Source: a candidate division CPR3 bacterium GWF2_35_18
GTDB lineage: Bacteria; Patescibacteriota; CPR3; GWF2-35-18
Length of the DNA: 64,000 bases
Assembly: GCA_001771135.1 (NCBI GenBank)
Contig: MESW01000008.1
Coordinates: forward strand, 87,630 to 151,629
Direction: 5' to 3'
Shown here: piece after piece, positions 1 to 64,000 of the stretch
How positions within the stretch are numbered: position 1 is the first letter of the stretch
How the letters are laid out: each line of letters opens with the position of its first letter
Notes under the pieces: model-generated
The model's database searches: none
Told to the model about the DNA's origin: nothing
The model's input: the letters and a program-made list of their open reading frames with translations, nothing else
Made by a program: the position numbers and the translations under genes

Positions 1-282
1 TTGAATATAAAAGTATTTGACAGATAGTAAATTTTATTGTTAGACTAATTAGTAATAATCTTAATGAGATGAAAATGATTTCACTGCCCAACAATTCTTC
101 TCAGAAACTCTTTAATCCTTTTGGGTTTACCCATTTTAATTCTAATATATTTCTAGATTTATTAAATAACGCTACATATAGACATTGTGATGATTTTACA
201 TCAGGCAAAAAAGAATGATGCTATAGACGATACTAATTTTAATTATTAGAATAATTACCTTGGAAGGAGGTGAAAAATAAAC

Positions 283-807
283 ATGAAGAAATTTTTAAAG
301 AGCCGTGAAGGTTTTACCTTAATCGAACTTTTAGTTGTCATTGCGATTATTGGTATCTTAGCCGCTGTAGTTGTGCTCGCGATCAACCCAGTAGCTATGA
401 TGCAAAAAGGTCGTGATTCCAATCGTAAATCAGACTTGGCTACTCTCTCAAAAGCAATTGATATTTATATGACTCAAGGGGCGACAGCTGTTCCTGGTGG
501 TGCTAATGTAAATCAAACTTCTCAGGGTATGACTAATTGTTGTAGTGGAACAGTGTCTACATGTACTGGTCCTACAACCTCTACAACCGGAGGATGGATA
601 ATTCCATTCGCTGTTTCTTGTGGAGTTGACCTTTCACCATATATCGCCAAAATTCCTATAGATCCAAATAATACTGCGACCTTAAGATATCATTATGATA
701 CTAATGCAACAGGAGATCGTTATTGTCTTGAGGCTGATATGGAACATGCTGATAGCGGACCGAGTTACAAAGTAGGAAGTGATTTAACGGGATGTGCTAC
801 ATACTAA
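283..807 (+). CDS. Type IV pilin / pseudopilin (prepilin-type N-terminal cleavage/methylation domain)
   Basis: N-terminus MKKFLKSREG|FTLIELLVVIAIIGILAAVV is a class III signal peptide with Glu at +5. GGAGG RBS at 266-270. Confidence 0.8.
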   Translation: MKKFLKSREGFTLIELLVVIAIIGILAAVVVLAINPVAMMQKGRDSNRKSDLATLSKAIDIYMTQGATAVPGGANVNQTSQGMTNCCSGTVSTCTGPTTSTTGGWIIPFAVSCGVDLSPYIAKIPIDPNNTATLRYHYDTNATGDRYCLEADMEHADSGPSYKVGSDLTGCATY

Positions 808-954
808 AGATTAATAGATGACGTAAATTGCATGCATTTACTAGAAAGAGGGGTTCTCATGAAACCCCTCTTTTGTATTTTTATTGACACCTTAATTCTT
901 CTCCCCTACAATGAATATCTAGATAATTCGATTGAAATGTCTGGAGGTTATAAC

Positions 955-1590
955 ATGCTCAAACTGCCAAAATCTATAAGTAACCCACTTGGTTTTACCC
1001 TGGTTGAATTACTAATTGTTATAACTATTATTGGAATTCTAGCTGGGGTGGTTACTCTGAATGTTACAAGTACCATTCCAACCTCTCGTGATGGTCGTCG
1101 CATAGCAGATATTAAAGCCTTAGAGGGTGCTTCGGAGCAATATTTTTCCGATAATAAAGATTATGTTCGTGGAAATACTTGTTATAATGATACCGATCCT
1201 TATTGTAAAGAGAATAGTCAATCAAATTACGGTGTTCCCTTTCTCAATACCCTTTTGACTTCGGGTTATATCAAATCGGATACCAAAGATCCTCTTAATG
1301 ATGGAACGTATGCGTATTGGTATGGTACTCCTTACGCTCCCAATCCTCCTGACGAATACATTCTTTTTGCTAGATTAGAGAGAAAAACTTCTGGAGAAAA
1401 TATTTATCAGCTTTATAATACTTCAGGAGCAGCTGTTAGTCCGGCTGTTTATTATTACGCTGTTTTTTCTGATTACAACTATTGGTACAATAATTTTCGG
1501 GATAACTCTTCTGCAACGTCTTGTACGCATGCAGGAGAATGGGCACATATACTTGTTGGAACAGCCGGTTGTTTACATAAAACATGGTAA
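955..1590 (+). CDS. Prepilin-type pilin-like protein
   Basis: Internal start MLKLPKSISNPLG|FTLVELLIVITIIGILAGV with GGAGG about 10 nt upstream. The track ORF from 832 carries an implausible leader. Exact start uncertain. Confidence 0.7.
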   Translation: MLKLPKSISNPLGFTLVELLIVITIIGILAGVVTLNVTSTIPTSRDGRRIADIKALEGASEQYFSDNKDYVRGNTCYNDTDPYCKENSQSNYGVPFLNTLLTSGYIKSDTKDPLNDGTYAYWYGTPYAPNPPDEYILFARLERKTSGENIYQLYNTSGAAVSPAVYYYAVFSDYNYWYNNFRDNSSATSCTHAGEWAHILVGTAGCLHKTW

Positions 1591-2507
1591 TTATCTTTTT
1601 TCTTTTTATTCTAGGGATTTCGATTGGTTCTTTTCTGGATGTCATTATTTCCAGAGTTTATCTTGATGTTTCGCCTAAATTGTCTAAAGATATTATCTCT
1701 TCTCGATCGGCATGCGCTTCTTGTAAGTATACTTTAAATTTTTGGGATCTTATTCCTCTACTCTCTTTTTTATTTCTGCGGGGAAAATGTCGTTACTGCG
1801 GGGCAAAAATTCCCTTCCGTTGTTTTTTGATGGAACTTTTTACAGGTATTTTGTTTGCTTTATATGGAATATTTGTTTTAAAAGGGTTTTCCCCATCAGC
1901 TTTACAAAACTGGATGCTCATTTTGTACTCTCTTATCGTAATTAGTTGCTTGATTATAATTTTCCAAGTAGATCTGCATAAATACATTATCCCAAATCCT
2001 ATCATTTTTTCTTTAATTGGTTTAGGTTTATTACTAGAACCAATTTGGGGATTGTTAAATTTAAAACACCAAATGATTCCACTCAATCATTTTTTATTTG
2101 ATATTTACTGGTTAATAAAAAGTTTATTAACCAATTTTGGGATAGAAATGTCTTTATCATATTCGCAACTACCGGTAATTTCTCCTTTTTTGAATCCGAT
2201 ATTCAGTGCTTTTTTTCTGGGATTATTCTTTTATTTAATCGTTTTTTTGACACGTGGAAAAGGAATGGGGATGGGAGATGTAAAACTTGCTTTCTTTATG
2301 GGGCTTTTTTTAGGTTGGCCGGAGAGTATTTTAGCACTATACCTTGCTTTTGTCTCTGGAGCTATTGTATCATTGATAATGGTATTAATAAAAAAGAAAA
2401 AGCTAAAGCAAAAAATTCCTTTTGGTCCATTTTTGCTCTTTGGTTTTTTTTGCACTTGGTTCTGGAATGCTGAAATTATATCTATTTTTGCAAGAATTGC
2501 TCATTAA
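1584..2507 (+). CDS. pilD: Prepilin peptidase (A24 family, PilD-like)
   Basis: Polytopic membrane protein. N-terminal CASC...CRYC zinc-binding motif typical of prepilin peptidases. GMGMGDVKL matches the catalytic GGDVKL region. Confidence 0.85.
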   Translation: MVIIFFLFILGISIGSFLDVIISRVYLDVSPKLSKDIISSRSACASCKYTLNFWDLIPLLSFLFLRGKCRYCGAKIPFRCFLMELFTGILFALYGIFVLKGFSPSALQNWMLILYSLIVISCLIIIFQVDLHKYIIPNPIIFSLIGLGLLLEPIWGLLNLKHQMIPLNHFLFDIYWLIKSLLTNFGIEMSLSYSQLPVISPFLNPIFSAFFLGLFFYLIVFLTRGKGMGMGDVKLAFFMGLFLGWPESILALYLAFVSGAIVSLIMVLIKKKKLKQKIPFGPFLLFGFFCTWFWNAEIISIFARIAH

Positions 2508-2529
2508 GTAAAAAGTTTTAAACAAAAAA

Positions 2530-3123
2530 ATGCCCAAGAATTTTTCGTGTAAATATTTTATTTCTTCCGCTGGTTTTACCTTGGTTGAATTATTGGTTGT
2601 GATGGCGATCATTTCAATCGTAACTATTATATCATTTCCTTCTTTCTCAACTTTTTCTCGTCAGCAAATATTGCAATCAGAAGCGGAAAAAATGGCTTCT
2701 CGGATAAAATTGGCTCAATCAAATGCCAGGTCTGGAAATCAGGGAGAAGATGAAACTGAAGAAGTGCAAGGGTTTATGATTGACTTTATAAACGTTGATT
2801 CCACTAATAAGTATTATCTCAAAAAGCATCGTAACGATCTAACAAATCCCTATAGCTATGTGGTGACAGAAGATGAATATACGCTAGATCAAAGTATTAC
2901 GAATATTACTTTTGAGGTTGGAGGAACTGAAGTTACAACTAAGGTATTTTATTTTCAATCTTCTCGCGGATATCTTTCATGTCTAACTGCTGTTCCTGTA
3001 AACGGGAATGATCAAGCTGAATGTGTTGTGTCTCAATTCAAAATTACTTTATTAAATTCCCAAGGAGAGGCTAAATATGTCTATATTGAAAGAGGAGGAG
3101 CTGTTTATGCAAGCGATTCTTAA
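2530..3123 (+). CDS. Pseudopilin / minor pilin (prepilin-type)
   Basis: ...ISSAG|FTLVELLVVMAIISIV N-terminal motif. Confidence 0.7.
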   Translation: MPKNFSCKYFISSAGFTLVELLVVMAIISIVTIISFPSFSTFSRQQILQSEAEKMASRIKLAQSNARSGNQGEDETEEVQGFMIDFINVDSTNKYYLKKHRNDLTNPYSYVVTEDEYTLDQSITNITFEVGGTEVTTKVFYFQSSRGYLSCLTAVPVNGNDQAECVVSQFKITLLNSQGEAKYVYIERGGAVYASDS

Positions 3124-3679
3124 AAAAATTCAAAAAGAACAGTCCGGAATGTCAATTATTGAGATTCTTGCGGCCGTAACATTTTCAATAGTAACTTTAG
3201 GAGCTTTGATAACCTTGGGTATTGTAACTTCTCGATCTTCGGACGCAGCAAGAAAAAGATCCCAAGCGGTTGAATTCGCAAAACAGGGAGTTGAAGCTGT
3301 CAGAGCTATTCGTGATAATGTTTCTGAGTTTCAAGGTCAAGAGTTTGCGGTTTGTGGAGAAAGCTGTTCTCCAGCCTGTGCCGGTTGGGATTGGGTATTG
3401 ATAAACGCCTGTCCTTGGAGTAATGGAACTTCGAATATGACTTTCTTTTTAGGTAGTAGTAGTGATAAGTGGAATCTACAATATGTGAATGATGGTGGAG
3501 ACGATTTGCATACCAGCTATCAGATTCCTGCAGATACTAATTTCTATCGGAAAGTTATTGTTGTTGAAGGACCTAGTGCTGATGGAAGTGATAAAGAAAT
3601 CGAGGTGCGTATCTCTTGGAAAGTGAGAGAGCAAGTTTTTACAGTTTCGGAAAGAATTCTTCTTACTGATTGGAGATAA
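3107..3679 (+). CDS. Pseudopilin / minor pilin (prepilin-type)
   Basis: MQAILKKIQKEQSG|MSIIEILAAVTFSIV with Glu +5. AGAGGAGGAG RBS lies 6 nt upstream of the ATG at 3107. Overlaps the previous gene. Confidence 0.65.
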   Translation: MQAILKKIQKEQSGMSIIEILAAVTFSIVTLGALITLGIVTSRSSDAARKRSQAVEFAKQGVEAVRAIRDNVSEFQGQEFAVCGESCSPACAGWDWVLINACPWSNGTSNMTFFLGSSSDKWNLQYVNDGGDDLHTSYQIPADTNFYRKVIVVEGPSADGSDKEIEVRISWKVREQVFTVSERILLTDWR

Positions 3680-3689
3680 TATTTAAATT

Positions 3690-4253
3690 ATGAATTATAA
3701 ATTTAGTATTACGAAAAATGAACAAGGTTTTACATTGGTTGAATTACTTGTTAGTCTAGTTATTTTTAGTATTGTGATGGGTCTTGGAAGTACGGCGTTG
3801 CTTTCGATTATGCAAAGTAATAATAAAGCAAAGTTGATTAACCGTTTGCGTACTGATGGTAGTCGCGTGATTGAAGAGATTGAAAGAGAAATTAAAGTTG
3901 CAGATGAGGTTCAGGCTTTAACTTCATATAACCTTGATTACCGAAAAAACGGTAATGAATATTATCGTTACAGCATCATTGATAATTCGAGTACTGATAA
4001 CAATAATTCAATCGTAAAAACACAATGTACTGGTTTGGGAATAGGATGTACAACAAGTTTATATACCTTAACTCCTACTGATAATCAAAATGGTTTGAAC
4101 GTGGCTCTCCCTCCAAGCTCTAGTTTTACTTATTATGACTATGGTGAAGTGAAAATAATCTTTACGTTTGAACAACCAGTGGGTTTGCCGGATAGACAAG
4201 AATATCAAGGAAGTATTACTTTAAATAGTAGTGTTACCTTACGAGATTATTAA
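3690..4253 (+). CDS. Pseudopilin / minor pilin (prepilin-type)
   Basis: MNYKFSITKNEQG|FTLVELLVSLVIFSIV. Confidence 0.7.
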   Translation: MNYKFSITKNEQGFTLVELLVSLVIFSIVMGLGSTALLSIMQSNNKAKLINRLRTDGSRVIEEIEREIKVADEVQALTSYNLDYRKNGNEYYRYSIIDNSSTDNNNSIVKTQCTGLGIGCTTSLYTLTPTDNQNGLNVALPPSSSFTYYDYGEVKIIFTFEQPVGLPDRQEYQGSITLNSSVTLRDY

Positions 4254-4270
4254 TATAGTAAGATAACAAA

Positions 4271-4301
4271 ATTGTTATACTCGAATTAACCTATTTTGCA
4301 A
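4271..4301 (-). promoter_or_regulatory. Promoter-like element in antisense orientation within the pilus locus
   Basis: Minus strand TTTGCA-17nt-TATAAC. 29 of 33 nt identical to the rpsP promoter element at 14890-14920, including the spacer. Confidence 0.35.
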
Positions 4302-4404
4302 ATTGAAATGACAGTAATTCGGATATAACTACCTGCGTAGGCTCAACTACTTTCATTTTTAAATTCAAGGAAGTTGGGTATATAATTATTTCAAGGAGTA
4401 GTAT

Positions 4405-5346
4405 ATGTTTCAATTCACCAAAAATGAACGAGCCCATTTGTCCCTCAAAGAAGAACAAGGTCAAGCTCTTGTCCTTGTGATTCTGATTATGTTAGTAGCT
4501 TTGACTGTTGGTGTTTCTGTTTCGTCTCAAGCTTTGATAGGTTCCAAAGAAGCTGTCTCTGAAGAACAGTCAGCTCAAGCATACGCCGTTGCCGAATCAG
4601 GAGCAGAGATTGCGTTGAAGCACTTAAAAACTTGTACTGAAGGAGTAGATTGTCTGACAGCTTCACCAGTTACTGGAAGCATTGGAGGTTCTACTTATAC
4701 CTATACTATTTCTTCGGCTTCGCTTTTGGCTTCGAATATTTATGAAACTAGACTTCAAAAAGATGAGGTTGTTCAGATTGATCTTAGTAATATTGCGGGT
4801 CTTACCAGCTCCAATAACGATGTTAAAATATATTTTTGGAGTGATGATTCTGATAGAGGTGTAAATGCAGATACTTCAAGTAATACATGTAGCCTTCCTG
4901 ATATTCCTGATGCGGCGATAGAATTTATCTATTTAGCTTATGATACTGGTTCCAATCCTTCTTATTTTGTTCGAGAGAAACAAGTTTATGATAGTTGCAC
5001 TGTTAGGCCTACTTCGAACAATTTTTCCGCTAGTGTGACAGGAGGAGTTATTGGTGGATATGATTATGACTTTTATGCTAAAAAAAGCGCTTTAGAAGAT
5101 TATTCTTTCAAAATGAATACAGATGATGAACAACGATTACTCAGGATCCGATCTTGGTACAACAATACTTGGATAGCTGTCGTTCTACATGATGTAAGTA
5201 TTCAGTTTCCGAATCAAGGTTATGAAATCGTATCTTCTGGAACAACGGGTGAGAATAAGCGTACAGTAAAGGTCACAAAGTCGAATCCTTATTTACCGGC
5301 AATCTTTGATTATGTTTTATTTTCCGGTGGAGATTTGCAAAAGTAA
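4405..5346 (+). CDS. PilX-like minor pilin / pilus assembly protein (N-terminal hydrophobic helix, no Glu+5)
   Basis: N-terminus ...EEQGQALVLVILIMLVALTVGVSV resembles the PilX_N type. AGGAG RBS. Position after the pilins. Confidence 0.5.
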   Translation: MFQFTKNERAHLSLKEEQGQALVLVILIMLVALTVGVSVSSQALIGSKEAVSEEQSAQAYAVAESGAEIALKHLKTCTEGVDCLTASPVTGSIGGSTYTYTISSASLLASNIYETRLQKDEVVQIDLSNIAGLTSSNNDVKIYFWSDDSDRGVNADTSSNTCSLPDIPDAAIEFIYLAYDTGSNPSYFVREKQVYDSCTVRPTSNNFSASVTGGVIGGYDYDFYAKKSALEDYSFKMNTDDEQRLLRIRSWYNNTWIAVVLHDVSIQFPNQGYEIVSSGTTGENKRTVKVTKSNPYLPAIFDYVLFSGGDLQK

Positions 5347-5440
5347 GAAAAAATTGCCAGGGATATTAAAAATTGTTAAGCTGATACTTATTAAAATATA
5401 TTTTGAAATGATATCTAAAAACCATCTGAAGGAGCTATCT

Positions 5441-7540
5441 ATGAGCCGTAAAATTTTTCTCACAGCCTTGGCTGTTTTATTTTTGATTATTGTATCCCCT
5501 CCCTCGACTCAAGCGGCTTTACAATCTATTCACTATCAAGGGAGATTGAGAGTAATAAATGGAGCTCTTGTTAATGGTGTCACGAGATATTTCAAAGTAT
5601 CCTACTATAATTCTCAAGTAGGGGGAACACTCTTTTGGGCAGATGGTACATGTTATAGTTCAGCTGTCTCATATGGCAATTTCGAACTTAATTTAAGTAC
5701 CGCTCCTGCTTCTTTGGGTTATTTTGATGCGACTAATTATTGGATGACGTTACAGATGTATTCAAATAGTAGCTGTACAACACTGTTAGATACTTTTCCT
5801 CGAGAGCAGATATCAGCTTCCCCTATTGCGATAACAAGTTCATATTTATCGGGAATTAGTGGTAGCGGAACAAATATTTTAGGTGATGCCAGAATTGGAT
5901 ATGTGACTAATGATAATGGAAGTACGGTAGGTTATGGTAATAGACTCTATTTTTCTGGTGGAGATGATTGGGCATCTTGGGATAGCGATAATTCAGATTC
6001 TATATATATAAGTAGGTATAACTCAGGTAGTGATTATACTGAATTAAGAGTTAATATTGGTGATAACGCCAGTCAAGCAGCGGATAAATTTGTTGTAGGA
6101 ACGACTGATCCTTCTTGGACTCCACGTTTAACAGCGCAGATGAATGGTTATGTTGGGATTAATAAGGGTAGTCCAGAGTATCCTTTAGATGTAGCTGGTT
6201 CTGGAAGTAATTATCTTGCAAGATTTCAAAGTCCTGATGGATATTTATTGTTAGGTCCTGCGAATAGTGGATGGGCTCATTTAGCAACGGATAGAGCACG
6301 TTTTTATATGAATACTGGTCTTACCGTAGATACCGGGAATATTGGTAGTTATAACGAAAATTTAAGTTTGCAAACCTCGGGAACAACTCGTTTTACTATT
6401 TTGAATAGTAATGGAAATATAGGTATTGACGATACGACTCCATCTCATAAACTTGATGTTAATGGTGATATTGCAATGAAAAGCGATATGCGAATGAATA
6501 CTAGTTTTTCCGTCGATAACGGAACATTAAGCATTTTTAATGATAGAATTGATGATGCTTGGGATTATAACAATTTTAGGATTTGTGCTAATTCTAATTG
6601 TAGTTATGGATTTCAGATAGAAACTTCTCCTGCAGGTAATCCTACTCTTAGTGCCATTGGACAAGATTTTATAACTATTAACGATGCTTTGTGGCTAACT
6701 ACGGCGCAAACTAGAGTTATAAATCTGGGTGAATCTATTATATCTGATCTTTGGGGAGCCGATGGAACAGATGATTTTGTCATCCATGGTCCTGGATGGG
6801 ATGGTTCTTCAAATAATAACTATGGTACAGTCGTGGGAGGGCATTTTTATTCTTATGGTGGTATGGATATTGGTTCCGGAAACGGCAGATTAGCAGGACA
6901 AGGACAACTATACGTACAAGGATTATCAACTTTTAATGGAGATATTGTTGTTGGTGAATATAATAGTGGTGTTGGTATGTTAACTTTGTATGGAGATTAT
7001 GATGGTCAATATTCCGCTGCGGGGATTGATATGCATTTTGGTGACGGTGATCTTTGGCATCTGGGTGCGCGTGGTTCTTTAGATGCAGATCCAAGTAAAG
7101 CCATTAAGTTCTGGTTCTATGATGATCCAGATGCTCCTGATCCAGATAGTTGGTCAAATCCTCTTACAATAAATCCACCAGGAAATACTTATGTAGTTAA
7201 AGTAAATGGAGCGATGTATGCAACTTCATATGCTTGTGCTTCGGATGAAAATTTAAAGAAAGATATCGAAGGTATTGATGGCAAAACAGCAATAGAAAAG
7301 TTTAAACAGATAAATGGAGTGAACTTCAAATGGAGAGAAGGAGATGAATCATTACAGCTTGGAGTGATTGCACAGGATGTAGAGAAAGTCTTTCCAGAAG
7401 CAGTAAAAACAGATGAAAATACCGGGTTCAAATCAGTTAATTATGATAACTTAGTAGCTCCTTTAATCGAAGCGGTGAAAGAACAGCAAAGAGAGATTGA
7501 AGCATTACAAAGAGAAATTGAAGATCTAAAAAATAATTAA
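5441..7540 (+). CDS. Secreted fibre-like protein with C-terminal peptidase S74 intramolecular-chaperone (auto-cleaving) domain
   Basis: GAAGGAG RBS and ATG at 5441. Signal peptide MSRKIFLTALAVLFLIIVSPPSTQA. The last about 99 aa, SDENLKKDIEGI...NGVNFKW...GVIAQDVEKVFPEAV...VNYDNLVAPLIEAVKE...coiled coil, match the endosialidase/tail-spike chaperone domain. Confidence 0.7.
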   Translation: MSRKIFLTALAVLFLIIVSPPSTQAALQSIHYQGRLRVINGALVNGVTRYFKVSYYNSQVGGTLFWADGTCYSSAVSYGNFELNLSTAPASLGYFDATNYWMTLQMYSNSSCTTLLDTFPREQISASPIAITSSYLSGISGSGTNILGDARIGYVTNDNGSTVGYGNRLYFSGGDDWASWDSDNSDSIYISRYNSGSDYTELRVNIGDNASQAADKFVVGTTDPSWTPRLTAQMNGYVGINKGSPEYPLDVAGSGSNYLARFQSPDGYLLLGPANSGWAHLATDRARFYMNTGLTVDTGNIGSYNENLSLQTSGTTRFTILNSNGNIGIDDTTPSHKLDVNGDIAMKSDMRMNTSFSVDNGTLSIFNDRIDDAWDYNNFRICANSNCSYGFQIETSPAGNPTLSAIGQDFITINDALWLTTAQTRVINLGESIISDLWGADGTDDFVIHGPGWDGSSNNNYGTVVGGHFYSYGGMDIGSGNGRLAGQGQLYVQGLSTFNGDIVVGEYNSGVGMLTLYGDYDGQYSAAGIDMHFGDGDLWHLGARGSLDADPSKAIKFWFYDDPDAPDPDSWSNPLTINPPGNTYVVKVNGAMYATSYACASDENLKKDIEGIDGKTAIEKFKQINGVNFKWREGDESLQLGVIAQDVEKVFPEAVKTDENTGFKSVNYDNLVAPLIEAVKEQQREIEALQREIEDLKNN

Positions 7541-7560
7541 ATTAATTAGAGGTTTAAATT

Positions 7561-8238
7561 ATGCATAATAGAGTATTTATTATCTTAAGTATTTTGTTTT
7601 TATTATTAATTACAAGTTTAAATATTGGACCTGTTTTTGCCGCTTGTGAAACAAGTGGTTGTTGTCCTGCAGGCTCGCAAAATTCATGTTGTGGTGGTGG
7701 TGATGGTGGTGGTGGTTATACCTATGATTGTACTGCATGTGGTACAACTCCTAGTCCTACGGGTAAATGTTGTATGGAATGGCCAGATGATAGTTGTGGT
7801 TGTCCTTCAGCAACTCATTGTGGCGGTGGCGGGTGCGGTTATGGAGATACATGTGGTTGTACTATTGGAGCCTGTAGTACTGGGGATGATGATGATTGTA
7901 ATCAACCATGTGGTGGGTGTTTTCCTTGCGATGCTTGTGCAACGATTGGAAGTATCCCTGAAGAAAATCCACTGATGTTAAGTTTTACAGATGCAGAATA
8001 TGGAAAGACTACAGAAGAAGAGATAACTTCTTGTCAAAATAGTTTGGTTGGAACAGTAAATGCATCTTCTTCAGATAAAGAGGTTGTATTAAGCAGTCTG
8101 AATACTCCAATTTGGAAATTGGCAATATTCGATACGTATGATTGGATAGACAATAATAAGACTTTACTTTTAGGCGGTATAAGTGGTGTTTTAATTCTGA
8201 TTGCTGTTTCGTTAAAATTAATTTTTAGAAATCATTAA
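7561..8238 (+). CDS. Cys/Gly-rich secreted protein with C-terminal membrane anchor
   Basis: Signal peptide, then about 100 aa with about 26 Cys (CC, CxxC, GGGG runs), then a C-terminal hydrophobic helix LLLGGISGVLILIAVSL. Confidence 0.6.
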   Translation: MHNRVFIILSILFLLLITSLNIGPVFAACETSGCCPAGSQNSCCGGGDGGGGYTYDCTACGTTPSPTGKCCMEWPDDSCGCPSATHCGGGGCGYGDTCGCTIGACSTGDDDDCNQPCGGCFPCDACATIGSIPEENPLMLSFTDAEYGKTTEEEITSCQNSLVGTVNASSSDKEVVLSSLNTPIWKLAIFDTYDWIDNNKTLLLGGISGVLILIAVSLKLIFRNH

Positions 8239-8239
8239 T

Positions 8240-9511
8240 ATGAAAAAGTATCTGCTTTTTTTATCTCTAATTATTATCGGAGTTCTTTCAATCGTATTTT
8301 TTAAATATTATTCCGATGAGATTAATGAAAAAAATAAAACATTAACGACAAGAAATAGCCTTATTTCCCAAAAAAAGGAAAGTTTAAAAACTGAGGATTT
8401 AGATATTTTACTAGACGGTAGCATACATAGCTCTGGTGAATGGTTACTTCGTAATCAGAAGGCAGATGGTTCTTTCAACTATGAACGTGATGTGACTACG
8501 GGTGAAATTACAGATAGCGAGAATAATATAGTGCGTCAATCAGGAACTTTATACGGAGTGGCAAAACTTTATAACTATACTAAAGACACTAGATACAAAG
8601 AAACACTTTTAAAAGGTTTTAATTATTTTGATACACTAGCCGAAACTAAAGATCTAGAGGGAACGACAGTTAGATACTTTAAAGAAGGCGGTAGTGTTCA
8701 AGCAAATACCGTAGCTCTACAGATTTTGGCGTATTTGGAACTTGCGAAAGCTGATCGCGATTTACCCTCTGACTTAAGTACAAAATTAGAAGAAATGGTT
8801 AATTTCATTAAATTATCTCAGCAAAGTAATGGTGCTTTTCAGAACTATTTTTTAAATAAGATCAAGATTGAGTGTTGGGAATCAGATTATAACAATGGAG
8901 AATCCTTTTTTGCTTTAACTAGTTACTATAAATATTCATCCGATGAAACTTTAAGACCTCTTTTAGAAATATCCGCAAATTACTTTTTAGAAAAGTACAA
9001 AGACTTTAATATTGAATTTTACTCTTGGGGGATGATGGGTTTTTCGCAGCTTTATGAAATTACTGGAAATACTAACTACCGAGATTATATTTATCAAAAT
9101 ACTGATAATATGATAAATGTAGCTGGGACGAACTTTCTCGGGATTGGGGCGTATTTAAAATCGACAAATGAAGCAAATCCATTACCAGATTATAGTCAAA
9201 TAGTTCAGACAGAGGGACTGCTATATGTTTATAAAATAGCGGTAATGGATAATCCAGAAAAAGCTTCGACTTATAAGAATGCGATTATAAATAGTCTAGC
9301 GTTTCATGCAGTCTTTCAGTCCCCTTGGGAAGAAACTCTTCCAAACAGAATATATGATGTTGTCAAAGGTGGTTTTTGTAACCGTTCGGACTGTTCTATC
9401 CAAAGGATTGATATGGTTCATCATGCTTTAAGTGCATTTATAGATGCTCTTAATTTTATCGATAATAGTAACCTGCAACTTTCTGTTGCAAATAGTATAA
9501 ATACAAAATAA
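8240..9511 (+). CDS. Membrane-anchored protein with alpha/alpha-toroid (prenyltransferase/squalene-oxidase-like) repeats
   Basis: N-terminal TM helix. Repeated Q..(D/N)G(S/A)F motifs (QKADGSFNYE, QQSNGAFQNYF) typical of alpha-toroid repeat proteins. No LanC-type Cys/His motifs. Confidence 0.45.
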   Translation: MKKYLLFLSLIIIGVLSIVFFKYYSDEINEKNKTLTTRNSLISQKKESLKTEDLDILLDGSIHSSGEWLLRNQKADGSFNYERDVTTGEITDSENNIVRQSGTLYGVAKLYNYTKDTRYKETLLKGFNYFDTLAETKDLEGTTVRYFKEGGSVQANTVALQILAYLELAKADRDLPSDLSTKLEEMVNFIKLSQQSNGAFQNYFLNKIKIECWESDYNNGESFFALTSYYKYSSDETLRPLLEISANYFLEKYKDFNIEFYSWGMMGFSQLYEITGNTNYRDYIYQNTDNMINVAGTNFLGIGAYLKSTNEANPLPDYSQIVQTEGLLYVYKIAVMDNPEKASTYKNAIINSLAFHAVFQSPWEETLPNRIYDVVKGGFCNRSDCSIQRIDMVHHALSAFIDALNFIDNSNLQLSVANSINTK

Positions 9512-9513
9512 AG

Positions 9514-11487
9514 ATGTTCAGGCGACTTAAAGAATCAAAATGGAATAGATTTATAATCTTATACCTGTTTGCAATTATTTGTTTGATATCCCCTACTCTT
9601 TCTTATGCAAAATTGACTGGGACTACCTATGAGATTGAGGACGAACTTTTTGATAATGGAGGCGGAATGTCAACTGGAACTGCCTATCAATTAGATAATT
9701 CTAGTATTAGCCAATGGGTTCAAGGGAAGTTTACTGGCGGAAGTTATGATGCTCTTGTAGGTCACTGTTACAAAGATGTTACTTTACCTGTTTGTTCTGG
9801 AATGAGTTTTTATTTACCTGATCCAAATAATATTTTGCTGGTGAGAGTGAATTGGGGGGCGACAGATCAAAATAACAACGAGTTTGATACTGGAGTGTAT
9901 GGATATGATGTTGATTATCGTATCGATGGTGGAGCGTGGACTAACCTTTATCCAACAGTTAATAATGCCTATGGCGCAAATACTTCTGCAGATCTGGTTA
10001 TTAACCCCACCAGTACTTATACTTTTAGAGTTTGGGCTTTAGATAATGTGGGAAACGTGAACGTTCTTTGTGGGATGGATAGTGTTCAATTTGGAGCTTT
10101 GTGGTTTCAGGGAGTTGATGGATATGTGCGTGCAGAAAATAATCTCGTCTGTGATATCTCTTCTTTTTCAACCGATGGATATGTTGACTTTGATAGTTCT
10201 GGAGCAGGAGGGTTAAAAGGTGGTATTCCTTCTGCCGGAGGGAATATTGACCAAGGTTATGGAGATTTTTCTTCGCGTGGTAATAACGAAGGATGGAATG
10301 TTTCTCCAAACTATCTAATAGCTGAAACTAATCATTACAACTATGCTTGGTTTTACAGTAATTTGAATGGACAAGAAGCAGCGTTAGTTCCAGATGGTGG
10401 AGATGGGACTGTTAACGCCACTGAGCTAATTAATGCGATAAACAGTACCGTAACTACCAGAATTTTTGCCAGCGATACAGATGCTTTTATCTGGGGTCGT
10501 AGAGGAAGTAGTTATAATAGTTGTCGAAATACGAGTGGCGGTTACAACTCAAGCTCAACAACAAGCAGACTTGGTCAGTACGATGAAACATCGGGGCCAA
10601 TTGCTACTTATAATTGTTATAGATCCTATTTTGAGTTTGATACAGGTAATATTCCTGATGATGCCAGTGTTCTTGACGTGAAATTGGGACTAAAAGTAGC
10701 TACGGATCTTTCGACAGTAGACTTCGATGTACGTATTAATAAATTTGATTGGAATTCTCCTATGTCTGCAGCAAATAGAGAAGCAAATTATGATGCAGCA
10801 GGTACTGTTTTTGATCAAGTTTGGCGTAATACTTCTGGGATAAGCACGGGAGTTTATTATAGTAATACGACATCTCTAGATACAAATTGGATTAATAAAA
10901 CGGGAATAACTTCCTATCAGTTGCGTTCTTCAAGAGATGTTTCAGCGATCATTCCTACTACTGCAGAATTTATTGACCTGATGACGGCAGAAAGTACAGG
11001 GACTACGAACGACCCTTATCTAGATGTTACCTATACAAATACTGGAATTTATTATGTCGATGGAGATTTAAATATTAATGGAAGTATCAATGCCCTTCAA
11101 AATAAAAATGTAATTATTTTTGTAAATGGAGATATTACGTTTAGTTCAAACCCAGTTGTGCACAGTTCCAGTAATTTATCTTTTATTTCAAACGGAGATG
11201 TGACTATTAATAACGCTGTAACGCAGATTGATAATTCTTTGATTTTTACAGATGGAAATTTGGTAACCGCTTCTGCCTCTACAAACGCAAATCAACTTCT
11301 TGTTGATGGAAGTTTAATCAGCAAAGGAATATTAAATTTAAGCCGGAAACGAGATATTTCTATTCAGGAAAACTTAAGTTCTCCTACAGAAAAAGTGACC
11401 TTAAATCCGGATGCATATTTTACATTAGGTCTTAATGAAAATCTGTTGGGAATACCTAGAGTTATATGGGAAGAAGTGACTGAATAA
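9514..11487 (+). CDS. Large secreted protein; C-terminal region with beta-helix-like repeats
   Basis: Signal peptide ...ICLISPTLSYA. Repetitive NGD(I/V)T..N motifs near the C-terminus. Translationally coupled to the preceding gene. Confidence 0.5.
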   Translation: MFRRLKESKWNRFIILYLFAIICLISPTLSYAKLTGTTYEIEDELFDNGGGMSTGTAYQLDNSSISQWVQGKFTGGSYDALVGHCYKDVTLPVCSGMSFYLPDPNNILLVRVNWGATDQNNNEFDTGVYGYDVDYRIDGGAWTNLYPTVNNAYGANTSADLVINPTSTYTFRVWALDNVGNVNVLCGMDSVQFGALWFQGVDGYVRAENNLVCDISSFSTDGYVDFDSSGAGGLKGGIPSAGGNIDQGYGDFSSRGNNEGWNVSPNYLIAETNHYNYAWFYSNLNGQEAALVPDGGDGTVNATELINAINSTVTTRIFASDTDAFIWGRRGSSYNSCRNTSGGYNSSSTTSRLGQYDETSGPIATYNCYRSYFEFDTGNIPDDASVLDVKLGLKVATDLSTVDFDVRINKFDWNSPMSAANREANYDAAGTVFDQVWRNTSGISTGVYYSNTTSLDTNWINKTGITSYQLRSSRDVSAIIPTTAEFIDLMTAESTGTTNDPYLDVTYTNTGIYYVDGDLNINGSINALQNKNVIIFVNGDITFSSNPVVHSSSNLSFISNGDVTINNAVTQIDNSLIFTDGNLVTASASTNANQLLVDGSLISKGILNLSRKRDISIQENLSSPTEKVTLNPDAYFTLGLNENLLGIPRVIWEEVTE

Positions 11488-11572
11488 ATGAAGACAGTGG
11501 TTGACAGTAAATACCAGCTGCTTTACACTGGAATAATTATAGTTTTGATAATAATTTTTCGTAAAGGATAAA

Positions 11573-12613
11573 ATGGCAGATAATTTTTTAGGTCTTGATA
11601 TCGGTTCCAATAATATTAAAATTGTGGAGTTAAAAAGAACAAGTAACGGTTTATTGCTTCAAGCCTATGGGAGTATCGAAACTCCTAAGGGAGCCTCAAA
11701 ATCAGAGTCTCAAGCAGATCTGGAAGAGATTGCTACTGCTACCAGAAAATTGATGAAGGAAATACATGTAACTACAAATAAGGTAGTAGTTGGTCTTCCT
11801 GAATCAGTTGTTTTTACCAGAGTAGTAGAATTACCAGTAATGAGTGATCAAGAATTAAAAACGGCTATGCGTTGGGAAGCAGAACAATTTATTCCAATTC
11901 CTCTAAAAGATGTGAAATATGATTACGAGGTAGTAAAAAGACCTACCAAAGAGTCTAAAGACTCTAAAGATAAAATGAGTGTTTTTTTTGTAGCCGTTCC
12001 GAATACAACGATTGAGAGATATTTAAAGATTATGAAAGTTGCAGCTTTAGAGCCGGTGGCTTTTGAAACAGAACTTTTAGCCTTGGTTCGTTCTTTGTCT
12101 CCAGAAGGAAACGCTTCCCCATCAACTTTAATTATTAATATTGGAGCGGAAACAACAGATTTGTGTATTGTTTCTAAGGGAAATATTGCCTTTACACGTA
12201 GTATTTCTTCCGGTGGAAACGCTCTTTCAAAAGCAATCGCACAAGAGCTAGGTTTTGAGATGACACAGGCAGAAGAGTATAAAAAGAGTTACGGATTACT
12301 TGAAAATGAGCTTGAAGGTAAGATCCAAGAGATTATTAAGCCAATTTTTGATGTAATTGTTGGAGAGGTTGAGAGAGGTTTACTTTTTTATCAAACACAT
12401 CATCCTACTGACTCAGTTAAAAGAATTATTCTTTGTGGTGGGACTGCAAAACTTCCGGGAATTGTGATGTATTTAGCCGGTGCTTTAGACTTAGAAGTAC
12501 AACTTGGCGATCCATGGAATAACGTCAAAAAAGGATCACCAGATTTAGCCAAGAAACTCGAAGAACATGCCCCTTTGTACGCGGTGGCGGTTGGATTGGC
12601 AATGAGAGTTTAG
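11573..12613 (+). CDS. pilM: Type IV pilus assembly ATPase-like protein PilM
   Basis: N-terminus FLGLDIGSNNIKIVEL, actin-like fold signature of PilM. Size matches. Confidence 0.85.
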   Translation: MADNFLGLDIGSNNIKIVELKRTSNGLLLQAYGSIETPKGASKSESQADLEEIATATRKLMKEIHVTTNKVVVGLPESVVFTRVVELPVMSDQELKTAMRWEAEQFIPIPLKDVKYDYEVVKRPTKESKDSKDKMSVFFVAVPNTTIERYLKIMKVAALEPVAFETELLALVRSLSPEGNASPSTLIINIGAETTDLCIVSKGNIAFTRSISSGGNALSKAIAQELGFEMTQAEEYKKSYGLLENELEGKIQEIIKPIFDVIVGEVERGLLFYQTHHPTDSVKRIILCGGTAKLPGIVMYLAGALDLEVQLGDPWNNVKKGSPDLAKKLEEHAPLYAVAVGLAMRV

Positions 12614-12691
12614 GATACTTTCTAACTCCTGTTGCAAAAAAATAGAAAATGAGCATATAATTTAAATATACCTTAAAAATAGGAGTCTTTA

Positions 12692-13291
12692 ATGGCTGTC
12701 AATATCAACCTTCTCCCAGATATAAAGTCTGATGAGAAGAAAAAGAAAAAACTGCTCCAAACGATAAACATCGTTTCTTTGGCAGTCACAGGATTTATCT
12801 TACTCATTGCAATTGGGGTTTTTGTTATTAACCAGATTTTGAACTCAAATCTTAGTGAGATCAATGAAAGTATTTTGGCTCAGGAAAAAATCGTTGATGA
12901 GAATTTAGAGGCAGAAACGGTCTTAGTTGGTCTACAGAGTCGTTTGAGTTCCATTGACTCTATCCTAGTTACTCGAAAAAAATACTCTGTTTTCCTGACC
13001 AATTTTACCAGTTACGTTCCACAATCAATAATAATTAATGATATGACTGTTGGTTCTGATGGTAGTGTTTTAATAAACGGAGAAGCTCCTTCATATGAGA
13101 AGTTGGCGGGATTTGTTTTAGTGCTTTCTGGGGAGAATACTCTCGAGTCTACAGAAGAAGCTACCGTTGACGTTTCTTCAAATTCGATTTATAGCAATGT
13201 TTCTTTGAACTCGGTTTCACGTGGTGATGACGGTGGGAGTGTTCGATTTACAATCAGCTTTACAGCTAAGGAAGGAGCTTTTCATGAATAA
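12692..13291 (+). CDS. pilN: Type IV pilus assembly protein PilN
   Basis: N-terminal INLLP motif followed by a single TM helix. Follows pilM. Confidence 0.75.
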   Translation: MAVNINLLPDIKSDEKKKKKLLQTINIVSLAVTGFILLIAIGVFVINQILNSNLSEINESILAQEKIVDENLEAETVLVGLQSRLSSIDSILVTRKKYSVFLTNFTSYVPQSIIINDMTVGSDGSVLINGEAPSYEKLAGFVLVLSGENTLESTEEATVDVSSNSIYSNVSLNSVSRGDDGGSVRFTISFTAKEGAFHE

Positions 13292-13973
13292 TATACTTTC
13301 AAAAGTTAAAGAGTATCTTATCCTGATTATTTGTGGTTTCATTTCAGTTATTTCGTTAGTCATCATTATTCCAGGAATTCAAAGTATCTTTTCCACTAGA
13401 GAAGAGATGACTGCTAAGGAAAGAACTAGAGATCTTTACGATCAGAAAATTGATATTCTTTCAAGCCAAAATTTACCTGGGATCAAAAAAGATCTGATTA
13501 ATAGCTTATTAGCTTTGCCATCTTCTTATGATTCTCCAAGTCTTTTGAATGCTTTGGAAAAAATAGCCACGGCTTCTGGAGTTTCCATTTCAGGTCTACA
13601 ATTTTCTCAACCTTCTACTGCTGGAGGTGGTGAAGCCGTTACGACTGCGACCAAAAACACTTTTGCTTTATCTACAAACTCTGATTATGCTCATATAATC
13701 GCCTTATTTAGGAATTTTGAAAATACTCTACCATTATTTACAATTGAAAATATCGGGTTGCGTTCTGGAGGAGAAGGATCTGCTGATCTTTCTCTTTCTT
13801 TTGGAATTTCTTCTTATTATCAATCTTTACCAACTACTCTTGGTGATAAAACAACTCCGGTAGCTGATCTTGCAGTTTCTCAAAAAGAACTTCTTACGGC
13901 TTTGGAAGGATATAGTAACTATCCTTTAGTTCCTGATACATCCGGAGTCGGGAAAACGAATCCTTTTAAATAA
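13284..13973 (+). CDS. pilO: Type IV pilus assembly protein PilO-like
   Basis: AAGGAAGGAG RBS. Start overlaps the pilN stop. Single N-terminal TM. Position after pilN. Confidence 0.55.
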   Translation: MNNILSKVKEYLILIICGFISVISLVIIIPGIQSIFSTREEMTAKERTRDLYDQKIDILSSQNLPGIKKDLINSLLALPSSYDSPSLLNALEKIATASGVSISGLQFSQPSTAGGGEAVTTATKNTFALSTNSDYAHIIALFRNFENTLPLFTIENIGLRSGGEGSADLSLSFGISSYYQSLPTTLGDKTTPVADLAVSQKELLTALEGYSNYPLVPDTSGVGKTNPFK

Positions 13974-13998
13974 ACAGAATTTTGATTGTAATAAAAAA

Positions 13999-14030
13999 GG
14001 GTGAGACCTTTTATTAAAAGGTCTCACCCT
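13999..14030. terminator. Bidirectional rho-independent terminator between convergent pilO and KH-protein genes
   Basis: Perfect 14-bp inverted repeat GGGTGAGACCTTTT/AAAAGGTCTCACCC flanked by an A-run (13993-13998) and a T-run (14031-14034). Confidence 0.75.
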
Positions 14031-14050
14031 TTTTACGTTGTACTAATTTA

Positions 14051-14392
14051 TTAGACAGTCGGTTGTTCGGAAGTAATTTCTTGAGAAGGTTTTTCATTAA
14101 CAGGTGTTTCTTCGCTTGGGAAAACCTCTGAAGTATTATTTTCACTTTGGTTTGGGTTTCTTTCGTCAATAAGTTCAAGGCGTACATTTTCGCGATTTTT
14201 TAATCCCGCAGCTTTTAAAATGGTTCTTAAACTGGAAATTGTTTTACCATGTTTTCCGATAATCCTACCCATATCAGTGTTATCGACTTTAATGAAATAA
14301 GTTACCCCAATTTCGTTTTTTTCTTCAGTAATTTCGACACTTTCTTTTTTCTCAACTAAAGATTCAATGATTTGTTCTAAAATTTCTTTCAT
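14051..14392 (-). CDS. KH-domain RNA-binding protein (YlqC/UPF0109-like)
   Basis: IGKHGKTISSLRTIL KH motif. Conserved position downstream of rpsP. Confidence 0.8.
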   Translation of the reverse strand: MKEILEQIIESLVEKKESVEITEEKNEIGVTYFIKVDNTDMGRIIGKHGKTISSLRTILKAAGLKNRENVRLELIDERNPNQSENNTSEVFPSEETPVNEKPSQEITSEQPTV

Positions 14393-14414
14393 AGTTTTAC
14401 CTTTTTAAGAATTA

Positions 14415-14771
14415 CTAATTTTTAGGAGTTTCTTTAGGCTCTTCAGTGGCCTTTTCAGCTTCTGTTTTAGCAGGGGCTACTTCTTTTTTCTCGGCTAATT
14501 TTGCCTGTTTTTCCAAAACTCTTTTATTCTTTGAGTAATCTCTTTTCGGTTTTTCACCCAATAGTCTTTGAACCGTTTCGGAAAGTTGGGCTCCCTTTTC
14601 ACGCCACTGTTTAATTTTTTCGTTATCAAATTTCATCTCTTTAGTTTTAGGGTTAAAAAATCCTAGAATTTCAAGAGCTTTAGTGTTTCTTTTAGTCCTT
14701 GCGGGAACTAAAATAAGTCGATAGTGAGGGTTGTTTTTTGACCCTACTCTAGTAAGTCGAATCTTCAGCAT
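14415..14771 (-). CDS. rpsP: 30S ribosomal protein S16 with Lys-rich C-terminal extension
   Basis: MLKIRLTRVGSKNNPHYRLILV...LGFFNP matches the bS16 N-terminus. Confidence 0.9.
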   Translation of the reverse strand: MLKIRLTRVGSKNNPHYRLILVPARTKRNTKALEILGFFNPKTKEMKFDNEKIKQWREKGAQLSETVQRLLGEKPKRDYSKNKRVLEKQAKLAEKKEVAPAKTEAEKATEEPKETPKN

Positions 14772-14889
14772 ATTAAAAAACCTTTCTTATGTTTATCTTT
14801 CAATTTATATAAAAAACCATAAATGTCACATTTTTAAAATCGGATTATCAAATGAATTGGTGACATCTGATAGATCAACATGAAGTCTA

Positions 14890-14920
14890 TATTATACCCG
14901 AATTAACTTAATTTGCAAAT
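14890..14920 (-). promoter_or_regulatory. Sigma70-type promoter for the rpsP operon
   Basis: On the minus strand TTTGCA-17nt-TATAAT: -35 is the complement of 14914-14919, -10 is the complement of 14891-14896. About 110 nt upstream of the rpsP start. Confidence 0.55.
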
Positions 14921-14942
14921 AAAGCTTCAGGCTCAAAATAAG

Positions 14943-15644
14943 CTAATCTATTGTTCCAGGCCAAGTTGTTAGAGCATCTTTAGCAGCAATTTGTTCAGCT
15001 ATCTGTTTGCTTTTCCCCTCACCAATTCCAATTCGTTTTTTGTTAATAAATACTCCTACTTGAAACCATTTGTTGTGATCTGGCCCTTTTTCATCTAAAA
15101 CGTCATAATGTGGAGTTACATTAACTTTTTCTTGAGTGAGCTCCTGGAGTTCGCTCTTTGGATCTTTATATTCTTGATTAGCGATAATTTCCTCAAGTTC
15201 TGGTAACAAGAATTTATGAACAAATCCTTTCGCATTTTCCAAACCTTGATCCAAATAAATGGCGCCTAGAACAGCTTCAAAAGTATTTCCCAAGATATAA
15301 GGTCTTGTTCTTCCTCCACTTTGCTCTTCTCCCTTAGAAAGTAGTAGATATTTTCCAAAGTCTAGCTCTTTCGAGATTTTACTTAAACTCTTAGAACATA
15401 CTAAGGCCGATCGATATGCAGTTAGCACCCCTTCTTCTTTATCGGGAAATGTTTCATAGAGGTATTGGGAAACGATAAATTCCAGAACGGCATCACCCAA
15501 AAACTCTAATCGTTCGTTTGATCCCCCATTGTAATCTTTGTGTTCATTCAGATAAGAACGGTGCACAAAAGCATTGTGGATTAACTGGATATTTTTAAAT
15601 TTAATTTTTATTTGTTTCTCTAGGGGTGAAAAATCTTCTTTCAT
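14943..15644 (-). CDS. rnc: Ribonuclease III
   Basis: ERLEFLGDAVLE catalytic signature. C-terminal dsRBD (GEGKSKQIAEQIAAKDAL). Start chosen at MKEDFSPLEK by alignment logic. The ORF extends to 15683. Confidence 0.85.
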   Translation of the reverse strand: MKEDFSPLEKQIKIKFKNIQLIHNAFVHRSYLNEHKDYNGGSNERLEFLGDAVLEFIVSQYLYETFPDKEEGVLTAYRSALVCSKSLSKISKELDFGKYLLLSKGEEQSGGRTRPYILGNTFEAVLGAIYLDQGLENAKGFVHKFLLPELEEIIANQEYKDPKSELQELTQEKVNVTPHYDVLDEKGPDHNKWFQVGVFINKKRIGIGEGKSKQIAEQIAAKDALTTWPGTID

Positions 15645-15719
15645 AAAATTTTTTAAAAATTCTAATTTTAAAATACTAAACATTTTTCGAATTTTATTAA
15701 TATGTTTAGAGTTTAAAAA

Positions 15720-16172
15720 TCAGGATTTCGAATCTCCTTTTTCAACATTTTTTAAATGTTCTATATTTTTTAAAATAGTTCCTAAAACTCCATTAATAAA
15801 TTTACTTGAGGTATCGCCACTAAATTCCTTTGAGAGCTCTACTGCTTCATCAATTGAGACTTTGTTGGGAATTCCTTTTATATATTGTAATTCGGCACTA
15901 GCGATACGTAGAATCGTTAGGTCAATTTTTGATATTTGCGATATTGGCCAAGCTGGGGCTGCAACTTCTATTTGCAAATCAATTTTTTCTCTATTACTCA
16001 CAACATTACTTATTATTTCAGATAACAAGTTAAAATCTAGCTTATTATTATCAGTTTCTTTGATAATTCGATTAGCAATATCTTGAGGATTAGAGGAATG
16101 CATACTCCATTCAAACAAAGTTTGAAGAGCAATCTGTCTAGCACAGTGTCGAGGATCGGTTTTAGTTTTCAT
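15720..16172 (-). CDS. nusB: Transcription antitermination factor NusB
   Basis: [16 protein letters not shown]-terminal NusB signature. Size 150 aa. Confidence 0.8.
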
Positions 16173-16223
16173 ATTGCCTAGCGTTTAGCTTTACTACATT
16201 TTAAAGCTACTTGCTAATGAAGC

Positions 16224-16427
16224 CTATACTCTGGTAACTTTAGTTTCGGCTTCTTTTTTAATCACTTCTTTTCCCTTATAAAAACCACAATAAGGACATA
16301 CGATATGGGGTAGTATTTTTTTACTGCAGTTTGAACATTTTACTAATTCTGGAATTTTAACTCTCAGAGCCCCTTTTCTTTTACGGCTACGGGTTTTCGC
16401 CATTTTTTTCTTTGGTAGTGCTGCCAT
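16224..16427 (-). CDS. rpmF: 50S ribosomal protein L32
   Basis: MAALPKKKMAKTRSRKRKG...CSNC...CPYCGFYKGKEV: bL32 with a zinc ribbon. Confidence 0.8.
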   Translation of the reverse strand: MAALPKKKMAKTRSRKRKGALRVKIPELVKCSNCSKKILPHIVCPYCGFYKGKEVIKKEAETKVTRV

Positions 16428-16528
16428 AGTATTAGTTTTAAATTATTAAATCTTCTTTCTTAACGATTACTTAGTATACCGGCTCTAGTGTGCTTTTGTC
16501 AATCATTAGGAAGGTATTCTTTCACATT

Positions 16529-17068
16529 CTAATTCTGTAAGATAGTGATAAAACCAAAACTCAGTTTCGTTTGTGAGAGAGTTCTAAAAGGATAGAATGA
16601 GTTGGTAAAGGGTCTTATTAGTCGCAGTACAATAATACCGTGGATATTCATTTTGTTAATAAGCGCACGAATTACAGAAGGTGTTTGGGTGTAGGTAGAA
16701 TCAGGATCAATAAAGACAAAATCGTATTTTTGATAATTCTCTGTTATGTACGAAAGTACATCCTCTTTTTTCAAAGAACCTTTTCCTAAAAAGTAGCTAT
16801 GATTTAGATTGTGAGTTATGGCTTCAATGGAATACGGATGTTTATCAACAAAATCAACATGCTTTGCTCCAAGACTTAGAGCTTCTATTCCTAAAGCTCC
16901 TGTTCCCGCAAAAAGATCCAAACCAATTTTATCTTTGAAATCAAAATGGGTGTTTTTTTCAACGAGTTCAAATATTTGTTGTCTATTACAGGATAAAGTT
17001 GTTGAGAAATCAGGAATGAGAGGTTTTCGTAAAGAATGTCCTTTAGCTTTTCCGTGGGCAATTTTCAT
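16529..17068 (-). CDS. rsmD: 16S rRNA (guanine-N2)-methyltransferase RsmD-like
   Basis: LDLFAGTGALGIEALSLGAKHVDFVD SAM-binding motif and a DPPY-like FIDPD motif. Confidence 0.7.
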   Translation of the reverse strand: MKIAHGKAKGHSLRKPLIPDFSTTLSCNRQQIFELVEKNTHFDFKDKIGLDLFAGTGALGIEALSLGAKHVDFVDKHPYSIEAITHNLNHSYFLGKGSLKKEDVLSYITENYQKYDFVFIDPDSTYTQTPSVIRALINKMNIHGIIVLRLIRPFTNSFYPFRTLSQTKLSFGFITILQN

Positions 17069-17095
17069 ATATCCAACCTTTTTAAGACTATCAAA

Positions 17096-19174
17096 TTAAT
17101 TTGGAGAGATATCTTTTGCTTTGATATTATTTAGTTTATCACGAAGATTAGGATATTGGTCAAGTTTCGGATCCTGCTTCCAGATTTTTAGGGCAATAGC
17201 TTTTGTCTTTTTAATTAACTCGTAATCTGTTAAAGATGCTACTTTAAGGTTTGGAAGTCCATGTTGTTTCAATCCAAAAACTTCTCCGGGACCACGCAGA
17301 TTCAGGTCTATTTCCGAGAGTTTTATTCCCAAATACTCTTTTTCTAGATAAAAAAGGCGGTTAATTACTTGAGGATTATTTGAATCTGAAAAAAGAAAGC
17401 AGTACGACTCAATATCATTTCGTCCGATTCTTCCCCTCAACTGATGTAATTGAGCTAGCCCAAAACGATCAGCATGTTCAATGATCATAATCGTTGCATC
17501 AGGAATATCAATTCCAACCTCAACAACGGAAGTGGATATTAAAATTTGGATCTGTTTACCTTTGAATTTATTAATTATTTCTTCTTTTTCCTTACTTTTG
17601 AGCCTACCGTGTAGGAGTCCAATTTTCAGCTTTTGAAAACGTTTTTGTAGCTTTTCATATTCTGTCGTTGCAGCTCTGATATCTTTCATGGTTTCTGACT
17701 CTGACTCTTCAATCAGGGGATAGACAATAAAAGCCTGTTTTTTATAACCTGATTTTACAATTTCGTCTTCAATCCAGTTATAAGCTTTTTGTCTTTTTTC
17801 TTGGGGTGTAAAAAATGTTTTGATTTTTTTTCGCCCTTTTGGCATTTCATCAATAATTGATAGTTCTAGATCGCCATAAAAAGTGAGAGCCAGAGATCTT
17901 GGAATTGGGGTTGCCGTCATCGTAAGTACATGTGGAACTTCAGCGGCAATTTTTTCAGCCAAGAAAGTCCTCTGTTCTACTCCAAAACGATGTTGTTCAT
18001 CGATGATAATCAATCCGGGATTCTTATAAAGATTCTTTTTATAAAGCAAAGCATGAGTTCCAATAAAAATATTCGTTTTTTTAAAACTTTCATTCTTTAT
18101 TTTTTTACTCCCGGTAAGTAAGCTTGTCATAATTCCAAAAGGTTCTAATAATTTAGTTATAGTAAGATAGTGTTGCTGTGCCAAAATTTCCGTCGGAGCC
18201 ATAAAGATGGTCTGATATCCATTCAAAAAAGTAACGTAAGCCGCAATACAAGCTACGACAGTTTTTCCTGAACCAACATCGCCTTCGAGTAAACGGTTCA
18301 TCGGTTTTGTAGAAATAATATCCGTAAATATTTCTTTGATCACTCTCTGTTGAGCTTGAGTGAGTTTAAATGGTAAACTTGCAATTAATTTTGCAACTTT
18401 ATTATTATCAATCTGAAAGGGTTGTTGTCTTACTTTACTTTGCCATTCTGATTTTTTGTAAAAATTAAGAAGCTGAAGCATAAAGAGCTCTTCAAAAGCA
18501 AAGCGTTTTGCCGCATTTTTTGCCTCTTCTAGTCTATCTGGAAAATGGATTTTTCCCAAAGCTTCATTTAACTCAATTAAATTTTCGGTTTTTAATATAT
18601 CAGAAGGCAAGAACTCTTTTTGTTTATAAGTTTTTAAAGCAATTGAGATCCTTGATCTTAACCATTTTGATGAAAGTGAAGCTGTTTCAGGATAGACTGG
18701 AACTAGTCTGCCAGTATGAATGGTGTGTACTAGATCTTGATTTTTTTCTTTAATAATTTCGTATTCCGGTGAGATTAAAGTTTTCTGATAATTAAATAGA
18801 TCAATTTTTCCCGAAAAAGAAACGGTCATTCCTTTTTTTAAGGTTCGAGTCAAGAAATGTTGATTAAACCAAATTGCTCTTAAATTCCCATATTGATCTG
18901 AAACTATAGCTTCCGTGAGTCTTTTACGATTTTTGGTATAAATATTTTTAATATTGGTAATCGTTCCGATTACGGTTACGGTTTCCCCCATTTTGGCGCT
19001 AAAAGTATTTAAAACATTACTAAAATCGTTATAACGGGTTGGAAAGTGATAAAGAAGATCTGAGATAGTAAGGATTTCTAATTTAGCGAGTCTCTTTTGA
19101 TAAGATGGCCCTACTAAGGGAATTTTCGAAACCGATGATAAAGTCTCTAACATACAATTCTCACTATTGATCAA
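17096..19174 (-). CDS. recG: ATP-dependent DNA helicase RecG
   Basis: LLEGDVGSGKTVVA Walker A in RecG context. DEQHRFG motif II. Wedge-domain N-terminus. 692 aa. Confidence 0.9.
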   Translation of the reverse strand: MINSENCMLETLSSVSKIPLVGPSYQKRLAKLEILTISDLLYHFPTRYNDFSNVLNTFSAKMGETVTVIGTITNIKNIYTKNRKRLTEAIVSDQYGNLRAIWFNQHFLTRTLKKGMTVSFSGKIDLFNYQKTLISPEYEIIKEKNQDLVHTIHTGRLVPVYPETASLSSKWLRSRISIALKTYKQKEFLPSDILKTENLIELNEALGKIHFPDRLEEAKNAAKRFAFEELFMLQLLNFYKKSEWQSKVRQQPFQIDNNKVAKLIASLPFKLTQAQQRVIKEIFTDIISTKPMNRLLEGDVGSGKTVVACIAAYVTFLNGYQTIFMAPTEILAQQHYLTITKLLEPFGIMTSLLTGSKKIKNESFKKTNIFIGTHALLYKKNLYKNPGLIIIDEQHRFGVEQRTFLAEKIAAEVPHVLTMTATPIPRSLALTFYGDLELSIIDEMPKGRKKIKTFFTPQEKRQKAYNWIEDEIVKSGYKKQAFIVYPLIEESESETMKDIRAATTEYEKLQKRFQKLKIGLLHGRLKSKEKEEIINKFKGKQIQILISTSVVEVGIDIPDATIMIIEHADRFGLAQLHQLRGRIGRNDIESYCFLFSDSNNPQVINRLFYLEKEYLGIKLSEIDLNLRGPGEVFGLKQHGLPNLKVASLTDYELIKKTKAIALKIWKQDPKLDQYPNLRDKLNNIKAKDISPN

Positions 19175-19308
19175 GCGATAATTAACTAAAAATCAGTGGA
19201 AGTAACGAAGCCGCGATCAAACTGACTGTGGAGATTGCGGTAATAATTACCCAAACTTTTTTATGTTTACGAAAAAAATCCATAATGTTTCAATCTATAA
19301 ATACTAAA

Positions 19309-19791
19309 TTATAACTTGTATCCGATTTCCCGTAAAAATTCTTTTCTTTTTTTAACATCTTTTTCATTTTCAATTCCCTGAGATTTTCCGCCATCAATCA
19401 CACCCATAATTCCCCTACCCAGCTTCGTTTCTGTGATAATAACTTCTACCGGATTGGCGGTGGCGCAGAAAATATGAACGACTTCCGGAATTTCTTTGAT
19501 GCGTGGTAAGACATTAATGGGAAAAGAATCTTTTAGAAAAATAATAAAGCTATGTCCGCAGGAAAGCGTTTTCATATTTTCGATTGAAAGATCAGTAAGC
19601 TTTTGATCCGTTCCGCTGTAACGAATTAAACATGGTCCTGATGCTTCGGCAAAGGCTAATCCAAACTTAATCCCTGGGATACAGTTAACGAGGGTTTCAT
19701 GTAGATCCTCAACCGTTTTAATAAAATGTGATTGTCCCAAAATAAGGTTTAAAGAATTTGGATTTTTGATTTTAACAAGTTGAAGATCCAT
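19309..19791 (-). CDS. Hypothetical protein (about 160 aa; possibly DUF355/adenosine-specific-kinase-like)
   Basis: Clean ORF between recG and tyrS. The family assignment is weak recall only. Confidence 0.4.
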
Positions 19792-19807
19792 AGTATCTCC
19801 TTCAAGA

Positions 19808-20998
19808 TTACTTTAATTTTAGCTTTGCATAATTACGTTTTCCAGCTCTGATAATGGTTCCGTCTGAAATATTAATTTCTTGATGCCAATCGGAAATTAC
19901 TTTATCTTCTACCGTAACAGCAGATTGTTCTATTAATCTTTTAGCTTCCGATTTACTACTTACTAATTTACAATTCAGAATAAGATCCGTAATATTAGTT
20001 TTTTTGGTAGAAATTAAGCATTCCTTAATTTTATTCGGAATGCCTTTTTCTTGAACTACTCTTTCAAAAGTATTTTCCGCCTGTTGAGCTTCTTTCTTCG
20101 AATGATAAAATTCGGTAATTGTAAAAGCTAGTTTTTTCTTCAGATCCATCGGATTTTCTTCTCCACTCTGGAGTTTCTTTCTCATAACCTCAATTTTTTG
20201 AAGCTCTACATCTGTTAATAAAATAAAATAGTCGATGATCATCTCATCACTAATACGCATTAGTTTTCCGTACATATCCTTGGGATTTTCTGTTAAAGCA
20301 ACATAATTACTGTAAGACTTACTCATTTTGCGACCATCGAGTCCATTAATAATCGGTGTTGTGAGAACCCATTTTTTTTTGTTATGATAAAGTTGTTGTA
20401 GATTTCGTCCCATCATCATATTAAAAGTTTGATCTGTTCCTCCAAGTTCCAAGTCAACGTTCATAGCTACAGAATCATATCCTTGCAGAAGTGGATACAA
20501 AATTTCGTGAGTGAAAATAGGGAGATTTTTTTTAATCCTTTCCTGAAACATATCTCGCTCAATAAGTTGCTGGAGTGTAGTTTTGGCTGCAAGCTGAATG
20601 ATTTCAGGCATTGCTAGTTTATCAAGCCAGTCACCGTTTCGTTTAATCGTTATCTTTTTAAAATCGAGGATTTTACTAGCCTGAGACTTCCAGGTTTTAA
20701 AATTTTCTTCAATTTGAGCATCGGTGAGCATCGGTCTTGTAGAATCTCGGCCTGTCGGATCTCCGATTTTGACCGTTCCGTTTCCAATCAAAAGGATCAC
20801 TTCATGTCCAAGGTCTGCAAACTGTTTTAGTTTTCGTAAGACAACACTATGCCCTAGAGTCAAAAGTGAGCCAGTTGGATCTATTCCTAAATATAACTTG
20901 ATTTTTCTTTTTGCCATTAACTTTTTGAGAGTTTCTTTGTCGGGAAGAATCTGAGCTACTCCTCGAGTGAGGACTTCATCAATATTTATATTTTTCAT
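19808..20998 (-). CDS. tyrS: Tyrosyl-tRNA synthetase
   Basis: [13 protein letters not shown] (HIGH-type), KMSKS, C-terminal S4 domain. 396 aa. Confidence 0.9.
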
Positions 20999-21112
20999 TA
21001 TTTTCTCCTTTTTGAATCAGAATTAGTATATCACTAAATTAATTTTCTTTTAAGAATTTTGTTGTTAGAGCCATTTTGTTTTCATCTTTCAAATATTAGT
21101 TTAAAATATAGA

Positions 21113-21172
21113 GCAAGGGTAGGCACACGATACGTGTACGAGCGTAGTTTAATTGCCTACCCTTGCTTTTTT
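21113..21172. terminator. Hairpin between the unknown protein and tyrS (putative terminator/attenuator)
   Basis: 12-bp stem GCAAGGGTAGGC/GCCTACCCTTGC with a 30-nt loop. T6 follows on the plus strand and U-rich sequence on the minus strand. Confidence 0.4.
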
Positions 21173-21184
21173 GTCATTCCTTTC

Positions 21185-22375
21185 TTACATTCGTGAGAAT
21201 CTCGCGTGAGCTTCTTTAGCAAATTGACTCATGATTTTATAGTTTGCGTTATCATGAATTGAGGAGAGACCAAATGGAATTAAGGTTCTTCCTGTTCCTG
21301 GTTTGAGTAGACCAAACCAGATTTCGGGTGGAGAAATTATTTCCATTAATTTCCCTTGTTGTAATATTGTAGCGCATATCTGAGGTTTGATCACTGTAGG
21401 AATTGCTCCTACAGTCGATAACATCTTTTGTAAGCGAATGTTTTGAGGTTTATTTTTGAGGATAAACCGGATAAAACGAACGTTTTTGAAAAGGCGTTCA
21501 GAGATTTCCTCCAATGTTTGTAGATTAAGATTTTCTTGTGGGAAAACCTCAGCAAACTGGTTTCCATAGGTTTTGATTACGGTTTCATTTTGATTATGAC
21601 CGTTATTAATTGTTCTTGAGCTTATTTCTGGATAACTTTGGGTATTACTTAACCAGATGCCAGAAGCTAGAGTGGCGAGAAGATCGTTTTCGGAATCAAG
21701 ATAAAGAGGTTCAGAATACCACTTTAGAGCTTCAGAATTCCAGAAACGATATGAGATTTGAAAGAATTCTGTGAGAGGAACTCTTTTTGATACTTGCCAC
21801 GCAGTAGCGATGAGGGGTTCAAAACCAAAAGCTGTCATCATCAGATGGTTCATTGCGATAGACAGCATTTGCGGTCCTCCGGGGATAGTATAGCCATTGT
21901 TTACAACCGTGATTCCTGTACGAACTTCAGCCGAAAGTCCGATCGTGGTTTGCACTAGATTCGGATGTTCAAAGAGCTCCCTTATGCTAATGAGTATGGT
22001 TATAGAACCAGGAAAGTCCATAAATTGAGGATTTTTGGCGCAACGAACAACATCCCAGAATAGCTTATTTCTAGTAAGCTGAAAACTGGAAGTAGCAATT
22101 GGGGTATTGTCTGTTTCATCGTAGGAGATCCAGGTTAAGAGTTTCATTTCTCGCATTTCGGCTGCGATTTCTTCTGGTGTTTGTCCGGCCAGAATACCAT
22201 GTCCGTGATGTCCATAAACAGATTCAACTATTTGTTTATGATGAGAGGCAAAAAGTTTCAACTCCTGATTTTGAGTTAAGAGCTTGAGAGAGGAAACGGT
22301 ATGGAAATGCATTCCAGATGCGTTTGCTCTTTGAGTTAATCTTTCAATTTGAGTGGTTAAGATTCCAGTACCCAT
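21185..22375 (-). CDS. Hypothetical protein (396 aa) under T-box control; visibly higher G+C than its neighbours
   Basis: Uninterrupted ORF. AAGGAG RBS 8 nt upstream of the ATG. No family recognised by eye. Preceded by a canonical T-box leader. Confidence 0.6.
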   Translation of the reverse strand: MGTGILTTQIERLTQRANASGMHFHTVSSLKLLTQNQELKLFASHHKQIVESVYGHHGHGILAGQTPEEIAAEMREMKLLTWISYDETDNTPIATSSFQLTRNKLFWDVVRCAKNPQFMDFPGSITILISIRELFEHPNLVQTTIGLSAEVRTGITVVNNGYTIPGGPQMLSIAMNHLMMTAFGFEPLIATAWQVSKRVPLTEFFQISYRFWNSEALKWYSEPLYLDSENDLLATLASGIWLSNTQSYPEISSRTINNGHNQNETVIKTYGNQFAEVFPQENLNLQTLEEISERLFKNVRFIRFILKNKPQNIRLQKMLSTVGAIPTVIKPQICATILQQGKLMEIISPPEIWFGLLKPGTGRTLIPFGLSSIHDNANYKIMSQFAKEAHARFSRM

Positions 22376-22454
22376 TATCTTTCTCCTTTTTTTGTATGGG
22401 GATTGGTTTTTACTATCTCTTTTAGAGATAATGACTTTTGTAAATGTGCAAACA

Positions 22455-22870
22455 AAAAAGCTCGTCCTTAAATAGAAAATTTTCTATTTAAGGACGAGCT
22501 TTTAATGAACTCGTGGTACCACCTTTAATTTCAGGTACAAAAAACACTCCAATTATGGAGTGTCCTGCATTTAATCATTTTATACCTGCTTGTTGATTCA
22601 AGTGCTTGACTTTGCAGTGACACTTTAGCCTTTGATAACGGAGGCATTCCGTCCCGCATTTAGTGCGAGAAGCTCCAGAGGGTATTTCGATTTTTTTACG
22701 TTCTGCAGGTTTTCAGGATTCCCTTGCTTTCTAAAAGTTACCGTAAAATTCTACTATTTCTCTTTCATCGCTTTTATACCGAATTGACTTAAATTGAACA
22801 TCAAAATAACGTTAATTCGGAGATATCCAACTACAATCTTATTATTTAATGAAGTTGAATATATAAAATT
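22455..22870 (-). promoter_or_regulatory. T-box riboswitch leader (tRNA-sensing antiterminator) upstream of the 396-aa unknown protein and tyrS
   Basis: Minus strand AAAUUAAAGGUGGUACCACGAG (complement of 22510-22531) against T-box consensus AAUUAGGGUGGNACCGCG. The antiterminator is AAGG[UGGUACC]ACGAG paired with CUCGU-CCUU, a 7-nt bulge. The terminator GCUCGUCCUUAAAUAG/CUAUUUAAGGACGAGC (22460-22499) is followed by U6. The Stem I start GCGAUGAAAGAGAAAUAGUAG carries a K-turn-like GA motif and an AGUA S-turn. Confidence 0.8.
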
Positions 22871-22876
22871 TGAAAT

Positions 22877-22905
22877 ACTATATCGGAATTTTTTCAATAT
22901 GTCAA
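22877..22905 (-). promoter_or_regulatory. Sigma70 promoter for the T-box leader
   Basis: Minus strand TTGACA-17nt-TATAGT: -35 is the complement of 22900-22905, -10 is the complement of 22877-22882. Lies about 100 nt before Stem I, so a nearer TSS is possible. Confidence 0.5.
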
Positions 22906-23114
22906 CTTGTTAATATTTCAGAAATTTTTTAAAATAGATAATATCTAAAATTGTAACTAATATTTAGTAAATTCGTTGTATAGATAGTAGAATTGTATCT
23001 CGAGTATCAAAAGTGTATAATTTTATCTACATAAACAAGCTAGTAATTAGCTTTTTTGTTTTTATTGACGACACAAAATAATTCGAATTTTAGTTTAAAA
23101 AGCAATAAGATAAC

Positions 23115-25769
23115 ATGGGTTTAATCCCATGTGAGATTTATTATATGATTACTTCAAAAAGAGCCTGGAAACAAACTAAATATAAATTACAGAAGACTTT
23201 GAAACAGCTGTCGCCGATCGAAATTAAATACCGGCCATACAAATCGTATCGGAAAAAAAGTCATACTCGAGTACCTCAAGTATTGGCATTTTTAGCAACA
23301 GCCGCTTTTTTCTTATTCTTAATTGGGATTGTTGGTTCTGCTGGTGTTATCGCATATTTTTCTCGTGATTTACCTTCACCATACAAATTGACCAATAGGG
23401 ATATTGAACAATCAACAAAGATTTATGATCGTAATGGGAAATTACTCTATGACATCTATGGAGATGTTAATCGCACAATGGTGGACCTAGAAACTGTTCC
23501 GCCTGACTTAGTTAATGCGACTTTAGCAGTTGAAGATGCGGATTTCTATATTCATAAAGGTTTATCTATTTCGGGAATTATACGTTCTGCTATTTTGAAT
23601 CTAACCAGTCAAGGACTTTATGGTGGTTCAACCTTGACTCAGCAGGTTGTCAAAAATACTTTATTAACTCAAGAGCGGACAGTACCGCGTAAGATTAAAG
23701 AGATGGTTTTAACCATGCAGGTTGAGAAAAGATATACTAAAGACGAAATTCTAAAAATGTACCTGAATGAAGTCCCCTATGGAGGAACCTCTTATGGAGT
23801 TCAAGCCGCATCTCAACTTTATTTTAATAAAGATGTTAAAGATCTTACCCTAGCTCAATCAGCTCTTCTTGCTGGATTACCGCAATCACCTACGAACTAT
23901 TCTCCTTTTGGAGCTTATCCGGAAAATGCGAAAGCACGTCAGGAAACAGTTCTTAAATTAATGTACGAAAAAGGTTGGAAAGATAAAGACGGAAACCAAC
24001 AAAAAATAACTCAGGAACAGTATGATGCAGCTTTGATTGAAGAGATTAATTACGCTTCAGGAAAAACTCAGATTTTAGCTCCTCATTTTGTCCTTTATGT
24101 CAAAAGCATTTTGGAAGAAAAATATGGAACCAAGTTAGTTGAACAAGGTGGTCTTCAGGTAACAACTTCTCTTGATTATGAAATGCAGAAAATTGCAGAA
24201 GAAGAGGTACGTTTTCAAATAGATAGATTAGCTTCTCAAAATGCAAATGCGAGAAACGGTGCTTTAGTAGCAATAGATCCTCGAACGGGTGAAGTCCTTT
24301 CAATGGTAGGTTCTGTTGATTATTTTGATGCTGCGAATGACGGAAATGTAAATGTAGCTTTGTCTTTGCGTCAACCTGGATCTTCCATGAAACCAATAAT
24401 GTACGCTGCCGCTTTTGAAAAAGGTTATACCGCGGCAACTTTTCTATCGGATATCCAAACTACCTGGCCTGATGGTGCGGGAGGCTATACTCCAAAAGAA
24501 TCAGATGGAAGATACTGGGGGCCGATGTTGCTACGTGAAGCTTTAGCAAACTCTCGTAATGTCCCGGCGGTAAAGATGATGCAGCTTACCGGAGTTCAAA
24601 CTGTAGTTGATCTCTCTCACAAAATGGGAATTACCTCTCTAAATAATCCTGAAAAATATGGTCTCTCTTTAACTTTGGGTGGTGGTGAAGTTCAGCTTCT
24701 TGAGCACACCTCAGCATTTGGAACTTTTGCTAATAAAGGTATCCATCAACCTCATGTTTCAATTCTAAAAGTTGAAGATTCTAAGGGAAAAGTTTTGGAA
24801 GAATTTAAATCAGGTGGTGGTACAAAAGCATTAGATGAGAGCGTTGCTTATTTAGTAACTGATATTTTATCTGATAATCAGGCACGATTAAAACTTTTTG
24901 GGAGCGGAAACTTACTTCAAATAAAAGATTGGCGCGTAGCCGTAAAAACCGGAACTACAGATGATGGACGAGATGCTTGGACTGTCGGATATACTCCAAC
25001 CTTAGTTACTGGAGTTTGGGTTGGTAATAATAATAACGAACCCACGAATGGAATACAGGGGTCTACAGGTGCAACTCCTATTTGGCATTACTTTATGGAA
25101 AAGGTTTTAACAAACCGCGATCGAGGAGAATTTGTAAAACCAGAACAGAACTTCGTTTCTTTACAGGTTGACAGTCTTTCTGGAATGCTTCCTGGTTCAA
25201 GTTCAGAAGGTACACGATGGGAAATTTTTATTAAAGGAACAGAGCCTACCGAGCAAGATAACTTTCATTTAAAAGTAGATGTTTGTAAAGATCAAGGGTT
25301 GCTTGCAACTGAGATTGATAAGAAGTTAGGAAATGTAGAAACAAGGAATTTCAAACAGCTTATTGAAATAAATAGTGATTGGCAGAAATACACTGATGCT
25401 TGGATGAATGCTGTTGGTGGATACAGTAAGGCTCCAACTAAACAATGCAATCCTTATCAAAACTTTACAGAACCGGTGGTTATCATAAAAAGCCCAAATA
25501 ATAATCAAGCAGTACAAAAGAATTTTAGCGTTTCTACTGAAGTTTTTTCTCCCAACACGATCACCAAAGTAGAATTTTATTATGATGATACTTTATATAA
25601 ATCTATCTCTACAACACCATATAGCGTTGATTTTCATCTAGCTAGTGATATTTTGGGAATACATGAAATTATGGTTAAAGCTTATGATTCTAAGGGAGAA
25701 GAAGGACAAGCGAAGATTAATGTTACGGTGAGTACTTCAGAAGCTACTTCTTCCGCAAGCGAAGATTAA
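23115..25769 (+). CDS. Class A penicillin-binding protein (glycosyltransferase + transpeptidase, PBP1A-type)
   Basis: GT51 motifs EDADFYIHKG, GGSTLTQQ, RKIKEM. Transpeptidase motifs SSMKP (SxxK), SRN, KTGTT. N-terminal TM anchor. Confidence 0.85.
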   Translation: MGLIPCEIYYMITSKRAWKQTKYKLQKTLKQLSPIEIKYRPYKSYRKKSHTRVPQVLAFLATAAFFLFLIGIVGSAGVIAYFSRDLPSPYKLTNRDIEQSTKIYDRNGKLLYDIYGDVNRTMVDLETVPPDLVNATLAVEDADFYIHKGLSISGIIRSAILNLTSQGLYGGSTLTQQVVKNTLLTQERTVPRKIKEMVLTMQVEKRYTKDEILKMYLNEVPYGGTSYGVQAASQLYFNKDVKDLTLAQSALLAGLPQSPTNYSPFGAYPENAKARQETVLKLMYEKGWKDKDGNQQKITQEQYDAALIEEINYASGKTQILAPHFVLYVKSILEEKYGTKLVEQGGLQVTTSLDYEMQKIAEEEVRFQIDRLASQNANARNGALVAIDPRTGEVLSMVGSVDYFDAANDGNVNVALSLRQPGSSMKPIMYAAAFEKGYTAATFLSDIQTTWPDGAGGYTPKESDGRYWGPMLLREALANSRNVPAVKMMQLTGVQTVVDLSHKMGITSLNNPEKYGLSLTLGGGEVQLLEHTSAFGTFANKGIHQPHVSILKVEDSKGKVLEEFKSGGGTKALDESVAYLVTDILSDNQARLKLFGSGNLLQIKDWRVAVKTGTTDDGRDAWTVGYTPTLVTGVWVGNNNNEPTNGIQGSTGATPIWHYFMEKVLTNRDRGEFVKPEQNFVSLQVDSLSGMLPGSSSEGTRWEIFIKGTEPTEQDNFHLKVDVCKDQGLLATEIDKKLGNVETRNFKQLIEINSDWQKYTDAWMNAVGGYSKAPTKQCNPYQNFTEPVVIIKSPNNNQAVQKNFSVSTEVFSPNTITKVEFYYDDTLYKSISTTPYSVDFHLASDILGIHEIMVKAYDSKGEEGQAKINVTVSTSEATSSASED

Positions 25770-25783
25770 AATTAAAACTTTTT

Positions 25784-26860
25784 CTAGATAAATTGTTTTA
25801 ATTTACCGTCTTTTTTAAAGTATCCCACAACATCTTTTACTTTAGGTACCTGGTCGCGATGGACAACTACAAGAGCATCTTTAGTATTTACAATTACAAA
25901 ACCATCAAGACCAATTGTCGTCACAATTTTATTTTCATCTTCATTAATAATGATGGAATCTGTCGTTTCGTAGGCATAGGTTAGACCTTTTTCATAGTTT
26001 GAGTTTTTATCTTTTACTAAAGACTCTTTTAAGGCATACAATGTCCCGGGGTCAGCCCAATTCATATTGACAGTAATAACTACCGCTTGTTGAGCCGGGA
26101 CATTCTTGATAATGGCATCATCAAAAGAAATCGCCTCAATTTCAGGATAGATTTTCTTCAAGGTTTTTACTTCGTCTAATGTCCCCATATCAGCTCTAAT
26201 TATACTTAGTTTTTTATACATGTCCGGCTGAAACTTTTCATAGAGTTTAATTGTGGTATTTAGATCAACAATGAAATATCCAGGATTCCAAAACCAATTT
26301 CCATCTTTAAACATTTTTTTACATTTTTCTAATGGAGGTCGGTAATGCCATTCTAAAAATTTGTGAACTCCATCATATACTTTTTCTCCCACATGAATCC
26401 ATCCTAAATTATGATTAGGAAAACGTGGATTTTCTCCTATAAAAACAAGCTGTTTTGGATTTTTCGTAACCAGTTTTTTTCCTAATTTTAAGGCTTTCAC
26501 AAATTCATTGACATTAATCATCGTATGATCTGCCCACAGAATTGCAACCGGTCCAATATACCCAAGTTTTTGTAAACGCATAAAGTTATATCCAATAGCA
26601 GCCGCCACGTCTCGTTTTTCTGGTTCAGCCACAATATTTGAAGAAGGTATTTGCGGAAGCTGTTGTTTAACCATTGATACATAGCTTTCCTGAGTACTGA
26701 TATAGACATTTTCCGTATCAAAATCTTTTTCAACTCTTTCAACCGCTAATTGAAGTGTAGACTTTCCATTAAAGATTTGTCCGAATTGTTTAGGTGAATT
26801 TTTTCTAGACAGAGGCCAGAGACGAGTTCCAGTACCTCCTGCAAAGATGATGATTTTCAT
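25784..26860 (-). CDS. Sugar-phosphate nucleotidyltransferase (mannose-1-phosphate guanylyltransferase-like)
   Basis: N-terminus MKIIIFAGGTGTRLWPLSRKNSPKQF matches the GDP-mannose pyrophosphorylase signature. Confidence 0.7.
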   Translation of the reverse strand: MKIIIFAGGTGTRLWPLSRKNSPKQFGQIFNGKSTLQLAVERVEKDFDTENVYISTQESYVSMVKQQLPQIPSSNIVAEPEKRDVAAAIGYNFMRLQKLGYIGPVAILWADHTMINVNEFVKALKLGKKLVTKNPKQLVFIGENPRFPNHNLGWIHVGEKVYDGVHKFLEWHYRPPLEKCKKMFKDGNWFWNPGYFIVDLNTTIKLYEKFQPDMYKKLSIIRADMGTLDEVKTLKKIYPEIEAISFDDAIIKNVPAQQAVVITVNMNWADPGTLYALKESLVKDKNSNYEKGLTYAYETTDSIIINEDENKIVTTIGLDGFVIVNTKDALVVVHRDQVPKVKDVVGYFKKDGKLKQFI

Positions 26861-26884
26861 GTTTTGTTCTCCTTGGGAAATAGG

Positions 26885-29011
26885 TTACTCTCTAATTTGT
26901 GCTTGATATTCTTTTTTGAGAGTTTGGATAATCTTATGTCTAATAAACTGAGTTTCGGTATTATTTAATGTTTTTTTAGAATTGCGATATTCAATAGTAA
27001 AAGTAACCGATTTTTTGTTATTTCCAAATTTAACGGAATAAAAGGGTCTTTCTTTCAGTGTAACGTTCGATATTTGTTCGTCGACTTCATCGATCTTTTG
27101 TCTTAAAGTTTCCACCGGAAGATTTCCACTCACAATGAAAGATAAATCTTCAAAAAGAGATGGGTAACGAGATAAGGGATGATATCTATTCTTCTCCGGA
27201 ATATTAACTAGCAGTGACTCAAAATCAAGATCAAAAACAGTTGCACATCCATTCATAGAGAAATTGTTACGGACTTCTTTATTCAAGTTTCCAAGGTAAC
27301 CTAAAATGATTTCGGTTGGTTTTTCTTTTGCCATTTGAACTTTCGATTTATACAAATTCCCGGTAGTATTATAAATAAGTAGTTTAATTTGGGCACTTTT
27401 ATTGGGGTCTAAAAATGGTTGTGGATTTTCTTGTAACACGAACTGATAATTAGTAATATCTAGATGATTGAGTAATGTTTCTACGATGCCTTTTACTTTG
27501 TAAAAAGTTTCATTTTGATTCTTACTATAATAAATTCCTGATATTTTCTTTTTTTCTTCAGGAAGTTTTTTTAGTGATAAAGAATGAATTTCTTTTCCTA
27601 TCTCAAAAATTCCGAATTCTTCAAAATTGCGACAATTCACCTCGGCTTTTTCCAAAACTGAAGGAATAATACTATCACGAACATATCGAAGTTCAGGAGA
27701 AATCGGATTTTTAATTGTAAGCATTTTTTGATGGTCGAGTTGAGCTTTCCGGTATAAATATTCACTAACGAAAGAATACGAATAAATTTCATGAAGACCT
27801 AAGAAGGATAGAATCGAAAGAATATTGTTAGAATTTTTTCTTTCAAGATCTTCAGTTACGGGATTGATAGCACGGGTTGGAAGTTGCGGAGTGATTTTGT
27901 CATAGCCATAAATTCTCGCAATTTCTTCGACAAAATCTTCTTCAATCTCAATATCATTGCGGAAGGAAGGAACGGCCAATTTTAATTGATCATCTTTTTC
28001 TTCAACGATTTCAAACTCAAGTCTTTTTAAGATCTTTTTAATTTCAGTATCTTTAATTTCCGTTCCAATTCTTCGTGTGATTTTTTGAGTATTTATAACG
28101 ACTGACTTCTGCTTTGTCTTTTGTGGATAGATATCAATAATTGAAGATACCAGTTTTGCTTTTGCATATTTTTCCAAGAGTTGAATGACATAAACGATCG
28201 CTGGATAAGTCAAATTTGGATCCTGTCCTTTTTCAAATCTTAACGTTGCTTCAGTGTGTAATCCAGTGATTTTTCCGGTTCTCCTTATTGAATATTCGTT
28301 AAAGTTGGCAGATTCAATGACAATTGTTTTGGTATCTTCAGAAATTTCGGTATTCGCGCCACCCATAATTCCGGCAATTCCGATTGCTTTCTCTAAGTCA
28401 GCAATGACAATCATATCTTTTTTCAATTCTCTCTGAATACCATCAAGAGTCGTGATCCTTTCGTTTCGTCTAGCGAGCCTCACAATAATTTCTCGAGTGT
28501 TCCCTTTTTCTTTAATTTTTTCATAATCAAAAGCATGTAAAGGTTGACCCAGTTCCAGCATTACGAAATTCGTAACGTCAACGACATTATTAATCGGCTT
28601 TACGCCGCAAGCAAGTAGTCTTTCTTGAAGCCATAAAGGTGACGGATTTATGTGAATATCTTTAAGAATGACGGCCGTGTACCGTTTACAAAGATTATCT
28701 TCTTTCAAAGTTACTTGTAGTGGTAAAGTCTTTTTGGGAAAAGTGAGTTTTTTCTTATTCAATTTTTCTAAAGGATTTTTGAAGTTTAACCTTTCAATGC
28801 AGGCAATTTCTCGAGCGATTCCGATATGAGAAAAGCAATCAGGTCGATGCGTCAAAGCTTTGTTTTCAATTTCCATGACCACATCTACTCCTCGAAAATT
28901 CTCAATCTTTTCCACCTCAGTTAAAGATACGGATACTCGTTGCGCGAGCTCTTCGGCTTTTCTTTTATCGATATCAACAAATTGTCCAATCCAGTTTAAT
29001 GAAAGTTTCAT
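26885..29011 (-). CDS. pheT: Phenylalanyl-tRNA synthetase beta subunit
   Basis: MKLSLNWIGQFVDI N-terminus and B3/4 and B5 domain layout. Directly downstream of pheS. Confidence 0.85.
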   Translation of the reverse strand: MKLSLNWIGQFVDIDKRKAEELAQRVSVSLTEVEKIENFRGVDVVMEIENKALTHRPDCFSHIGIAREIACIERLNFKNPLEKLNKKKLTFPKKTLPLQVTLKEDNLCKRYTAVILKDIHINPSPLWLQERLLACGVKPINNVVDVTNFVMLELGQPLHAFDYEKIKEKGNTREIIVRLARRNERITTLDGIQRELKKDMIVIADLEKAIGIAGIMGGANTEISEDTKTIVIESANFNEYSIRRTGKITGLHTEATLRFEKGQDPNLTYPAIVYVIQLLEKYAKAKLVSSIIDIYPQKTKQKSVVINTQKITRRIGTEIKDTEIKKILKRLEFEIVEEKDDQLKLAVPSFRNDIEIEEDFVEEIARIYGYDKITPQLPTRAINPVTEDLERKNSNNILSILSFLGLHEIYSYSFVSEYLYRKAQLDHQKMLTIKNPISPELRYVRDSIIPSVLEKAEVNCRNFEEFGIFEIGKEIHSLSLKKLPEEKKKISGIYYSKNQNETFYKVKGIVETLLNHLDITNYQFVLQENPQPFLDPNKSAQIKLLIYNTTGNLYKSKVQMAKEKPTEIILGYLGNLNKEVRNNFSMNGCATVFDLDFESLLVNIPEKNRYHPLSRYPSLFEDLSFIVSGNLPVETLRQKIDEVDEQISNVTLKERPFYSVKFGNNKKSVTFTIEYRNSKKTLNNTETQFIRHKIIQTLKKEYQAQIRE

Positions 29012-29017
29012 AATAAA

Positions 29018-30058
29018 TTAAAATTGTTTTAAAAATCTTAAATCTCCGGCATGAAAGTGTCGGATATCTTCAATACCGTATTTGAGCATGACGAGTCTAT
29101 CTAAACCCATTCCCCAGGCAAATCCGGAATATTTTTTTGGATCTAACCCAGCCATTTCGATTACTTTTGGATGTGTGAGTCCGCAGGGAATTAGCTCTAA
29201 CCATCCAGAATGTCCACAGGTCGAGCAAGGAATTTTATCTTTTTCCCCTTTTCCATCACACATGACACAAGAAACCAAAAATTCCAATCCCGGTTCTACA
29301 AAAGGAAAATATGAAGGTTGAATCTTATAACGTAGCTCTTTCTGGAAATATTCTTGTAAAAATGTCAAAATCGTACCGATTAGATGGCTGAGGTTTATAT
29401 TTTCACCGATATATAATCCCTCAACTTGATAAAAGGTGTGTTCATGATGGGCATCTGTGGCTTCATGTCTAAAACAACGGCCGGGAACAATAACGCCAAA
29501 AGGAGGCGTTTTCTCTTTCATAGCTCTATTTTGCATTGAAGAAGTATGGGTAATCGGAATTAGGTCATTTTCGGTCCAGAATGTATCCCACATGTCACGA
29601 GCAGGATGTTGTGGAGGTAAATTCAGACTCGTAAAGACATGGTAATCATCATCAATTTCATTTGGATTTAAGATCTCAAAACCCATTTTTTGGAATATTT
29701 TTTCTACCTGAAGTCGTACTTGAGTGATTGGATGTAAAGTTCCAATGTTAAATTTTTCTCCTGGGAGAGTAATGTCAAAAAAAGAATTTTCAGAGTTAGT
29801 TATTTGTCCTAAAGTTTTCTCTTTTTTGTCAAAAGCAATCGTAAGGGCGTTTTTAACTTTATTAATTAAAGGTCCAATCTCTCTTTTTTCGGCAATTGAA
29901 AGATCTGGGATATTCTTCATAAGTAAGGTTAATTTACCTTGTTTCCGACCCATATATTCAACCCTTAATGCTTCAAGCGCTTCTCCATTTGTGATTTTTT
30001 CAATTACGCTTATGGCCTGATTGTATATATTATCAATTTCATTTTTCATAAGAGGCAA
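29018..30058 (-). CDS. pheS: Phenylalanyl-tRNA synthetase alpha subunit (with Cys4 insertion)
   Basis: Class II motifs. FAWGMGLDRLVMLKYGIEDIR is motif 3. Insertion CVMCDGKGEKDKIPCSTCGHSG. Confidence 0.9.
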   Translation of the reverse strand: MPLMKNEIDNIYNQAISVIEKITNGEALEALRVEYMGRKQGKLTLLMKNIPDLSIAEKREIGPLINKVKNALTIAFDKKEKTLGQITNSENSFFDITLPGEKFNIGTLHPITQVRLQVEKIFQKMGFEILNPNEIDDDYHVFTSLNLPPQHPARDMWDTFWTENDLIPITHTSSMQNRAMKEKTPPFGVIVPGRCFRHEATDAHHEHTFYQVEGLYIGENINLSHLIGTILTFLQEYFQKELRYKIQPSYFPFVEPGLEFLVSCVMCDGKGEKDKIPCSTCGHSGWLELIPCGLTHPKVIEMAGLDPKKYSGFAWGMGLDRLVMLKYGIEDIRHFHAGDLRFLKQF

Positions 30059-30063
30059 AAAGT

Positions 30064-30282
30064 TTAAAATATTAAAGTCGCAAGCGGGAAAATAATTGCC
30101 TGCAGAACTAAGGCAGATACAAATACAGCAAGATATGTTTTAAGATATTTTTCTTTAAATATTTTTTGGAAGACTTCGATAACATCGGGAGTCCGGGAAA
30201 ACTCGAGCAACGAAAATAGAACCATAAAAACAAGTGTAATTATCGTAGCATTTTTAAGAATCAGTTTTAGTGTATCTAACAT
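30064..30282 (-). CDS. Small hydrophobic protein (72 aa) between rplT and pheS
   Basis: Two predicted TM helices. Occupies the position of the pheM leader in E. coli. Coding status uncertain. Confidence 0.3.
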   Translation of the reverse strand: MLDTLKLILKNATIITLVFMVLFSLLEFSRTPDVIEVFQKIFKEKYLKTYLAVFVSALVLQAIIFPLATLIF

Positions 30283-30314
30283 TGTATTTTTAGAAATTAC
30301 ACACTACACAGTAT

Positions 30315-30653
30315 TTAACTAATTTTTTTTACAATTTTGTCGAACGTTTTTGGGTCGTTGATCGCAATCTCGGATAATATCTTTCGGTTCAATATAATTT
30401 TATTATCCTTTAGTTTTTTAATAAATAAAGAATAGTTTAATCCTTGTGATTTTACTGCAGCAGATAGTCTGACAATCCAAAGGCTACGGACATTTCTTTT
30501 CCTTTGTTTTCGACCGGCAAAGGCATTTTGCCCAGATTTTAATAGTGTTTCTTTGGCACGACGAACTAGCTGTCTTGATTTTGCAAATCCTTTGACACGT
30601 TTTAATAATTTAGTATGTCTTTTATGCGATGGTACTTTAGTAGTGGCTCTCAC
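30315..30653 (-). CDS. rplT: 50S ribosomal protein L20
   Basis: MRATTKVPSHKRHTKLLKRVKGFAKSRQ... matches bL20. Confidence 0.9.
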   Translation of the reverse strand: MRATTKVPSHKRHTKLLKRVKGFAKSRQLVRRAKETLLKSGQNAFAGRKQRKRNVRSLWIVRLSAAVKSQGLNYSLFIKKLKDNKIILNRKILSEIAINDPKTFDKIVKKIS

Positions 30654-30667
30654 TTTTTAGCTCCTTT

Positions 30668-30886
30668 TCATGAATAAGGTAATAATTTTTTGATTCTTTT
30701 AGTATCAGAGGGTGAGGTTATTTCATCTTTTGATTTACGTCTTCTGGTTCTGGATGATTGTTTTTCTTTAAGATGCGAAGTCGCAACGTGTTGTCTTTTG
30801 AATTTTCCAGATCCGGTGACTTTTACTCTTTTTGATATTATTTTTTTAGTTTTTAGCTTCAATTTTTTTACTTTTGCTTTTGACAT
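30668..30886 (-). CDS. rpmI: 50S ribosomal protein L35
   Basis: MSKAKVKKLKLKTKK...GKFKRQHVATSHL pattern of bL35. Position between infC and rplT. Confidence 0.85.
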   Translation of the reverse strand: MSKAKVKKLKLKTKKIISKRVKVTGSGKFKRQHVATSHLKEKQSSRTRRRKSKDEITSPSDTKRIKKLLPYS

Positions 30887-30904
30887 ATAAATCTTTCTTT
30901 ATAA

Positions 30905-31465
30905 TCAACTTTTAATTGCCGATTTTGCATTGGGACCAAAAATACAAATCATTATTCCACCTTGTTTTAATGGCGGTTTTTCGATTTGAATTTTATCCCC
31001 AAAGAAATCCAGAATTTTTTGCATTAATTCATAACCCAATTCTTTTTTAGTGTTTTCTCTACCACGGAAAAAGAGGCTGACCTTGATTTTATTTCCTTTT
31101 TTCATGAATTCTGTCATACGATTCAGTCTGATCTCTAAATCATGTGGAGAGATATTGAGTTTTAAACGGAATTGCTTTAATTCAACTTCTTTTTGTTTTT
31201 TCTTCGCTTTTTTCTCTTTTTGTTGCAATTCGTATTTGAATTTGTCTAAGGAGATTGCTTTACAAACAGGAGGGTTTGCATTCGCAGAAATTTCGATTAA
31301 ATCAAGCTCTCGAGAATAAGCATAATCTAAAGCTTCTTTTAATGAAACAACTCCGACTTGTTTGCCGTCTTGTCCAATTAATCTGACTTTATCTGCTTTA
31401 ATCTGCAGATTTTTTCGGAAAAATTGCTCTTTTGGTCTAATATTATAGTGAGTTAGTCTATTTAT
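30905..31465 (-). CDS. infC: Translation initiation factor IF-3, apparently initiating at a non-AUG codon (AUA)
   Basis: The track ORF begins at a TTG (31228) inside the protein. In-frame upstream sequence encodes an IF3 N-domain: ...NLQIKADKVRLIGQDGKQVGVVSLKEALDYAYSRELDLIEISANANPPVCKAISLDKFKYE. Between the stop at 31499-31501 and that TTG there is no ATG, GTG or TTG. The ATA at 31463-31465 has a GAAGGAG SD 8 nt upstream. Confidence 0.75.
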   Translation of the reverse strand: MNRLTHYNIRPKEQFFRKNLQIKADKVRLIGQDGKQVGVVSLKEALDYAYSRELDLIEISANANPPVCKAISLDKFKYELQQKEKKAKKKQKEVELKQFRLKLNISPHDLEIRLNRMTEFMKKGNKIKVSLFFRGRENTKKELGYELMQKILDFFGDKIQIEKPPLKQGGIMICIFGPNAKSAIKS

Positions 31466-31586
31466 CTTGTTTTCTCCTTCGCAAAAAACAGAGATATCTT
31501 AGCATAAACCCCTTTAATTCGCAAGGGTAAATTAGGTTAAAGGTTGATATACCAATAACAATATTCAAATTTAAAGGGATTTATGC

Positions 31587-31618
31587 TTCTGGAGGGTTAA
31601 GAAATGACCCTCCAGAAG
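31587..31618 (-). terminator. Stem-loop downstream of thrS and upstream of infC (putative terminator/regulatory hairpin)
   Basis: Perfect 11-bp inverted repeat CTTCTGGAGGG/CCCTCCAGAAG with a 10-nt loop. Confidence 0.4.
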
Positions 31619-31635
31619 ATATTTCCAATCAAGAA

Positions 31636-33414
31636 TTATATATTTTTCTTCTCTGAGATCTCTTTTTGGATCTTTTGAATAAATTCTTCAACTTCCAGAT
31701 CATTCATTTTCTCTCCATTACGAAGCCTTAGAGAGATTTTTTTATTCTGTACCTCCCTATCGCCTAAAATCATCATGTATGGTATTTTTTGTGTAACCGC
31801 ATCACGGATTTTGGCTTGCATAGTGTCATCACGGCTATCAATCTCTGATCTAAGCCTGTTTTTCTGTAACTCTTGCGCGATCTCTTGCGCGTATTCTGCG
31901 TGATTAGAAGATATTGGAATGATTTTCACTTGTATTGGAGATAGCCATACTGGAAAGGCTCCAGCATAATGTTCAATCAAAATTCCCAGAGTTCTTTCGA
32001 TAGAACCGGTTAATCCGCGATGTAAGATAACTGGATGCTGCTCTTTCCCATTTTTATCGGTGTAAACAAGTTTTAATCTTTTTCCCATAAATAGGTCAAG
32101 TTGCAAGGTGCTCATTTGCCATTCACGTCCCAAAGAATCTTTAACCATATAATCGATTTTGGGACCGTAAAATGATGCTTCTCCTTGTGCTTTGACATAT
32201 TTTAGCTTGTTATCTTTGATGATCTTCTCGAGGAGTTTTCCGGCCTTTTGCCAAGTTTTGCTGTCGGCAATGTATTTTACCGCATCAGATGGATCTGCTA
32301 GCGATAAACGTACATAATATTCTTTGAGTCCAAAAGCTTCGAACATTTTGGCAACCATTTTGATACAGCGGGCAAACTCCGATTCTATCTGGTCTTCAGT
32401 CATTAAAATATGTGAATCATCAATGGAAAGTGCACGTACTCGCATTAGTCCGGAGAGCTCTCCGCTTTTTTCATATCGATAGCAAGTACCAGGTTCGGCG
32501 ACCCTATAAGGTAATTCACGATAACTTCGAGGGCGGCTTTCAAAGATCATATAGTGATGTGGACAATTCATGGGTTTCAAAACATATTCTTCACCATCAA
32601 TTCCAAAGGGTGCATACATTACGTCTTTGTAATGTTCCCAGTGACCAGTACGTTTATAAATTTCGGAACTGGCTATATGAGGGCAAGTAACATGTTGGAA
32701 GCCGTTTTCAACTTCAAGTTCATACTCATAGTTCAGAATTTCTTTTCGAATAATCGTTCCCTTAGGGGTTAAAAGCGGAAGACCTTTACCGATTGAATCA
32801 CTGATGACAAAAAGATCCAGCTCTTTACCCAATTTTCGGTGATCTCTCTCTTTCGCTTCTTTACGAACATAGAGAAATTGATCGAGCTCTTTTTGTGTGG
32901 GGAAAGCCGTTCCATAAATACGAGTTAACATTTTATTCTTTTCATCACCGTGCCAGTATGCTCCAGCGATAGAAAGCAACTTGAATGGACCGATTTTTCC
33001 GGTTGATTCAACATGTGGACCGGAGCAGAGATCTACCATGGAATTTTTTTGTCCTTCTTTACCTGTCCAGTAAATAGTTATTTTGGAGCCTTTTTTGGCA
33101 ATTTCATCAATCCATTCCTGTTTATATGGATTATCTTCAAAAAGTTTTCGAGCTTCTTTTTCTGAAACCTCCATTTTGGTAATGGGTAGGTCAAGATCAA
33201 TAATCTCCTTCATTCTTTTTTCGATTTTGGGAAAGTCGGATTCGGAAATTTTGTAAGAAGCAGGATCAAAATCATTGTAAAATCCGTCTTCGGTGGCTGG
33301 TCCCATAGCAAGATGGACTTTTGGAAAAAGCTCTTTTACAGCTTGATGCATGATATGTTCTGCCGAATGTCTCATGGCTTGCAGTTCAATTGGATTTTGT
33401 TTTTTTACTGACAT
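31636..33414 (-). CDS. thrS: Threonyl-tRNA synthetase (lacks N-terminal TGS domain)
   Basis: DHRKLGKELDLF...KPMNCPHH...GLMRVRALSIDDSHI are collinear with E. coli ThrRS. Editing-domain RHSAEHIMHQA motif. 592 aa. Confidence 0.9.
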   Translation of the reverse strand: MSVKKQNPIELQAMRHSAEHIMHQAVKELFPKVHLAMGPATEDGFYNDFDPASYKISESDFPKIEKRMKEIIDLDLPITKMEVSEKEARKLFEDNPYKQEWIDEIAKKGSKITIYWTGKEGQKNSMVDLCSGPHVESTGKIGPFKLLSIAGAYWHGDEKNKMLTRIYGTAFPTQKELDQFLYVRKEAKERDHRKLGKELDLFVISDSIGKGLPLLTPKGTIIRKEILNYEYELEVENGFQHVTCPHIASSEIYKRTGHWEHYKDVMYAPFGIDGEEYVLKPMNCPHHYMIFESRPRSYRELPYRVAEPGTCYRYEKSGELSGLMRVRALSIDDSHILMTEDQIESEFARCIKMVAKMFEAFGLKEYYVRLSLADPSDAVKYIADSKTWQKAGKLLEKIIKDNKLKYVKAQGEASFYGPKIDYMVKDSLGREWQMSTLQLDLFMGKRLKLVYTDKNGKEQHPVILHRGLTGSIERTLGILIEHYAGAFPVWLSPIQVKIIPISSNHAEYAQEIAQELQKNRLRSEIDSRDDTMQAKIRDAVTQKIPYMMILGDREVQNKKISLRLRNGEKMNDLEVEEFIQKIQKEISEKKNI

Positions 33415-33587
33415 ATATAACTCCTTTAAAATTTACTTTATGTTTAATTAAAATAACTACAAATATTACCCCCAAAAGGGGTTGTGGCTGTTAAATGATA
33501 TATAGTTTTATTCAGCATTTTAAATTTGATCATTTTTCCTTTAGTATTGCGTCGTTTAGAAGTTCAGCATAAAAGCGTTCTATACGC

Positions 33588-33800
33588 AAAAACTCTCGTC
33601 TGTTTGCAAATAGCCTAAAAAACAAATTGTTAAAAGCTAATTTACAAAGAGACGAGAGTTTTTTCTCGTGGTTCCACTCTTTTTATTCTTGTACCTTTTT
33701 CCGCTGGGTAGCGGTCTCAAAGCAAATAGTTAAATGGTTTCGATTAAAATAAAGCTAAGAAAAGTTTGCATCTAAAAATACTTTTCCTCTCTTGTAGTTT
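33588..33800 (-). promoter_or_regulatory. T-box riboswitch leader of thrS, specifier ACC (Thr)
   Basis: Minus strand AAGAG[UGGAACC]ACGAGA is the antiterminator (complement of 33664-33681), pairing with UCUCGU-CUCUU. The terminator CUCUCGUCU.../...AGACGAGAG (33593-33658) is followed by U5. Stem I carries AGAGA and AGUA motifs. Specifier-loop context AAUCGAA-ACC-A gives ACC as the complement of 33736-33738. Confidence 0.75.
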
Positions 33801-33830
33801 TTTTAATCTACTTGTTTTAACGCTTTGATA

Positions 33831-34268
33831 TTAATTTTCAAGCAAAACTGTAAACTGGTCGTAATGTTTTTCTTCGTCCGTCAAAATATTGGCAAAAAGA
33901 AGTTTTGTAACGTAGTCTTTTTCGCTATCAGCTTTCGCTATAATTTCTTTATAAAAAGCGATGGTATCTTCTTCAGCTTTTGCGTCTTCATGAAGCATTT
34001 CTTCGAAGCCATGTCCTACTTTAATTGGAGCAGGCTTTGTTATTGGTTCACCGCCTAAGTAGTTCAATCTTTCTGCAATCATCTCAGCATGTTTCATTTC
34101 ATCGATGGAAATTTTTTTCAAAATCGGAGCGATTGAAGCTGATTCTTTTCCAACCATAGTAATATGTTGCCACATATACTGGATAATTCCTTGTAGTTCA
34201 CCGGCTAGAGCTTTATTTAACATCTCAATAAGATTAGGGTTATTTTTCTTTTGGTTATCTTTTGGCAT
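33831..34268 (-). CDS. Bacterioferritin / ferritin-like protein
   Basis: Collinear with bacterioferritin: ELQGIIQYMWQH...SIDEMKHAEMIAERLNYLGGEP...EEKHYDQF. Start placed at MPKDNQ, which has an AGAGGAG RBS. The track ORF extends to 34316. Confidence 0.7.
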   Translation of the reverse strand: MPKDNQKKNNPNLIEMLNKALAGELQGIIQYMWQHITMVGKESASIAPILKKISIDEMKHAEMIAERLNYLGGEPITKPAPIKVGHGFEEMLHEDAKAEEDTIAFYKEIIAKADSEKDYVTKLLFANILTDEEKHYDQFTVLLEN

Positions 34269-34719
34269 ATTCTCCTCTTTCTTTTCAACTTTTTGTTTTT
34301 TGAAGATAGTAATCATATTTTCATGTAAAATTTACTGACACTATTATACTCCATTAGAGCAAGAACGCCAAAGTACATCGTTGAACATGATGTATTAAAA
34401 GTATGATATATTCAGGATTCGTACCATTTTTGGGATGCAATATCCAAAATCCCCATATCCCCCATCCGTTTTTTATTCGGACTAATAATCCGGAAAGGAG
34501 AAAAAATATAAGAATACAATCTAACTGATTTTTGTTTTAGTTATAACTTTCTTGTACATATAAAACCAGGGACTATTCAAATTAAGAAAGGATTCAAGGC
34601 CATGACTCCGCAACAAAATTTGGGATTTATTTTTCTATTTGAACTATATTTTAAGATTGAAATTAATAAAGATTATTATTTTAACTTAAATTGGATGATA
34701 TTATAAGAGATAATAGAGA

Positions 34720-34796
34720 TGGTGGACCCAAGTGGACTCGAACCACTGACCTTTACAATGTCAATGTAACGCTCTAACCAACTGAGCTATGGGTCC
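34720..34796 (-). tRNA. tRNA-Val (anticodon GAC), CCA encoded
   Basis: Minus-strand sequence GGACCCATAGCTCAGTTGGTTAGAGCGTTACATTGACATTGTAAAGGTCAGTGGTTCGAGTCCACTTGGGTCCACCA folds as a cloverleaf. Anticodon loop TTGACAT. Confidence 0.85.
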
Positions 34797-34825
34797 AAAT
34801 TTGACAATAAATACTAATATAATAT

Positions 34826-35956
34826 CTATTTACTAGCGAGATCTTTTAAGCGCTGAATTGTCTTATCGCGCTGTAAACTGTATTTAATATAGACTTTTTG
34901 TTCTGGTTTTTCAAGCTCTTGTCTCATCTTTTCATCAGAAACAGTTGATAAAACTTTGTTGATATCTTCATCTGTAATCATGATATTTTCGGATTTGGCT
35001 ACTTCGCTTAAAGCAAATTCTAACTTTACACTTTTTTCAGCTTGTGGTTTCCATTCTTTTTTCAAATCGTCGCGAGTTTTTTTCTGGTGTTTAAGATAAT
35101 CATCAAAACTAACGCCAAGAGGTTTGAATTGAGCTTCCATACTCTGTTCCATCTCTTTTAGTTCCTGTTCAATCAAAACTTCTGGAAGATCAATGTTCGT
35201 CATCTTCACAAGCTGCTCCAAGATTTCATTTAAGAAATTTTTCTCTTCTTGATTAATCTTCTGTTCACTTAAAGATTCAGTTACTTTTATGTCGAGTTCT
35301 TCTCTTGTTTTGACACTATTGGCTTTTAAGAAATCTTCAAAGGTAAATTCTTCTCCCAGCTTAGAGATATCTAGGAAGTTATCATCTTTTTTATCTTCGA
35401 TTCCTTTTTGTTTTGCTTCAGAAAGACTAGAAGCGGTTTCGACCTTAATCTCATTTTTTTTCTTTTTCGCTTCTTTTTGTTGTGATTTCCAGCTTTCAAA
35501 AGAGGCCTCGATAAGGTCCTTAACCTCTTTTTCGTTAACTTTGTTTGGTTCCTTACGTTTTACCTTAATTTTTTGATAGTTACCGAGTTTCGCAGTCGGT
35601 CTAATGCTCACAATTGTTTTTACAACAAGGTCTTTATCTTTTGTCAGTTTTGCTTCTTTCTGGAGGTTATCTAATTTGAATTCGGGATAAGAGATAGGAT
35701 TTAAGTTGTGTTCTTTGATCGCTTGCCTATAAGATTCAAAAATCTCATCGTTTAAAGCTTCCTGTAAAATTCGGTCTCGACCTAATGAATCTTCAATTAG
35801 ATTTCTGGGTGCCATGCCAGGTCGAAAACCTTTTAAGGTCACACTTGGCGCCATTTTTTTATATTCTTCTTCATAAGCTGTAGCGATTTTTTCACCCTTA
35901 ATTATTAGTTCCAATTCTACTTGAGATTTCGGTAAGTTTTTTAGTTTTGTTGGCAT
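34826..35956 (-). CDS. tig: Trigger factor (short form)
   Basis: N-terminal ribosome-binding signature GFRPGMAP. Acidic/coiled C-terminal arm. 376 aa suggests a reduced or absent PPIase domain. Confidence 0.7.
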   Translation of the reverse strand: MPTKLKNLPKSQVELELIIKGEKIATAYEEEYKKMAPSVTLKGFRPGMAPRNLIEDSLGRDRILQEALNDEIFESYRQAIKEHNLNPISYPEFKLDNLQKEAKLTKDKDLVVKTIVSIRPTAKLGNYQKIKVKRKEPNKVNEKEVKDLIEASFESWKSQQKEAKKKKNEIKVETASSLSEAKQKGIEDKKDDNFLDISKLGEEFTFEDFLKANSVKTREELDIKVTESLSEQKINQEEKNFLNEILEQLVKMTNIDLPEVLIEQELKEMEQSMEAQFKPLGVSFDDYLKHQKKTRDDLKKEWKPQAEKSVKLEFALSEVAKSENIMITDEDINKVLSTVSDEKMRQELEKPEQKVYIKYSLQRDKTIQRLKDLASK

Positions 35957-35992
35957 ATTTAAAAAATCCTTTAAAAATAAAAAAGCTATGTT

Positions 35993-36022
35993 TAGGGTTT
36001 GTATTATATACTTAACTTCTTA
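35993..36022 (-). promoter_or_regulatory. Sigma70-type promoter for tig
   Basis: Minus strand TTGCAA (36017-36022) then a 16-18 nt spacer then TATATAAT (35993-36000). Confidence 0.45.
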
Positions 36023-36168
36023 AAATTTGCAATATATCCATCTTTATATTCATCTTTTTCTAACCTGTCTGATTAGTAAGGCGGATTTGTATAAATTGTT
36101 GATGGGTATTATTCAAATTAACATGATTTATACATAAAGAAAAGTAATTATTCGGATATAAAAAAACG

Positions 36169-36495
36169 TTAAATCTTCTGAGCTGAAATTCTTTGAGTTT
36201 TTCTTTTTACAAGAGCGTTTTTGATATTTGTTATTTCTGTTTCAATCTTGGTAATTCTTTCGTTAACTGTTAGTATTTCTTTTTTTGGTTCATCGACAAA
36301 GTAAGATAAAGGAATATTTGTCATTTCAGCAATTTTTTTTATCACGTATAAAGGAGGATTATTCCGACCGCGTTCATAGGATGAAATTGATTTTGCATCT
36401 AGACCTACGGCATCGGCAATTTTCTGTTGAGGCCATTCTAAATTTTCACGCACTTCTTTGATTTTTAGACCAATATCAGATTGTGTTTTCGACAT
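36169..36495 (-). CDS. XRE-family HTH transcriptional regulator with coiled-coil tail
   Basis: ...QQKIADAVGLDAKSISSYERG... HTH_XRE pattern. Confidence 0.7.
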   Translation of the reverse strand: MSKTQSDIGLKIKEVRENLEWPQQKIADAVGLDAKSISSYERGRNNPPLYVIKKIAEMTNIPLSYFVDEPKKEILTVNERITKIETEITNIKNALVKRKTQRISAQKI

Positions 36496-36498
36496 TGT

Positions 36499-36783
36499 TT
36501 AAACTTGTAAAAGTTTTTTGACTTCTGCAAGTTCCTGTTCAATTTTTTTTAGCTTAGTTTCAATCGTATAGTCGGGAGAGGATTCATCTGTAAAGAACGA
36601 TACAGGCTTTTCAACGGCATCAGCGATTTTTTGGAGAGCAGGAATGTTTGCTTTCAGTCTCCCTTTTTCATAAGCAGAAATTGTTTTATTGGAAAAGCCT
36701 GTTTCATCGGCGAGCTTTTGCTGACTCCAGCCCATTTCTATTCGAGCCTGTTTAATTTTTGCAGCGGGATCTTTAATCTCCAT
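36499..36783 (-). CDS. XRE-family HTH transcriptional regulator (tandem paralog)
   Basis: ...QQKLADETGFSNKTISAYEKG... HTH_XRE. Both end in a KKIEQE/ITKIETE coiled coil. Confidence 0.7.
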   Translation of the reverse strand: MEIKDPAAKIKQARIEMGWSQQKLADETGFSNKTISAYEKGRLKANIPALQKIADAVEKPVSFFTDESSPDYTIETKLKKIEQELAEVKKLLQV

Positions 36784-36868
36784 GATCTATGGATACTAGA
36801 ATTAAATCTACAATTAAATAGTAGCATGGATATTTTTCACTGACAAGTAGAAAAGATCTCTAAAAATA

Positions 36869-37948
36869 TCAGCTTACTTCTGGGATAAACTGTTCCAGAA
36901 TCTGAGCCATTTTTTCTAGAGAAGAGATAGTTACATATTCATTAGTTGCATGAGCGTTTGCAGTATTTGGTTCCGTCAGAATTACTGGAATTTTTTTGGA
37001 AGTAAAGAATCTGGCATCAGATGCTGCTGGATCACGAGTGATTGAAACTTTTCTTTTCAAAACTTTCTCAGCAATTTCATGATAAATTTTGAGATATTGA
37101 TTATTTTTATCGGTAAAAAATGGATTACCATCTACAGTTTCCTTAGGTTTTATTCCAGTTAAATTTGTAATTTTATTAAAAATTTCTTTTTTTGTGTATT
37201 TGGCTGGATAACGGATATCACATTCAGCTGATGCGTAATCAGCGATTTTGTTACTAGCCTCTCCTCCATAGATTTTTCCGATATTAAAAGAGATGCACCA
37301 ATCTTCTAAGCTTTGTGGGTTTTTAAAAGTTTTACGTAGTTTTATACAGGCTAACATTAATTTATCAATAGCGCTTTCTCCGAGGTATGGTCTAGAAGCA
37401 TGACAAGCGACTCCTTTGGTTTCAAGTGTAAAACTCAAAACTCCTTTTTCTTCAACGATAATATCGAAGTTATGTCCTCCGTCTGGAATAAAGGTAATAT
37501 CGGTTTTGTATTTTTCTTTCTCAAGGAGATATTTGACGCCGTCAAATCCGCCTATTTCTTCATCAGTTGTGAGCATTAGGGCAAAAGAAAGTTTGGGATT
37601 TTGTTGATAAAGTTTTTTCATGATGACCATCATGGTAGCGCAAGCCCCTTTCATATCACCAGCGCCTCGAGCGATCAGCTTATCCCCTTCAATTTTTGGT
37701 TTAAATTGATCCTTCTCTGCTTCGATGACATCAAGATGTCCGTTTAGAATTAGTTTTGGATGTTTTGTTTCTTTAGTTAAGATCATTACGGAGGGTTTAT
37801 CGTTGGAAACGTATTTTTTGATGATCATTTTGGTGTCTTTGAAGTAATCGGCAGCAACATCAACAACTTCTTTGAGTCTTTCAGGTTTACTTCTAATTGA
37901 TTCAATCTGAATAAGTTTTTTAGTTAATTCTAAAATTTCTTTTTTCAT
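36869..37948 (-). CDS. M20-family metallopeptidase (DapE/ArgE-like deacylase)
   Basis: LNGHLDVIEAE and ARGAGDMKGA metal-binding motifs of the M20 family. Confidence 0.75.
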   Translation of the reverse strand: MKKEILELTKKLIQIESIRSKPERLKEVVDVAADYFKDTKMIIKKYVSNDKPSVMILTKETKHPKLILNGHLDVIEAEKDQFKPKIEGDKLIARGAGDMKGACATMMVIMKKLYQQNPKLSFALMLTTDEEIGGFDGVKYLLEKEKYKTDITFIPDGGHNFDIIVEEKGVLSFTLETKGVACHASRPYLGESAIDKLMLACIKLRKTFKNPQSLEDWCISFNIGKIYGGEASNKIADYASAECDIRYPAKYTKKEIFNKITNLTGIKPKETVDGNPFFTDKNNQYLKIYHEIAEKVLKRKVSITRDPAASDARFFTSKKIPVILTEPNTANAHATNEYVTISSLEKMAQILEQFIPEVS

Positions 37949-38837
37949 AATTTTCTCCTTTAATTATTAGACATGCTCCAAGGCATGCTCCATGATCTAT
38001 GTTGGAAATTACGATATCTTTAAAATGGAAAAATTTAAAGGTATTTTTTTTATATTTTTCAATAGCTGGCGTCAGAAATTTTTCAGCTGATTTTTTCAAA
38101 GATCCATTAATAATAATTCTTTCTGGATTATAAAAATATGATACTATTTGAAGAAAATTATATAAATGCTCTGTAAAAATCAAAATCGCCCTTTGTGCAT
38201 CTGGGTCATCATTTTTACTTTTAAAAATTTGTTTGGCATCTTTATTTTGTCTGCTAATTTCTTGGTATATTTTTGCCAAACCTTTTCCAGATAAAAAACT
38301 ATCAATAATTGTTTCTTTGTCATGTAGCTCTGGAACTAAATATTTCATTTGGGATATTTCTCCCAGGTTATTTGAATAACCTCCAATAAGTCGTCCGTGT
38401 GAATAAAAAGATAATCTAATTCCTGTTCCTAAATTTATAAGTACAAAGCTTTCAGTTTTTTTCCCTAGTCCAAAAACTGCTTCTGCTTTTGCCATTGCGT
38501 TTACATCATTTTCTAAGATGATCTTTCTTCTAAATTTCTTTTCCCATTTTTTTACGAGAGGATAATTAACATATCCTCCCAAAAGAGAACTGTAGGTGAT
38601 TTTTCCCTTATTCACTACACAATTGAAACTAATGCCGATAACTTTTACTGAATCTTCAATTCTTTTTTGAATTAATTCTTCTAATATTTCTAAAAATTGT
38701 AGACTATTATGCTTAAATTGATCTGTTGAGATCTTCTCACTATCGATTAGATTATATCTATTATCAAAAGAACAGATCTCGATTTTTGTCCCACCAATGT
38801 CAATTCCAAGAAAATAGGGTTTATTTAATTTTTTCAT
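37920..38837 (-). CDS. ROK/BadF-type sugar kinase-like ATPase
   Basis: YFLGIDIGGTKIEI N-terminal ASKHA motif. Confidence 0.6.
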   Translation of the reverse strand: MKKLNKPYFLGIDIGGTKIEICSFDNRYNLIDSEKISTDQFKHNSLQFLEILEELIQKRIEDSVKVIGISFNCVVNKGKITYSSLLGGYVNYPLVKKWEKKFRRKIILENDVNAMAKAEAVFGLGKKTESFVLINLGTGIRLSFYSHGRLIGGYSNNLGEISQMKYLVPELHDKETIIDSFLSGKGLAKIYQEISRQNKDAKQIFKSKNDDPDAQRAILIFTEHLYNFLQIVSYFYNPERIIINGSLKKSAEKFLTPAIEKYKKNTFKFFHFKDIVISNIDHGACLGACLIIKGENYEKRNFRIN

Positions 38838-39954
38838 AGTAGAAAGGTTTTTTTTCTTTGTCGATATCTAAAAATACTTTTGTGAATTTTCCAAAAGATC
38901 TTTTTAAATCTATTAAATATTTTAAATCGAATGTATTGTTATTACTCAAAACTGGAACACTATGGTACGGTAGTTTATCAATATCTTTACGAATTGGAAT
39001 AATTCCTAGTCTATTGAATTTTGGAGATACAGATAAAGGTAAGCTATGTGGTACTGTTTTTTGAAGATAATCAATATCATCTCTAACCTTCAAATAAGCA
39101 AAATAGCTAAAGATACATTTATGTGTTTTTTCTTTAAGTGAATTTCTTATTTCTGAAGCCTTTGGAGAAATCTCATCGTCAGATAATTTTGTATTATAAA
39201 CATCCATTAATATTTTCTCTTCATTATCAGTAGTAAATACAATTTTATAAATTACCGGAAATACTGAATTGTATTTTTCTAAAAAATCTGTATTTCTATC
39301 TTCATAAAGTTTTTTGTATTCAGAGATTCTTTTATCCATTTTTTCAGAGAAATCAGGAACAGTTTTTTCCATCTCCGATAAATCAATAATATTCACACTT
39401 TTTGATAATTTTAATTGACTGTTTAATTCTTCTAAAAAAACCCTATATGCTATCCAGTTAGCTTTTGGTACTCCAGTAAATGGTCCAAACCCTCCTTCTG
39501 TAAAAAGTGTAATTCTAGCCCCATTCTTGTAAATATTCGTAATAAGTTTGGTGATAACTGAAAGTCTATGTAGAGCAAGGACTTCTCCCATGTCAGGAAA
39601 GATTCTATTGGTTTTCAATGGAACAGGGATTTTAAACGGAAAACCTAAGATTGTAAATTGTATAGGTAGATTTTTACTCGTAAAATATGAAATTCTTTCT
39701 ATCCATTTTTTAATATTAGAATTAATAAATTCCACTGGTCCAAAACGATAGTTTTCATCTTGAAATATTGATAATATCTTTTCTTCAATTGAAGTGCCTG
39801 TAATTTGGGGAATTGGAATTAATATTCTATTTTCTAGAAAATCTGCAATGTCATTGATACTGACTATTTTTTCTTGAATAAAATTGTTCCGTAAATTTTT
39901 ATTTGAAAGCTCTTCAAAGTCAATTGAAGGATAAACATGAGGATTTGATTTCAT
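38821..39954 (-). CDS. Hypothetical protein (377 aa); distant paralog of the 41664-42728 protein
   Basis: Shared core blocks with the other copy: PIQFTILGFPFKIPVPLK / PVPITISFAVGSRMPNLLK and GARITLFTEGGFGPFTGVP / GMQILLFDEATLFAGVIPG. Confidence 0.5.
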   Translation of the reverse strand: MKSNPHVYPSIDFEELSNKNLRNNFIQEKIVSINDIADFLENRILIPIPQITGTSIEEKILSIFQDENYRFGPVEFINSNIKKWIERISYFTSKNLPIQFTILGFPFKIPVPLKTNRIFPDMGEVLALHRLSVITKLITNIYKNGARITLFTEGGFGPFTGVPKANWIAYRVFLEELNSQLKLSKSVNIIDLSEMEKTVPDFSEKMDKRISEYKKLYEDRNTDFLEKYNSVFPVIYKIVFTTDNEEKILMDVYNTKLSDDEISPKASEIRNSLKEKTHKCIFSYFAYLKVRDDIDYLQKTVPHSLPLSVSPKFNRLGIIPIRKDIDKLPYHSVPVLSNNNTFDLKYLIDLKRSFGKFTKVFLDIDKEKKPFYYEKIK

Positions 39955-40733
39955 AAGATTTCCTTAAAAATATTATCTAAATTTTCTAAAACTATATCAG
40001 CTTTTTGTTTTACTTGTGAAGTGGCAGTTCTTAAAGCAACATTAAGTCCAAAATTTTTGTCAAAAATAGGCAGATCATCATCATCATGAGCAAAGACCAT
40101 GATTTCATTTTTTGAAATGTTTAAATGTGTTCCTAAAATAAAAGCCGCTTGTTTTTTAGAAACTCCAGGATTAACAAAATTAATGTTTCCATTGTCATGA
40201 ACAGCGTTTGATTTTATGGGAGGCTTAGGGTTATTAAAAGTTATAATGGCGATTTGAGAAGGATGTTTTCTATAAGCCAACTCAAAAAGATTCTCAATAT
40301 TTCGATAAATTTTAATCTTAATATTTGGAATTGATTCAAGAAATTCGTCTTTTCTATTAGGTTTAATAAATGCATAAAGTTGGGTGTGATTTGGATCCCA
40401 AAAGCCGATAAACTTGATTTCGTTATGATAACGATAAATATAGTTTTCGATTCTTTCAATCTCGATATTTTCTAGAGACGAAAAAAAGAGATTCTTTCTT
40501 TTGCTATCACAAATACAGCTGCCATCAGATATTATTAATGGAGCATTTAATTTTAGGTCATTTAGCTCATGATGAGTTGTTAAGAATCCTCTTCCTGTAG
40601 CTACAGTACAGTAAATTCCTTTATCTTGGATTTTTTTAATAATTTTTTTAGTTTGAATGTCAATTTTTACATGTTTTTGTTTTAAAGTACCATCAATGTC
40701 AAAAACACATAATCTAATATTTTTTTTATTCAT
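39951..40733 (-). CDS. HAD-superfamily hydrolase (Cof-like, subfamily IIB)
   Basis: Motif I LCVFDIDGTL. C-terminal cap and GDDDND-like motif. Confidence 0.75.
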   Translation of the reverse strand: MNKKNIRLCVFDIDGTLKQKHVKIDIQTKKIIKKIQDKGIYCTVATGRGFLTTHHELNDLKLNAPLIISDGSCICDSKRKNLFFSSLENIEIERIENYIYRYHNEIKFIGFWDPNHTQLYAFIKPNRKDEFLESIPNIKIKIYRNIENLFELAYRKHPSQIAIITFNNPKPPIKSNAVHDNGNINFVNPGVSKKQAAFILGTHLNISKNEIMVFAHDDDDLPIFDKNFGLNVALRTATSQVKQKADIVLENLDNIFKEIL

Positions 40734-41517
40734 AATTTATTAATTTTTCAAGAAATAGTGGCAAATCTTTCGGTCCTTCAATCTGTTCTATAGCCTGATT
40801 TTTCAGTTTAGTATTACCTTTTCCAACCAATACGAAATTTTCTGCAAATTCGGCCATGGAAAGATCGTTATCATCATCACCAAAAACCATGATTTCTTTA
40901 GTTTTAATTTTATAATTACTACAAAGTTTCTGAATTCCAGATTTTTTAGAAATATCCTTATTTACAAAGTTTAAAGTATCATCGTTATAAGTAGCGTTAT
41001 ATTGACCATTTAATTCCAACTTCTTTATGGTTTTAATAAATAGCAGAGATGGTTTATCTTTGGGAAGATCTTCAATAAAGCAATTATTATTTGAGTAAAA
41101 TTTATATTTTAAATAAGGATATTCTTTAACAAGATTCTCTTTTCCCTTTTCAGAAATAGCAATATGCAGTGTATGATCTTTAGGGTGCCAATAACCGTTA
41201 AAAATGATTGATTCTCTATATTTTTTAATGAAATCAGCTGCTTGTTCGACTATTTCCTTTTCTAAAGGGGAAATAAAAAGGGTATTTTTGTTATTATCAA
41301 TCATGCAGCTGCCATCCAGAATAACGTATGGAGCGCTATAAGTTATTTTTGATATTGCGTTAATAGTCGTATCATGTCCGCGTCCAGTGGCGACAGTATA
41401 GAAAATATTTTCTTTTTGTAGTTTGTGTATAGTTTCAATTAGCTTTTTTGATATCGGCTTTCCCTTTTCTTTCAAGGTTCCGTCAATATCAAAAACACAA
41501 AGTTTAATTTTATTCAT
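40726..41517 (-). CDS. HAD-superfamily hydrolase (Cof-like), tandem paralog
   Basis: MNKIKLCVFDIDGTLKE. FGDDDNDLSMAE motif. Confidence 0.75.
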   Translation of the reverse strand: MNKIKLCVFDIDGTLKEKGKPISKKLIETIHKLQKENIFYTVATGRGHDTTINAISKITYSAPYVILDGSCMIDNNKNTLFISPLEKEIVEQAADFIKKYRESIIFNGYWHPKDHTLHIAISEKGKENLVKEYPYLKYKFYSNNNCFIEDLPKDKPSLLFIKTIKKLELNGQYNATYNDDTLNFVNKDISKKSGIQKLCSNYKIKTKEIMVFGDDDNDLSMAEFAENFVLVGKGNTKLKNQAIEQIEGPKDLPLFLEKLINYE

Positions 41518-41565
41518 AATTACTTCTTTAACTAAAATATTAACATATTTAATTTTTTAGAGAAG

Positions 41566-41611
41566 AAGGGGATGAAGCTGCAATGTAAATACATTGAAGA
41601 TTCATCCCTTT
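41566..41611 (-). terminator. Hairpin downstream of the GC-rich 354-aa gene (putative terminator)
   Basis: AAGGGGATGAA/TTCATCCCCTT 11-bp stem enclosing a CAATGTA/TACATTG sub-palindrome. Confidence 0.45.
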
Positions 41612-41663
41612 ATGGGGGTTAGTCTCTCATCTCCTTCTTCTTGTTGAATCTCAGCAAAAAAAC

Positions 41664-42728
41664 TTACTTGCCGAGGTAATAAAATACGAACGGTACACCT
41701 TGTGTACCAAATTCGTTGGGAGAAATTCGAACCGGGATAGCGCCAGGGTGTTCACGTTGGAGCCGATATTCCGGAACAATATGGACGACGAGTCGTCCAT
41801 TCGCATCTCGATAAACCACTGGCATCCCATGATTAGTTAAAACCTTGGTGACATCAATGACCACTCTCTCACTTTTGTCGGTGATGCATGCGTTGATGTG
41901 GTTTTGGAAGCCGAGATCATTTAAGAGTCGTTCAAAGAGCCGGTTCTGTTTGCGGAGTGCCAGAGTGCGTAATACCCGTTCAGACAGAGTGATTGCCGTT
42001 TGCCATGTTTCTTCACCGATGAGCATTCGTAGTACAAGATAGTCTTTGGCTCGATTGGTATAGAGAGGATCCATGGCATCGGGATTGGTCATCCCTGGAT
42101 AACAGCAGGCCATGGCGTAGGTAATGGCATCATGACTAGACATGGGGATATGTTGAGCCTGTTCCCAGGGAAGCATTTCTGGAGTCATGGGGATAATGGT
42201 GATAGGCGCTCCGATTGCAGTTATGATTTGATTGAAATACTGAAGTTGTCTTTCAACATCTTCAGCTACAATTCCAGGAATCACTCCTGCAAATAGGGTT
42301 GCTTCGTCAAAGAGTAAGATTTGCATTCCAGGTTTATAGATTCTTTGGATCTTTTCGTTGATGAAGCGGAATACCCAAGCCATGTGGAGCCAACCTAAAG
42401 TTGGATAAGCAATCAGTTCTTTAAACTTGAGAAGATTCGGCATCCGTGATCCGACCGCAAAGGAAATTGTAATGGGTACCGGTTGCTGTAGATTAATTGC
42501 CTGTTGAATAACATCCCAAAGACGGATTTTTTCATCGTCGGAGAGTTTAATGCAATTTTCAGTGTGTCCGAGGATGATTTTTAGGACAGCCATAGCAGTG
42601 TCCGTTTCCTTGGGTAAATGGTATTGATCCATCCGCCAGCCAAGGAGACTTTCCAAAAAGGCAACTTCGGTTGCCAATGTGGTCATTCCATTGGTGTGCG
42701 GCAGTATGATGGATGGTCGAGCGTTCAC
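41664..42728 (-). CDS. Hypothetical protein (354 aa), GC-richer; paralog of 38821-39954
   Basis: GTG start with AGGAGGTG SD 5 nt upstream. Composition clearly differs from the flanking AT-rich genes. Confidence 0.55.
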   Translation of the reverse strand: MNARPSIILPHTNGMTTLATEVAFLESLLGWRMDQYHLPKETDTAMAVLKIILGHTENCIKLSDDEKIRLWDVIQQAINLQQPVPITISFAVGSRMPNLLKFKELIAYPTLGWLHMAWVFRFINEKIQRIYKPGMQILLFDEATLFAGVIPGIVAEDVERQLQYFNQIITAIGAPITIIPMTPEMLPWEQAQHIPMSSHDAITYAMACCYPGMTNPDAMDPLYTNRAKDYLVLRMLIGEETWQTAITLSERVLRTLALRKQNRLFERLLNDLGFQNHINACITDKSERVVIDVTKVLTNHGMPVVYRDANGRLVVHIVPEYRLQREHPGAIPVRISPNEFGTQGVPFVFYYLGK

Positions 42729-43733
42729 AAAACACCTCCTAAGGAATTAATGGTGAGCTAACTTGCCGCCCACCTGATCCGCAGGGGGCGGATTAGTGAA
42801 TTCCGTTATTAGCGGGATTTTCGAGGATATTTATTGCTATAGTACCTTCGTTGATTTTTACGCCCTCCTTCTTTGGGTCGTTTTGAATATCTTCCAATAC
42901 CTCTCGGGGCAATTTTTTTACACATTACATTCTCTCCAAATGGGGTTTTACTCTTCCAGATAGAGTATATAAAAGGCTTAAGGTTAGACTTTGCCATCAA
43001 GCATGTATTTTCGAGTATCTCTGGTAATACTCTAGTTATCTTTTTTAGGTCATAGCTGACTAGGCTGTATCAAAAGATAACGATTTTAATGTAAGTCGAT
43101 TCTCCTTTGGTCTATTGACCAGAATTTCCCTTACGGGTTCATAAAACAGGCCTCCATTTTTGGTGGGGGAAAAGATTTGGTAGCTAGAAATAGGTTTATT
43201 ATCTACCCTATCTTTTTCCCCACCAAGATAATTGCTTGATGGATTTTAAAATTTATTTTTTAGGTGCAAAAATTTTATCTTTCGAATAAAATGAGGAATT
43301 TATAATTATTTTTACTTCTCATTTTGTCTAAAGGATAAAATCCTTTATATTTATTTAGATCTAACTAAAAAAACCTCCATTTTTAGGGAGGTTTTAATTG
43401 CTTTTTTATTTAGTTTGTTTTAGTTCCTACATACCTCCCCAAAGATTAATGCCTACAAAAAGGACCATAATAAGGCAAATGATGACAAAAAGATAAGTCA
43501 TCCAATCAATGGATCGGACCTGGGTGGTAGCATTTATATGAGATGGATTTGATTTCGTGTTAGATGTCATTTTTACAAATAATAATAAAACCTGATGGGA
43601 CAAGCTTCTACATATTTTGCCAAAAGGTCTTTGATTTGTCAAGCAGAAATACTGTGAGTACTTTTTTATAAATATTAAATGAGGAGAGGCATTTTTAAAT
43701 TATATTTAAAAATGCCTCTTATAAAAGGCGGTG

Positions 43734-44171
43734 TTAATCTTGTTTATGTTGCAAGCGATAGCTGCGATGTTCGAAGGCTTTTTTTACTTCTAGAAGTAAC
43801 GATCGTTGATTGTAATATTGTCCCATAAACCAATGTATGCCCATTCCCATGGCTTCTCGGCCAATAGTCCAGTCTGTCCCGAATTCTGGATCAGTTGGTA
43901 CAACCGCTACTGTGAATCGATGTAAACCTTTTAGATCTGCCTTGATCTTTTGGAGCAGGGCGATTGTTTTTGGATGATTCATTTTTTCCACAATGATAAA
44001 GATAACGTCAGCTTTGCAGATGTCATCGTCCGTCATAGTTTCATAATGAACCATTTTTACGGTATGCTGGAATTCTTTCACAATGAGTGTTTCTAAGTCA
44101 TGTGCCAGCACACTTCGGTGACCGTGAAGTATCGTTATGTTGAGATGAGAGGAATTAACATTATCGTTCAT
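43734..44171 (-). CDS. Hypothetical small protein, receiver (CheY)-like topology
   Basis: 145 aa with an alternating hydrophobic-strand and helix pattern. Paralogous to the next ORF. Confidence 0.4.
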   Translation of the reverse strand: MNDNVNSSHLNITILHGHRSVLAHDLETLIVKEFQHTVKMVHYETMTDDDICKADVIFIIVEKMNHPKTIALLQKIKADLKGLHRFTVAVVPTDPEFGTDWTIGREAMGMGIHWFMGQYYNQRSLLLEVKKAFEHRSYRLQHKQD

Positions 44172-44202
44172 TTACGGAAATCCTTTCTGTCTGAAGTGGT
44201 TA

Positions 44203-44637
44203 TTAATCAAGGCGATTTCTTGTAGGTCTTGTTATTGCAATAAGGCGATCCATGGTTTCAAATGCTTCTTGAAGTTCTTGTTCTAATTCCTTTCCGGAAT
44301 AGGTCCCGATGAAATAATGTGCTCCGAAAGCAATAGCCTTTCGGCCTAAATTATAATCAATCACTTGTAGATCGTTAACATCAACGACGGCAATGATATA
44401 TCTGATCATGCCACGAACGATGGTTCTAATTGTAGTCAGTAATGTTAAAATTCGTTGGTTGTTGTTTTGAGGGGTGACGACCATAAAGACGTCATAGGCG
44501 ACTAATAGTGATGCAGCGATATTGTCAAACTGCATGATTGTAACGTGAAATCCAAAGGATTTTAATAAGGAGGAAAGTTCTTCACAAAAATCACAATGAT
44601 CTTCATGAATGAGAATTAGGTCTAGATCATAGTTCAT
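44203..44637 (-). CDS. Hypothetical small protein, receiver-like (tandem paralog)
   Basis: 144 aa. LDLILIHED...DVFMVV...IIAVVD pattern. Confidence 0.4.
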   Translation of the reverse strand: MNYDLDLILIHEDHCDFCEELSSLLKSFGFHVTIMQFDNIAASLLVAYDVFMVVTPQNNNQRILTLLTTIRTIVRGMIRYIIAVVDVNDLQVIDYNLGRKAIAFGAHYFIGTYSGKELEQELQEAFETMDRLIAITRPTRNRLD

Positions 44638-44985
44638 TGATTTTGTTCTCCGTTTGTCAAGGTTTGTTGTTTAATTCAATCACAACATCTGTTTCGATAG
44701 TCTGTCTCCTGTTTTGAAATATAACGAATACGATGGTTACCCAAATATTTATTCATTGGGGAAATTTAAAGCCAAAAATTAGTTTCAAATCCCCCCAATG
44801 AAATATTCAAGGTGCAAGCTAATTGAAAGATTTAACATCAGAGTTTATAAAAAAGGTTAGTCGAGAAATCCTATTGCTCAAAGAGATCTCAACTAACCTT
44901 TTTAAGGTCTCTCTCCTTTATTTATTAACTATTACCATTACAGTATTAGATTGTCAAGAATTTATTTTACATTAACGTATAGATA

Positions 44986-46251
44986 ATGAGTGGAAATTCT
45001 GATAAAATGATATTTCCCATCAGAGAGTTAAAATCCCCATTTTATTCAAAGACAGAAAGGAGAAGATCCAGAGACAAAGTAAACTTTGCTAGTTTTCAAA
45101 TATCAACCCTCAAAAATTTCGTTCATTCAGTTAGAAAGGAGACTACTGTGGCTGGAAAATTGCCTGATCAATCTTTGTATGGGTTCCTACCAGAAAGTGG
45201 ACAGTTATCACTTGGTCCTTTGTCTGTGATCCAAGGCATTCACTATTCACGATGTGTCTGGGGAGGGTTGACACTCGTTCCGCTAGATTCAACATGGACG
45301 AGATTTAATATTTTAGACGTCGTTGCTCCGGATGATCACCTCATGCGGCCGTTTTGGCACCCAATAATTCAGGATCTGGGAGTTTCAGGACATCTTCTGC
45401 GGTTCTGTGATTCCATGCTCAAGATGGGAATGGTAATAGATCCTCGATACACAGGGATTGATATTGATTACCATAATCCAGAATATTGGCTCCAAATGAT
45501 CTATTTTATAAAAGACCTTATTGAGAAGATGATCAAAGCAAACAAAGAAAACCTTCTCAACCTCAAAAATACATCATGGGATCGTGTTTATATTCGGCCC
45601 ATGGCCTTATGCCAAGCACAAGGAATTGGTCCAGTTCAACCAGACATCGCACATCCCACTATGGCTGATTTGTATCTCATAGCCCAAGCTTTCGCTGATT
45701 ATGGCAAAAGGGATGCGGTTTTGGTCCGTGCTCCAAGAGCTCTGGCCACGATTACCGGTACCATCAAGATGTCCGGTAACTACGGGTCATATCTGACGTT
45801 GAAGAAGATAGCTCTCGATGCTGCTAAATTAGTTGGCATTGAGGCCGATGACTGTTACCAGGTCAAGTACGACATTAATGGTAGATTAGTCCTCGGAGAA
45901 GCTAGTACCTGTGCCCTGGGTACAGTTTTTCAAAGAAAGTCGGGACCCAAGTTAATCGTTCCAGATCCACTATCCACGGATACCTTACCTAGCTTTACGG
46001 CACGATGGGTCATCAGACTAGCTCAAGAGCAACTCGGGATTAATGCTGGCTATGGAGCCATTCCAATTCGTCAATTTGAGGAAGAAGTTCTTGAACTTAT
46101 GCGATGCGGAAACGCTACACGCGTTAAACCTGTTAGTGCTATTGGCCGTCGTCCGTTAGTCACGGAAATCGGTAACCAAATCTCCGTATTATACGAAAAA
46201 GTTGTTCGCGGAGAACTTTATCCCGAACACTCAACTGTAATTCAAATTTAA
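44986..46251 (+). CDS. Fold-type IV PLP-dependent aminotransferase-like protein (BCAT/D-aaT/ADC-lyase family) with about 170-aa N-terminal extension
   Basis: C-terminal 250 aa collinear with E. coli IlvE: YIRP..., TIKMSGNYGSYL (against AAKAGGNYLSSL, with the Lys), DINGRLVLGEAST...IVPDP (against DVNGYISEGAGENLF...FTPP), LPSFTARWVIRLAQE. Confidence 0.6.
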   Translation: MSGNSDKMIFPIRELKSPFYSKTERRRSRDKVNFASFQISTLKNFVHSVRKETTVAGKLPDQSLYGFLPESGQLSLGPLSVIQGIHYSRCVWGGLTLVPLDSTWTRFNILDVVAPDDHLMRPFWHPIIQDLGVSGHLLRFCDSMLKMGMVIDPRYTGIDIDYHNPEYWLQMIYFIKDLIEKMIKANKENLLNLKNTSWDRVYIRPMALCQAQGIGPVQPDIAHPTMADLYLIAQAFADYGKRDAVLVRAPRALATITGTIKMSGNYGSYLTLKKIALDAAKLVGIEADDCYQVKYDINGRLVLGEASTCALGTVFQRKSGPKLIVPDPLSTDTLPSFTARWVIRLAQEQLGINAGYGAIPIRQFEEEVLELMRCGNATRVKPVSAIGRRPLVTEIGNQISVLYEKVVRGELYPEHSTVIQI

Positions 46252-46270
46252 CTTTCACTTTTTCACCTAT

Positions 46271-46307
46271 GGAGGGGGGACGTAACAAGCTTACTTGTTC
46301 CCCCTCC
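46271..46307 (+). terminator. Rho-independent terminator after the aminotransferase-like gene
   Basis: GGAGGGGG.../...CCCCCTCC stem with an inner ACAAG/CTTGT pair, followed by a T-rich tract. Confidence 0.6.
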
Positions 46308-46362
46308 TTGAAATTTTCATTTAATGTTTACTTATTACTGATTGTTATTCTATAATAAAATT

Positions 46363-47742
46363 ATGAATTTCTTAGACGCACTATCCCCTCTTGATGGTCG
46401 TTACTTATCTCTTACCTCTTGCCTACGTCCTTATTTTTCCGAAAAAGCTTTAATTTACTATCGAATTTATATTGAAATTTCGTATGTGGTTTCGTTAGTA
46501 AGATTTTTAAATGTTGAAAGAATCAGCAAGCAAGAAGAGAAAAAATTATTTGTCTGGGTAAAAAATCTTTCGGAACGCGATTTTGCCAAAGTGAAAGAAA
46601 TTGAGTCAGAAACTAAACATGATGTCAAAGCGGTTGAATATTTTATCCGTAAGAATCTCCCAAAATTAAAATTGCAAAAATTATCACCTTGGATTCACTG
46701 GGGAGTCACTTCTGAAGACATTAATAATTTAGCTTTTTCGCTAATGACTCAGAAAGCCAAAGAGGAAATCTTGCTACCTCAAATTAAAGAGATTATCTCC
46801 AAACTCCTAGAGCTTTCGGAAAAATATCTTGATGTTATGATGCCGGCCCGTACCCACGGACAGATTGCGGTTCCCACGACATTGGGAAAAGAGCTTGTGG
46901 TTTTTGCCTCACGATTAAGTTATTTTTATGAAAAATTAGTAGATTTGAAACTGGGTGGGAAGTTAAACGGTGCGGTTGGTAATTTCAATTCTTTTCAAAA
47001 ACTTTATCCCCAAAAAGATTGGGTGAATTTTAGCAAACAGTTTGTTGAGAATTTAAGTCTGAATTTTAGTTTAATAACAACCCAAATTGAACCAGCTACC
47101 AAATTAGTTTACATGTTAGACTTGATCCGACAGGTAAACAATGTTTTTTTAAATTTAGCCAAAGATTGTTGGTTATATATAAGCTACGATTACTTAATGC
47201 AAGAAGTTGTAAAAAGCGAAACTGGTTCTTCGACCATGCCACACAAAGTAAATCCTATTAATTTTGAAAATGCTGAAGGAAATTTTGACCTAAGCAATAG
47301 TTTGTTGTTTGCTCTTTCGAATAAATTTCCCCTCTCACGTCTGCAAAGAGATTTATCCGGAAGTACGGTAATGAGAAATATTGGAGTCGCTTTTGGATAT
47401 ATGGTGGTTGCTTTAAAAAATGTAATGCGTGGTTTACAAAAAATTTCTCCGAATAAAGAATTATTAAAAAACGAAATTATTGGCCATCCAGAGATGATGA
47501 GTGAAGCTTTGCAACTTTATCTTAAGGTTCATGGACAAGAAAAAGCTTATGAAAAAGTGAAAGAAAAAGTGAGAGGCAAAAAGATAACTTGGGAAGAGAT
47601 GATTTCTGGTTTACCAATAAAATTTCACAAGGAGTTAGAAAATTGGAAAGTAGAAAATTACTTAGGATTGGCGGATAAGATTACAAAGACAGAGATCAAA
47701 AGAATTAGGAAAATTTTATACTCGAATAAAAATCCTAAATAA
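46363..47742 (+). CDS. purB: Adenylosuccinate lyase
   Basis: N-terminus MNFLDALSPLDGRY. Fumarate-lyase signature GSSTMPHKVNPI. The track ORF begins at a TTG at 46342. Confidence 0.85.
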   Translation: MNFLDALSPLDGRYLSLTSCLRPYFSEKALIYYRIYIEISYVVSLVRFLNVERISKQEEKKLFVWVKNLSERDFAKVKEIESETKHDVKAVEYFIRKNLPKLKLQKLSPWIHWGVTSEDINNLAFSLMTQKAKEEILLPQIKEIISKLLELSEKYLDVMMPARTHGQIAVPTTLGKELVVFASRLSYFYEKLVDLKLGGKLNGAVGNFNSFQKLYPQKDWVNFSKQFVENLSLNFSLITTQIEPATKLVYMLDLIRQVNNVFLNLAKDCWLYISYDYLMQEVVKSETGSSTMPHKVNPINFENAEGNFDLSNSLLFALSNKFPLSRLQRDLSGSTVMRNIGVAFGYMVVALKNVMRGLQKISPNKELLKNEIIGHPEMMSEALQLYLKVHGQEKAYEKVKEKVRGKKITWEEMISGLPIKFHKELENWKVENYLGLADKITKTEIKRIRKILYSNKNPK

Positions 47743-47747
47743 TTTAA

Positions 47748-49085
<1,338 letters not shown>

Positions 49086-49091
49086 AAAAAA

Positions 49092-49583
49092 CTATTTTAT
49101 CACTTCTTTGGCTTTTTGAAGGAAATGGAGATCTCTTTTTTGGATAAACTTTCCTTCGTAATCAGTTGGCTGATCTTTTTGGAGTTGAGCGATCGCTTCA
49201 TCCAAGGTAATCCAGATTAGTCTGAAACCTTCGTCAATTTCGCTTTGTTCAAAGTGAGGAGTTCCTTTGCTGATAATTTTTCCATAGTAGCAGTGTGATG
49301 TTTGATGAAGGTTCCACTCTCCTCGATACTCAACGATTATCCCTATTTCACCGTTAACTTCAATTTCACTTCCGACCTCTTCCATCACTTCCCTTTTTAA
49401 AGCTTCAAGTACCGTTTCTCCTTTGTCGATTCCACCACCGGGTAGTTTATGGTATTTATATTTTGAAACATAAAGAATGGGAATTAAATTATTTCCATCA
49501 AAAAGGACAGCTCGTGAAGCGCTACGCTTTTTGACATTTTTAGCCGGAATCTCTTGGTCTTTAATTGTTTCGAGTAATTGCAT
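49092..49583 (-). CDS. NUDIX hydrolase
   Basis: Nudix box GGGIDKGETVLEALKREVMEEVG. Confidence 0.8.
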   Translation of the reverse strand: MQLLETIKDQEIPAKNVKKRSASRAVLFDGNNLIPILYVSKYKYHKLPGGGIDKGETVLEALKREVMEEVGSEIEVNGEIGIIVEYRGEWNLHQTSHCYYGKIISKGTPHFEQSEIDEGFRLIWITLDEAIAQLQKDQPTDYEGKFIQKRDLHFLQKAKEVIK

Positions 49584-49588
49584 GTAAT

Positions 49589-50350
49589 TTACTTTACTTT
49601 GTTTGTAATAAATTCGTACACTTTCTCGACCATTTCAGTCCGTTGTGGTCCTTCGGGAAACCAATGATCAGCACCTTTAATTTCATGTAGTCTACCGTTT
49701 TTAACTAAACCTGCAAACTTTCGGCTTTGGGTAACAGGAACGCAGGTATCATGATCTCCATGAACAATAAACACTGGACAATTAATTTTTTTTGCTACTT
49801 TGTATGGCTTATTAAACTCGATATCTTCATAGAGAGAATATTTGAGTTTGTGTAATTTACCGGCATCTTCAATTTCCGTAATCCCTTTTTCCTTCCACTG
49901 TTTGATTTTTTCTATCCCTAAACTTTGGATAAGCTCTTGTCTATAATCACAAACGGGACAACGCAGTGCGAGAAAAATTGCTTCTGGAAATTTCGAAGCC
50001 GCCATAATGCTGGAGATTCCACCGAAGCTACTGCCAAGCAAACCGATTTTAGTGTATCCCCTATTTTTGACAAGTTCGATTGCTTTTATAATGCCGTCAA
50101 CCGCCTTACTAACTGTGATATCCTCAAGTTTTCCGTAGCTTTCCCCGTGAGCAAAAAGATCAATCCTAAACGTGGCTATTCCTTTACCATTAAGTAATTC
50201 CACGAGGTTACCCCAGGATTTCGTATCTTTGCTGGAAGTAAAGCCATGTGAAATAATCACGATCGGCTTATCTGTAGAATCTGTGTTATTTGAAATAACT
50301 CCACACATCTTTTCGCCGTTTGAATTTTGATAATATATTTTTTCTTGCAT
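49589..50350 (-). CDS. Alpha/beta hydrolase (dienelactone hydrolase/esterase-like)
   Basis: GLLGSSFGG nucleophile elbow (GxSxG). HGDHD near the C-terminus. Confidence 0.7.
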   Translation of the reverse strand: MQEKIYYQNSNGEKMCGVISNNTDSTDKPIVIISHGFTSSKDTKSWGNLVELLNGKGIATFRIDLFAHGESYGKLEDITVSKAVDGIIKAIELVKNRGYTKIGLLGSSFGGISSIMAASKFPEAIFLALRCPVCDYRQELIQSLGIEKIKQWKEKGITEIEDAGKLHKLKYSLYEDIEFNKPYKVAKKINCPVFIVHGDHDTCVPVTQSRKFAGLVKNGRLHEIKGADHWFPEGPQRTEMVEKVYEFITNKVK

Positions 50351-50354
50351 AGCT

Positions 50355-50630
50355 TTAATACTCTTTCCATTTAAATTTTGGATGTCTTTTTTCGTATTCT
50401 GCTGTGGATTCTTTTATGGCTCGATGCCAAGGAATACCCTTTTTAGCTCCCACAATTCCGGCTAGAGCAGAACGACACAGAGTCGGGTCAACTTTAATAA
50501 GCAATTCTTCGAAAATTTCATAAAGATCACGAGCAATAAAATCGGTAGCAGTTTTGATTCCAATTTGTTCTAATTTCTTGATCGTTACTTTTCCAAGATT
50601 GGGTAAAGATTCCAGAGAATCTTTTGTCAT
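50355..50630 (-). CDS. Small HhH DNA-binding protein (TfoX C-terminal-domain-like)
   Basis: LESLPNLGKVTIKKLEQIGIKTATDF helix-hairpin-helix pattern. Confidence 0.5.
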   Translation of the reverse strand: MTKDSLESLPNLGKVTIKKLEQIGIKTATDFIARDLYEIFEELLIKVDPTLCRSALAGIVGAKKGIPWHRAIKESTAEYEKRHPKFKWKEY

Positions 50631-50631
50631 A

Positions 50632-51117
50632 TTATTCTATTTCTCCTACAATGACGGTATAGTTATGTCCATAAACTTTGGCGCATTTCGGGCAGGTTGT
50701 GTACCACATATACCATTTTTTAATTTTTTGTTTTTTCTCCTTCGCATATTTCTCAAAATCTTGACACCAAATACCGGTATCTTTGAAATTCCCATCATAG
50801 ACTTTGGTTAAAAACTTTCCCGAAATCGTCACGTTTTCCGCGTTAGGAACTTCCTTATCTACAGCTAGATATAGATCCATGTTCCATTTATTCGTGTGAT
50901 CAGAGAGGCACATCATTTCTGGCATTTTAGCTTGTGCTTTTTCAACTTTTTCAGTGACCCTTTTCATAACCGGACCGAAATTTACCGGCATATAAAAAAC
51001 CGTGAACACTTTGTCTTTTATAAATCTTTTATCTTTCCAAGTCAGAGTTTTTTCATCCCAAGGGGTTGGGTCAAATTTTGGGCAACAGCCGGTTTCCGCA
51101 ATTTCATTTTTGATCAT
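50632..51117 (-). CDS. Hypothetical protein (161 aa, CC and CPKC motifs)
   Basis: Clean ORF with the stop adjacent to the next gene's start. No family assigned. Confidence 0.45.
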   Translation of the reverse strand: MIKNEIAETGCCPKFDPTPWDEKTLTWKDKRFIKDKVFTVFYMPVNFGPVMKRVTEKVEKAQAKMPEMMCLSDHTNKWNMDLYLAVDKEVPNAENVTISGKFLTKVYDGNFKDTGIWCQDFEKYAKEKKQKIKKWYMWYTTCPKCAKVYGHNYTVIVGEIE

Positions 51118-51893
51118 AAAATTTCTCCTTTTTTATTAACAAAATCGATAACCATTGTATTAAATTTTTTGGACTCATACAAACACCAGGTATGATTACC
51201 GGTTAATTCCAAGAGCTTGGCTTGAGGAATTTTTGCTTTTAACTTCTTTATCTGTTCTGGAGTGAAGATTTCATCTTGCTTATTGGCAATAATCAAAGTA
51301 GGGACTTTTATCTTCTGAAAGTCACTAAAATCAGCATAAAGCAAATTAAAAACCACTTTACTTATTTGGTTAACCTTCTTTGATTTTTTGATTAAGCTGG
51401 TGAAAAAATCTTTGGCAATAAGATTAAAAACTCGGAGATCTTTATAGAATAGAAGGTCTTGAAATGTTCTTTTGAAAAAGAATTTATAAATAATTTTATT
51501 TCCCTTATCTTTTGTGGCGATTCCCGAAGAATTTACAAGAATTAGAAATTCGATTTGTGGAGAGATTGAGGTTAGATGTAAAGCAATTCCTCCTCCCAAT
51601 GAATGTCCGATTAATACAATATTTTTTGCTTTTAAGTACTTAATAAAATCGAGAAAGAAATGAGCATATTCTTTATAATTCCAAGAAGATTCAGGAACAT
51701 CAGAATCTCCAAAACAGGGAAGGTCAGGGGCGATCACGTGAAAGTTAAGAGATAGCTGTTTCAATAAGTTTGTGTAGGTTGAAGCTTTTACGCATCCGCC
51801 ATGAAGGAAAAGTAGTGTTTGACCTGTTCCCCCTTCCAGGTATTTGATTTTACAATCTTTGTTTTGGAAAAATTTAGTTTGGAAATTTTCCAT
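51114..51893 (-). CDS. Alpha/beta hydrolase fold protein
   Basis: LFLHGG oxyanion region and VLIGHSLGGGIAL nucleophile elbow. Confidence 0.7.
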   Translation of the reverse strand: MENFQTKFFQNKDCKIKYLEGGTGQTLLFLHGGCVKASTYTNLLKQLSLNFHVIAPDLPCFGDSDVPESSWNYKEYAHFFLDFIKYLKAKNIVLIGHSLGGGIALHLTSISPQIEFLILVNSSGIATKDKGNKIIYKFFFKRTFQDLLFYKDLRVFNLIAKDFFTSLIKKSKKVNQISKVVFNLLYADFSDFQKIKVPTLIIANKQDEIFTPEQIKKLKAKIPQAKLLELTGNHTWCLYESKKFNTMVIDFVNKKGEIL

Positions 51894-51902
51894 GTGATAA
51901 TG

Positions 51903-52178
51903 TTAATTCATTGTTTTCGAGTGATATTTTTCCCAAATTCGACGAAATACAGGTAATGTTAAGGTAGAAATAAAGAAACCTAGTGCCGGGACAATCGCGT
52001 TGATCCAAGGTTTTTCGATGTTGATAAAGTGAAAATAGATAGCGACCGAAAAATAGGTAAAAATAATTAATAAAATTCTTCTTAAGAAGCTTACTTCCCA
52101 AGCCTTTTCAATCTCTACTTTTTGGTTTCTCTGTTCAATTTTGATGATTCTTTTCTCAAGATTAGAAAGATCTGTCAT
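51903..52178 (-). CDS. Small membrane protein (2 TM)
   Basis: Hydrophobic segments ILLIIFTYFSVAIYF and AIVPALGFFISTLTLPV. Confidence 0.35.
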   Translation of the reverse strand: MTDLSNLEKRIIKIEQRNQKVEIEKAWEVSFLRRILLIIFTYFSVAIYFHFINIEKPWINAIVPALGFFISTLTLPVFRRIWEKYHSKTMN

Positions 52179-52191
52179 ATATAAAATATAA

Positions 52192-52542
52192 CTATTTTTT
52201 CGATGGAGGCAGTTTACTTAAATCGATCAGATCCATAAATAAAACTAATTTCAGAACTGGTTTTGTGGCAAAATAACTATAAGTAGCATTTGGAGGAATA
52301 ATTATGACATCACCTGCTTTTCCAATCGTTTTATCACCATTAACTGTAAATTCTCCTTCGCCATCGATAATGAAGTAAAATCTGGGTTTATCCCCAATTA
52401 CTCTCTGACCATGATCGCCTGTCACTTCCGCATAGATTATTGATCTTCCGTTATCTATGTTTGGAAATTGATAAAACCAGCCATCGTAAGCTTCGGTATT
52501 GTGGTTAACTGCTTCTTTTTGGGATATTTTTTGAATAGACAT
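52192..52542 (-). CDS. Cupin-domain protein
   Basis: Motif HGQRVIGD...FYFIIDGEGEFTVNGDK...AGDVIIIPPN. Confidence 0.65.
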   Translation of the reverse strand: MSIQKISQKEAVNHNTEAYDGWFYQFPNIDNGRSIIYAEVTGDHGQRVIGDKPRFYFIIDGEGEFTVNGDKTIGKAGDVIIIPPNATYSYFATKPVLKLVLFMDLIDLSKLPPSKK

Positions 52543-52612
52543 AATATTAATATTTTAACATATAATTATTTCCATTGGTAACGACGATTACTTCATTTTG
52601 TATATTTAGGAA

Positions 52613-53251
52613 TTAACCCAGATAGGCACGTACAGCGATCGTAAATTCTGTTTGGGAAGGCTGATATTTTTTCTCTTTTTCTTGAAAATTTTTATCAAAT
52701 TCTTCCGCTTTCTTCTCATCGAGATCATAAGCTTTGCTGTAGAAAAATTTCCACTTCTTTTTTCCAAAAAATCCCTTTTCCAGTTCCAGAACTAGTTGTC
52801 CGTAGGGGTACTTTCCTTCGCTATTACTTATCTGATAATCGATGCAGTTTTTGAATCCATGTTTACAATAGTTGTATGGACAACCGAGGACAATGATTGC
52901 TTTGACTTTATTCTTGATGGCGATTTCCTTTGTCTTATTGATGAGAGCCGTTCCGATCCCCTGTCTTTGAAAGGCGGGTAGAACGCACAGAGGCCCAAAT
53001 GTTAAAGTGTCGATTTTGTTATTTTCTTCATCAACAATATATGATTTTGTATACATAATACTGCCGACGACTTTATCATCGACAACGGCAACATAGTCTA
53101 ATTCAGGCACAAAATCCGGATGATCTCGCAAAATATGAGCAACGTAATGTTCATTACAGCCTGGCATGTAGAGATTCCAAAATGCTTCTCTGGTGAGTTC
53201 TTCGACTATGCGGTAATCTTTAGTTTTTTCGGGTCGGATGGTGAGGTTCAT
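52613..53251 (-). CDS. GNAT-family N-acetyltransferase
   Basis: LCVLPAFQRQGIGTALI motif A. Confidence 0.75.
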   Translation of the reverse strand: MNLTIRPEKTKDYRIVEELTREAFWNLYMPGCNEHYVAHILRDHPDFVPELDYVAVVDDKVVGSIMYTKSYIVDEENNKIDTLTFGPLCVLPAFQRQGIGTALINKTKEIAIKNKVKAIIVLGCPYNYCKHGFKNCIDYQISNSEGKYPYGQLVLELEKGFFGKKKWKFFYSKAYDLDEKKAEEFDKNFQEKEKKYQPSQTEFTIAVRAYLG

Positions 53252-53278
53252 GGTAAAAAATGTTGGTGAAGTTTGAAA

Positions 53279-54010
53279 TTATTTTATGAATTCCTGTAAT
53301 TTTGTTCCCGAAGTAGTTGTTTTCCTAGCTATTATTTCTGTTTTTTGATTATAATTAACACCAGAAGCACCAGAAGAAATACTTTGTAAATTAACATTCA
53401 GGGTTGGAAATTCAGGAATGTTTTGGATGTATTGATTAACATCTTGTTTAGTAGCTTGCAATTCATTTAACAATATTCTATATCCTTCAATAAACGAATT
53501 CTGTAGTTGTTGGTTTTTTTTATTAAGTGATTCGTTTTTTATTCTTTGATAAGTTTTTTGGAAATCAAGGTAAAAGCTTTTAATATCAATATTAAGTTCG
53601 TCATTTTGTGTTTTTGTAAGATTTCCTTTATTTCTTTTAGTTAACTGTATACCAAACTTTACTAAAAAAAAGTGAGCCGTTCCATTTCGAATGGTGTATC
53701 TAAATATCTTTTGTAAGCGCTTATCATTGTATTGAGAATTATCTTTTACAAAATAGTTATCCCAGAAATATCCGAACGCGTGTTCATCTTTTTTTCCCTT
53801 TGATAATACAATACCTAATAATTCCATTCCACATAAGATTGTATGTACTGAAGGATAACTAAGTCCACCTATTGGCATGTCTAGTACTTTATAGATCATA
53901 GTATTCAGGTCACCAATTAGATAATCGTCTAAAAGTCGAAAGAAGGATTTGATGATATCTTGATTCATATTGTCGAAGGTTAAACTAATAGATTGATCTA
54001 AAGCCATCAA
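53279..54010 (-). CDS. Hypothetical protein (243 aa) flanking the R-M/defence cluster
   Basis: Clean ORF. No family recognised. Confidence 0.45.
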   Translation of the reverse strand: MMALDQSISLTFDNMNQDIIKSFFRLLDDYLIGDLNTMIYKVLDMPIGGLSYPSVHTILCGMELLGIVLSKGKKDEHAFGYFWDNYFVKDNSQYNDKRLQKIFRYTIRNGTAHFFLVKFGIQLTKRNKGNLTKTQNDELNIDIKSFYLDFQKTYQRIKNESLNKKNQQLQNSFIEGYRILLNELQATKQDVNQYIQNIPEFPTLNVNLQSISSGASGVNYNQKTEIIARKTTTSGTKLQEFIK

Positions 54011-54245
54011 TATCCCTGGCGGGGAGGGAGCCCAACAAATTGTTCACTAACATTCACAATTTCCGAACCCTTGATCCGACGTTGTCGGATGGATTCTCAT
54101 CCGTATTCTATACTTCGACAAACTCAGATACTCTCGTACTGAGCTTGTCGAAGTACGGAGAACCGTTGACGAAGTTCGAACCTATTTTATGAAAAATTTC
54201 AATATAACTCTTGCCTCATCAACTATTTAAAATAGTGTAAGTTAT

Positions 54246-55199
54246 TTACTTCGTAAGAGTCCAGAGATCTGTGAGTAATAATTTTTGAAAATCTCTAACT
54301 TGCTCTGCAAGTTTAAGATTATTTGTCATCTCAGGACGAGGGTCGATATAATAAACACCATCAAGTTTATTTAAAGCAACCGTATATCCAAGGAAATGGT
54401 TGGTCTTGAAAGTCGAATTGATTCCAAAAATACTTTTTCCTTTTACGGCTCTCTGAACATCATGCAAAAAAATAGCAATAACTTTTATGTCTCTTCCTAG
54501 TAACTTTGATAATAGAAATTTATCTAAAAAAATCTTGTCTATCCTATCTTTACTTGTAGTTTTTACAGAACCAACTATTTCTGATGGGTGTATGAATTTT
54601 GTTTCAGATGTCAAAATTGCTTTATTTTTTGAAAAGACAAGATCCAACTCATAAGACATAGTGTAACCTGATTGATTAGGTATAGGGAGATTAACTGTGC
54701 GTGGTTCACATTCCATTCCCAATTCTTTGATTATCAACTTAATTAAAACTTCAAATAACATTCCAATTCTCTTTCTTGACTGATTAGAATTATCAAAAGA
54801 ATCTCCAATGCATCCAATAGTTTGTTGAATCGTATAAATTACACTATCTATTTCTCTAGACTTAATGTAATCATCGTATTTTTCATTACTTGTTATTTTT
54901 TCTCGTTGTTTCTGCAAATCAGACAGAAATGAAATAAATCTTTCGAATTTACTTTTCATCTCCTCCGGAAATTCAATAAAAAGATTGCTATTTAATGGAC
55001 GAGTTATCTTATATCCATCGCTCTTACTATATTGGTAAAAAATATAATTATTTTGAGAGGGAGATACTATTCTGGTTGGATTTGAATTTTGAAGATAACT
55101 TAAAAATGCCTTAGCCATTTTAAGATAGTCTCCGAGTTGAACAAAAGCGGATTTGTCTTGTACACTTGCTTGTAAATCGTGTAAATTTATTGTTTTCAT
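54246..55199 (-). CDS. Putative type II restriction endonuclease (PD-(D/E)xK-like)
   Basis: Start overlaps the methyltransferase stop (ATGA). Candidate catalytic YELDLVF...SETK. No other family signal. Confidence 0.5.
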   Translation of the reverse strand: MKTINLHDLQASVQDKSAFVQLGDYLKMAKAFLSYLQNSNPTRIVSPSQNNYIFYQYSKSDGYKITRPLNSNLFIEFPEEMKSKFERFISFLSDLQKQREKITSNEKYDDYIKSREIDSVIYTIQQTIGCIGDSFDNSNQSRKRIGMLFEVLIKLIIKELGMECEPRTVNLPIPNQSGYTMSYELDLVFSKNKAILTSETKFIHPSEIVGSVKTTSKDRIDKIFLDKFLLSKLLGRDIKVIAIFLHDVQRAVKGKSIFGINSTFKTNHFLGYTVALNKLDGVYYIDPRPEMTNNLKLAEQVRDFQKLLLTDLWTLTK

Positions 55200-56149
55200 C
55201 TTATTGATTTTCTACGATTAGTATTTTCATGATCAAATTTTACCCAACGATCAATAGACCACTCCTTTACCATTTCTACTCGATTTGCAGCCATTTTACA
55301 ATAGCTTCTTGAAAGATCGCATCCCTTCCATCTTCTCTTCAATTGCTCTGCTGTCGTAATTGTTGTCCCAGATCCCAAAAATGGGTCGAGAACCAAATCA
55401 CCTTCATGAGATGAGGCTAAAATGATCTTTCTTAATAACTCTTCTGGCTTTTGGGTTGGGTGAGATGTTCTTTCTTCAGCACCATTACTTATCGTTGGGA
55501 TTTCCAAAACATCACGTGGTTTTGCCCCTAAAGGATTTGGACTCCATAATTTCCCTCCGTTTTTCTCCTTTCCATATTGGCTCGTTACCGCCTGTGGATG
55601 AACGGGATATTTTAAAGTGTGATCACCATAAGGTATACGGACAAAGTCGACATTGAAAATAAAATCCTTACTCTTTCTCAAATGTAAGATGCTCTCATGT
55701 GATCTTCCCCAATCATTTCCTAAGTTGGCTTTATTCTTATAATGCCATATTATCCACCGACAACCTTTAAAAAACTTCATGGCAGGATGTTTTAAATCAG
55801 CTAAAATTTCGGAAAATCCACAAATGTAAAGAGATCCATTCTTCTTTAATATTCGAGACGATTCCTCAATCCACCTCAGAGACCATTCAATATACTTTTC
55901 TTGAGATTCAAAATTATCCCACTCTGCCTTCTTAATATTATAAGGGGGATCAGCGAATATAAGGTCAACTGACTCAGAATCTAGATCCTTAAGCCAGGTT
56001 TCTGATTTACCTAACCAGATTTCACCATGAGGATGTGTGTAGAATAAAATTGGTTTGCTTTGATTCGATAAATCATTATCAATTCTCTGGAATCTTCCTT
56101 TCCTTAATTCATCTCCGAACAAAGTTAGTGATTTTATATTTTTTTTCAT
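55196..56149 (-). CDS. DNA methyltransferase, beta-class (N6-adenine or N4-cytosine)
   Basis: Motif IV IFADPPYNI precedes motif I DLVLDPFLGSGTT, the beta-class order. Confidence 0.85.
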   Translation of the reverse strand: MKKNIKSLTLFGDELRKGRFQRIDNDLSNQSKPILFYTHPHGEIWLGKSETWLKDLDSESVDLIFADPPYNIKKAEWDNFESQEKYIEWSLRWIEESSRILKKNGSLYICGFSEILADLKHPAMKFFKGCRWIIWHYKNKANLGNDWGRSHESILHLRKSKDFIFNVDFVRIPYGDHTLKYPVHPQAVTSQYGKEKNGGKLWSPNPLGAKPRDVLEIPTISNGAEERTSHPTQKPEELLRKIILASSHEGDLVLDPFLGSGTTITTAEQLKRRWKGCDLSRSYCKMAANRVEMVKEWSIDRWVKFDHENTNRRKSIR

Positions 56150-56161
56150 ACTGTTATATTA

Positions 56162-59100
56162 TTACAAACCCCTTCTTTCTTCCTGAATCTTTTCATGTTC
56201 AATTTGTTTGTCAAGAGAATCTATCATTTCATCCAACCATCGCTTTACATTATCATTATCTTCATTTTTTTTAAAAGCTACTAACTGTTCCTTCTTTTGT
56301 TGATAGTGTAGGCTTGCAGGACCAGACCAGCCTTCGGTATAAAAGTTTGCACCCATTTCTTTCCGAACATCGTTCCTACCTCCATATCGTGCTAAAACCT
56401 CTCTTGCCCAACATATTTTTCCTTCCTCTCTGAAAAGGAGCTTCGGAACGAAATAGGCGACATACCAAGCTCTCTTTTTAACATTTGCATCTACCCACTT
56501 CCATACTTTTTTTGGTGGGAAAAACGTTAATGCACCTGACATTCCCGCTGGCGAATGTTCACTTCCTCTCAGCCATTCTTTTATATGAAATGCTCTTGAA
56601 TCAATTGGTGGACCAAGATATTTAGCAGCGATATCCCATACCTCCGAGGGGTGATTTCGTGCAATTCCATCGATTACCTCTTGAGTCTGCGAATGATATT
56701 CCCCTAAGATACTATCATCTTCGCCAAAATGTTCCAGCATTACTTCCGCTAAGGGCAAGCTCTTCTTTGGATAAAGCTCGATAAACTTATTTCCAATCTC
56801 TTTCCAGTGAAAGTCGTCCATTTGGTTTCGTCTACCTTCTGACGGTTTTTTAAACAATGAAGGATGTGTGAGAAGCTTTAAAGTTAGGGTATCTGGTAAT
56901 TTGTGCTGAGACTCTTTTCTTAGATAAAAGAACTGATATAAATCAAGAGCAATCGAAACAGCATAATCCTCTGGACATTCGAGCAAAAATTCTATCCACT
57001 TCTTAAATATGTCCTCAGACAGATCTCGAATAACACTTCCGAGACCAAATACACGAAAATGTCCAGGCGTGATTACTTTCTTTTTGGCTAATTCCAACAC
57101 TCTTAAAGCTGCCCTGTATGACATACCAGATCGCCAAGTAAGGTCGGATACCCAGCTAGCTAGTTTTTCGTCTTTTGTTAAATCGTCTAGCAACGACTCC
57201 CATTTCTCCTTATCTTTTTCAAACAATACTCGCAGATATCCACCGATAAAGTAATCGCTAGAGTTGGGCTGTCTACTTACCTTACGCTGTGCATCTAATA
57301 GCATTGGTAATAAGGAAAAATCTTTATCCAGTTGACCCAGTTCATTACCAAATCGATACCCGCTCTTTGCTTCATTTGTTACTAACCAACTAAGTTCTGG
57401 TTTAAGCAGCTTAGGATCATCGACTACCTGTTGTGCAAGTTTTTTTATTGGAATTTCTGCCTTATCTACCCTGTTCCCGTCTTCGTCGAAACTATCTTCC
57501 AGGAGATCCATTCCAACATATCTCCTCATGAGAGAACTAAAATCGCTACCTTCCAGATCATCTCTTAATTTCTCCCATTTTTGTTTCATCTCAGCTGGCA
57601 TATCTTTTCCGTCATAGTGGAGAATAGCAATCACTCTTTCTAGAATTTTTTCCTTGTTCCCATAAGGATTTTTTGATAATTCAGTGATGTTTGCAATTAT
57701 CATGTCTGTTAGCTTCGGAATCTTACCTAAACCTCTTGAGTTATCAAGAAGAACATCAATTGCCTGATCCTGCTCATCTTCTGGTAGGACTTCCAGTTTG
57801 CCATATAAAAGTTCCCAAACCTTCTGATAGGCATCCCACAATTCGTCATATGTTTTTGCTCTCCACAGTTGAGCTTCTCTTCGCACTCCCTGATACTCCG
57901 CACCTATCATACGGGTAAAATGTTGGGATTCTAGTGCCTTATCACACGCCCGAATAGCAAGTTTCCGTCCTTCTTTTGAATCAGAATTGAGTGCCTCCTG
58001 AAGGACAGGTAGCCTTTCTTCTGGTGGTGCTTCAGTTGATGAAAGACCTACAGAAAATAGGTCTGCGAAAGTTCCACTAGCGTTATTGGCATAAGTTTCG
58101 TTTTCAGCCTCACCAAGAGCAAGAAGCAATCTTGCAGCATCAGCAAATAACTCTCTCCATACAACTATCTTTTCTAAAGCCCAAACAACATTTCTACGAG
58201 CTTCCCTAAACTCTAACAGTTCTTTTTTTCCCCACTTACCAATTGTTTCTTGTAAAGTTGCCAATGCCGACTCAGGATCAGCTTCGGTCAATTTTAAAAA
58301 AAAATCTCCGCCGAGCTTGGTTTTTATAAGTGTCCCATCAGAAAACAAACCATCTTTACCTAAAATTGCTTTAGCAAAATCTTTTCCTTTTTCTGAGGTT
58401 GCGATGTAAGGTAAATGGTCAAAAAATCTTTCGAGAAGATCAGCTCTAAATTCTTGTGGGATACTTTCAATAAATTCCTCGAACTTCTTCTTCGTAAAAC
58501 CGTGAGATTCCCACCATTCTTTAAGCAAGTATATTCTCAGCATGAAGGGGGTGACATAAATGTAATGCTGTCCCTGGATAATTCCTCTTTTTCTTTGTTC
58601 AGTCACTGCGTCTTGAAAGTCTGCAAATTCTACGCCCATCGTTTGTGCGACCCACTCGGATTCCTTTGATAATTTCCCCTCATAGCCAACTTTGCTGAAG
58701 AGGGATAGTCCCTGCAATACCTTCTTTGTTTTTCTAAAATGATCAGTTGTAAGATCTCGTCCACCAATCAAGCGGTTCATTAAAGCCTCATCGCTAACAT
58801 CCAAAAAATCTTTTTGGTCATCGGTTTTACTGGCTAAATAACTTTCAGCTAGTAAAACGCCTATTCGTGGATAGCCGTCTGCAAATTGACTTAGTCTATC
58901 AATAACATCATTTGGCAAGGCTGATGCTTCGGCTTTTAGGATTGTTTTAATGGAATCTTGACTTAATTTAGTTACTTTAAGTGATAAGGAAGGAGATGGG
59001 ATATTTCCTATCTCATAAGACAAAGTGATCAAAGCTAGTCGATTTCCTCTGGAAGAGAATGAGCGGACAAATTCGTCGTGCTGTTGTAAATCGCATTCGT

Positions 59101-59950
59101 CTATAACCACAATGGCAGACAGGTTTTGGTCATTTTGCAAAGTTGTGAACAAGGATGACAAACGGAAAGCGTCCGCCTTGACATAAATAACCCTTTGTTT
59201 TAGGTCGTCGGGAGCTAAAGCTTCATAAACAAACCTAGTTTTACCAATTCCTGAAAGCCCAGTAATTCTGAAAACAACACATTGCCCGTTACAATTTCTC
59301 AGTTTATCCGATATCTCTTCGGCTAATTTCTTTCTCTCGTCATCAAACACAAACGCCTTTGGCAACTGGATTTCTCTGTTTTCTTCCCATGAGGAATACG
59401 GCAAACATTGGCTAAGATCGTTTTTGAACCAAGCAACTAAAGAAGGAAAGCGTTCAATAAAACCAATCAACTGAGTCGCCGTGTAAAGGCGGACTTTAGG
59501 ATTGGGGTAACCCAATCGAACAAGTTCGTCTTTAATGGCTTGCTCTCTTGGGGCAGTAGCTCTTGGACTTGTTATGTCGGCAAATAGAACGAGCGTATAA
59601 GTTCCGTCAGCATCAAGAATTTTTTTTATTTCTGGCTTCAGCGGTTGATTTAAATCGTTTCCTATATGAAGTTCTTTTTTACAGGCAGCTGGAATAAGGT
59701 CGGAGGATTTTATTTGGTATCCACTTGTTCCATTGGGAATCACTTCATCCAAAGTCGGACCTGCATCATTTACATAAGCATCAACTCCACCATCTCCAAC
59801 ATTAATACACTGAGGAACATTGATGATATTTTGCCCAACTCCCACTCTTCCAGCCTCTGCCCACAAGAGTCTTCTAAAGGAGTCAACGGCACGATCTTGA
59901 CCAAGATTGGTTAAATCACTTACCTGCAAGGTAAACGGTGTAGTTGTCAT
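56162..59950 (-). CDS. Large STAND-type NTPase with N-terminal nuclease-like domain and C-terminal helical repeats (Avs-like antiviral candidate)
   Basis: 1262 aa. N-terminal GDGGVDAYV...GYQIKSS is PD-(D/E)xK/Mrr-like. Walker A ITGLSGIGKTRFVY, Walker B AIVVIDECD. About 900-aa helical C-terminus. Confidence 0.65.
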   Translation of the reverse strand: MTTTPFTLQVSDLTNLGQDRAVDSFRRLLWAEAGRVGVGQNIINVPQCINVGDGGVDAYVNDAGPTLDEVIPNGTSGYQIKSSDLIPAACKKELHIGNDLNQPLKPEIKKILDADGTYTLVLFADITSPRATAPREQAIKDELVRLGYPNPKVRLYTATQLIGFIERFPSLVAWFKNDLSQCLPYSSWEENREIQLPKAFVFDDERKKLAEEISDKLRNCNGQCVVFRITGLSGIGKTRFVYEALAPDDLKQRVIYVKADAFRLSSLFTTLQNDQNLSAIVVIDECDLQQHDEFVRSFSSRGNRLALITLSYEIGNIPSPSLSLKVTKLSQDSIKTILKAEASALPNDVIDRLSQFADGYPRIGVLLAESYLASKTDDQKDFLDVSDEALMNRLIGGRDLTTDHFRKTKKVLQGLSLFSKVGYEGKLSKESEWVAQTMGVEFADFQDAVTEQRKRGIIQGQHYIYVTPFMLRIYLLKEWWESHGFTKKKFEEFIESIPQEFRADLLERFFDHLPYIATSEKGKDFAKAILGKDGLFSDGTLIKTKLGGDFFLKLTEADPESALATLQETIGKWGKKELLEFREARRNVVWALEKIVVWRELFADAARLLLALGEAENETYANNASGTFADLFSVGLSSTEAPPEERLPVLQEALNSDSKEGRKLAIRACDKALESQHFTRMIGAEYQGVRREAQLWRAKTYDELWDAYQKVWELLYGKLEVLPEDEQDQAIDVLLDNSRGLGKIPKLTDMIIANITELSKNPYGNKEKILERVIAILHYDGKDMPAEMKQKWEKLRDDLEGSDFSSLMRRYVGMDLLEDSFDEDGNRVDKAEIPIKKLAQQVVDDPKLLKPELSWLVTNEAKSGYRFGNELGQLDKDFSLLPMLLDAQRKVSRQPNSSDYFIGGYLRVLFEKDKEKWESLLDDLTKDEKLASWVSDLTWRSGMSYRAALRVLELAKKKVITPGHFRVFGLGSVIRDLSEDIFKKWIEFLLECPEDYAVSIALDLYQFFYLRKESQHKLPDTLTLKLLTHPSLFKKPSEGRRNQMDDFHWKEIGNKFIELYPKKSLPLAEVMLEHFGEDDSILGEYHSQTQEVIDGIARNHPSEVWDIAAKYLGPPIDSRAFHIKEWLRGSEHSPAGMSGALTFFPPKKVWKWVDANVKKRAWYVAYFVPKLLFREEGKICWAREVLARYGGRNDVRKEMGANFYTEGWSGPASLHYQQKKEQLVAFKKNEDNDNVKRWLDEMIDSLDKQIEHEKIQEERRGL

Positions 59951-60147
59951 TCTTCTTTTTCTTTGCTTTCTAATATTGTTTCAATATCTTTTGGATCGTA
60001 ACGTCTATCACCACGCTTGCTTACAATGATCGCTTTTAATCTGCCACTTTTATCCCATCGTCTTAGTGTTTCCACATGAACATTTAATATATCTGCTACT
60101 TGACGGATATTTAATAATTTTGGTAGGGACGTATTTTTCTTCTGCAT
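59947..60147 (-). CDS. Small HTH DNA-binding protein (excisionase/AlpA/MerR-like)
   Basis: LLNIRQVADILNVHVETLRRWDKSGRLKAI. 4-nt overlap with the STAND gene. Confidence 0.6.
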   Translation of the reverse strand: MQKKNTSLPKLLNIRQVADILNVHVETLRRWDKSGRLKAIIVSKRGDRRYDPKDIETILESKEKEE

Positions 60148-60392
60148 AACTCAACTTAATTATACATTATTTTTGTAAAAGATAAATTATTTTTATAGTA
60201 ACTTCGTTTGTGATTAAAAGCAGATTGTAATATAATCTATCTATAAAATTCAGCGGCGAAACAATGGTTTTTACAACCAGTCTCAAACCTAAAAGTGGGG
60301 CAATCCCATTGGGTTTGAGGCTTCGCCGCTGAAAAACACCAGGGGTTGTCCCGCTTTTCGTTTGGGCACCCCAACTAATAAATTAAAGGAGG

Positions 60393-60908
60393 TTGCTCAT
60401 GGAAGATAATCAAAATCAAAACACTCAGCCAATAATTGAAAAGAAATCGTTGATAAATAAAAAGAACGTAACTTTCCTCCTTATAATTATTGGTATTATT
60501 AGTCTTGTAGGCTTGTCTAAGCTATTTTCAGCAGCAAGTAATACACTTGACGATGCTAACGTAAGGAGACAACAGGAAGAGATACAAAAAGAAGCAGAGA
60601 AAGATGAATTTAATAGAAAAAGAGACCTACTACGTGCAAACCTAAAAGAAGTACTCTTACAGCAGGATAGTATATTTACGCAATTTCAAATGGAAACTAT
60701 AAGTGATTATGTTTCCCTGGAGTTAACCGTTTCTGATAGTTGGTATTATACTGAGAAGTATTTACAAGATAGAATTTTAGATGATGCTTTCCAAACGTAT
60801 AATCTACTTGCAGTCAAACATGGACTTAGAACTGAAGGCGATCTTGCGTGGCCTATAAACATAGTGGACGAATACGGTGTTGAATTAGCAAAAAAGGGTC
60901 GGCTCTAA
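60393..60908 (+). CDS. Hypothetical membrane-anchored protein
   Basis: AAAGGAGG RBS. One TM helix. Coiled-coil segment. Confidence 0.45.
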   Translation: MLMEDNQNQNTQPIIEKKSLINKKNVTFLLIIIGIISLVGLSKLFSAASNTLDDANVRRQQEEIQKEAEKDEFNRKRDLLRANLKEVLLQQDSIFTQFQMETISDYVSLELTVSDSWYYTEKYLQDRILDDAFQTYNLLAVKHGLRTEGDLAWPINIVDEYGVELAKKGRL

Positions 60909-60956
60909 ATTATATGATATTTGAAATCTACTAAGGCTTAGTCTCTCTATCATTGG

Positions 60957-61463
60957 CTACTCATTTTGGGACAGTAATTCTATAGCTTTATCTAAACACT
61001 TAGCAATTTCATCTTTATGTGGTGATTGTCTGATTTCGTTTGCAACTTCAGCACTAGAGAGATAACCAACTTTCGGTAAGAATATACCTTCATTCAATAT
61101 GCTGGGGTAAAGCTCTTTCTCGGCTTTGAACAGGTTTACGAAGGCAAGAATTAAGCGATAATCGTCAATACCGTTAAAATCTGTTTCAGATAATTTCGAT
61201 AATAATTTGTCAGTAATGTTTTTTATTATTTTAGTCTGTCTATTCCTAACTTCATAAATTGATAAATCTTGACTATCCAACACACTACTTTCAATTTCTT
61301 TAAGCCTTTTTTTTCTTTCTTCGAACCACATTTCTTTAGAAGCCTTGTCCTTCACCGTTCCCAAAGGAATATCATATTTTTCTGATACCATGGAGACGGT
61401 TATTGTTTCCGAAGAAAAGTAATATTTTTTTAGCGTTAGCCAATCAATAGTTGTTTTTGCCAT
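60957..61463 (-). CDS. Hypothetical protein (phage-like region)
   Basis: Clean 168-aa ORF. Confidence 0.4.
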   Translation of the reverse strand: MAKTTIDWLTLKKYYFSSETITVSMVSEKYDIPLGTVKDKASKEMWFEERKKRLKEIESSVLDSQDLSIYEVRNRQTKIIKNITDKLLSKLSETDFNGIDDYRLILAFVNLFKAEKELYPSILNEGIFLPKVGYLSSAEVANEIRQSPHKDEIAKCLDKAIELLSQNE

Positions 61464-61503
61464 TTTGGTTCAGTAAAAGCATGTCATTATGCTATTATAT
61501 GCT

Positions 61504-61532
61504 TGACAAGCATTACATACTAGTATATACTA
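61504..61532 (+). promoter_or_regulatory. Sigma70 promoter for 61556 gene
   Basis: TTGACA-17nt-TATACT. Confidence 0.4.
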
Positions 61533-61555
61533 ACCTAAATTTGAGGTCAAATAAA

Positions 61556-61888
61556 ATGAGCGATTTAAAATCCAAAGACGAGCTTAAAAGCTATTTCAGA
61601 AAATATAGTATCAAAAAAATCCAACTATTGAATGAGATTTCCAAAGGACTTTCTACCACATTTGGCTTAAAGGAAACTATAAAAATGGACGTTAAACCCT
61701 TGGGTGGACAAATCTCGTCTTTAGTAAGAACTCAAATTGATGGTGAGCCACTCATACAGCCAGTAGCAAGGGATGAAAAGTATGGTATTATCTGGAAATC
61801 TAATGACAGAATTGCTTCCAAAGAAACTATAAATCAGGCTACTAGCGAGATATTAAAAGAGGTTAACGAATGGCAAAAGAGCAAATAA
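61556..61888 (+). CDS. Hypothetical protein
   Basis: ATG at 61556 after the promoter. The track ORF from 61451 likely starts too early. Confidence 0.4.
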   Translation: MSDLKSKDELKSYFRKYSIKKIQLLNEISKGLSTTFGLKETIKMDVKPLGGQISSLVRTQIDGEPLIQPVARDEKYGIIWKSNDRIASKETINQATSEILKEVNEWQKSK

Positions 61889-62067
61889 AAACTCTCGGAG
61901 AACTATTTGAAGAATTGAAAACGGTGTCAGGAACATTTTCTCAATACATATGGCAACAACCTATTAGTCTCATCTTTGATGAAAATAACGGTAAGTTGTT
62001 GGTGTACGAAGGTGGAAAAGAATTAAGAAATAGACTTTTTATTCGAAAACTATCAAAAAATAAATAA
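61870..62067 (+). CDS. Hypothetical small protein
   Basis: Overlapping start. 65 aa. Confidence 0.3.
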   Translation: MAKEQIKTLGELFEELKTVSGTFSQYIWQQPISLIFDENNGKLLVYEGGKELRNRLFIRKLSKNK

Positions 62068-62402
62068 TTATTCTGAAGTATGATGAAGAGCCAAGAATTG
62101 AAATAAGGCTCTTTCTCTAAAGTGAATTGGAAAAGGCACGATTATAATATCGTGCTTTTTTTTATTTGCTTTGTCGTAGAGGGTCCGACCGTTGCGGATG
62201 TTTGGGCGACGTAAAACAAAATCAAACAAAGATTAACGGCGACCGACCGAAGCGACCGACGGTGATTATTAAAAAGCCAGATGGAAACTTCAGAGATAAT
62301 TTTCTATCTCTAAGAATACATCTAGATATAGATATCACCAGAGGGAGCGAGGGAGGGAAGGGATGAAAGTATTAGGGTATTCAGGAAAAGGCGGAGCCTT
62401 TT

Positions 62403-62558
62403 ATGAGTCGACAAAGTGACAACAAAAACACAAAACAGGTCCGAATTGATGCCGAACTGCATAAATTACTAAAGATTGAAGCAGCTGAGACTAGAAGCAC
62501 CATCAAAAGGCTAATAGAGTCTATTATTTTGGAATCGTATGACCCTACTACTAACAAA
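62403..62558 (+). CDS. Ribbon-helix-helix (CopG/Arc-like) DNA-binding protein, 51 aa (not in ORF track)
   Basis: KQVRIDAELHKLLKIEAAETRSTIKRLIESII is a beta-strand-helix-helix pattern. Its stop overlaps the next ATG (TAATG). Confidence 0.45.
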
Positions 62559-62758
62559 TGGAAAAAATAATGGGATTATCAAAACAAGCTGTAAGTGACT
62601 TTAAAAGTGCTTACTTTAAAAGGTACGGAAAAGTTATATCGGATACAGAAGCTCAGGAAAAAGGTCTGGAATTACTAACTTTTTTCAAAATTATTTACAA
62701 GCCAATCCGAACTAGTTCGAATAACGATTGGAAACAAATTGGAGGTAAAAATGAATAA
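62558..62758 (+). CDS. Hypothetical small protein
   Basis: 66-aa ORF coupled to its neighbours. Confidence 0.35.
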   Translation: MEKIMGLSKQAVSDFKSAYFKRYGKVISDTEAQEKGLELLTFFKIIYKPIRTSSNNDWKQIGGKNE

Positions 62759-63014
62759 ATATGAAAAATTAGTCAAAAACTTTGTTCAAAAAGCTAATAG
62801 TGGGATAAGGGTAAGTGCAACTAAAGCCATAAGAATGTACTGTTTAGATTGCATGGGATACCAATATAAAGAGGTTGATAGATGTCCCAGTCAATTAAGA
62901 TGCCCATTATTCCACTTTAGAAAAGGTAAAAATACTACAGGGATATCTAATACTAAAAAGAAGGTATCGGAAATTAGTCTTCGAAATTTATCGGAAAGAA
63001 AATCCAAAGAATGA
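62739..63014 (+). CDS. Hypothetical small zinc-ribbon protein
   Basis: CLDC...CPSQLRCP. Confidence 0.35.
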   Translation: MEVKMNKYEKLVKNFVQKANSGIRVSATKAIRMYCLDCMGYQYKEVDRCPSQLRCPLFHFRKGKNTTGISNTKKKVSEISLRNLSERKSKE

Positions 63015-63195
63015 AACGTAGTGTCAGTTGGAAGCATTATAAAAGAACTCGGTAATAAAACTGTATATTATTGACTTAGAAAACCTACTGTGTGATGATT
63101 AAGTCGTGCTCAACTTAATGAATCGTTTTTTTAGATGGCCGTCTTGGACAACTTGAAGCGATTCATGTTGAGCACAACCAGGGCGGCCTTTTAAG

Positions 63196-64000
63196 TATGA
63201 ATGACCAAACAAATCTACAACAATTAAAGTTTTTCATGTACTGTCGTAAAAGCACGGATAGCGAAGACCGACAAGTTGCTTCTTTGCCTGCTCAGATAAA
63301 AGAGCTCACAGAAATCAAGGATCGTGAGAAGCTAAATATTGTTGATGTATATCAAGAATCTCATTCTGCCTTCCATCCAGGTAGACCAATGTTTAACGAA
63401 ATGCTTGAGAGGATTGAGAATGGTGAAGCTGATAGTGTTTTAGCATGGGCTACCAATCGCATTGCAAGAAACTCAAAAGATTCAGGGGAATTCATTTATT
63501 TAATAGACCAAAAAAAAATAAAGGTTGTCAAAACGAAGGATCGGACTTTCTACAATAATTCTGATGATAAATTCACACTTAATATCGATTTTACAGTAGC
63601 TAAAAAATCCTCAGACGACTTGAGTGCTGTAGTTCAAAGAGGAAATAGAGAAAAGTTTTTCGAAAGACGCGAATGGGGTGGAGTGGCCAAGATTGGATAT
63701 TTGAACTATACAGATCCGATATCAAAAAAGAAGAAGGTAATTTCTGACTCTAGTAGATTCCAGCTTATAAGAGATGCTTTACACCTCATGATTTACAAAG
63801 GTTATACCCCTATGGAGGCTTTGGATGTTCTGAATAATGAATGGCAGTTTACCACCAGAAAGACACTTAAACTCGGCGGTAAACCAATGAGCCGTACCAG
63901 TTGGTATGACATTATTAAAGACTCATTTTATTTTGGTTTAATGGAAAGAAAAGTTGATGGGAAAAAGGAAACTATTATGGGAATTCATGAACCAATGATA
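63196..64000 (+). CDS. Large serine recombinase (partial, continues past window end)
   Basis: N-terminal catalytic motif FMYCRKSTDSEDRQVASLPAQ (the YxRxST serine-recombinase nucleophile) followed by a recombinase-domain region. No stop codon before 64000. Confidence 0.8.

Follow-up and report, generated by a model that had tools for sequence, protein, structure and literature searches.

The type IV pilus (T4P) operon of the candidate division CPR3 bacterium GWF2_35_18, an ultrasmall, groundwater-dwelling organism, carries a four-gene cassette between its PilX/GspK-like minor pilin gene and pilMNO (5441-11487, all on the + strand; positions refer to the window, which is the whole 64,000-nt stretch of DNA analysed). 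The cassette is real, conserved, pilus-linked and of adhesin type; placement of any of its components at the pilus tip is hypothetical. It represents a plausible host-attachment kit composed of three to four fast-evolving genes for exported proteins, and its components resemble adhesion/recognition proteins, namely an S74 protein resembling tail fibres and mosaic adhesive trimers (MATs) and a protein with a CBM96-like fold. As an overall interpretation we tentatively favour an extracytoplasmic, rapidly diversifying recognition/adhesion cassette that is kept inside the T4P operon of CPR3-type Patescibacteria and probably expressed together with it, a reading that we consider quite possible, albeit short of probable. 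The locus is organized as follows:

283-807, + strand: major pilin candidate
832/955-1590, + strand: second pilin
1584-2507, + strand: prepilin peptidase PilD (Peptidase_A24 match)
2530-3123, 3077-3679 and 3690-4253, + strand: three minor pilins (N_methyl matches among these and the two preceding pilins)
4405-5346, + strand: PilX/GspK-like large minor pilin, 313 aa, directly 5' of the cassette
5441-7540, + strand: gene 1, Sec-exported MAT/tail-fibre-like protein, 699 aa (the ORF extends to 5306)
7241-7540, + strand: Peptidase_S74 intramolecular chaperone domain (PF13884), C-terminal in gene 1
7561-8238, + strand: gene 2, Cys-rich exported protein, 225 aa, with signal peptide and C-terminal TM anchor
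8240-9511, + strand: gene 3, N-terminally membrane-anchored (alpha/alpha)6-toroid protein, 423 aa (CAZyme-like fold, weak similarity)
9514-11487, + strand: gene 4, exported scaffold protein, 657 aa, signal peptide ending SYA
10456-11043, + strand: CBM96/DNRLRE-like beta-sandwich inserted in gene 4 (about aa 315-510; confidently modelled)
11041-11313, + strand: short right-handed beta-helix of gene 4, DUF7305-like (about aa 510-600, ~90 residues)
11573-12613, + strand: pilM, directly 3' of the cassette (PilM_2 Pfam E 1.8e-60; TIGR01175 215 bits)
12692-13291, + strand: pilN (PilN E 1.3e-5)
about 13284-13973, + strand: pilO/GspM-like gene (T2SSM_b E 8.7e-5; gene calls in L001)

The upstream part thus comprises five genes of pilin type, the PilD gene and finally the 313-aa gene, whose product has sub-cutoff matches to PilX_N (E 0.017) and NCBIfam GspK (E 4.5e-4); its counterpart in lineage L045 matches PilX_N with E 5.7e-5. 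PilM, PilN and the PilO/GspM-like protein are encoded downstream. As originally predicted, the four cassette ORFs are consecutive, tightly packed and on the same strand, with gaps of 20, 1 and 2 nt in gene order, and they are regarded as real genes because each protein has homologues elsewhere. Promoter and terminator scans of the locus yielded results at chance level; the gaps of 95 and 85 nt could accommodate separate promoters. The cassette is free of mobile-element genes and of compositional anomaly, and no repeats flank it. All four proteins possess an N-terminal hydrophobic export or anchor segment of Sec or signal-anchor type. None of them matches N_methyl or PilX_N or has a class III prepilin leader, whereas the neighbouring pilins do match N_methyl. 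As originally stated, no canonical T4P component is among the four. The absence of a PilY1/PilC-type tip adhesin was likewise corroborated, as no family match was obtained for any locus protein scanned (Pfam/NCBIfam; cassette proteins to E 0.1). The genomic position is PilY1-like, the cassette lying directly 3' of the PilX/GspK-like gene here and in L045.

Gene 1 had been described as a 744-aa signal-peptide protein ending in an S74 domain. The length applies to the TTG-extended ORF; the likelier start is the ATG at 5441, which is preceded by GAAGGAG, opens the signal peptide and gives 699 aa. The signal peptide (aa 1-25) is directly followed by a beta-rich N-terminal 'IHYQGRL' domain ('xYQGxL' type), shared with the fibre protein of L045 and, among others, with the fibre proteins P0025, P0053 and P0073, and further by fibre repeats with the motif 'GxVGIG..P..KLDV' and a conserved module (236-353). 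Signal peptide and S74 domain were both recovered: PF13884 scores 61.2 bits (cutoff 22) at residues 601-656 of 699, and the SDxxxK motif is intact as SDENLK (601-606) with the Ser601/Lys606 dyad. In relatives, the motif reads SDERLK (L008) or SDLNLK (L043). The S74 region includes a C-terminal coiled-coil, and self-cleavage is predicted to occur just before Ser601. Similarity searches linked gene 1 to the distal subunit of the phage S16 long tail fibre (PDB 6f45; E 8.4e-6), its C-terminus to PHROG tail-fibre families (down to E 1.5e-31) and its repeats to the Bdellovibrio MAT fibre Bd2439 (PDB 8ol4; E 1.6e-3) and many other fibre proteins. Judged by its sequence, the protein most resembles the MAT fibres of predatory bacteria. 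The cassette fibres terminate either in an S74 cap (window, L008, L043) or in a conserved non-S74 cap (L014, L015, L044, L045), as in MATs, whose C-terminus is either S74 (SDxxxK) or variable and non-S74. Shufflon_N similarity was absent from the cassette fibres. Full-text literature searching returned no account of S74 fibres encoded in pilus operons, consistent with the original assessment of this arrangement as undescribed.

For gene 2, export and anchoring were confirmed, whereas the Cys count was corrected from 26 to 22, of which 21 lie within aa 29-126; an acidic linker and the C-terminal transmembrane anchor (aa 199-224) complete the protein. No family match was found in Pfam, NCBIfam or PHROG. 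Homologues occupy the same cassette position in L043 (53% identity) and L045 (45%), and the small protein at this position in L044 has few Cys. Gene 3 has its TM segment at the N-terminus, as anticipated for a membrane protein, and its toroid assignment rests on weak GH127/GH88/GH76 similarities. That is, the GH127 catalytic-domain match scores 26.0 bits (cutoff 24.9) and is partial (profile positions 78-198 of 376), homologues have precomputed GH88/GH127/GH76 matches, and the family profile hits partial regions of GH76 (9.9e-6) and PL2 lyase (2.5e-5) structures in the PDB. Invariant residues of the family include D216-Y-N-N-G-E221, C380, C385 and H395. PHROG gave no matches for genes 2 and 3 and one marginal match for gene 4 (E 0.005, unknown function).

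Gene 4 was indeed found to encode a secreted protein, but not one that is mainly beta-helix as formerly proposed. It is a composite, comprising a conserved 'LTGTxYEIxDE..DNGGG' N-terminus, an FN3-like region, the CBM96-like insert, the short beta-helix and a conserved C-terminal tail. Confidence in the predicted structure is limited to the central domain, which adopts a beta-sandwich fold matching solved CBM96 modules. Scores against the corresponding families are below cutoff (CBM96/DNRLRE NCBIfam NF033679, 24.2 bits vs 34; DUF7305, PF23981, 24.9 bits vs 27, precomputed as a weak match), and relatives have weak CBM96 Pfam matches. The model shows beta-sandwich and beta-helix and no PilY1/PilC beta-propeller. 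Neither gene 4 nor gene 1 contains a recognisable catalytic domain. Homologues conserve the mature N-terminus that begins at the predicted cleavage site, and the CBM96-like insert is missing in L043, L014 and L015. The scaffold family is very rare, with five word-index matches; the genome collection contains no member, and the metagenome scan yielded one.

The cassette recurs in six other metagenomic lineages (L007/L008, L043, L015, L014, L044, L045) in the order fibre, small anchored protein, optionally toroid, and beta-helix protein. Wherever the contig extends that far, it adjoins pilM or a PilX-like gene: it runs into pilM in L007/L008, L043 and L015 and follows a PilX-like gene in L045. 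On the original question whether the four genes always travel with pilMNO, pilus adjacency holds in related lineages, whereas the four-gene unit does not, as only four of the seven lineages have the toroid gene; the conserved unit consists of three genes. Since every syntenic locus belongs to a fairly close relative (PilM identity at least about 64%), part of the synteny is attributable to common descent. In the more distant CPR lineage L017 (PilM 43%), extra pilins occupy the slot instead of the cassette. Sequence turnover is pronounced even at short distance: in a relative with a 96% identical PilM, gene 4 retains 71% identity, the fibre body cannot be aligned, BLAST finds no match for the Cys-rich protein and a toroid gene is lacking. 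The cassette is therefore a hypervariable diversification hotspot between conserved pilus genes, in which three functional types keep the same order while their sequences are replaced, including an exchange of the S74 cap for the other C-terminal cap type. Occurrence of the same genes without pilus genes, which had been named as potential counter-evidence, was encountered in part, namely for gene 1-related fibre proteins (in Pacebacteria and elsewhere) and for distant gene 3 toroid homologues.

In the favoured interpretation of a recognition/adhesion cassette, gene 1 would be exported via Sec and trimerise with the aid of its C-terminal S74 chaperone, which would then cut itself off at Ser601 to leave a phage-tail-fibre/MAT-like fibre. 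The conserved N-terminal domain may hold this fibre at the cell surface, with the membrane-anchored gene 2 product as the most likely tether, as suggested by gene adjacency only. Gene 4 would act as a secreted lectin-like protein with a conserved scaffold and swappable inserts, here a putative glycan-binding fold of CBM96 type, and is the likeliest of the four proteins to act with the minor pilins, as PilY1 does elsewhere. Gene 3 may provide an optional surface-anchored glycan-processing enzyme. Pili would extend and retract to draw a partner cell or surface near, whereupon fibre and lectin could confer specificity.

The original suggestion of a tip or adhesion apparatus is thus supported in its adhesion part by the adhesion/recognition-like components, but so far not in its tip part, given the lack of a prepilin leader and the presence of two membrane anchors. 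A true pilus-tip complex, in which the fibre and/or the 657-aa protein dock on the minor-pilin/PilX-like priming complex and ride out on the tip, thereby replacing PilY1 with a retractable, exchangeable grappling hook, appears doubtful to us. The cassette does begin exactly at the pilY1 slot of fimU-pilVWXY1E-type operons, i.e. after the PilX-like gene, and ends at pilM; this position is kept in related lineages, the locus proteins scanned gave no PilY1/PilC match, and gene 4 could dock through its conserved mature N-terminus. PilY1 and TM7x PilX2 likewise have no prepilin signals (PMC11623550). However, none of the four cassette proteins has a pilin-like N-terminus, the membrane anchors of genes 2 and 3 argue against travel to the pilus tip, Bdellovibrio MAT fibres sit on the cell surface, and fibre homologues exist outside pilus loci. 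The occurrence of individual components away from pilus genes, together with the extreme content turnover at a fixed position, synteny documented among relatives only and the different filling of the slot in L017, would also suit a variable surface-protein island that is merely sited in an insertion-tolerant slot without a functional tie to pili and encodes surface fibres, S-layer-associated proteins or phage-receptor decoys. We consider this unlikely, as the same three functional types persist in the same order through sequence replacement and cap swap, only 1-20 nt separate the genes, all of which lie on the operon strand, and signs of mobility or foreign composition are lacking.

The CAZyme-like similarities of gene 3 raise the question of a glycan-degrading or envelope-remodelling kit, in which the (alpha/alpha)6 enzyme, together with the CBM96/beta-helix protein, would cleave capsule or wall polysaccharide of a host, or the bacterium's own envelope for pilus passage, and the fibre would be a carrier of the phage tailspike depolymerase type. 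In solved examples, chondroitinase and alginate lyase carry appended CBM96 modules, and phage endosialidases and tailspikes are capped by S74 domains. However, the putative enzyme is absent from three of seven lineages, catalytic domains are not recognisable in genes 1 and 4, and the beta-helix is short, making this scenario improbable. A remnant of a prophage tail-fibre module is very improbable: the strong PHROG matches of the gene 1 C-terminus contrast with its Sec signal peptide, with the conservation of the cassette across lineages within a chromosomal operon, with the near-complete PHROG silence of genes 2-4, and with the lack of other phage genes, an integrase or repeats nearby.

Among known systems, CBM96/DNRLRE modules (PDB 8wab, 7vbo) share ~13% sequence identity with the central domain of gene 4, which here sits on a non-enzymatic scaffold and not on a polysaccharide lyase. 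The tail fibres and tailspikes of phages that end in an intramolecular chaperone domain (K1F endosialidase type; S16, PDB 6f45) share with gene 1 the S74 Ser-Lys dyad, the C-terminal coiled-coil and fibre repeats, and with the cassette the rapid modular exchange of receptor-binding parts. In contrast to these, gene 1 is a cellular gene with a signal peptide in a chromosomal operon and has no virion genes nearby. The shufflon-variable PilV tip adhesins of IncI thin (type IVb) pili correspond in concept, as pilus-linked adhesins with a diversified recognition part. However, PilV is a true pilin varied by site-specific recombination, whereas the cassette diversifies between lineages via gene and domain replacement.

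The closest parallel to gene 1 is provided by MATs, surface-displayed, glycan-recognising adhesins of Bdellovibrio bacteriovorus and other predators that attach to other bacteria (Caulton et al. 2024, PMC10769870). They combine a Sec signal peptide, directly followed by a conserved beta-rich N-terminal domain (~130 aa), with a long Gly/Ser/Asn-rich fibre with 'GNVGIG...KL.V' repeats and mosaic, swappable distal parts, a layout that gene 1 appears to share. One MAT subgroup is capped by S74 and the other by non-S74 caps. MATs are longer (~1000 vs 699 aa), and Patescibacteria are not among the examples in the supplementary table of PMC10769870. Moreover, gene 1, whose trimer formation and surface display are putative, sits in a T4P operon within a fixed cassette alongside Cys-rich anchor and lectin-like scaffold proteins. 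The cell-side anchor of MATs is unknown, and an interplay with T4P was raised by the authors as a point of interest (PMC10769870). PilY1 of Pseudomonas and Myxococcus and PilX1/PilX2 of the Saccharibacterium TM7x bear no sequence or fold relation to the cassette proteins, the L-type lectin fold of PilX1 not being among the matches, and the cassette differs in being multi-gene, with a tail-fibre-like protein and membrane-anchored partners. Nevertheless, these proteins are likewise large, non-pilin Sec-type exports with lectin-like domains, are encoded with minor pilins, and have a proposed or demonstrated role in adhesion or host binding, which in Patescibacteria serves episymbiosis. The T4P loci of TM7x encode such large, lectin-like proteins lacking PilD signals, and efficient binding to the host requires PilX2 (PMC11623550).

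The four-gene cassette occupies positions 5441-11487 (+) of the window, and both its coordinates and its gene order match the original prediction. It is part of a single pilus locus on the + strand (283-13973), and PilC is encoded immediately upstream of the window. The source organism, CPR3 bacterium GWF2_35_18, is a Patescibacterium from groundwater of the Rifle aquifer, and the identical gene 4 sequence is also present on GCA_001771165.1, GCA_000991025.1 and several JGI and ENA contigs. The locus is arranged as follows:

Features of the pilus locus (coordinates, strand, description)
283-807, +, pilin
832-1590, +, pilin (true start probably near 955)
1584-2507, +, PilD peptidase
2530-4253, +, three minor pilins
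4405-5346, +, PilX_N/GspK-like gene, 313 aa
5441-11487, +, four cassette genes
11573-12613, +, pilM (E 1.8e-60)
12692-13291, +, pilN
about 13284-13973, +, pilO/GspM-like gene

The cassette genes are spaced by 20, 1 and 2 nt and are separated from the flanking pilus genes by 95 and 85 nt, respectively. Scans for promoters and terminators did not rise above chance level. GC content is about 0.33-0.39 throughout the window without a compositional anomaly at the cassette, and a repeat search detected no flanking repeats; nothing points to a mobile element at this site. As to the second pilin, Met42 (nt 955) is probably the true start, since ~41 extra N-terminal residues precede the prepilin motif in the ORF 832-1590 (+). 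A 12-bp terminator-like hairpin (844-874) lies 3' of the first pilin gene, and a promoter-like site with 11/12 matches (884-912), the best in the region, lies ahead of the shorter second-pilin start. The remainder of the window contains housekeeping genes. It also includes a T-box leader (Rfam RF00230, 100 bits; 22487-22777, -) upstream of a 396-aa ORF (21185-22375, -), and a 1262-aa ORF (56162-59950, -) with a GLSGIGKTRF P-loop and no Pfam match, which sits in the stretch of highest GC (0.39-0.40) and may encode a STAND-type NTPase.

Gene 1 likely encodes 699 aa, as its ATG at 5441 follows a GAAGGAG ribosome-binding site and is the start of a signal peptide. The proposed S74 C-terminus was recovered with 61.2 bits against a cutoff of 22 (residues 601-656), including the catalytic SDxxxK motif in the form SDENLK and a terminal coiled-coil. 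This C-terminus is similar to the chaperone part of the S16 phage long tail fibre (PDB 6f45, E 8.4e-6) and to many PHROG tail-fibre families (best E 1.5e-31). The N-terminal 'IHYQGRL' domain of gene 1 is common to other fibre proteins, and its body contains 'GxVGIG..P..KLDV' repeats. There is also a weak but specific similarity (E 1.6e-3) to the Bdellovibrio protein Bd2439 (PDB 8ol4), one of the fibres termed mosaic adhesive trimers (MAT; PMC10769870). One module of gene 1 (residues 236-353, window about 6146-6499) shares 55-63% identity over ~80-118 aa with proteins from other phyla, a level that suggests recent mosaic exchange. The 63% match is P0031, a Bacteroidetes protein with the precomputed Pfam label PF26696. 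P0031 is named PilV tip adhesin and matches Shufflon_N; a Shufflon/PilV identity of the cassette fibres was rejected, as these give no Shufflon_N match.

Gene 4 has 1605 relatives among 1.8 billion representative proteins, nearly all of which match residues about 315-510 only. This region reaches pLDDT values above 90 in an alignment-based model, which is confident for residues about 300-575 only; the single-sequence AlphaFold model, with a mean pLDDT of 36, was useless. Outside residues 315-510, gene 4 is a rare scaffold common to few proteins. Its mature N-terminus (LTGTxYEIxDE..DNGGG) and its tail are conserved, and it further contains an FN3-like part and a short beta-helix (DUF7305 slightly under threshold; no literature on this domain was found). 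In scaffold relatives the CBM96 domain (gene 4 residues about 315-510) is missing or replaced by another insert, and thus this sugar-binding-type fold is an insertion in a conserved frame. PDB sequence searches with gene 4 returned nothing useful. The gene 4 family alignment identified a single contig in metagenomes, one already among the loci compared, and no relative in a collection of species-representative genomes. The same collection yielded no CPR3 genome when searched with PilM, the best match being 43%. As two NCBI assemblies carry the locus, this collection seems to lack the CPR3 lineage.

The product of gene 2 measures 225 aa and combines a signal peptide and an acidic linker with a transmembrane segment at its C-terminus; 21 of its 22 cysteines fall within residues 29-126, and it matches no family in Pfam, NCBIfam or PHROG. 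Gene 3 (423 aa, N-terminal anchor) shows weak similarity of the (alpha/alpha)6 CAZyme type, including a partial GH127 match barely over threshold. Its homologues carry precomputed GH88, GH127 and GH76 matches, and its family profile hits GH76 mannosidase (9.9e-6) and PL2 lyase (2.5e-5); a PDB sequence search gave nothing useful. A LanC-like thioether cyclase, considered for a toroid beside a Cys-rich protein, was dismissed, LanC-type matches (E about 1.7) being far weaker than the CAZyme matches. In a Beckwithbacteria locus (L047, 3276-6387, +), a toroid homologue (33%) directly follows genes for a 444-aa protein with 27 cysteines and a 206-aa anchored protein with 9 cysteines, and no fibre, pilM or other pilus genes were found nearby. 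This arrangement hints that toroid and Cys-rich proteins may constitute a separate sub-module. Another toroid homologue, 30% identical, stands alone.

Gene contexts of relatives were taken from metagenome contigs, and identities refer to the window proteins:

Gene order at related metagenomic loci
L007/L008 (PilM 96%): S74 fibre, 181-aa Cys-rich protein, gene 4 homologue (71%), pilM; toroid gene absent
L043 (PilM 88%): S74 fibre, Cys-rich protein (53%), toroid (61%), gene 4 homologue (57%, without CBM96), pilM, pilN, pilO
L015 (PilM fragment 64%): fibre with a different C-terminal cap, Cys-rich protein, gene 4 homologue, pilM
L014: same trio as L015 (fibre, Cys-rich protein, gene 4 homologue), then contig end
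L044: 1333-aa fibre, two small anchored proteins, toroid (46%), gene 4 homologue
L045: PilX_N-type gene, two small proteins, 1860-aa fibre (N-terminal motif as in the window fibre), Cys-rich protein (45%), toroid (34%), start of a gene 4 homologue

These contents define a conserved unit of fibre, small anchored protein and scaffold protein, in which the toroid is optional. The trio is flanked by pilus genes wherever contigs extend far enough. Fibres in L014, L015, L044 and L045 end in a non-S74 cap, a conserved domain with sub-threshold similarity to Peptidase_G2 and no PDB relative by profile search. Fibre-type homologues in Pacebacteria and elsewhere lie outside pilus loci. In L017, the more distant CPR locus with 43% PilM identity (its record is labelled Gammaproteobacteria), the slot contains extra pilins. 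The gene before pilM, preceded by a second minor-pilin set, encodes a PilX_N-type protein of ~600 aa with a beta-helix (8089-9905, +; split by an apparent frameshift near 9084), which was discarded as a gene 4 relative (no relation by tblastn; hhalign probability 1.5%). Considering the fibre and toroid homologues elsewhere, the L017 slot and the absence of the scaffold from the genome collection, the pilus linkage is real, yet its documentation is confined to one clade.

Comparison of the window with L007 revealed how unevenly the locus diverges. PilM is 96% and gene 4 71% identical, whereas the fibres are alignable over the S74 end only (about 42-45%), the Cys-rich proteins give no BLAST match, the toroid gene is present in the window and absent in L007, and DNA similarity begins only within gene 4. 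Such a contrast between conserved PilM and a divergent cassette would be expected for exposed recognition proteins. In L007, 3' of pilM where pilN is expected, an ~80-nt element occurs twice (4832-4910 and 5153-5238), and a partial copy (86% over 49 nt) is found in the window at 4339-4385 (-), just upstream of the PilX-like gene; a small intergenic repeat, a mobile element and a misassembled L007 end are all conceivable.

All four cassette products are predicted to be extracytoplasmic. In agreement with the original prediction, none is a canonical type IV pilus component, and none is a pilin or PilY1-like by Pfam and NCBIfam. The further idea that the whole module forms a pilus-tip complex is ruled out, because two products are membrane-anchored; that the gene 1 or the gene 4 product is truly located at the tip we regard as unlikely. 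The most economical reading is a cassette for surface recognition and adhesion that is kept in the pilus operon. Rival explanations are a passive variable island, a glycan-degrading kit (compare the CAZyme-type matches of gene 3) and a prophage remnant (compare the tail-fibre matches of gene 1). According to the recognition/adhesion reading, the cassette would probably be expressed together with the pilus operon, and the fibre would be held on the cell surface, gene 2 being the obvious candidate tether and gene 4 the component likeliest to cooperate with minor pilins.

A life attached to other microbes is assumed for Patescibacteria (CPR), with type IV pili as the best-supported attachment organelle. 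To our knowledge, host-specificity determinants are not known for almost all of their lineages. The cassette, with its exported tail-fibre-like, lectin-like and anchor products, provides a concrete and testable candidate for uncultivated CPR3. Even if its coupling to the pilus were purely positional, it would still be a hypervariable surface-locus marker useful for CPR3 strain typing. A bolder and rather improbable scenario is that CPR3-type episymbionts carry a self-cleaving, tail-fibre-like trimeric adhesin and a lectin-like scaffold on a retractile type IV pilus or at its base. If true, this would be a grappling hook with exchangeable warheads that follows hosts by exchanging recognition modules between lineages, and the Cys-rich anchor would be the receptor, on the cell side or the pilus side, that has long been sought for the conserved N-terminal domain of MAT-type fibres.

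For each part of the cassette a relative is already known: MAT fibres, S74 chaperones, CBM96 modules and pilus-linked adhesins in Patescibacteria. In line with the original remark that an S74 fibre domain in a pilus operon is an undescribed arrangement, full-text searches of a paper library retrieved no account of S74 or tail-fibre-like proteins encoded in type IV pilus operons, nor of this cassette. The cassette joins two separate literatures, on predator MAT fibres and on pilus-dependent episymbiosis. The defining traits of MAT fibres are a signal peptide, a beta-rich and conserved N-terminal domain, trimeric assembly of the fibre, and a tip that is either of the S74 type (SDxxxK) or variable and non-S74. 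They are exposed on the surface of the predator and attach to glycans of the prey, what anchors them on the cell side is an open question, and Patescibacteria are absent from the list of examples (PMC10769870). Gene 1 shares the signal peptide and the S74 end, as judged here from sequence, and the cassette offers a genomic clue to how the conserved N-terminus of these fibres is kept on the cell. Tip swapping in MAT and phage tail fibres parallels the variability of the cassette, and, like host-range determinants of phages and predators, the cassette proteins evolve much faster than the surrounding pilus genes. Within Patescibacteria, TM7x provides a precedent: its pilus loci encode large lectin-like proteins without PilD signals, and PilX2 is required for efficient host binding (PMC11623550).

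Follow-up and report, generated by a model that had tools for sequence, protein, structure and literature searches.

A probable MAT-type secreted fibre with a predicted self-cleaving S74 chaperone domain, encoded among the type IV pilus genes of candidate division CPR3 bacterium GWF2_35_18

Results and Discussion

The fibre gene and its neighbours

The window analysed here, a stretch of 64,000 nucleotides from the genome of candidate division CPR3 bacterium GWF2_35_18, carries a same-strand array of type IV pilus genes, in which a gene for a large protein ending in a Peptidase_S74 domain is located between the genes for a PilX/GspK-like protein and for PilM (Table 1). The intergenic gaps around this gene amount to 94 nt upstream and 20 nt downstream, and no terminator was found on either flank; the promoter and terminator scans performed at chance level and are informative only for this absence of a terminator beside the gene. 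The mechanically called ORF begins at TTG 5306, but on account of the strong ribosome-binding site GAAGGAG at 5428–5434 and of the NCBI prediction, which likewise gives 699 aa from this start, we consider ATG 5441 most likely to be the true start codon. All residue numbers given below refer to this 699-aa product.

Table 1. Features of the fibre gene and the surrounding pilus operon (positions in the window).
Feature	Position	Strand	Residues	Basis and remarks
Upstream half of type IV pilus operon	283–5346	+		Pfam N_methyl, Peptidase_A24; weak NCBIfam GspK match
Major pilin	283–807	+
Second pilin	832–1590	+
Prepilin peptidase	1584–2507	+
Three minor pilins	2530–4253	+
PilX/GspK-like protein	4405–5346	+		Weak NCBIfam GspK match
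Ribosome-binding site GAAGGAG	5428–5434	+		6 nt upstream of ATG 5441; read from the sequence
Whole gene	5441–7540	+	1–699	Precursor of a probable MAT-like secreted fibre ending in an S74 chaperone; OGB62768.1 / KKP69960.1; UniRef A0A0G0E3R3
Sec-type signal peptide MSRKIFLTALAVLFLIIVSPPSTQA	5441–5515	+	1–25	Sequence inspection; putative cleavage after Ala25, next residue A
N-domain, presumed cell-proximal anchor	5522–5851	+	28–137	Diverged member of the recurring post-signal-peptide domain of such fibres
Shaft module A	5870–6130	+	144–230	Common to 37 of 209 fetched fibre proteins
Shaft module B	6116–6478	+	226–346	Common to 195 of 209 fetched proteins; pLDDT 75–95
First capping-loop motif of module B, GYVGINKGSPEYPLDV	6146–6193	+	236–251
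Second capping-loop motif of module B, GNIGIDDTTPSHKLDV	6413–6460	+	325–340
Lineage-specific tip	6479–7240	+	347–600	Presumed receptor-binding end exposed after cleavage; rich in G/S/D/N/Y/W
Peptidase_S74 intramolecular chaperone/auto-cleavage domain	7241–7537	+	601–699	11.3 kDa; PF13884, PDB, AlphaFold/Foldseek and PHROG matches
Catalytic motif S-D-E-N-L-K (SDENLK)	7241–7258	+	601–606	PDB-sequence alignment to phage chaperones; published dyad/SDxxxK definitions
Ser601, predicted nucleophile	7241–7243	+	601
Lys606, predicted general base	7256–7258	+	606
Long C-terminal helix, presumed trimeric coiled coil nucleating assembly	7445–7534	+	~669–698	AlphaFold helix at model residues 643–672, pLDDT at least 94
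Downstream half of type IV pilus operon	7561–13973	+
Cys/Gly-rich membrane-anchored protein	7561–8238	+
GH127-like protein	8240–9511	+
DUF7305/DNRLRE protein	9514–11487	+
PilM	11573–12613	+
PilN	12692–13291	+
PilO-like protein	13221–13973	+

From the corrected start, inspection reveals a Sec-type signal peptide, and neither a lipobox nor a prepilin motif was seen in this region; the N_methyl domain (class III prepilin signal and N-methylation motif) was found by Pfam in the neighbouring pilins and was absent from the fibre protein. An initial sequence-only reading of the DNA had described the product as a secreted bacterial protein, which agrees with this signal peptide and with the chromosomal, non-prophage setting of the gene. 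Scanning the protein against Pfam returned PF13884 as the sole domain and no PilY1/PilC domain, and a search against NCBIfam gave zero matches. UniRef already labels the entry "Peptidase S74 domain-containing protein".

The C-terminal S74 domain

The last 99 residues had been assigned to a phage-type self-cleaving chaperone in the sequence-only reading. Translating positions 7241–7540 returned exactly the peptide it had given, SDENLKKDIEGIDGKTAIEKFKQINGVNFKWREGDESLQLGVIAQDVEKVFPEAVKTDENTGFKSVNYDNLVAPLIEAVKEQQREIEALQREIEDLKNN, followed by the stop codon (7538–7540), with all of the listed motifs present in the translation of 7241–7537, and its domain assignment was borne out by a PF13884 hmmscan, which yielded 61.1 bits (E = 1.2e-16) with the whole ORF and 65.2 bits (E = 6.5e-18) with the 99 C-terminal residues alone, at a gathering cutoff of 22 bits for this family. 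The match lies far above chance and covers the profile in full (positions 1–58), position 1 being the Ser codon at 7241. Among PDB sequences, the domain matched 6f45, 8jov, 8hqz and 7dc3; Ser601 and Lys606 align with the Ser and Lys of the first three, and the Ser-x4-Lys dyad is intact and in register with the dyads of solved phage chaperones and MyRF. The AlphaFold model of the domain (a monomer model) reaches pLDDT values of 94–98, and a Foldseek search with it retrieved the ICA domain of MyRF as the best structural match (7dc3, E = 1.8e-5, target TM 0.66), with endoNF (3gw6) and the T5 protein (4uw8) as further matches.

In characterised S74 proteins, the domain opens with a Ser-Lys dyad at positions i and i+5, as in endoNF (S911/K916) and MyRF (S587/K592) (PMC8326128, PMC3742443), and this dyad is experimentally essential in phage chaperones and MyRF (PMC8326128). 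The same spacing predicts Ala600|Ser601 as the scissile bond of the CPR3 protein. The product of 7241–7537 has a computed mass of 11.26 kDa, in line with the earlier estimate of a fragment of roughly 11 kDa. A basic residue in the upstream stalk of endoNF, Arg897, stabilises the oxyanion, and MyRF shows that this residue is not universal (PMC8326128); in the CPR3 protein, Lys587 precedes Ser601 by the same 14 residues that separate R897 from S911 in endoNF, a likeness in sequence spacing. The role presumed for the long C-terminal helix follows that described for the MyRF structure (PMC8326128).

The dyad is kept in 63 of 64 related S74 domains, but 17 of the 64 S74-like domains lack the Asp of the SDxxxK motif, as this motif was defined for S74 domains (PMC10769870). 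Such losses, together with the second role that the chaperone part of MyRF takes on once cleaved (PMC8326128), would fit a domain that merely promotes folding and trimerisation and stays attached, for example as a cap regulating the exposure of the tip. For the protein studied here, we regard such a non-cleaving function as very improbable: both catalytic residues are present at canonical spacing within a complete SDxxxK motif, and cleavage was found in every tested protein carrying this motif (PMC8326128, PMC3742443, PMC10769870).

Mosaic architecture upstream of the chaperone

Upstream of the S74 domain, the protein is a mosaic of an N-domain, two shaft modules and a tip. The CPR3 protein scored 32.1 bits with a profile derived from six independent N-domain sequences of S74/PTL-type fibres, whereas none of 2,000 shuffles exceeded 7.3 bits. 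Word-indexed searches for homologues, in which either the N-domain or the tip was the sole query, came back empty, missing even the 98% twin; their negatives were judged unreliable, and local phmmer and HMM tests were used instead. With the part outside the S74 domain as the query, 3,928 cluster representatives were obtained, almost all of them aligning via modules A and B. The same part gave no match by phmmer against PDB sequences, whereas a profile of module B alone matched the Bdellovibrio fibre proteins Bd2133 (E = 6.7e-14) and Bd3182 (E = 1.1e-11, over the whole module), as well as Bd1334 and Bd2439. The same four structures were also found by Foldseek with the AlphaFold model. The two capping loops of module B resemble the published MAT motif and are one residue longer. 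PF26696 occurs in the precomputed annotation of many relatives sharing module B, while the twin, P0001, is annotated with PF13884 only; we found no literature on S74 domains in Patescibacteria or on PF26696/PTL_trimer.

The tip gave no match among PDB sequences; in its full length it was matched by the 98% twin only, with a sub-segment common to the homologues P0194, P0176 and P0142. Strain variants of the protein are identical save for a deletion of 13 residues in P0001 and are too alike to locate diversification. Three parts of the full-length AlphaFold model (N-domain, module A and tip) were of low confidence (pLDDT <50), so any geometry of the fibre is tentative.

Relationship to phage tail fibres

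The C-terminal domain matches 33 PHROG families, mostly of tail-fibre type, and over its last ~120–170 residues the protein is matched by tail-fibre genes from 1,275 phage records. The homologue P0063 is encoded on a contig of phage-like character that has three S74 proteins. The gene might on these grounds be seen as a prophage leftover or a recently captured tail-fibre gene without a cellular function, but we consider this highly unlikely. Its flanks consist of pilus and housekeeping genes with no phage genes nearby, its GC and GC3 contents equal those of the neighbouring genes, and a scan of viral contigs yielded no relative. Several CPR3 MAGs and metagenomes, assembled independently of one another, contain the gene in intact and almost identical form, and the product bears a Sec signal peptide, which is absent from cytoplasmically assembled tail fibres. 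A prophage or recent-transfer origin was rejected on the basis of context, with no phage structural module present, and composition.

The sequence-only reading had further suggested exchange with phage receptor-binding proteins. Support for this is partial: it extends to the chaperone and the ~50–70 residues preceding it, which are what the 1,275 phage records share, but not to the shaft modules, which occur in 1 of 50,697 phage records; the similarity to phage proteins ends ~50–70 residues upstream of the predicted cleavage site. With the chaperones of K1F endosialidase (endoNF, 3GW6), the T5 L-shaped tail fibre pb1 (4UW8) and S16 gp37 (6F45), the protein shares the S74 domain, the Ser-x4-Lys dyad and the terminal helix, and the predicted cut just before Ser, freeing a fragment of ~11 kDa, is alike. 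It differs from them in having a signal peptide and in being encoded not in a virion module but in a pilus operon on the chromosome. The closest fold to the modelled domain is the ICA domain of the eukaryotic MYRF (7DC3), which uses the same Ser-Lys dyad mechanism (PMC8326128) but has no fibre or adhesin role.

A probable cellular MAT-type fibre

A class of cellular self-cleaving fibres is already known from Bdellovibrio; neither this class nor the pilus operon around the gene figured in the sequence-only reading. At the N-terminus, MAT fibres have a Sec signal peptide and, right behind it, a conserved β-rich N-domain of ~130 aa; their shaft or tip is a trimeric β-helix whose capping loops obey the consensus V-G-G/N-π-x-x-P-x-x-x-L, members of the S74 subgroup end in an S74 domain with SDxxxK, and the class is further marked by display on the surface and by binding to epitopes of prey or host (PMC10769870). 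Self-cleavage was demonstrated for Bd3182 and is blocked by the mutation S782A (PMC10769870).

The CPR3 protein resembles the MAT S74 subgroup of Bdellovibrio bacteriovorus (Bd3182; Caulton et al. 2024, PMC10769870) in several respects. Both are cellular, non-phage and Sec-exported, and in both the signal peptide is immediately followed by a domain, a likeness that here is one of position. Both have mosaic shafts containing a β-helix module flanked by V-G-x...P...L capping loops, related by profile homology (E ~1e-11 to 1e-14), and both end in an S74 domain with SDxxxK; moreover, Bdellovibrio lives on other cells, as the CPR3 organism presumably does. The differences are that the protein comes from CPR/Patescibacteria, which are absent from the lineages listed for MATs, that it has 699 aa compared to ~1,000 aa, that the spacing of its capping loops exceeds the published consensus by one residue, that it occurs as a single copy in the 64-kb window compared to 21 members of the Bdellovibrio family, and that its gene lies within an operon for type IV pili.

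Because of this mosaic of N-domain, MAT-homologous shaft, lineage-specific tip and S74 domain, we identify the protein as a cellular MAT-type fibre of the CPR3 bacterium and not as the product of a prophage gene; that it is an S74-terminated, secreted fibre of this type is held with high confidence. Since module B is homologous to the shafts of trimeric Bdellovibrio MAT fibres, in which self-cleavage by the S74 domain is proven, maturation of a trimeric fibre by self-cleavage is a sound inference. The precursor would be exported through Sec by means of its classical signal peptide. Three chains would then be joined by the C-terminal chaperones (residues 601–699), with the terminal helices forming a coiled coil that templates folding of the β-helical shaft. 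Once the shaft is folded, Ser601, activated by Lys606, would attack the Ala600-Ser601 bond and free the 11-kDa chaperone fragment, leaving a stable fibre of ~62 kDa per chain that would be displayed with its N-domain near the cell and its tip (residues 347–600) exposed as the binding end.

Relationship to the type IV pilus

The gene would be co-transcribed within the pilus operon and its product may bind host cells or surfaces, co-expressed with the pili. In Saccharibacteria, which are cultivated CPR episymbionts, type IV pili mediate host binding and extra close-range adhesins have been proposed (PMC11623550, PMC9894109). Since the gene is embedded in the pilus operon and pili mediate host binding in CPR episymbionts, an adhesin co-expressed with pili appears the most likely role, and we put the chances that the fibre actually works together with them as an adhesin at about even. 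The explanation as a whole, namely a Sec-exported, mosaic, trimeric and self-cleaving MAT-like fibre serving as a co-expressed adhesin, we regard as probable.

A closer connection can be envisaged, with the fibre as a physical part of the pilus, docked via its N-domain on the minor-pilin tip complex or on the filament as a PilY1-like non-pilin adhesin; the pilus would in this way offer a phage-like receptor-binding fibre to the host cell. The gene directly follows those for the minor pilins and the PilX/GspK-like protein. In classical fimU-pilVWXY1E operons, this slot after the minor pilins is occupied by pilY1-type adhesins. The fibre shares a non-prepilin signal peptide with PilY1 and with PilX1/PilX2 of Saccharibacteria (PMC11623550), and the MAT authors raised the possibility that MAT N-domains and type IV pili interact (PMC10769870).

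The distribution of the gene argues against such a part. No S74 domain was found near PilM in any of 26 genome loci or 11 metagenome loci, with fetched flanks of up to 10 kb per side, as far as the contigs reached. The PilM-anchored genome scan covered mostly distant Planctomycetota loci, with the CPR3 genome itself not among them, and L007 was its only informative locus; of the 11 metagenome loci, obtained by PilM alignment, about four had enough upstream DNA. The closest related pilus loci (L007, L034 and L033–L043) contain no S74 gene, and in L007 and L034 the corresponding slot holds minor pilins or nothing, which indicates that the fibre does not belong to the conserved machine. The conserved presence expected of a pilus component was thus not observed for the S74 fibre, whereas the DUF7305 protein recurs in L007, L033 and L035 and is a better candidate for a large pilus-associated protein. 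Conversely, none of nine contexts of fibre homologues contained pilus genes, the same N-domain also occurs in fibres encoded away from pilus genes, and there is no obvious docking geometry for a fibre of three-fold symmetry on a pilus tip. We consider a physical pilus component improbable on this evidence. Because its position is kept neither in related pilus loci nor in the homologue contexts, the location of the fibre gene could even be a lineage-specific accident without any functional coupling.

The comparison with PilY1/PilC and PilX1/PilX2 gives a mixed picture. The genes for all of these come behind those for the minor pilins of a type IV pilus operon, and the proteins are alike in being large, in having a non-prepilin signal peptide and in their presumed adhesive role (PMC11623550). 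The CPR3 protein, with PF13884 as its only domain, lacks sequence or domain similarity to them; it is predicted to form a trimeric fibre, whereas the others are β-propellers or carry a lectin domain on a pilin, and it is not kept in related pilus loci.

The farthest-reaching idea is that the CPR3 lineage recruited a phage-type, self-cleaving trimeric fibre into its type IV pilus system, co-transcribed with the minor pilins, attached by the N-domain to the pilus or its tip complex and presenting an exchangeable, phage-like receptor-binding tip to the host cell on a retractile filament. We rate this as improbable too; if true, a pilus-borne fibre would represent a novel type of pilus adhesin and would provide the physical link between MATs and type IV pili on which the Bdellovibrio authors only speculated.

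Significance

The location in a pilus operon is the sole unusual feature of an otherwise known type of protein. As a case from a single lineage, with the S74 domain already named in UniRef, it would gain more than limited general significance only if a functional connection with the pilus were demonstrated. For host recognition and attachment in the ultrasmall episymbionts of the CPR/Patescibacteria, good support exists for type IV pili only, and additional adhesins acting at close range have been postulated; the gene described here represents a concrete and testable adhesin candidate for a groundwater CPR3 bacterium. It extends to the CPR a class of fibres for which self-cleavage and adhesive tips are proven in Bdellovibrio, and its tip (residues 347–600) is the obvious place to seek host specificity.

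Gene model and S74 domain

Translation of window positions 7241–7540 reproduced the 99-residue peptide of the sequence-only reading, followed by a stop codon. The mechanical ORF start is a TTG at 5306, overlapping the 3′ end of the previous gene, and a GAAGGAG motif at 5428–5434 precedes the ATG at 5441, from which a 699-aa product is obtained, as also called by NCBI for the identical protein OGB62768.1. The window protein is identical to that of candidate division CPR3 bacterium GWF2_35_18 and is named 'Peptidase S74 domain-containing protein' in UniRef; the annotation of its S74 domain is already in public databases. The JGI variant P0001 lacks 13 residues of module A (SGGDDWASWDSDN), its sole difference from the window protein, and the remaining public variants are identical across the shared length. 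The N-terminus from this ATG, MSRKIFLTALAVLFLIIVSPPSTQA followed by A, reads on inspection as a classical Sec signal peptide, and neither a lipobox nor a prepilin motif was seen in it.

The Pfam profile PF13884 (Peptidase_S74, 'chaperone of endosialidase'; gathering cutoff 22 bits) matched the whole ORF with 61.1 bits (E=1.2e-16) and the 99 residues alone with 65.2 bits, aligning profile positions 1–58 with the Ser encoded at 7241 as the first aligned residue. The coordinates and motifs originally proposed for the domain were right, the PF13884 search suggested as a check was positive, and the expected C-terminal fragment of about 11 kDa has a calculated mass of 11.26 kDa. The family is defined by a Ser(i)/Lys(i+5) dyad, represented by S911/K916 in endoNF and S587/K592 in MyRF, and both residues are required for cleavage in these proteins (PMC8326128; PMC3742443). 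The corresponding motif of the target is S-D-E-N-L-K, with Ser601 as nucleophile and Lys606 as partner. Using phmmer against solved structures, both residues aligned to their equivalents in phage S16 gp37 (6f45), the tail fibre 8jov and the T5-like L-shaped fibre 8hqz, while the alignment with MyRF (7dc3) begins just past the Ser. Among 64 near-complete S74 domains of related proteins fetched, 63 contain S-x4-K and 47 SDxxxK. An AlphaFold2 model of the domain (pLDDT 94–98) ends in a long helix, and Foldseek against the PDB gave the MyRF ICA as best match (E=1.8e-5, target TM 0.66), together with endoNF 3gw6 and T5 4uw8.

Features of the fibre, its operon and compared loci (matches are counts among 209 fetched proteins)
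Feature	Position (nt)	Residues or length	Matches or remarks
Major pilin	window 283–807		
Second pilin, mechanical ORF	window 832–1590		
Terminator-like hairpin	window 844–874 (+)		strong; 12-bp stem, then T-run
Fibre	window 5441–7540 (+)	699 aa	
N-domain		27–143	2/209 (twin and one weak match)
Module A		144–230	37/209
Deletion SGGDDWASWDSDN in P0001	window 5954–5992 (+)	172–184	
Module B		226–346	195/209
Tip		347–600	4/209 (twin; sub-segment common to three others)
S74 domain	window 7241–7537	601–699	53/209
Cys/Gly-rich protein	window 7561–8238 (+)	225 aa	lowest GC3 of operon (0.168)
GH127-like protein	window 8240–9511 (+)	423 aa	PF07944, marginal, 26 bits (cutoff 24.9)
DUF7305/DNRLRE protein	window 9514–11487 (+)		directly 5′ of PilM
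DUF7305/DNRLRE proteins, related CPR pilus loci	L007 8089–9905; L033 8–193; L035 596–904		
Module-B fibre genes beside RHS genes	L003 12680–21620; L047 14291–19978		
PTL_trimer/S74 fibre loci	L005 10001–20997; L044 559–14490; L045 10001–23339		

Mosaic architecture and relation to known fibres

Full-length coverage of the target was found only for the near-identical twin (98%), other homologues sharing modules only. When the non-S74 part was used as query in an exhaustive HMMER search, 3,928 cluster representatives reached an E-value of 1e-3 or better, nearly all matching via modules A and B. The N-domain, initially seeming an orphan, matched end to end a profile of six independent post-signal-peptide domains of such fibres with 32.1 bits, compared to a best score of 7.3 bits from 2,000 shuffles. 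The protein thus comprises a signal peptide, a recurring N-domain, a mosaic shaft, a private tip and the S74 domain.

A module B profile from 27 sequences matched, by sequence, the structures of the mosaic adhesive trimer (MAT) fibres Bd2133 (6.7e-14) and Bd3182 (1.1e-11, spanning the whole module) of Bdellovibrio and, more weakly, Bd1334 (4e-6) and Bd2439 (7e-3); all four were also recovered by Foldseek. The module is flanked by GYVGINKGSPEYPLDV and GNIGIDDTTPSHKLDV, which resemble the MAT 'capping loop' V-G-G/N-pi-x-x-P-x-x-x-L, except for one extra residue in the target. Caulton et al. 2024 described 21 Bdellovibrio MAT fibres, in all of which the signal peptide is followed by a conserved domain (about 130 aa) and 13 of which end in an S74 domain with SDxxxK; Bd3182 cleaves itself unless blocked by S782A, and the tips undergo evolutionary swapping and bind prey epitopes (PMC10769870). 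The MAT N-domain presumably attaches to some component of the cell surface, and an interplay with type IV pili is considered possible; MAT-like proteins were listed from Oligoflexia, PVC, Micavibrio, the FCB group and Omnitrophica, none from CPR (PMC10769870). The target shows every MAT feature compared (signal peptide, beta-helix shaft module with capping loops, and S74 domain with SDxxxK). It is a new member, from the CPR lineage, of a known class of cellular fibres that end in an S74 domain.

A total of 1,275 phage records matched the target; those listed covered only the chaperone and about 50–70 preceding residues, at most about one quarter of the query, with 29–47% identity. Among PHROG families, 33 matched, most of them carrying a tail-fibre annotation, and the large majority aligned via their C-terminal ends only. 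Of 50,697 phage records, a single one matched modules A and B, and a scan of viral contigs gave no relative. Because the phage matches are C-terminal and modules A and B are nearly absent from phage records, the proposed exchange with phage proteins is supported for the chaperone end alone and not for the whole fibre.

Pilus operon and its generality

The window contains no phage genes and represents ordinary chromosome, with genes for RecG, TyrRS, PBP1, PheRS, ThrRS, trigger factor, PurA and PurB; GC (0.370) and GC3 (0.214) of the target are in line with its neighbours. On the same strand, it is preceded by genes for a major and a second pilin, a prepilin peptidase, three minor pilins and a PilX/GspK-like protein, and followed by those for a Cys/Gly-rich membrane-anchored protein, a GH127-like protein, a DUF7305/DNRLRE protein, PilM, PilN and a PilO-like protein. 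The flanking gaps are 94 and 20 nt, and no terminator was found adjoining the target.

Directly 3′ of the major pilin gene, a terminator-like hairpin falls within the start that was called mechanically for the following ORF; the second pilin probably begins at the Met preceding LKLPKSISNPLGFTLVELLIV, and the hairpin may be an attenuator that keeps major pilin high relative to the genes downstream. The protein encoded directly 3′ of the fibre starts with a signal peptide and ends in a transmembrane helix; its middle is extremely rich in Cys and Gly, with runs of CC, GGGG and CGC, and neither Pfam nor NCBIfam gave a match. Its gene also adjoins the fibre gene in the twin contig L002, and the protein could serve the fibre as anchor or partner. 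The next protein has an N-terminal transmembrane segment and matches a GH127-like (alpha/alpha)6 profile at a marginal score.

Of the pilus loci found, L007 is the closest (PilM 43% identical). It keeps the overall synteny through ribosomal protein S16, and in the slot of the target it has two additional minor pilins and lacks an S74 gene; the fibre, Cys/Gly-rich and GH127-like genes form a three-gene block missing there. In L034 (PilM 51% identical), a PilX-like gene directly adjoins PilM. With PilM as anchor, the fetched flanks (up to 10 kb per side where the contig allowed) of 26 genome and 11 metagenome loci contained no S74 domain, and none of nine fibre-homologue contexts contained pilus genes, their settings being paralogue arrays in Bacteroidota-like chromosomes, a phage-like contig, or a place beside RHS toxins. 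Association of S74 fibres with pili is thus not general, and the lineage-specific insertion into a type IV pilus operon is the unusual point. The large DUF7305/DNRLRE protein is a better candidate for a conserved pilus-associated protein than the S74 fibre.

L007 (CAYTXH010000001.1) is titled 'uncultured Gammaproteobacteria bacterium'; its pilus locus and flanks (PilMNO, trmD, ribosomal protein S16) correspond to those of the CPR3 window, and the label may be wrong. On two independent metagenomic contigs (L003, L047), module-B fibre genes lie just 5′ of those for very large RHS-repeat (toxin-type) proteins, which hints at a recurrent pairing. In Bacteroidota-like chromosomes, PTL_trimer/S74 fibre genes often form arrays of 3–4 paralogues in the vicinity of Por_Secre_tail (T9SS-tagged) genes, and one phage-like contig encodes three S74 proteins, each >1,100 aa. 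Elsewhere in the window, on the minus strand at 54246–59950, a 1,262-aa protein that gave no Pfam match is encoded beside an N6/N4 DNA methylase (55196–56149) and a further unannotated ORF of 317 aa; together they may be a restriction-modification or another kind of defence module. Also on the minus strand, at 36869–39954, a gene of the DIT1_PvcA family (38821–39954; biosynthesis of the isonitrile/dityrosine type) neighbours ROK-family and M20 peptidase genes; such a gene, reminiscent of secondary metabolism, is unusual in a reduced CPR genome.

Proposed maturation and role

From family membership we infer a five-step mechanism, including trimerisation and cleavage: the precursor would be exported by Sec, the S74 domain would nucleate a trimer through its C-terminal helix, and the beta-helical shaft would fold on this template; Ser601/Lys606 would then attack the Ala600–Ser601 bond and free the 11-kDa chaperone, and the mature fibre, with about 62 kDa per chain (calculated pI 4.3), would expose its private tip. 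Overall, the observation is confirmed, and its reading as a secreted fibre with an S74 chaperone is supported. Cultivated CPR episymbionts bind their hosts via type IV pili, and additional close-range adhesins have been proposed for them (PMC9894109; PMC11623550); an adhesive fibre co-expressed with pili is therefore the most economical reading, and physical attachment of the fibre to the pilus is conceivable, though unlikely and unsupported. The significance of the finding is modest, and a demonstrated link to the pilus, whether functional or physical, would raise it substantially.

What the first reader, a model, noticed from the sequence alone, without database searches (positions are those of the whole stretch)
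21185..22375. Unknown, compositionally foreign 396-aa protein as the regulated cargo of a T-box
No Walker, Rossmann, PLP or class I/II aaRS motifs are visible. G+C is visibly higher than the neighbouring tyrS and recG, suggesting horizontal acquisition, yet the gene is wired into tRNA-charging surveillance. It is a candidate novel amino-acid metabolic or salvage enzyme.
Basis: inference. Interest (0 to 1): 0.6.

Follow-up and report, generated by a model that had tools for sequence, protein, structure and literature searches.

The report
Tyrosine T-box controls rare GNAT-like enzyme
A real but almost unique gene in a candidate-phylum (CPR3) bacterium sits directly behind a tyrosine-sensing T-box riboswitch. 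Its few distant relatives in other bacteria sit behind phenylalanine-sensing leader peptides, next to enzymes that racemise and deacylate N-acyl amino acids, so it probably belongs to a starvation-induced salvage route for aromatic amino acids.

Summary
The ORF (21185-22375, minus strand, 396 aa) and the T-box in front of it (22487-22777, Rfam 100 bits) are real. The specifier is UAC (Tyr).

The "compositionally foreign" claim fails. G+C is about 1 SD above the window's genes and codon usage is native-like.

The protein has no Pfam, NCBIfam or PDB sequence match. An exhaustive search of 1.84 billion representatives found only five full-length relatives (20-25% identity).

- Four relatives with DNA lie directly behind Phe-rich leader-peptide attenuators (FFF to FFFFF plus terminator).
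- They sit in clusters with an NSAR/OSBS-type racemase and an M20 ArgE/DapE-type deacylase.
- A fifth is flanked by two AstE/AspA-type deacylases.
- A distant paralog in the same clusters lies behind Ile/Val/Leu-rich leaders.

Best reading: a divergent GNAT-like N-acyltransferase module of an N-acyl (D-to-L) aromatic amino-acid salvage route, switched on by uncharged tRNA-Tyr. The regulation and the family-level wiring are shown; the chemistry is inferred. No racemase partner is seen in this window, and tyrS just downstream may share the T-box.

The parts
22877..22905 (-). Sigma-70-like promoter (TTGACA, 17 nt spacer, TATAGT; 11 of 12 matches), about 100 nt upstream of the T-box
   Evidence: This is a consensus match only.
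22487..22777 (-). T-box leader RNA (Stem I, Stem III, antiterminator)
   Evidence: Rfam RF00230, 100 bits against a gathering score of 93, full-length model match.
22682..22684 (-). Specifier trinucleotide UAC (Tyr) within the specifier loop GAAAUACC
   Evidence: It falls in the codon columns of the Rfam alignment. TGAAATAC is invariant in the T-boxes of two related CPR tyrS loci. One of those T-boxes is followed by tRNA-Tyr(GUA), and the other heads an operon that ends in tyrS.
22490..22525 (-). T-box sequence and antiterminator (AAGGUGGUACCACGAG...CUCGUCCUU), with the UGGU bulge at 22518-22521 that would pair with the tRNA 3' ACCA end
   Evidence: The 3' strand overlaps the 5' strand of the terminator.
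22456..22503 (-). Intrinsic terminator of the T-box (20-bp stem followed by a U-run)
21185..22375 (-). 396-aa protein of a very rare family with a GNAT-like fold; first gene behind the T-box
21113..21166 (-). 14-bp hairpin plus an interrupted U-tract between the ORF and tyrS; possible (partial) terminator
   Evidence: Free energy -29.7 kcal/mol, z = -4.5. Unique in the window.
19808..20998 (-). tyrS (class I tyrosyl-tRNA synthetase), 186 nt downstream on the same strand. Either co-regulated by read-through or served by its own weak promoter-like site (21025-21053).
   Evidence: Pfam tRNA-synt_1b, 223 bits. Promoter scan.
19309..19791 (-). Gene of the adenosine-specific kinase family, 16 nt after tyrS; probably in the same transcript as tyrS
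   Evidence: Pfam PF04008, 245 bits.

Best explanation
The gene encodes a highly divergent enzyme with a GNAT-like (probably two-lobed) acyltransferase fold. It belongs to a tiny family whose job is to help supply aromatic L-amino acids when they run short.

Mechanism in this CPR3 genome:
1. Transcription starts at the promoter near 22880-22905.
2. The T-box leader binds tRNA-Tyr through UAC:GUA pairing.
3. If the tRNA is uncharged, its free ACCA end pairs with the UGGU bulge and stabilises the antiterminator. The 20-bp terminator does not form.
4. RNA polymerase then reads into the ORF, and possibly onward into tyrS.

Inferred chemistry: the protein N-acylates (for example N-succinylates) tyrosine or phenylalanine, most plausibly the D-isomer or another form that cannot be used directly. 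The product can then be racemised and deacylated to the L-amino acid. This would be the transferase step of the known pathway made of a GNAT succinyltransferase, an NSAR/OSBS racemase and an L-desuccinylase.

What is shown: the T-box, its Tyr specifier, the gene order, the rarity of the family, and the family-wide association with aromatic aa-tRNA-sensing leaders and with N-acyl-amino-acid racemase and deacylase genes.

What is inferred: the GNAT fold (from a low-confidence model), the acyl-transfer reaction, the substrate, and the D-to-L direction.
For: (1) T-box.
- Score above the Rfam gathering threshold, with an overlapping antiterminator and terminator.
- The UAC specifier is conserved in T-boxes of related CPR loci. 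One of those T-boxes precedes tRNA-Tyr (L017); the other heads an operon ending in tyrS (L027).
- pheS, pheT and thrS in the same window have no T-box, so T-boxes are not attached to every synthetase gene in this genome.

(2) Family.
- Five full-length relatives in all. Three (P0004-P0006; E 1e-6 to 3e-5) came from the exhaustive search of 1.84 billion representatives, and two more from the profile search.
- One more member came from a genome scan.
- 21 columns are invariant across the seven sequences.

(3) Independent regulatory link.
- All four gammaproteobacterial-type homologs with DNA are immediately preceded by a short ORF with a run of Phe codons plus a GC-rich terminator:
  - MKKIKNTNFFFFFHPTFCGAIF
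  - MQSANWTFFFYFFTPKTAGS
  - MESLVLSTVRFFFNPKFGGVLW
  - MKIAPNNFWFFFFNPTRAGS
- The four leaders align at 71% column identity. One scores 49 bits (E 1.8e-7) against the Rfam Phe_leader model.

(4) Gene context.
- The neighbours are an NSAR/OSBS-type enolase (TIGR01928, 239 and 226 bits against a cutoff of 200.65) and M20 ArgE/DapE-type deacylases.
- In a fifth locus the gene is flanked on both sides by AstE/AspA-type deacylases, which are not homologous to M20.
- The three-enzyme D-to-L pathway is documented in bioRxiv 10.1101/2022.03.03.481873.

(5) Paralog.
- A 501-aa neighbour is a distant paralog (hhalign probability 96.6%, E 6e-10).
- This neighbour and its 503-aa counterpart lie behind Ile/Val/Leu-rich leaders: MIHSASQNIIVLLITP and ...SIIFVLFIILA.
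- This fits amino-acid-specific modules feeding a shared racemase and deacylase.

(6) Fold.
Against: - The structural model is poor (mean pLDDT 48, pTM 0.44).
- No GNAT HMM matches any member.
- No canonical Q/RxxGxG/A acyl-CoA motif is visible in the alignment.
- The CPR3 copy is the most divergent member (20-24% identity). It lacks the Tyr that the other five aligned members carry in the motif-B-like 'LYxxGF' stretch.
- No NSAR/OSBS homolog lies in this 64-kb window. The only M20 deacylase is 15 kb away, in an unrelated-looking cluster.
- A transferase without a racemase has no obvious supply function.
- The T-box may primarily serve tyrS. Related CPR loci carry other, unrelated cargo between a Tyr T-box and tyrS.
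- D-isomer specificity is pure inference.
Confidence: 0.42

Rival explanations
1. It belongs to the same pathway but carries out a different step. The protein would act on N-acyl aromatic amino acids in some other way, for example as an amide synthase using an acyl-adenylate from the PaaK-like ligase, as a hydrolase, or as a specificity or regulatory subunit for the racemase or deacylase. It would not be an acyl-CoA N-acyltransferase.
For: - No CoA-binding motif and no GNAT HMM hit.
- A PaaK-like AMP ligase lies in one cluster (L010).
- A separate 356-aa protein with weak similarity to GNAT_ablB lies in another cluster (L011) and could be the real transferase there.
- The invariant residues are mostly His, Arg and aromatic, and concentrate in the N-terminal lobe.
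Against: - The only fold signal is GNAT.
- The ligase and the extra GNAT-like gene are each present in only one locus, whereas the family gene is the constant partner of the deacylase.
Confidence: 0.23
2. It is a passenger gene. The Tyr T-box exists to regulate tyrS. The ORF is an unrelated, lineage-specific insertion between the leader and tyrS, and its function has nothing to do with tyrosine.
For: - tyrS lies 186 nt downstream on the same strand.
- Related CPR loci place other, unrelated genes between a Tyr T-box and tyrS: an 80-aa ORF plus tRNA-Tyr, a methyltransferase and a MetE-like gene in one, and an unknown 360-aa protein plus a Cys/Met PLP enzyme in another.
- The ORF is absent from 80 related tyrS loci.
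Against: - Homologs in unrelated bacteria sit directly behind Phe leader-peptide attenuators in 4 of 4 loci. The link to aromatic aa-tRNA sensing is therefore a property of the family, not of this locus.
- A strong hairpin with a U-tract separates the ORF from tyrS, and tyrS has its own promoter-like site.
Confidence: 0.15
3. It is an aminoacyl-tRNA-dependent transferase of the double-GNAT type (like FemXAB or leucyl/phenylalanyl-tRNA-protein transferase). It would use Tyr-tRNA or Phe-tRNA as the acyl donor, for example to modify a peptidoglycan precursor or a small molecule.
For: - The size is right for a two-lobed GNAT-like protein, and there is no CoA motif.
- The gene is next to tyrS and divergent from a class A penicillin-binding protein.
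Against: - T-boxes and leader-peptide attenuators switch genes on when charged tRNA is scarce. That is the wrong logic for an enzyme that consumes charged tRNA. Surveyed T-box cargo is supply-side: synthetases, biosynthesis and transport (PMC2494555).
- The conserved partners are N-acyl-amino-acid racemases and deacylases, not cell-wall genes.
- No FemAB Pfam match.
Confidence: 0.08

Closest known systems
[quoted passage not shown]
   Same: - Homologs of the window protein sit in clusters with an NSAR/OSBS-type enolase (TIGR01928 above its cutoff) and ArgE/DapE-type M20 deacylases.
- The fold signal is GNAT.
- The pathway's purpose is to supply L-amino acids.
   Different: - No detectable sequence similarity to any GNAT HMM.
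- About 396 aa; canonical single-domain GNATs are much shorter (the GNAT chains matched are roughly 120-215 residues).
- No canonical acyl-CoA motif.
- The homolog clusters are controlled by aa-tRNA-sensing leaders. I found no description of such control for the known pathway in the literature searched.
- In the CPR3 window, no racemase is present.
AstA arginine N-succinyltransferase with AstE succinylglutamate desuccinylase (AST pathway)
   Same: - One homolog is flanked by two AstE/AspA-family deacylase genes.
   Different: - No Pfam AstA match.
- The regulatory signals point to aromatic amino acids, not arginine.
- The AST pathway is catabolic, whereas the leaders here imply a supply function.
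Canonical T-box-regulated genes (aaRS, amino-acid biosynthesis, transporters; e.g. B. subtilis tyrS)
   Same: - Transcription-attenuation T-box with Stem I, a UAC specifier, a UGGU bulge and a terminator.
- tyrS is in the same gene string.
   Different: - The first regulated gene is a protein of no known family.
- The host is a CPR3 (candidate phyla radiation) bacterium.
- The base after the specifier is C, not the usual purine.
Enterobacterial pheA / pheST leader-peptide attenuators (Rfam RF01859)
   Same: The homolog loci have short leader ORFs with 3-5 consecutive Phe codons. They also have four mutually complementary segments and a terminator.
   Different: - The regulated gene is the unknown family, not pheA or pheST.
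- Only one of the four reaches 49 bits, below the gathering score of 55. The Rfam searches run over the other three gave no Phe_leader hit, at cut-offs of E 0.01-0.1.
FemXAB / L,F-transferase (aa-tRNA-dependent GNAT-fold transferases)
   Same: - Comparable size.
   Different: - No sequence match.
- The regulatory logic and the gene neighbours argue against a role that consumes charged tRNA.

Membership tests
T-box leader (Rfam RF00230) | Covariance-model score at or above the curated gathering threshold over the full model | tested here: met
   100 bits against 93, model positions 1-219, window 22487-22777 on the minus strand.
T-box leader (Rfam RF00230) | Specifier loop in Stem I that presents a codon matching the regulated function | tested here: met
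   - The loop is GAAAUACC, with UAC in the codon columns.
- The same loop occurs in two related CPR T-boxes.
- One of those precedes tRNA-Tyr(GUA). The other heads an operon ending in tyrS.
- The base after the codon is C rather than the usual purine.
T-box leader (Rfam RF00230) | Conserved T-box sequence with a UGGN bulge in an antiterminator that is mutually exclusive with an intrinsic terminator | tested here: met
   The AAGGUGGUACCACGAG...CUCGUCCUU element overlaps the 5' arm of a 20-bp terminator stem followed by a U-run.
T-box leader (Rfam RF00230) | Antitermination dependent on uncharged tRNA | not testable with these tools
   Needs in vitro transcription with charged and uncharged tRNA-Tyr.
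GNAT acyltransferase superfamily | GNAT fold (beta1-alpha1-alpha2-beta2-beta3-beta4-alpha3-beta5-alpha4-beta6) | tested here: inconclusive
   - The model built from a six-sequence alignment has pLDDT 48 and pTM 0.44.
- The order of secondary-structure elements in residues 36-150 fits the GNAT pattern.
GNAT acyltransferase superfamily | Match to a GNAT sequence profile (Pfam Acetyltransf_*, NCBIfam) | tested here: not met
   - No Pfam hit at E <= 1 for P0001, P0004, P0005, P0006, nor at E <= 0.001 for the L011 member.
- No NCBIfam hit.
- No PDB sequence hit with the family profile.
GNAT acyltransferase superfamily | Motif A (Q/R-x-x-G-x-G/A), the pyrophosphate-binding loop for acyl-CoA | tested here: not met
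   I read alignment A2 and found no such motif before either candidate alpha3 helix. Only D-x-x-x-S/T and E-G-N-x-S stretches are present.
GNAT acyltransferase superfamily | Acyl-CoA-dependent N-acyl transfer | not testable with these tools
   Needs an enzyme assay.
[quoted passage not shown] | NSAR/OSBS-subfamily enolase encoded with the transferase | tested here: not met
   - In the window: tblastn with the NSAR-like proteins finds nothing in 64 kb.
- In the homolog loci L010 and L011 the feature is met: TIGR01928 scores 239 and 226 bits against a cutoff of 200.65.
- L092 carries a C-terminal fragment of an MR_MLE enolase.
[quoted passage not shown] | N-acyl-L-amino-acid deacylase encoded with the transferase | tested here: inconclusive
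   - Window: an M20 ArgE/DapE-type gene lies at 36869-37948. It is 33% identical to the M20 next to the L009 homolog (E 1e-51), but it is 15 kb away and in another cluster.
- Homolog loci: M20 is adjacent in L009, L010 and L011. AstE/AspA-type genes flank the homolog in L093.
[quoted passage not shown] | Transferase specific for D-amino acids | not testable with these tools
   Needs an enzyme assay with D- and L-Tyr and Phe.
Phe leader-peptide attenuator (Rfam RF01859), tested in the homolog loci | Score at or above the Rfam gathering threshold | tested here: not met
   - L010: 49 bits against 55, E 1.8e-7.
- L011: no hit at E <= 0.1.
- L009 and L092: no hit at E <= 0.05.
Phe leader-peptide attenuator (Rfam RF01859), tested in the homolog loci | Short ORF with consecutive Phe codons that overlaps alternative hairpins and ends in an intrinsic terminator just before the regulated gene | tested here: met
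   Met in 4 of 4 loci. The leaders are homologous, with 71% column identity. The folds show segments that can pair in alternative ways.
FemXAB / aa-tRNA-dependent transferases | Sequence membership (Pfam FemAB) and a cell-wall precursor context | tested here: not met
   [not shown]

The most novel reading that the evidence does not exclude
The family and its 501/503-aa paralogs may be interchangeable specificity modules of a previously unrecognised salvage system regulated by tRNA charging. Each module would sit behind the attenuator for its own amino acid: Phe leader, Ile/Val/Leu leader, or Tyr T-box. Each would channel D- or otherwise blocked amino acids through N-acylation, NSAR racemisation and deacylation into the L-pool. 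In the CPR3 bacterium, which probably cannot make tyrosine, the module would be wired with tyrS so that scavenged tyrosine and the synthetase rise together.
Probability: 0.3. Interest if true: 0.75.

Novelty: new variant of a known kind. Interest (0 to 1): 0.6.

Why it matters
- **A rare family gains a context.** An orphan protein, with five full-length relatives among 1.84 billion cluster representatives, acquires a functional context from two unrelated cis-regulatory mechanisms that both read aromatic aa-tRNA charging. Evidence of that kind is unusually strong for an unannotated family.
- **A possible new fold branch.** If the chemistry is right, a GNAT-like branch too divergent for sequence profiles is added. 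It would also show that the D-to-L (N-acyl) amino-acid conversion route is deployed as a starvation response with amino-acid-specific modules.
- **T-boxes in CPR bacteria.** The work documents Tyr T-boxes in CPR bacteria with variable cargo between the leader and tyrS. A full-text search found no paper that mentions T-box riboswitches together with the candidate phyla radiation.
- **Relevance to CPR lifestyle.** It bears on how organisms with minimal biosynthesis obtain aromatic amino acids.

Tried and rejected
- **Single-sequence AlphaFold:** useless (pLDDT 32).
- **Word-indexed protein search:** the single protein found only itself. Two profile rounds added only P0007 and P0008.
- **Genome scan:** With a 4-sequence subset it gave one locus.
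- **Metagenome scan with the family alignment:** nothing.
- **PDB sequence searches with the protein and the profile:** only noise.
- **Internal duplication, N-half against C-half:** none detectable.
- **AFDB Foldseek:** library unavailable.
- **Compositional foreignness:** rejected.
- **Hairpin after the ORF as a dispersed repeat:** rejected; it is unique in the window.
- **Second T-box or other Rfam element between the ORF and tyrS:** none.
- **Other proteins as family members:** the L027 360-aa T-box cargo, the L093 715-aa protein and the L011 356-aa GNAT_ablB-like protein are all unrelated.
- **Rfam elements in L093, L092 and L009:** none at E <= 0.05.
- **NSAR, the 501/503-aa paralogs or an AMP ligase in the window:** none. 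The single AMP-ligase hit falls inside tyrS.
- **T-box directly upstream of tyrS in 80 related CPR loci:** motif absent in nearly all.
Full report
**1. What is in the sequence**

- The minus strand carries an ATG-initiated 396-codon ORF at 21185-22375. GGAG lies 7 nt before the start codon.
- Upstream on the same strand, Rfam finds one T-box leader at 22487-22777. It scores 100 bits against a gathering score of 93 and matches the full model. It is the only T-box in the 64-kb window.
- A near-consensus promoter (TTGACA, 17 nt spacer, TATAGT) lies about 100 nt further upstream.
- The 3' end of the T-box has the conserved AAGGUGGUACCACGAG element. The 3' arm of its antiterminator overlaps the 5' arm of a 20-bp terminator at 22456-22503, which is followed by a U-run.
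- The ORF is the first gene after this switch, 80 nt downstream, with nothing in between.
- Downstream come, in order:
  - a strong, unique hairpin with an interrupted U-tract at 21113-21166 (-29.7 kcal/mol, z = -4.5);
  - a weak promoter-like site;
  - tyrS at 19808-20998 (Pfam tRNA-synt_1b, 223 bits);
  - a gene of the adenosine-specific kinase family.

**2. Specifier**

- In the Rfam alignment the 3' side of the specifier loop reads GAAAUACC. UAC falls in the codon columns.
- Among 80 metagenomic loci whose TyrRS is 55-68% identical, three carry a T-box upstream: L017 at 104 bits, and L027 at 85 bits (E 6e-19) with its duplicate L040.
- TGAAATAC is invariant when these T-boxes are aligned with the window T-box.
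- The L017 T-box is followed by an 80-aa ORF and tRNA-Tyr(GUA). The L027 T-box heads an operon that ends in tyrS.
- I therefore read the specifier as Tyr. The base after it is C rather than the usual purine.
- pheS, pheT and thrS in the window have no T-box.

**3. The composition claim**

- The ORF's G+C is 0.394 and its GC3 is 0.330. Both are higher than tyrS (0.346) and recG (0.336).
- Both are only about 1 SD above the mean of the 50 genes in the window (0.353 +/- 0.037 and 0.278 +/- 0.057).
- The excess over tyrS sits more in codon position 2, which reflects amino-acid composition, than in position 3.
- The deviation in synonymous codon usage ranks 33rd of 50 genes, similar to tyrS.
- 'Compositionally foreign' is not supported.
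- The gene is nevertheless absent from all 80 related CPR tyrS loci. Lineage-specific gain remains plausible on distribution alone.

**4. What the protein is related to**

- There is no Pfam, NCBIfam or PDB sequence match.
- The word-indexed search of 5.8 billion proteins returned only the protein itself. It is annotated as a hypothetical protein of candidate division CPR3 bacterium GWF2_35_18. All the contigs read that carry it are the same population.
- The exhaustive HMMER search of 1.84 billion cluster representatives found three full-length relatives (E 1e-6 to 3e-5, 26-30% identity over the matched stretches). Profile searching added two more, and a genome scan added one from a Gammaproteobacteria MAG.
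- The seven sequences align end to end with 21 invariant columns. These are mostly His, Arg, Gly, Pro and aromatic residues.
- None of the five members scanned has a Pfam hit.

**5. Context of the relatives: the key evidence**

- **Phe leaders.** In all four loci of the gammaproteobacterial type that have DNA (only L011 is labelled Gammaproteobacteria; the other three are assigned by similarity), the gene is immediately preceded by a short ORF with a run of Phe codons and a GC-rich hairpin plus T-run:
  - L010: MKKIKNTNFFFFFHPTFCGAIF
  - L011: MQSANWTFFFYFFTPKTAGS
  - L009: MESLVLSTVRFFFNPKFGGVLW
  - L092: MKIAPNNFWFFFFNPTRAGS

  - The four leaders are homologous, with 71% column identity.
  - They contain four mutually complementary segments typical of attenuators.
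  - The L010 leader scores 49 bits (E 1.8e-7) on the Rfam Phe_leader model, just under the gathering score.
  - So relatives in unrelated bacteria are wired to Phe-tRNA charging by a mechanism different from a T-box.
- **Neighbouring enzymes.**
  - An enolase-superfamily protein passes the TIGR01928 (OSBS/NSAR-type) cutoff in L010 and L011, at 239 and 226 bits against 200.65.
  - M20 ArgE/DapE-type deacylases are adjacent in L009, L010 and L011.
  - L010 also has a PaaK-like AMP ligase.
  - In a fifth, GC-rich locus (L093), the gene is flanked on both sides by AstE/AspA-family deacylases. This is a different fold with the same kind of chemistry.
- **A paralog with its own leader.**
  - The 501-aa gene at the head of the L010 cluster is a distant paralog of the family (hhalign probability 96.6%, E 6e-10).
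  - The 503-aa counterpart in L011 matches more weakly (46%).
  - Both are preceded by leader peptides rich in Ile, Val and Leu plus terminators: MIHSASQNIIVLLITP and ...TRVLSIIFVLFIILA.
  - Two paralogs in one cluster, each behind an attenuator for a different class of amino acid, fit substrate-specific modules of a pathway that supplies amino acids.

**6. Fold**

- With the six-sequence alignment, AlphaFold2 reaches only pLDDT 48 and pTM 0.44. Its best regions are residues 35-115 and 270-360.
- The top 50 Foldseek hits (E down to 2.4e-5) are likewise all GNAT-fold proteins.
- By eye, the C-terminal stretch NKPxNIxxQxxLYxxGFxPxG resembles GNAT motif B. No canonical motif A is present.
- I treat the GNAT assignment as likely but unproven.

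**7. Mechanism proposed**

- *Shown:* a Tyr-specific, transcription-attenuation T-box controls entry into the ORF.
- *Inferred from established T-box behaviour:* uncharged tRNA-Tyr pairs with UAC and with the UGGU bulge, stabilises the antiterminator and allows read-through.
- *Inferred from family context and fold:* the product is an N-acyl (probably N-succinyl) transferase-like enzyme acting on tyrosine or phenylalanine. It would feed a racemase and deacylase route that yields the L-amino acid.
- *Unresolved:*
  - The window has no NSAR homolog. Its only M20 deacylase (36869-37948; 33% identical to the L009 partner) is 15 kb away.
  - The CPR3 copy is the most divergent member.
  - Read-through of the hairpin could place tyrS under the same switch.
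  - Related CPR lineages carry unrelated cargo between a Tyr T-box and tyrS, so a passenger status cannot be excluded from this locus alone. The Phe leaders of the homologs argue against it.

**8. Comparison, novelty, verdict**

- The regulatory element is a standard T-box in an unusual host.
- The cargo is a new, extremely rare family. At fold level it is GNAT-like, and by context it is closest to the transferase step of the D-to-L conversion pathway or to AstA/AstE-type chemistry.
- It fails the sequence-level membership tests for GNAT. I file it as 'works like' a GNAT, not as a proven member.
- I rate it a new variant of a known kind.
- Interest is 0.6. The convergent regulation (Tyr T-box, Phe leaders, BCAA leaders on a paralog) makes a concrete hypothesis that can be tested directly.

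Noticed in passing
L010 2-49 and 93-139; L011 6956-7062: The 501/503-aa genes that head the NSAR/M20 clusters are preceded by leader peptides rich in Ile, Val and Leu, plus terminators (...TRVLSIIFVLFIILA*, MIHSASQNIIVLLITP*). These look like ilv/leu-type attenuators. The L010 protein is a distant paralog of the family (hhalign probability 96.6%).
   Followed up: partly
window 36869-41517 (minus strand): A low-G+C block: four genes at 37920-41517 have G+C 0.27-0.29, and the adjoining M20 gene has 0.344. It encodes an M20 ArgE/DapE-type deacylase, a ROK kinase, a protein of the DIT1/PvcA family (tyrosine isonitrile or dityrosine family; weak match, 76 bits Pfam) and two HAD phosphatases. The M20 is 33% identical to the deacylase next to the L009 homolog. 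A second tyrosine-related gene in the window is notable, but no link to the finding was shown.
   Followed up: partly
window 41664-42686 (minus strand): This 340-aa ORF has the highest G+C in the window (0.453; GC3 0.44) and the third most deviant codon usage. It has no Pfam or NCBIfam match. It is a better candidate for 'compositionally foreign' than the gene in the finding.
   Followed up: partly
L017 1458-2155; L027 2387-6185 (related CPR metagenome loci): Tyr T-boxes with the same GAAAUAC specifier loop head operons with variable cargo. In L017 the cargo is an 80-aa ORF plus tRNA-Tyr(GUA), a methyltransferase and a MetE-like gene before tyrS. In L027 it is an unknown 360-aa protein plus a Cys/Met-metabolism PLP enzyme before tyrS. 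Most of the 80 related loci have no T-box motif upstream of tyrS.
   Followed up: partly
window 26885-30049 and 31636-33414 (minus strand): pheT, pheS and thrS lie in the same window without any T-box. T-box control in this genome is therefore selective for the ORF and tyrS locus.
   Followed up: yes
window 43734-44637 (minus strand): Two short genes (about 145 aa each) have the most deviant codon usage in the window. They may be highly expressed or foreign; they were not identified.
   Followed up: no
L093 430-2577 and L011 12844-14834: Further unannotated or unusual neighbours of family members. One is a 715-aa protein with no Pfam match, at the head of the AstE/AspA-flanked locus. In L011, a 356-aa protein with weak similarity to GNAT_ablB is followed by a DDAH-like amidinohydrolase.
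   Followed up: partly
protein P0002 (110 aa, from the representative library): A fragment 85% identical to residues 139-192 of the window protein is fused to a repeated 'SEEHTSELQSLTNLV' sequence. It looks like an assembly or gene-calling chimera rather than a second species.
   Followed up: no
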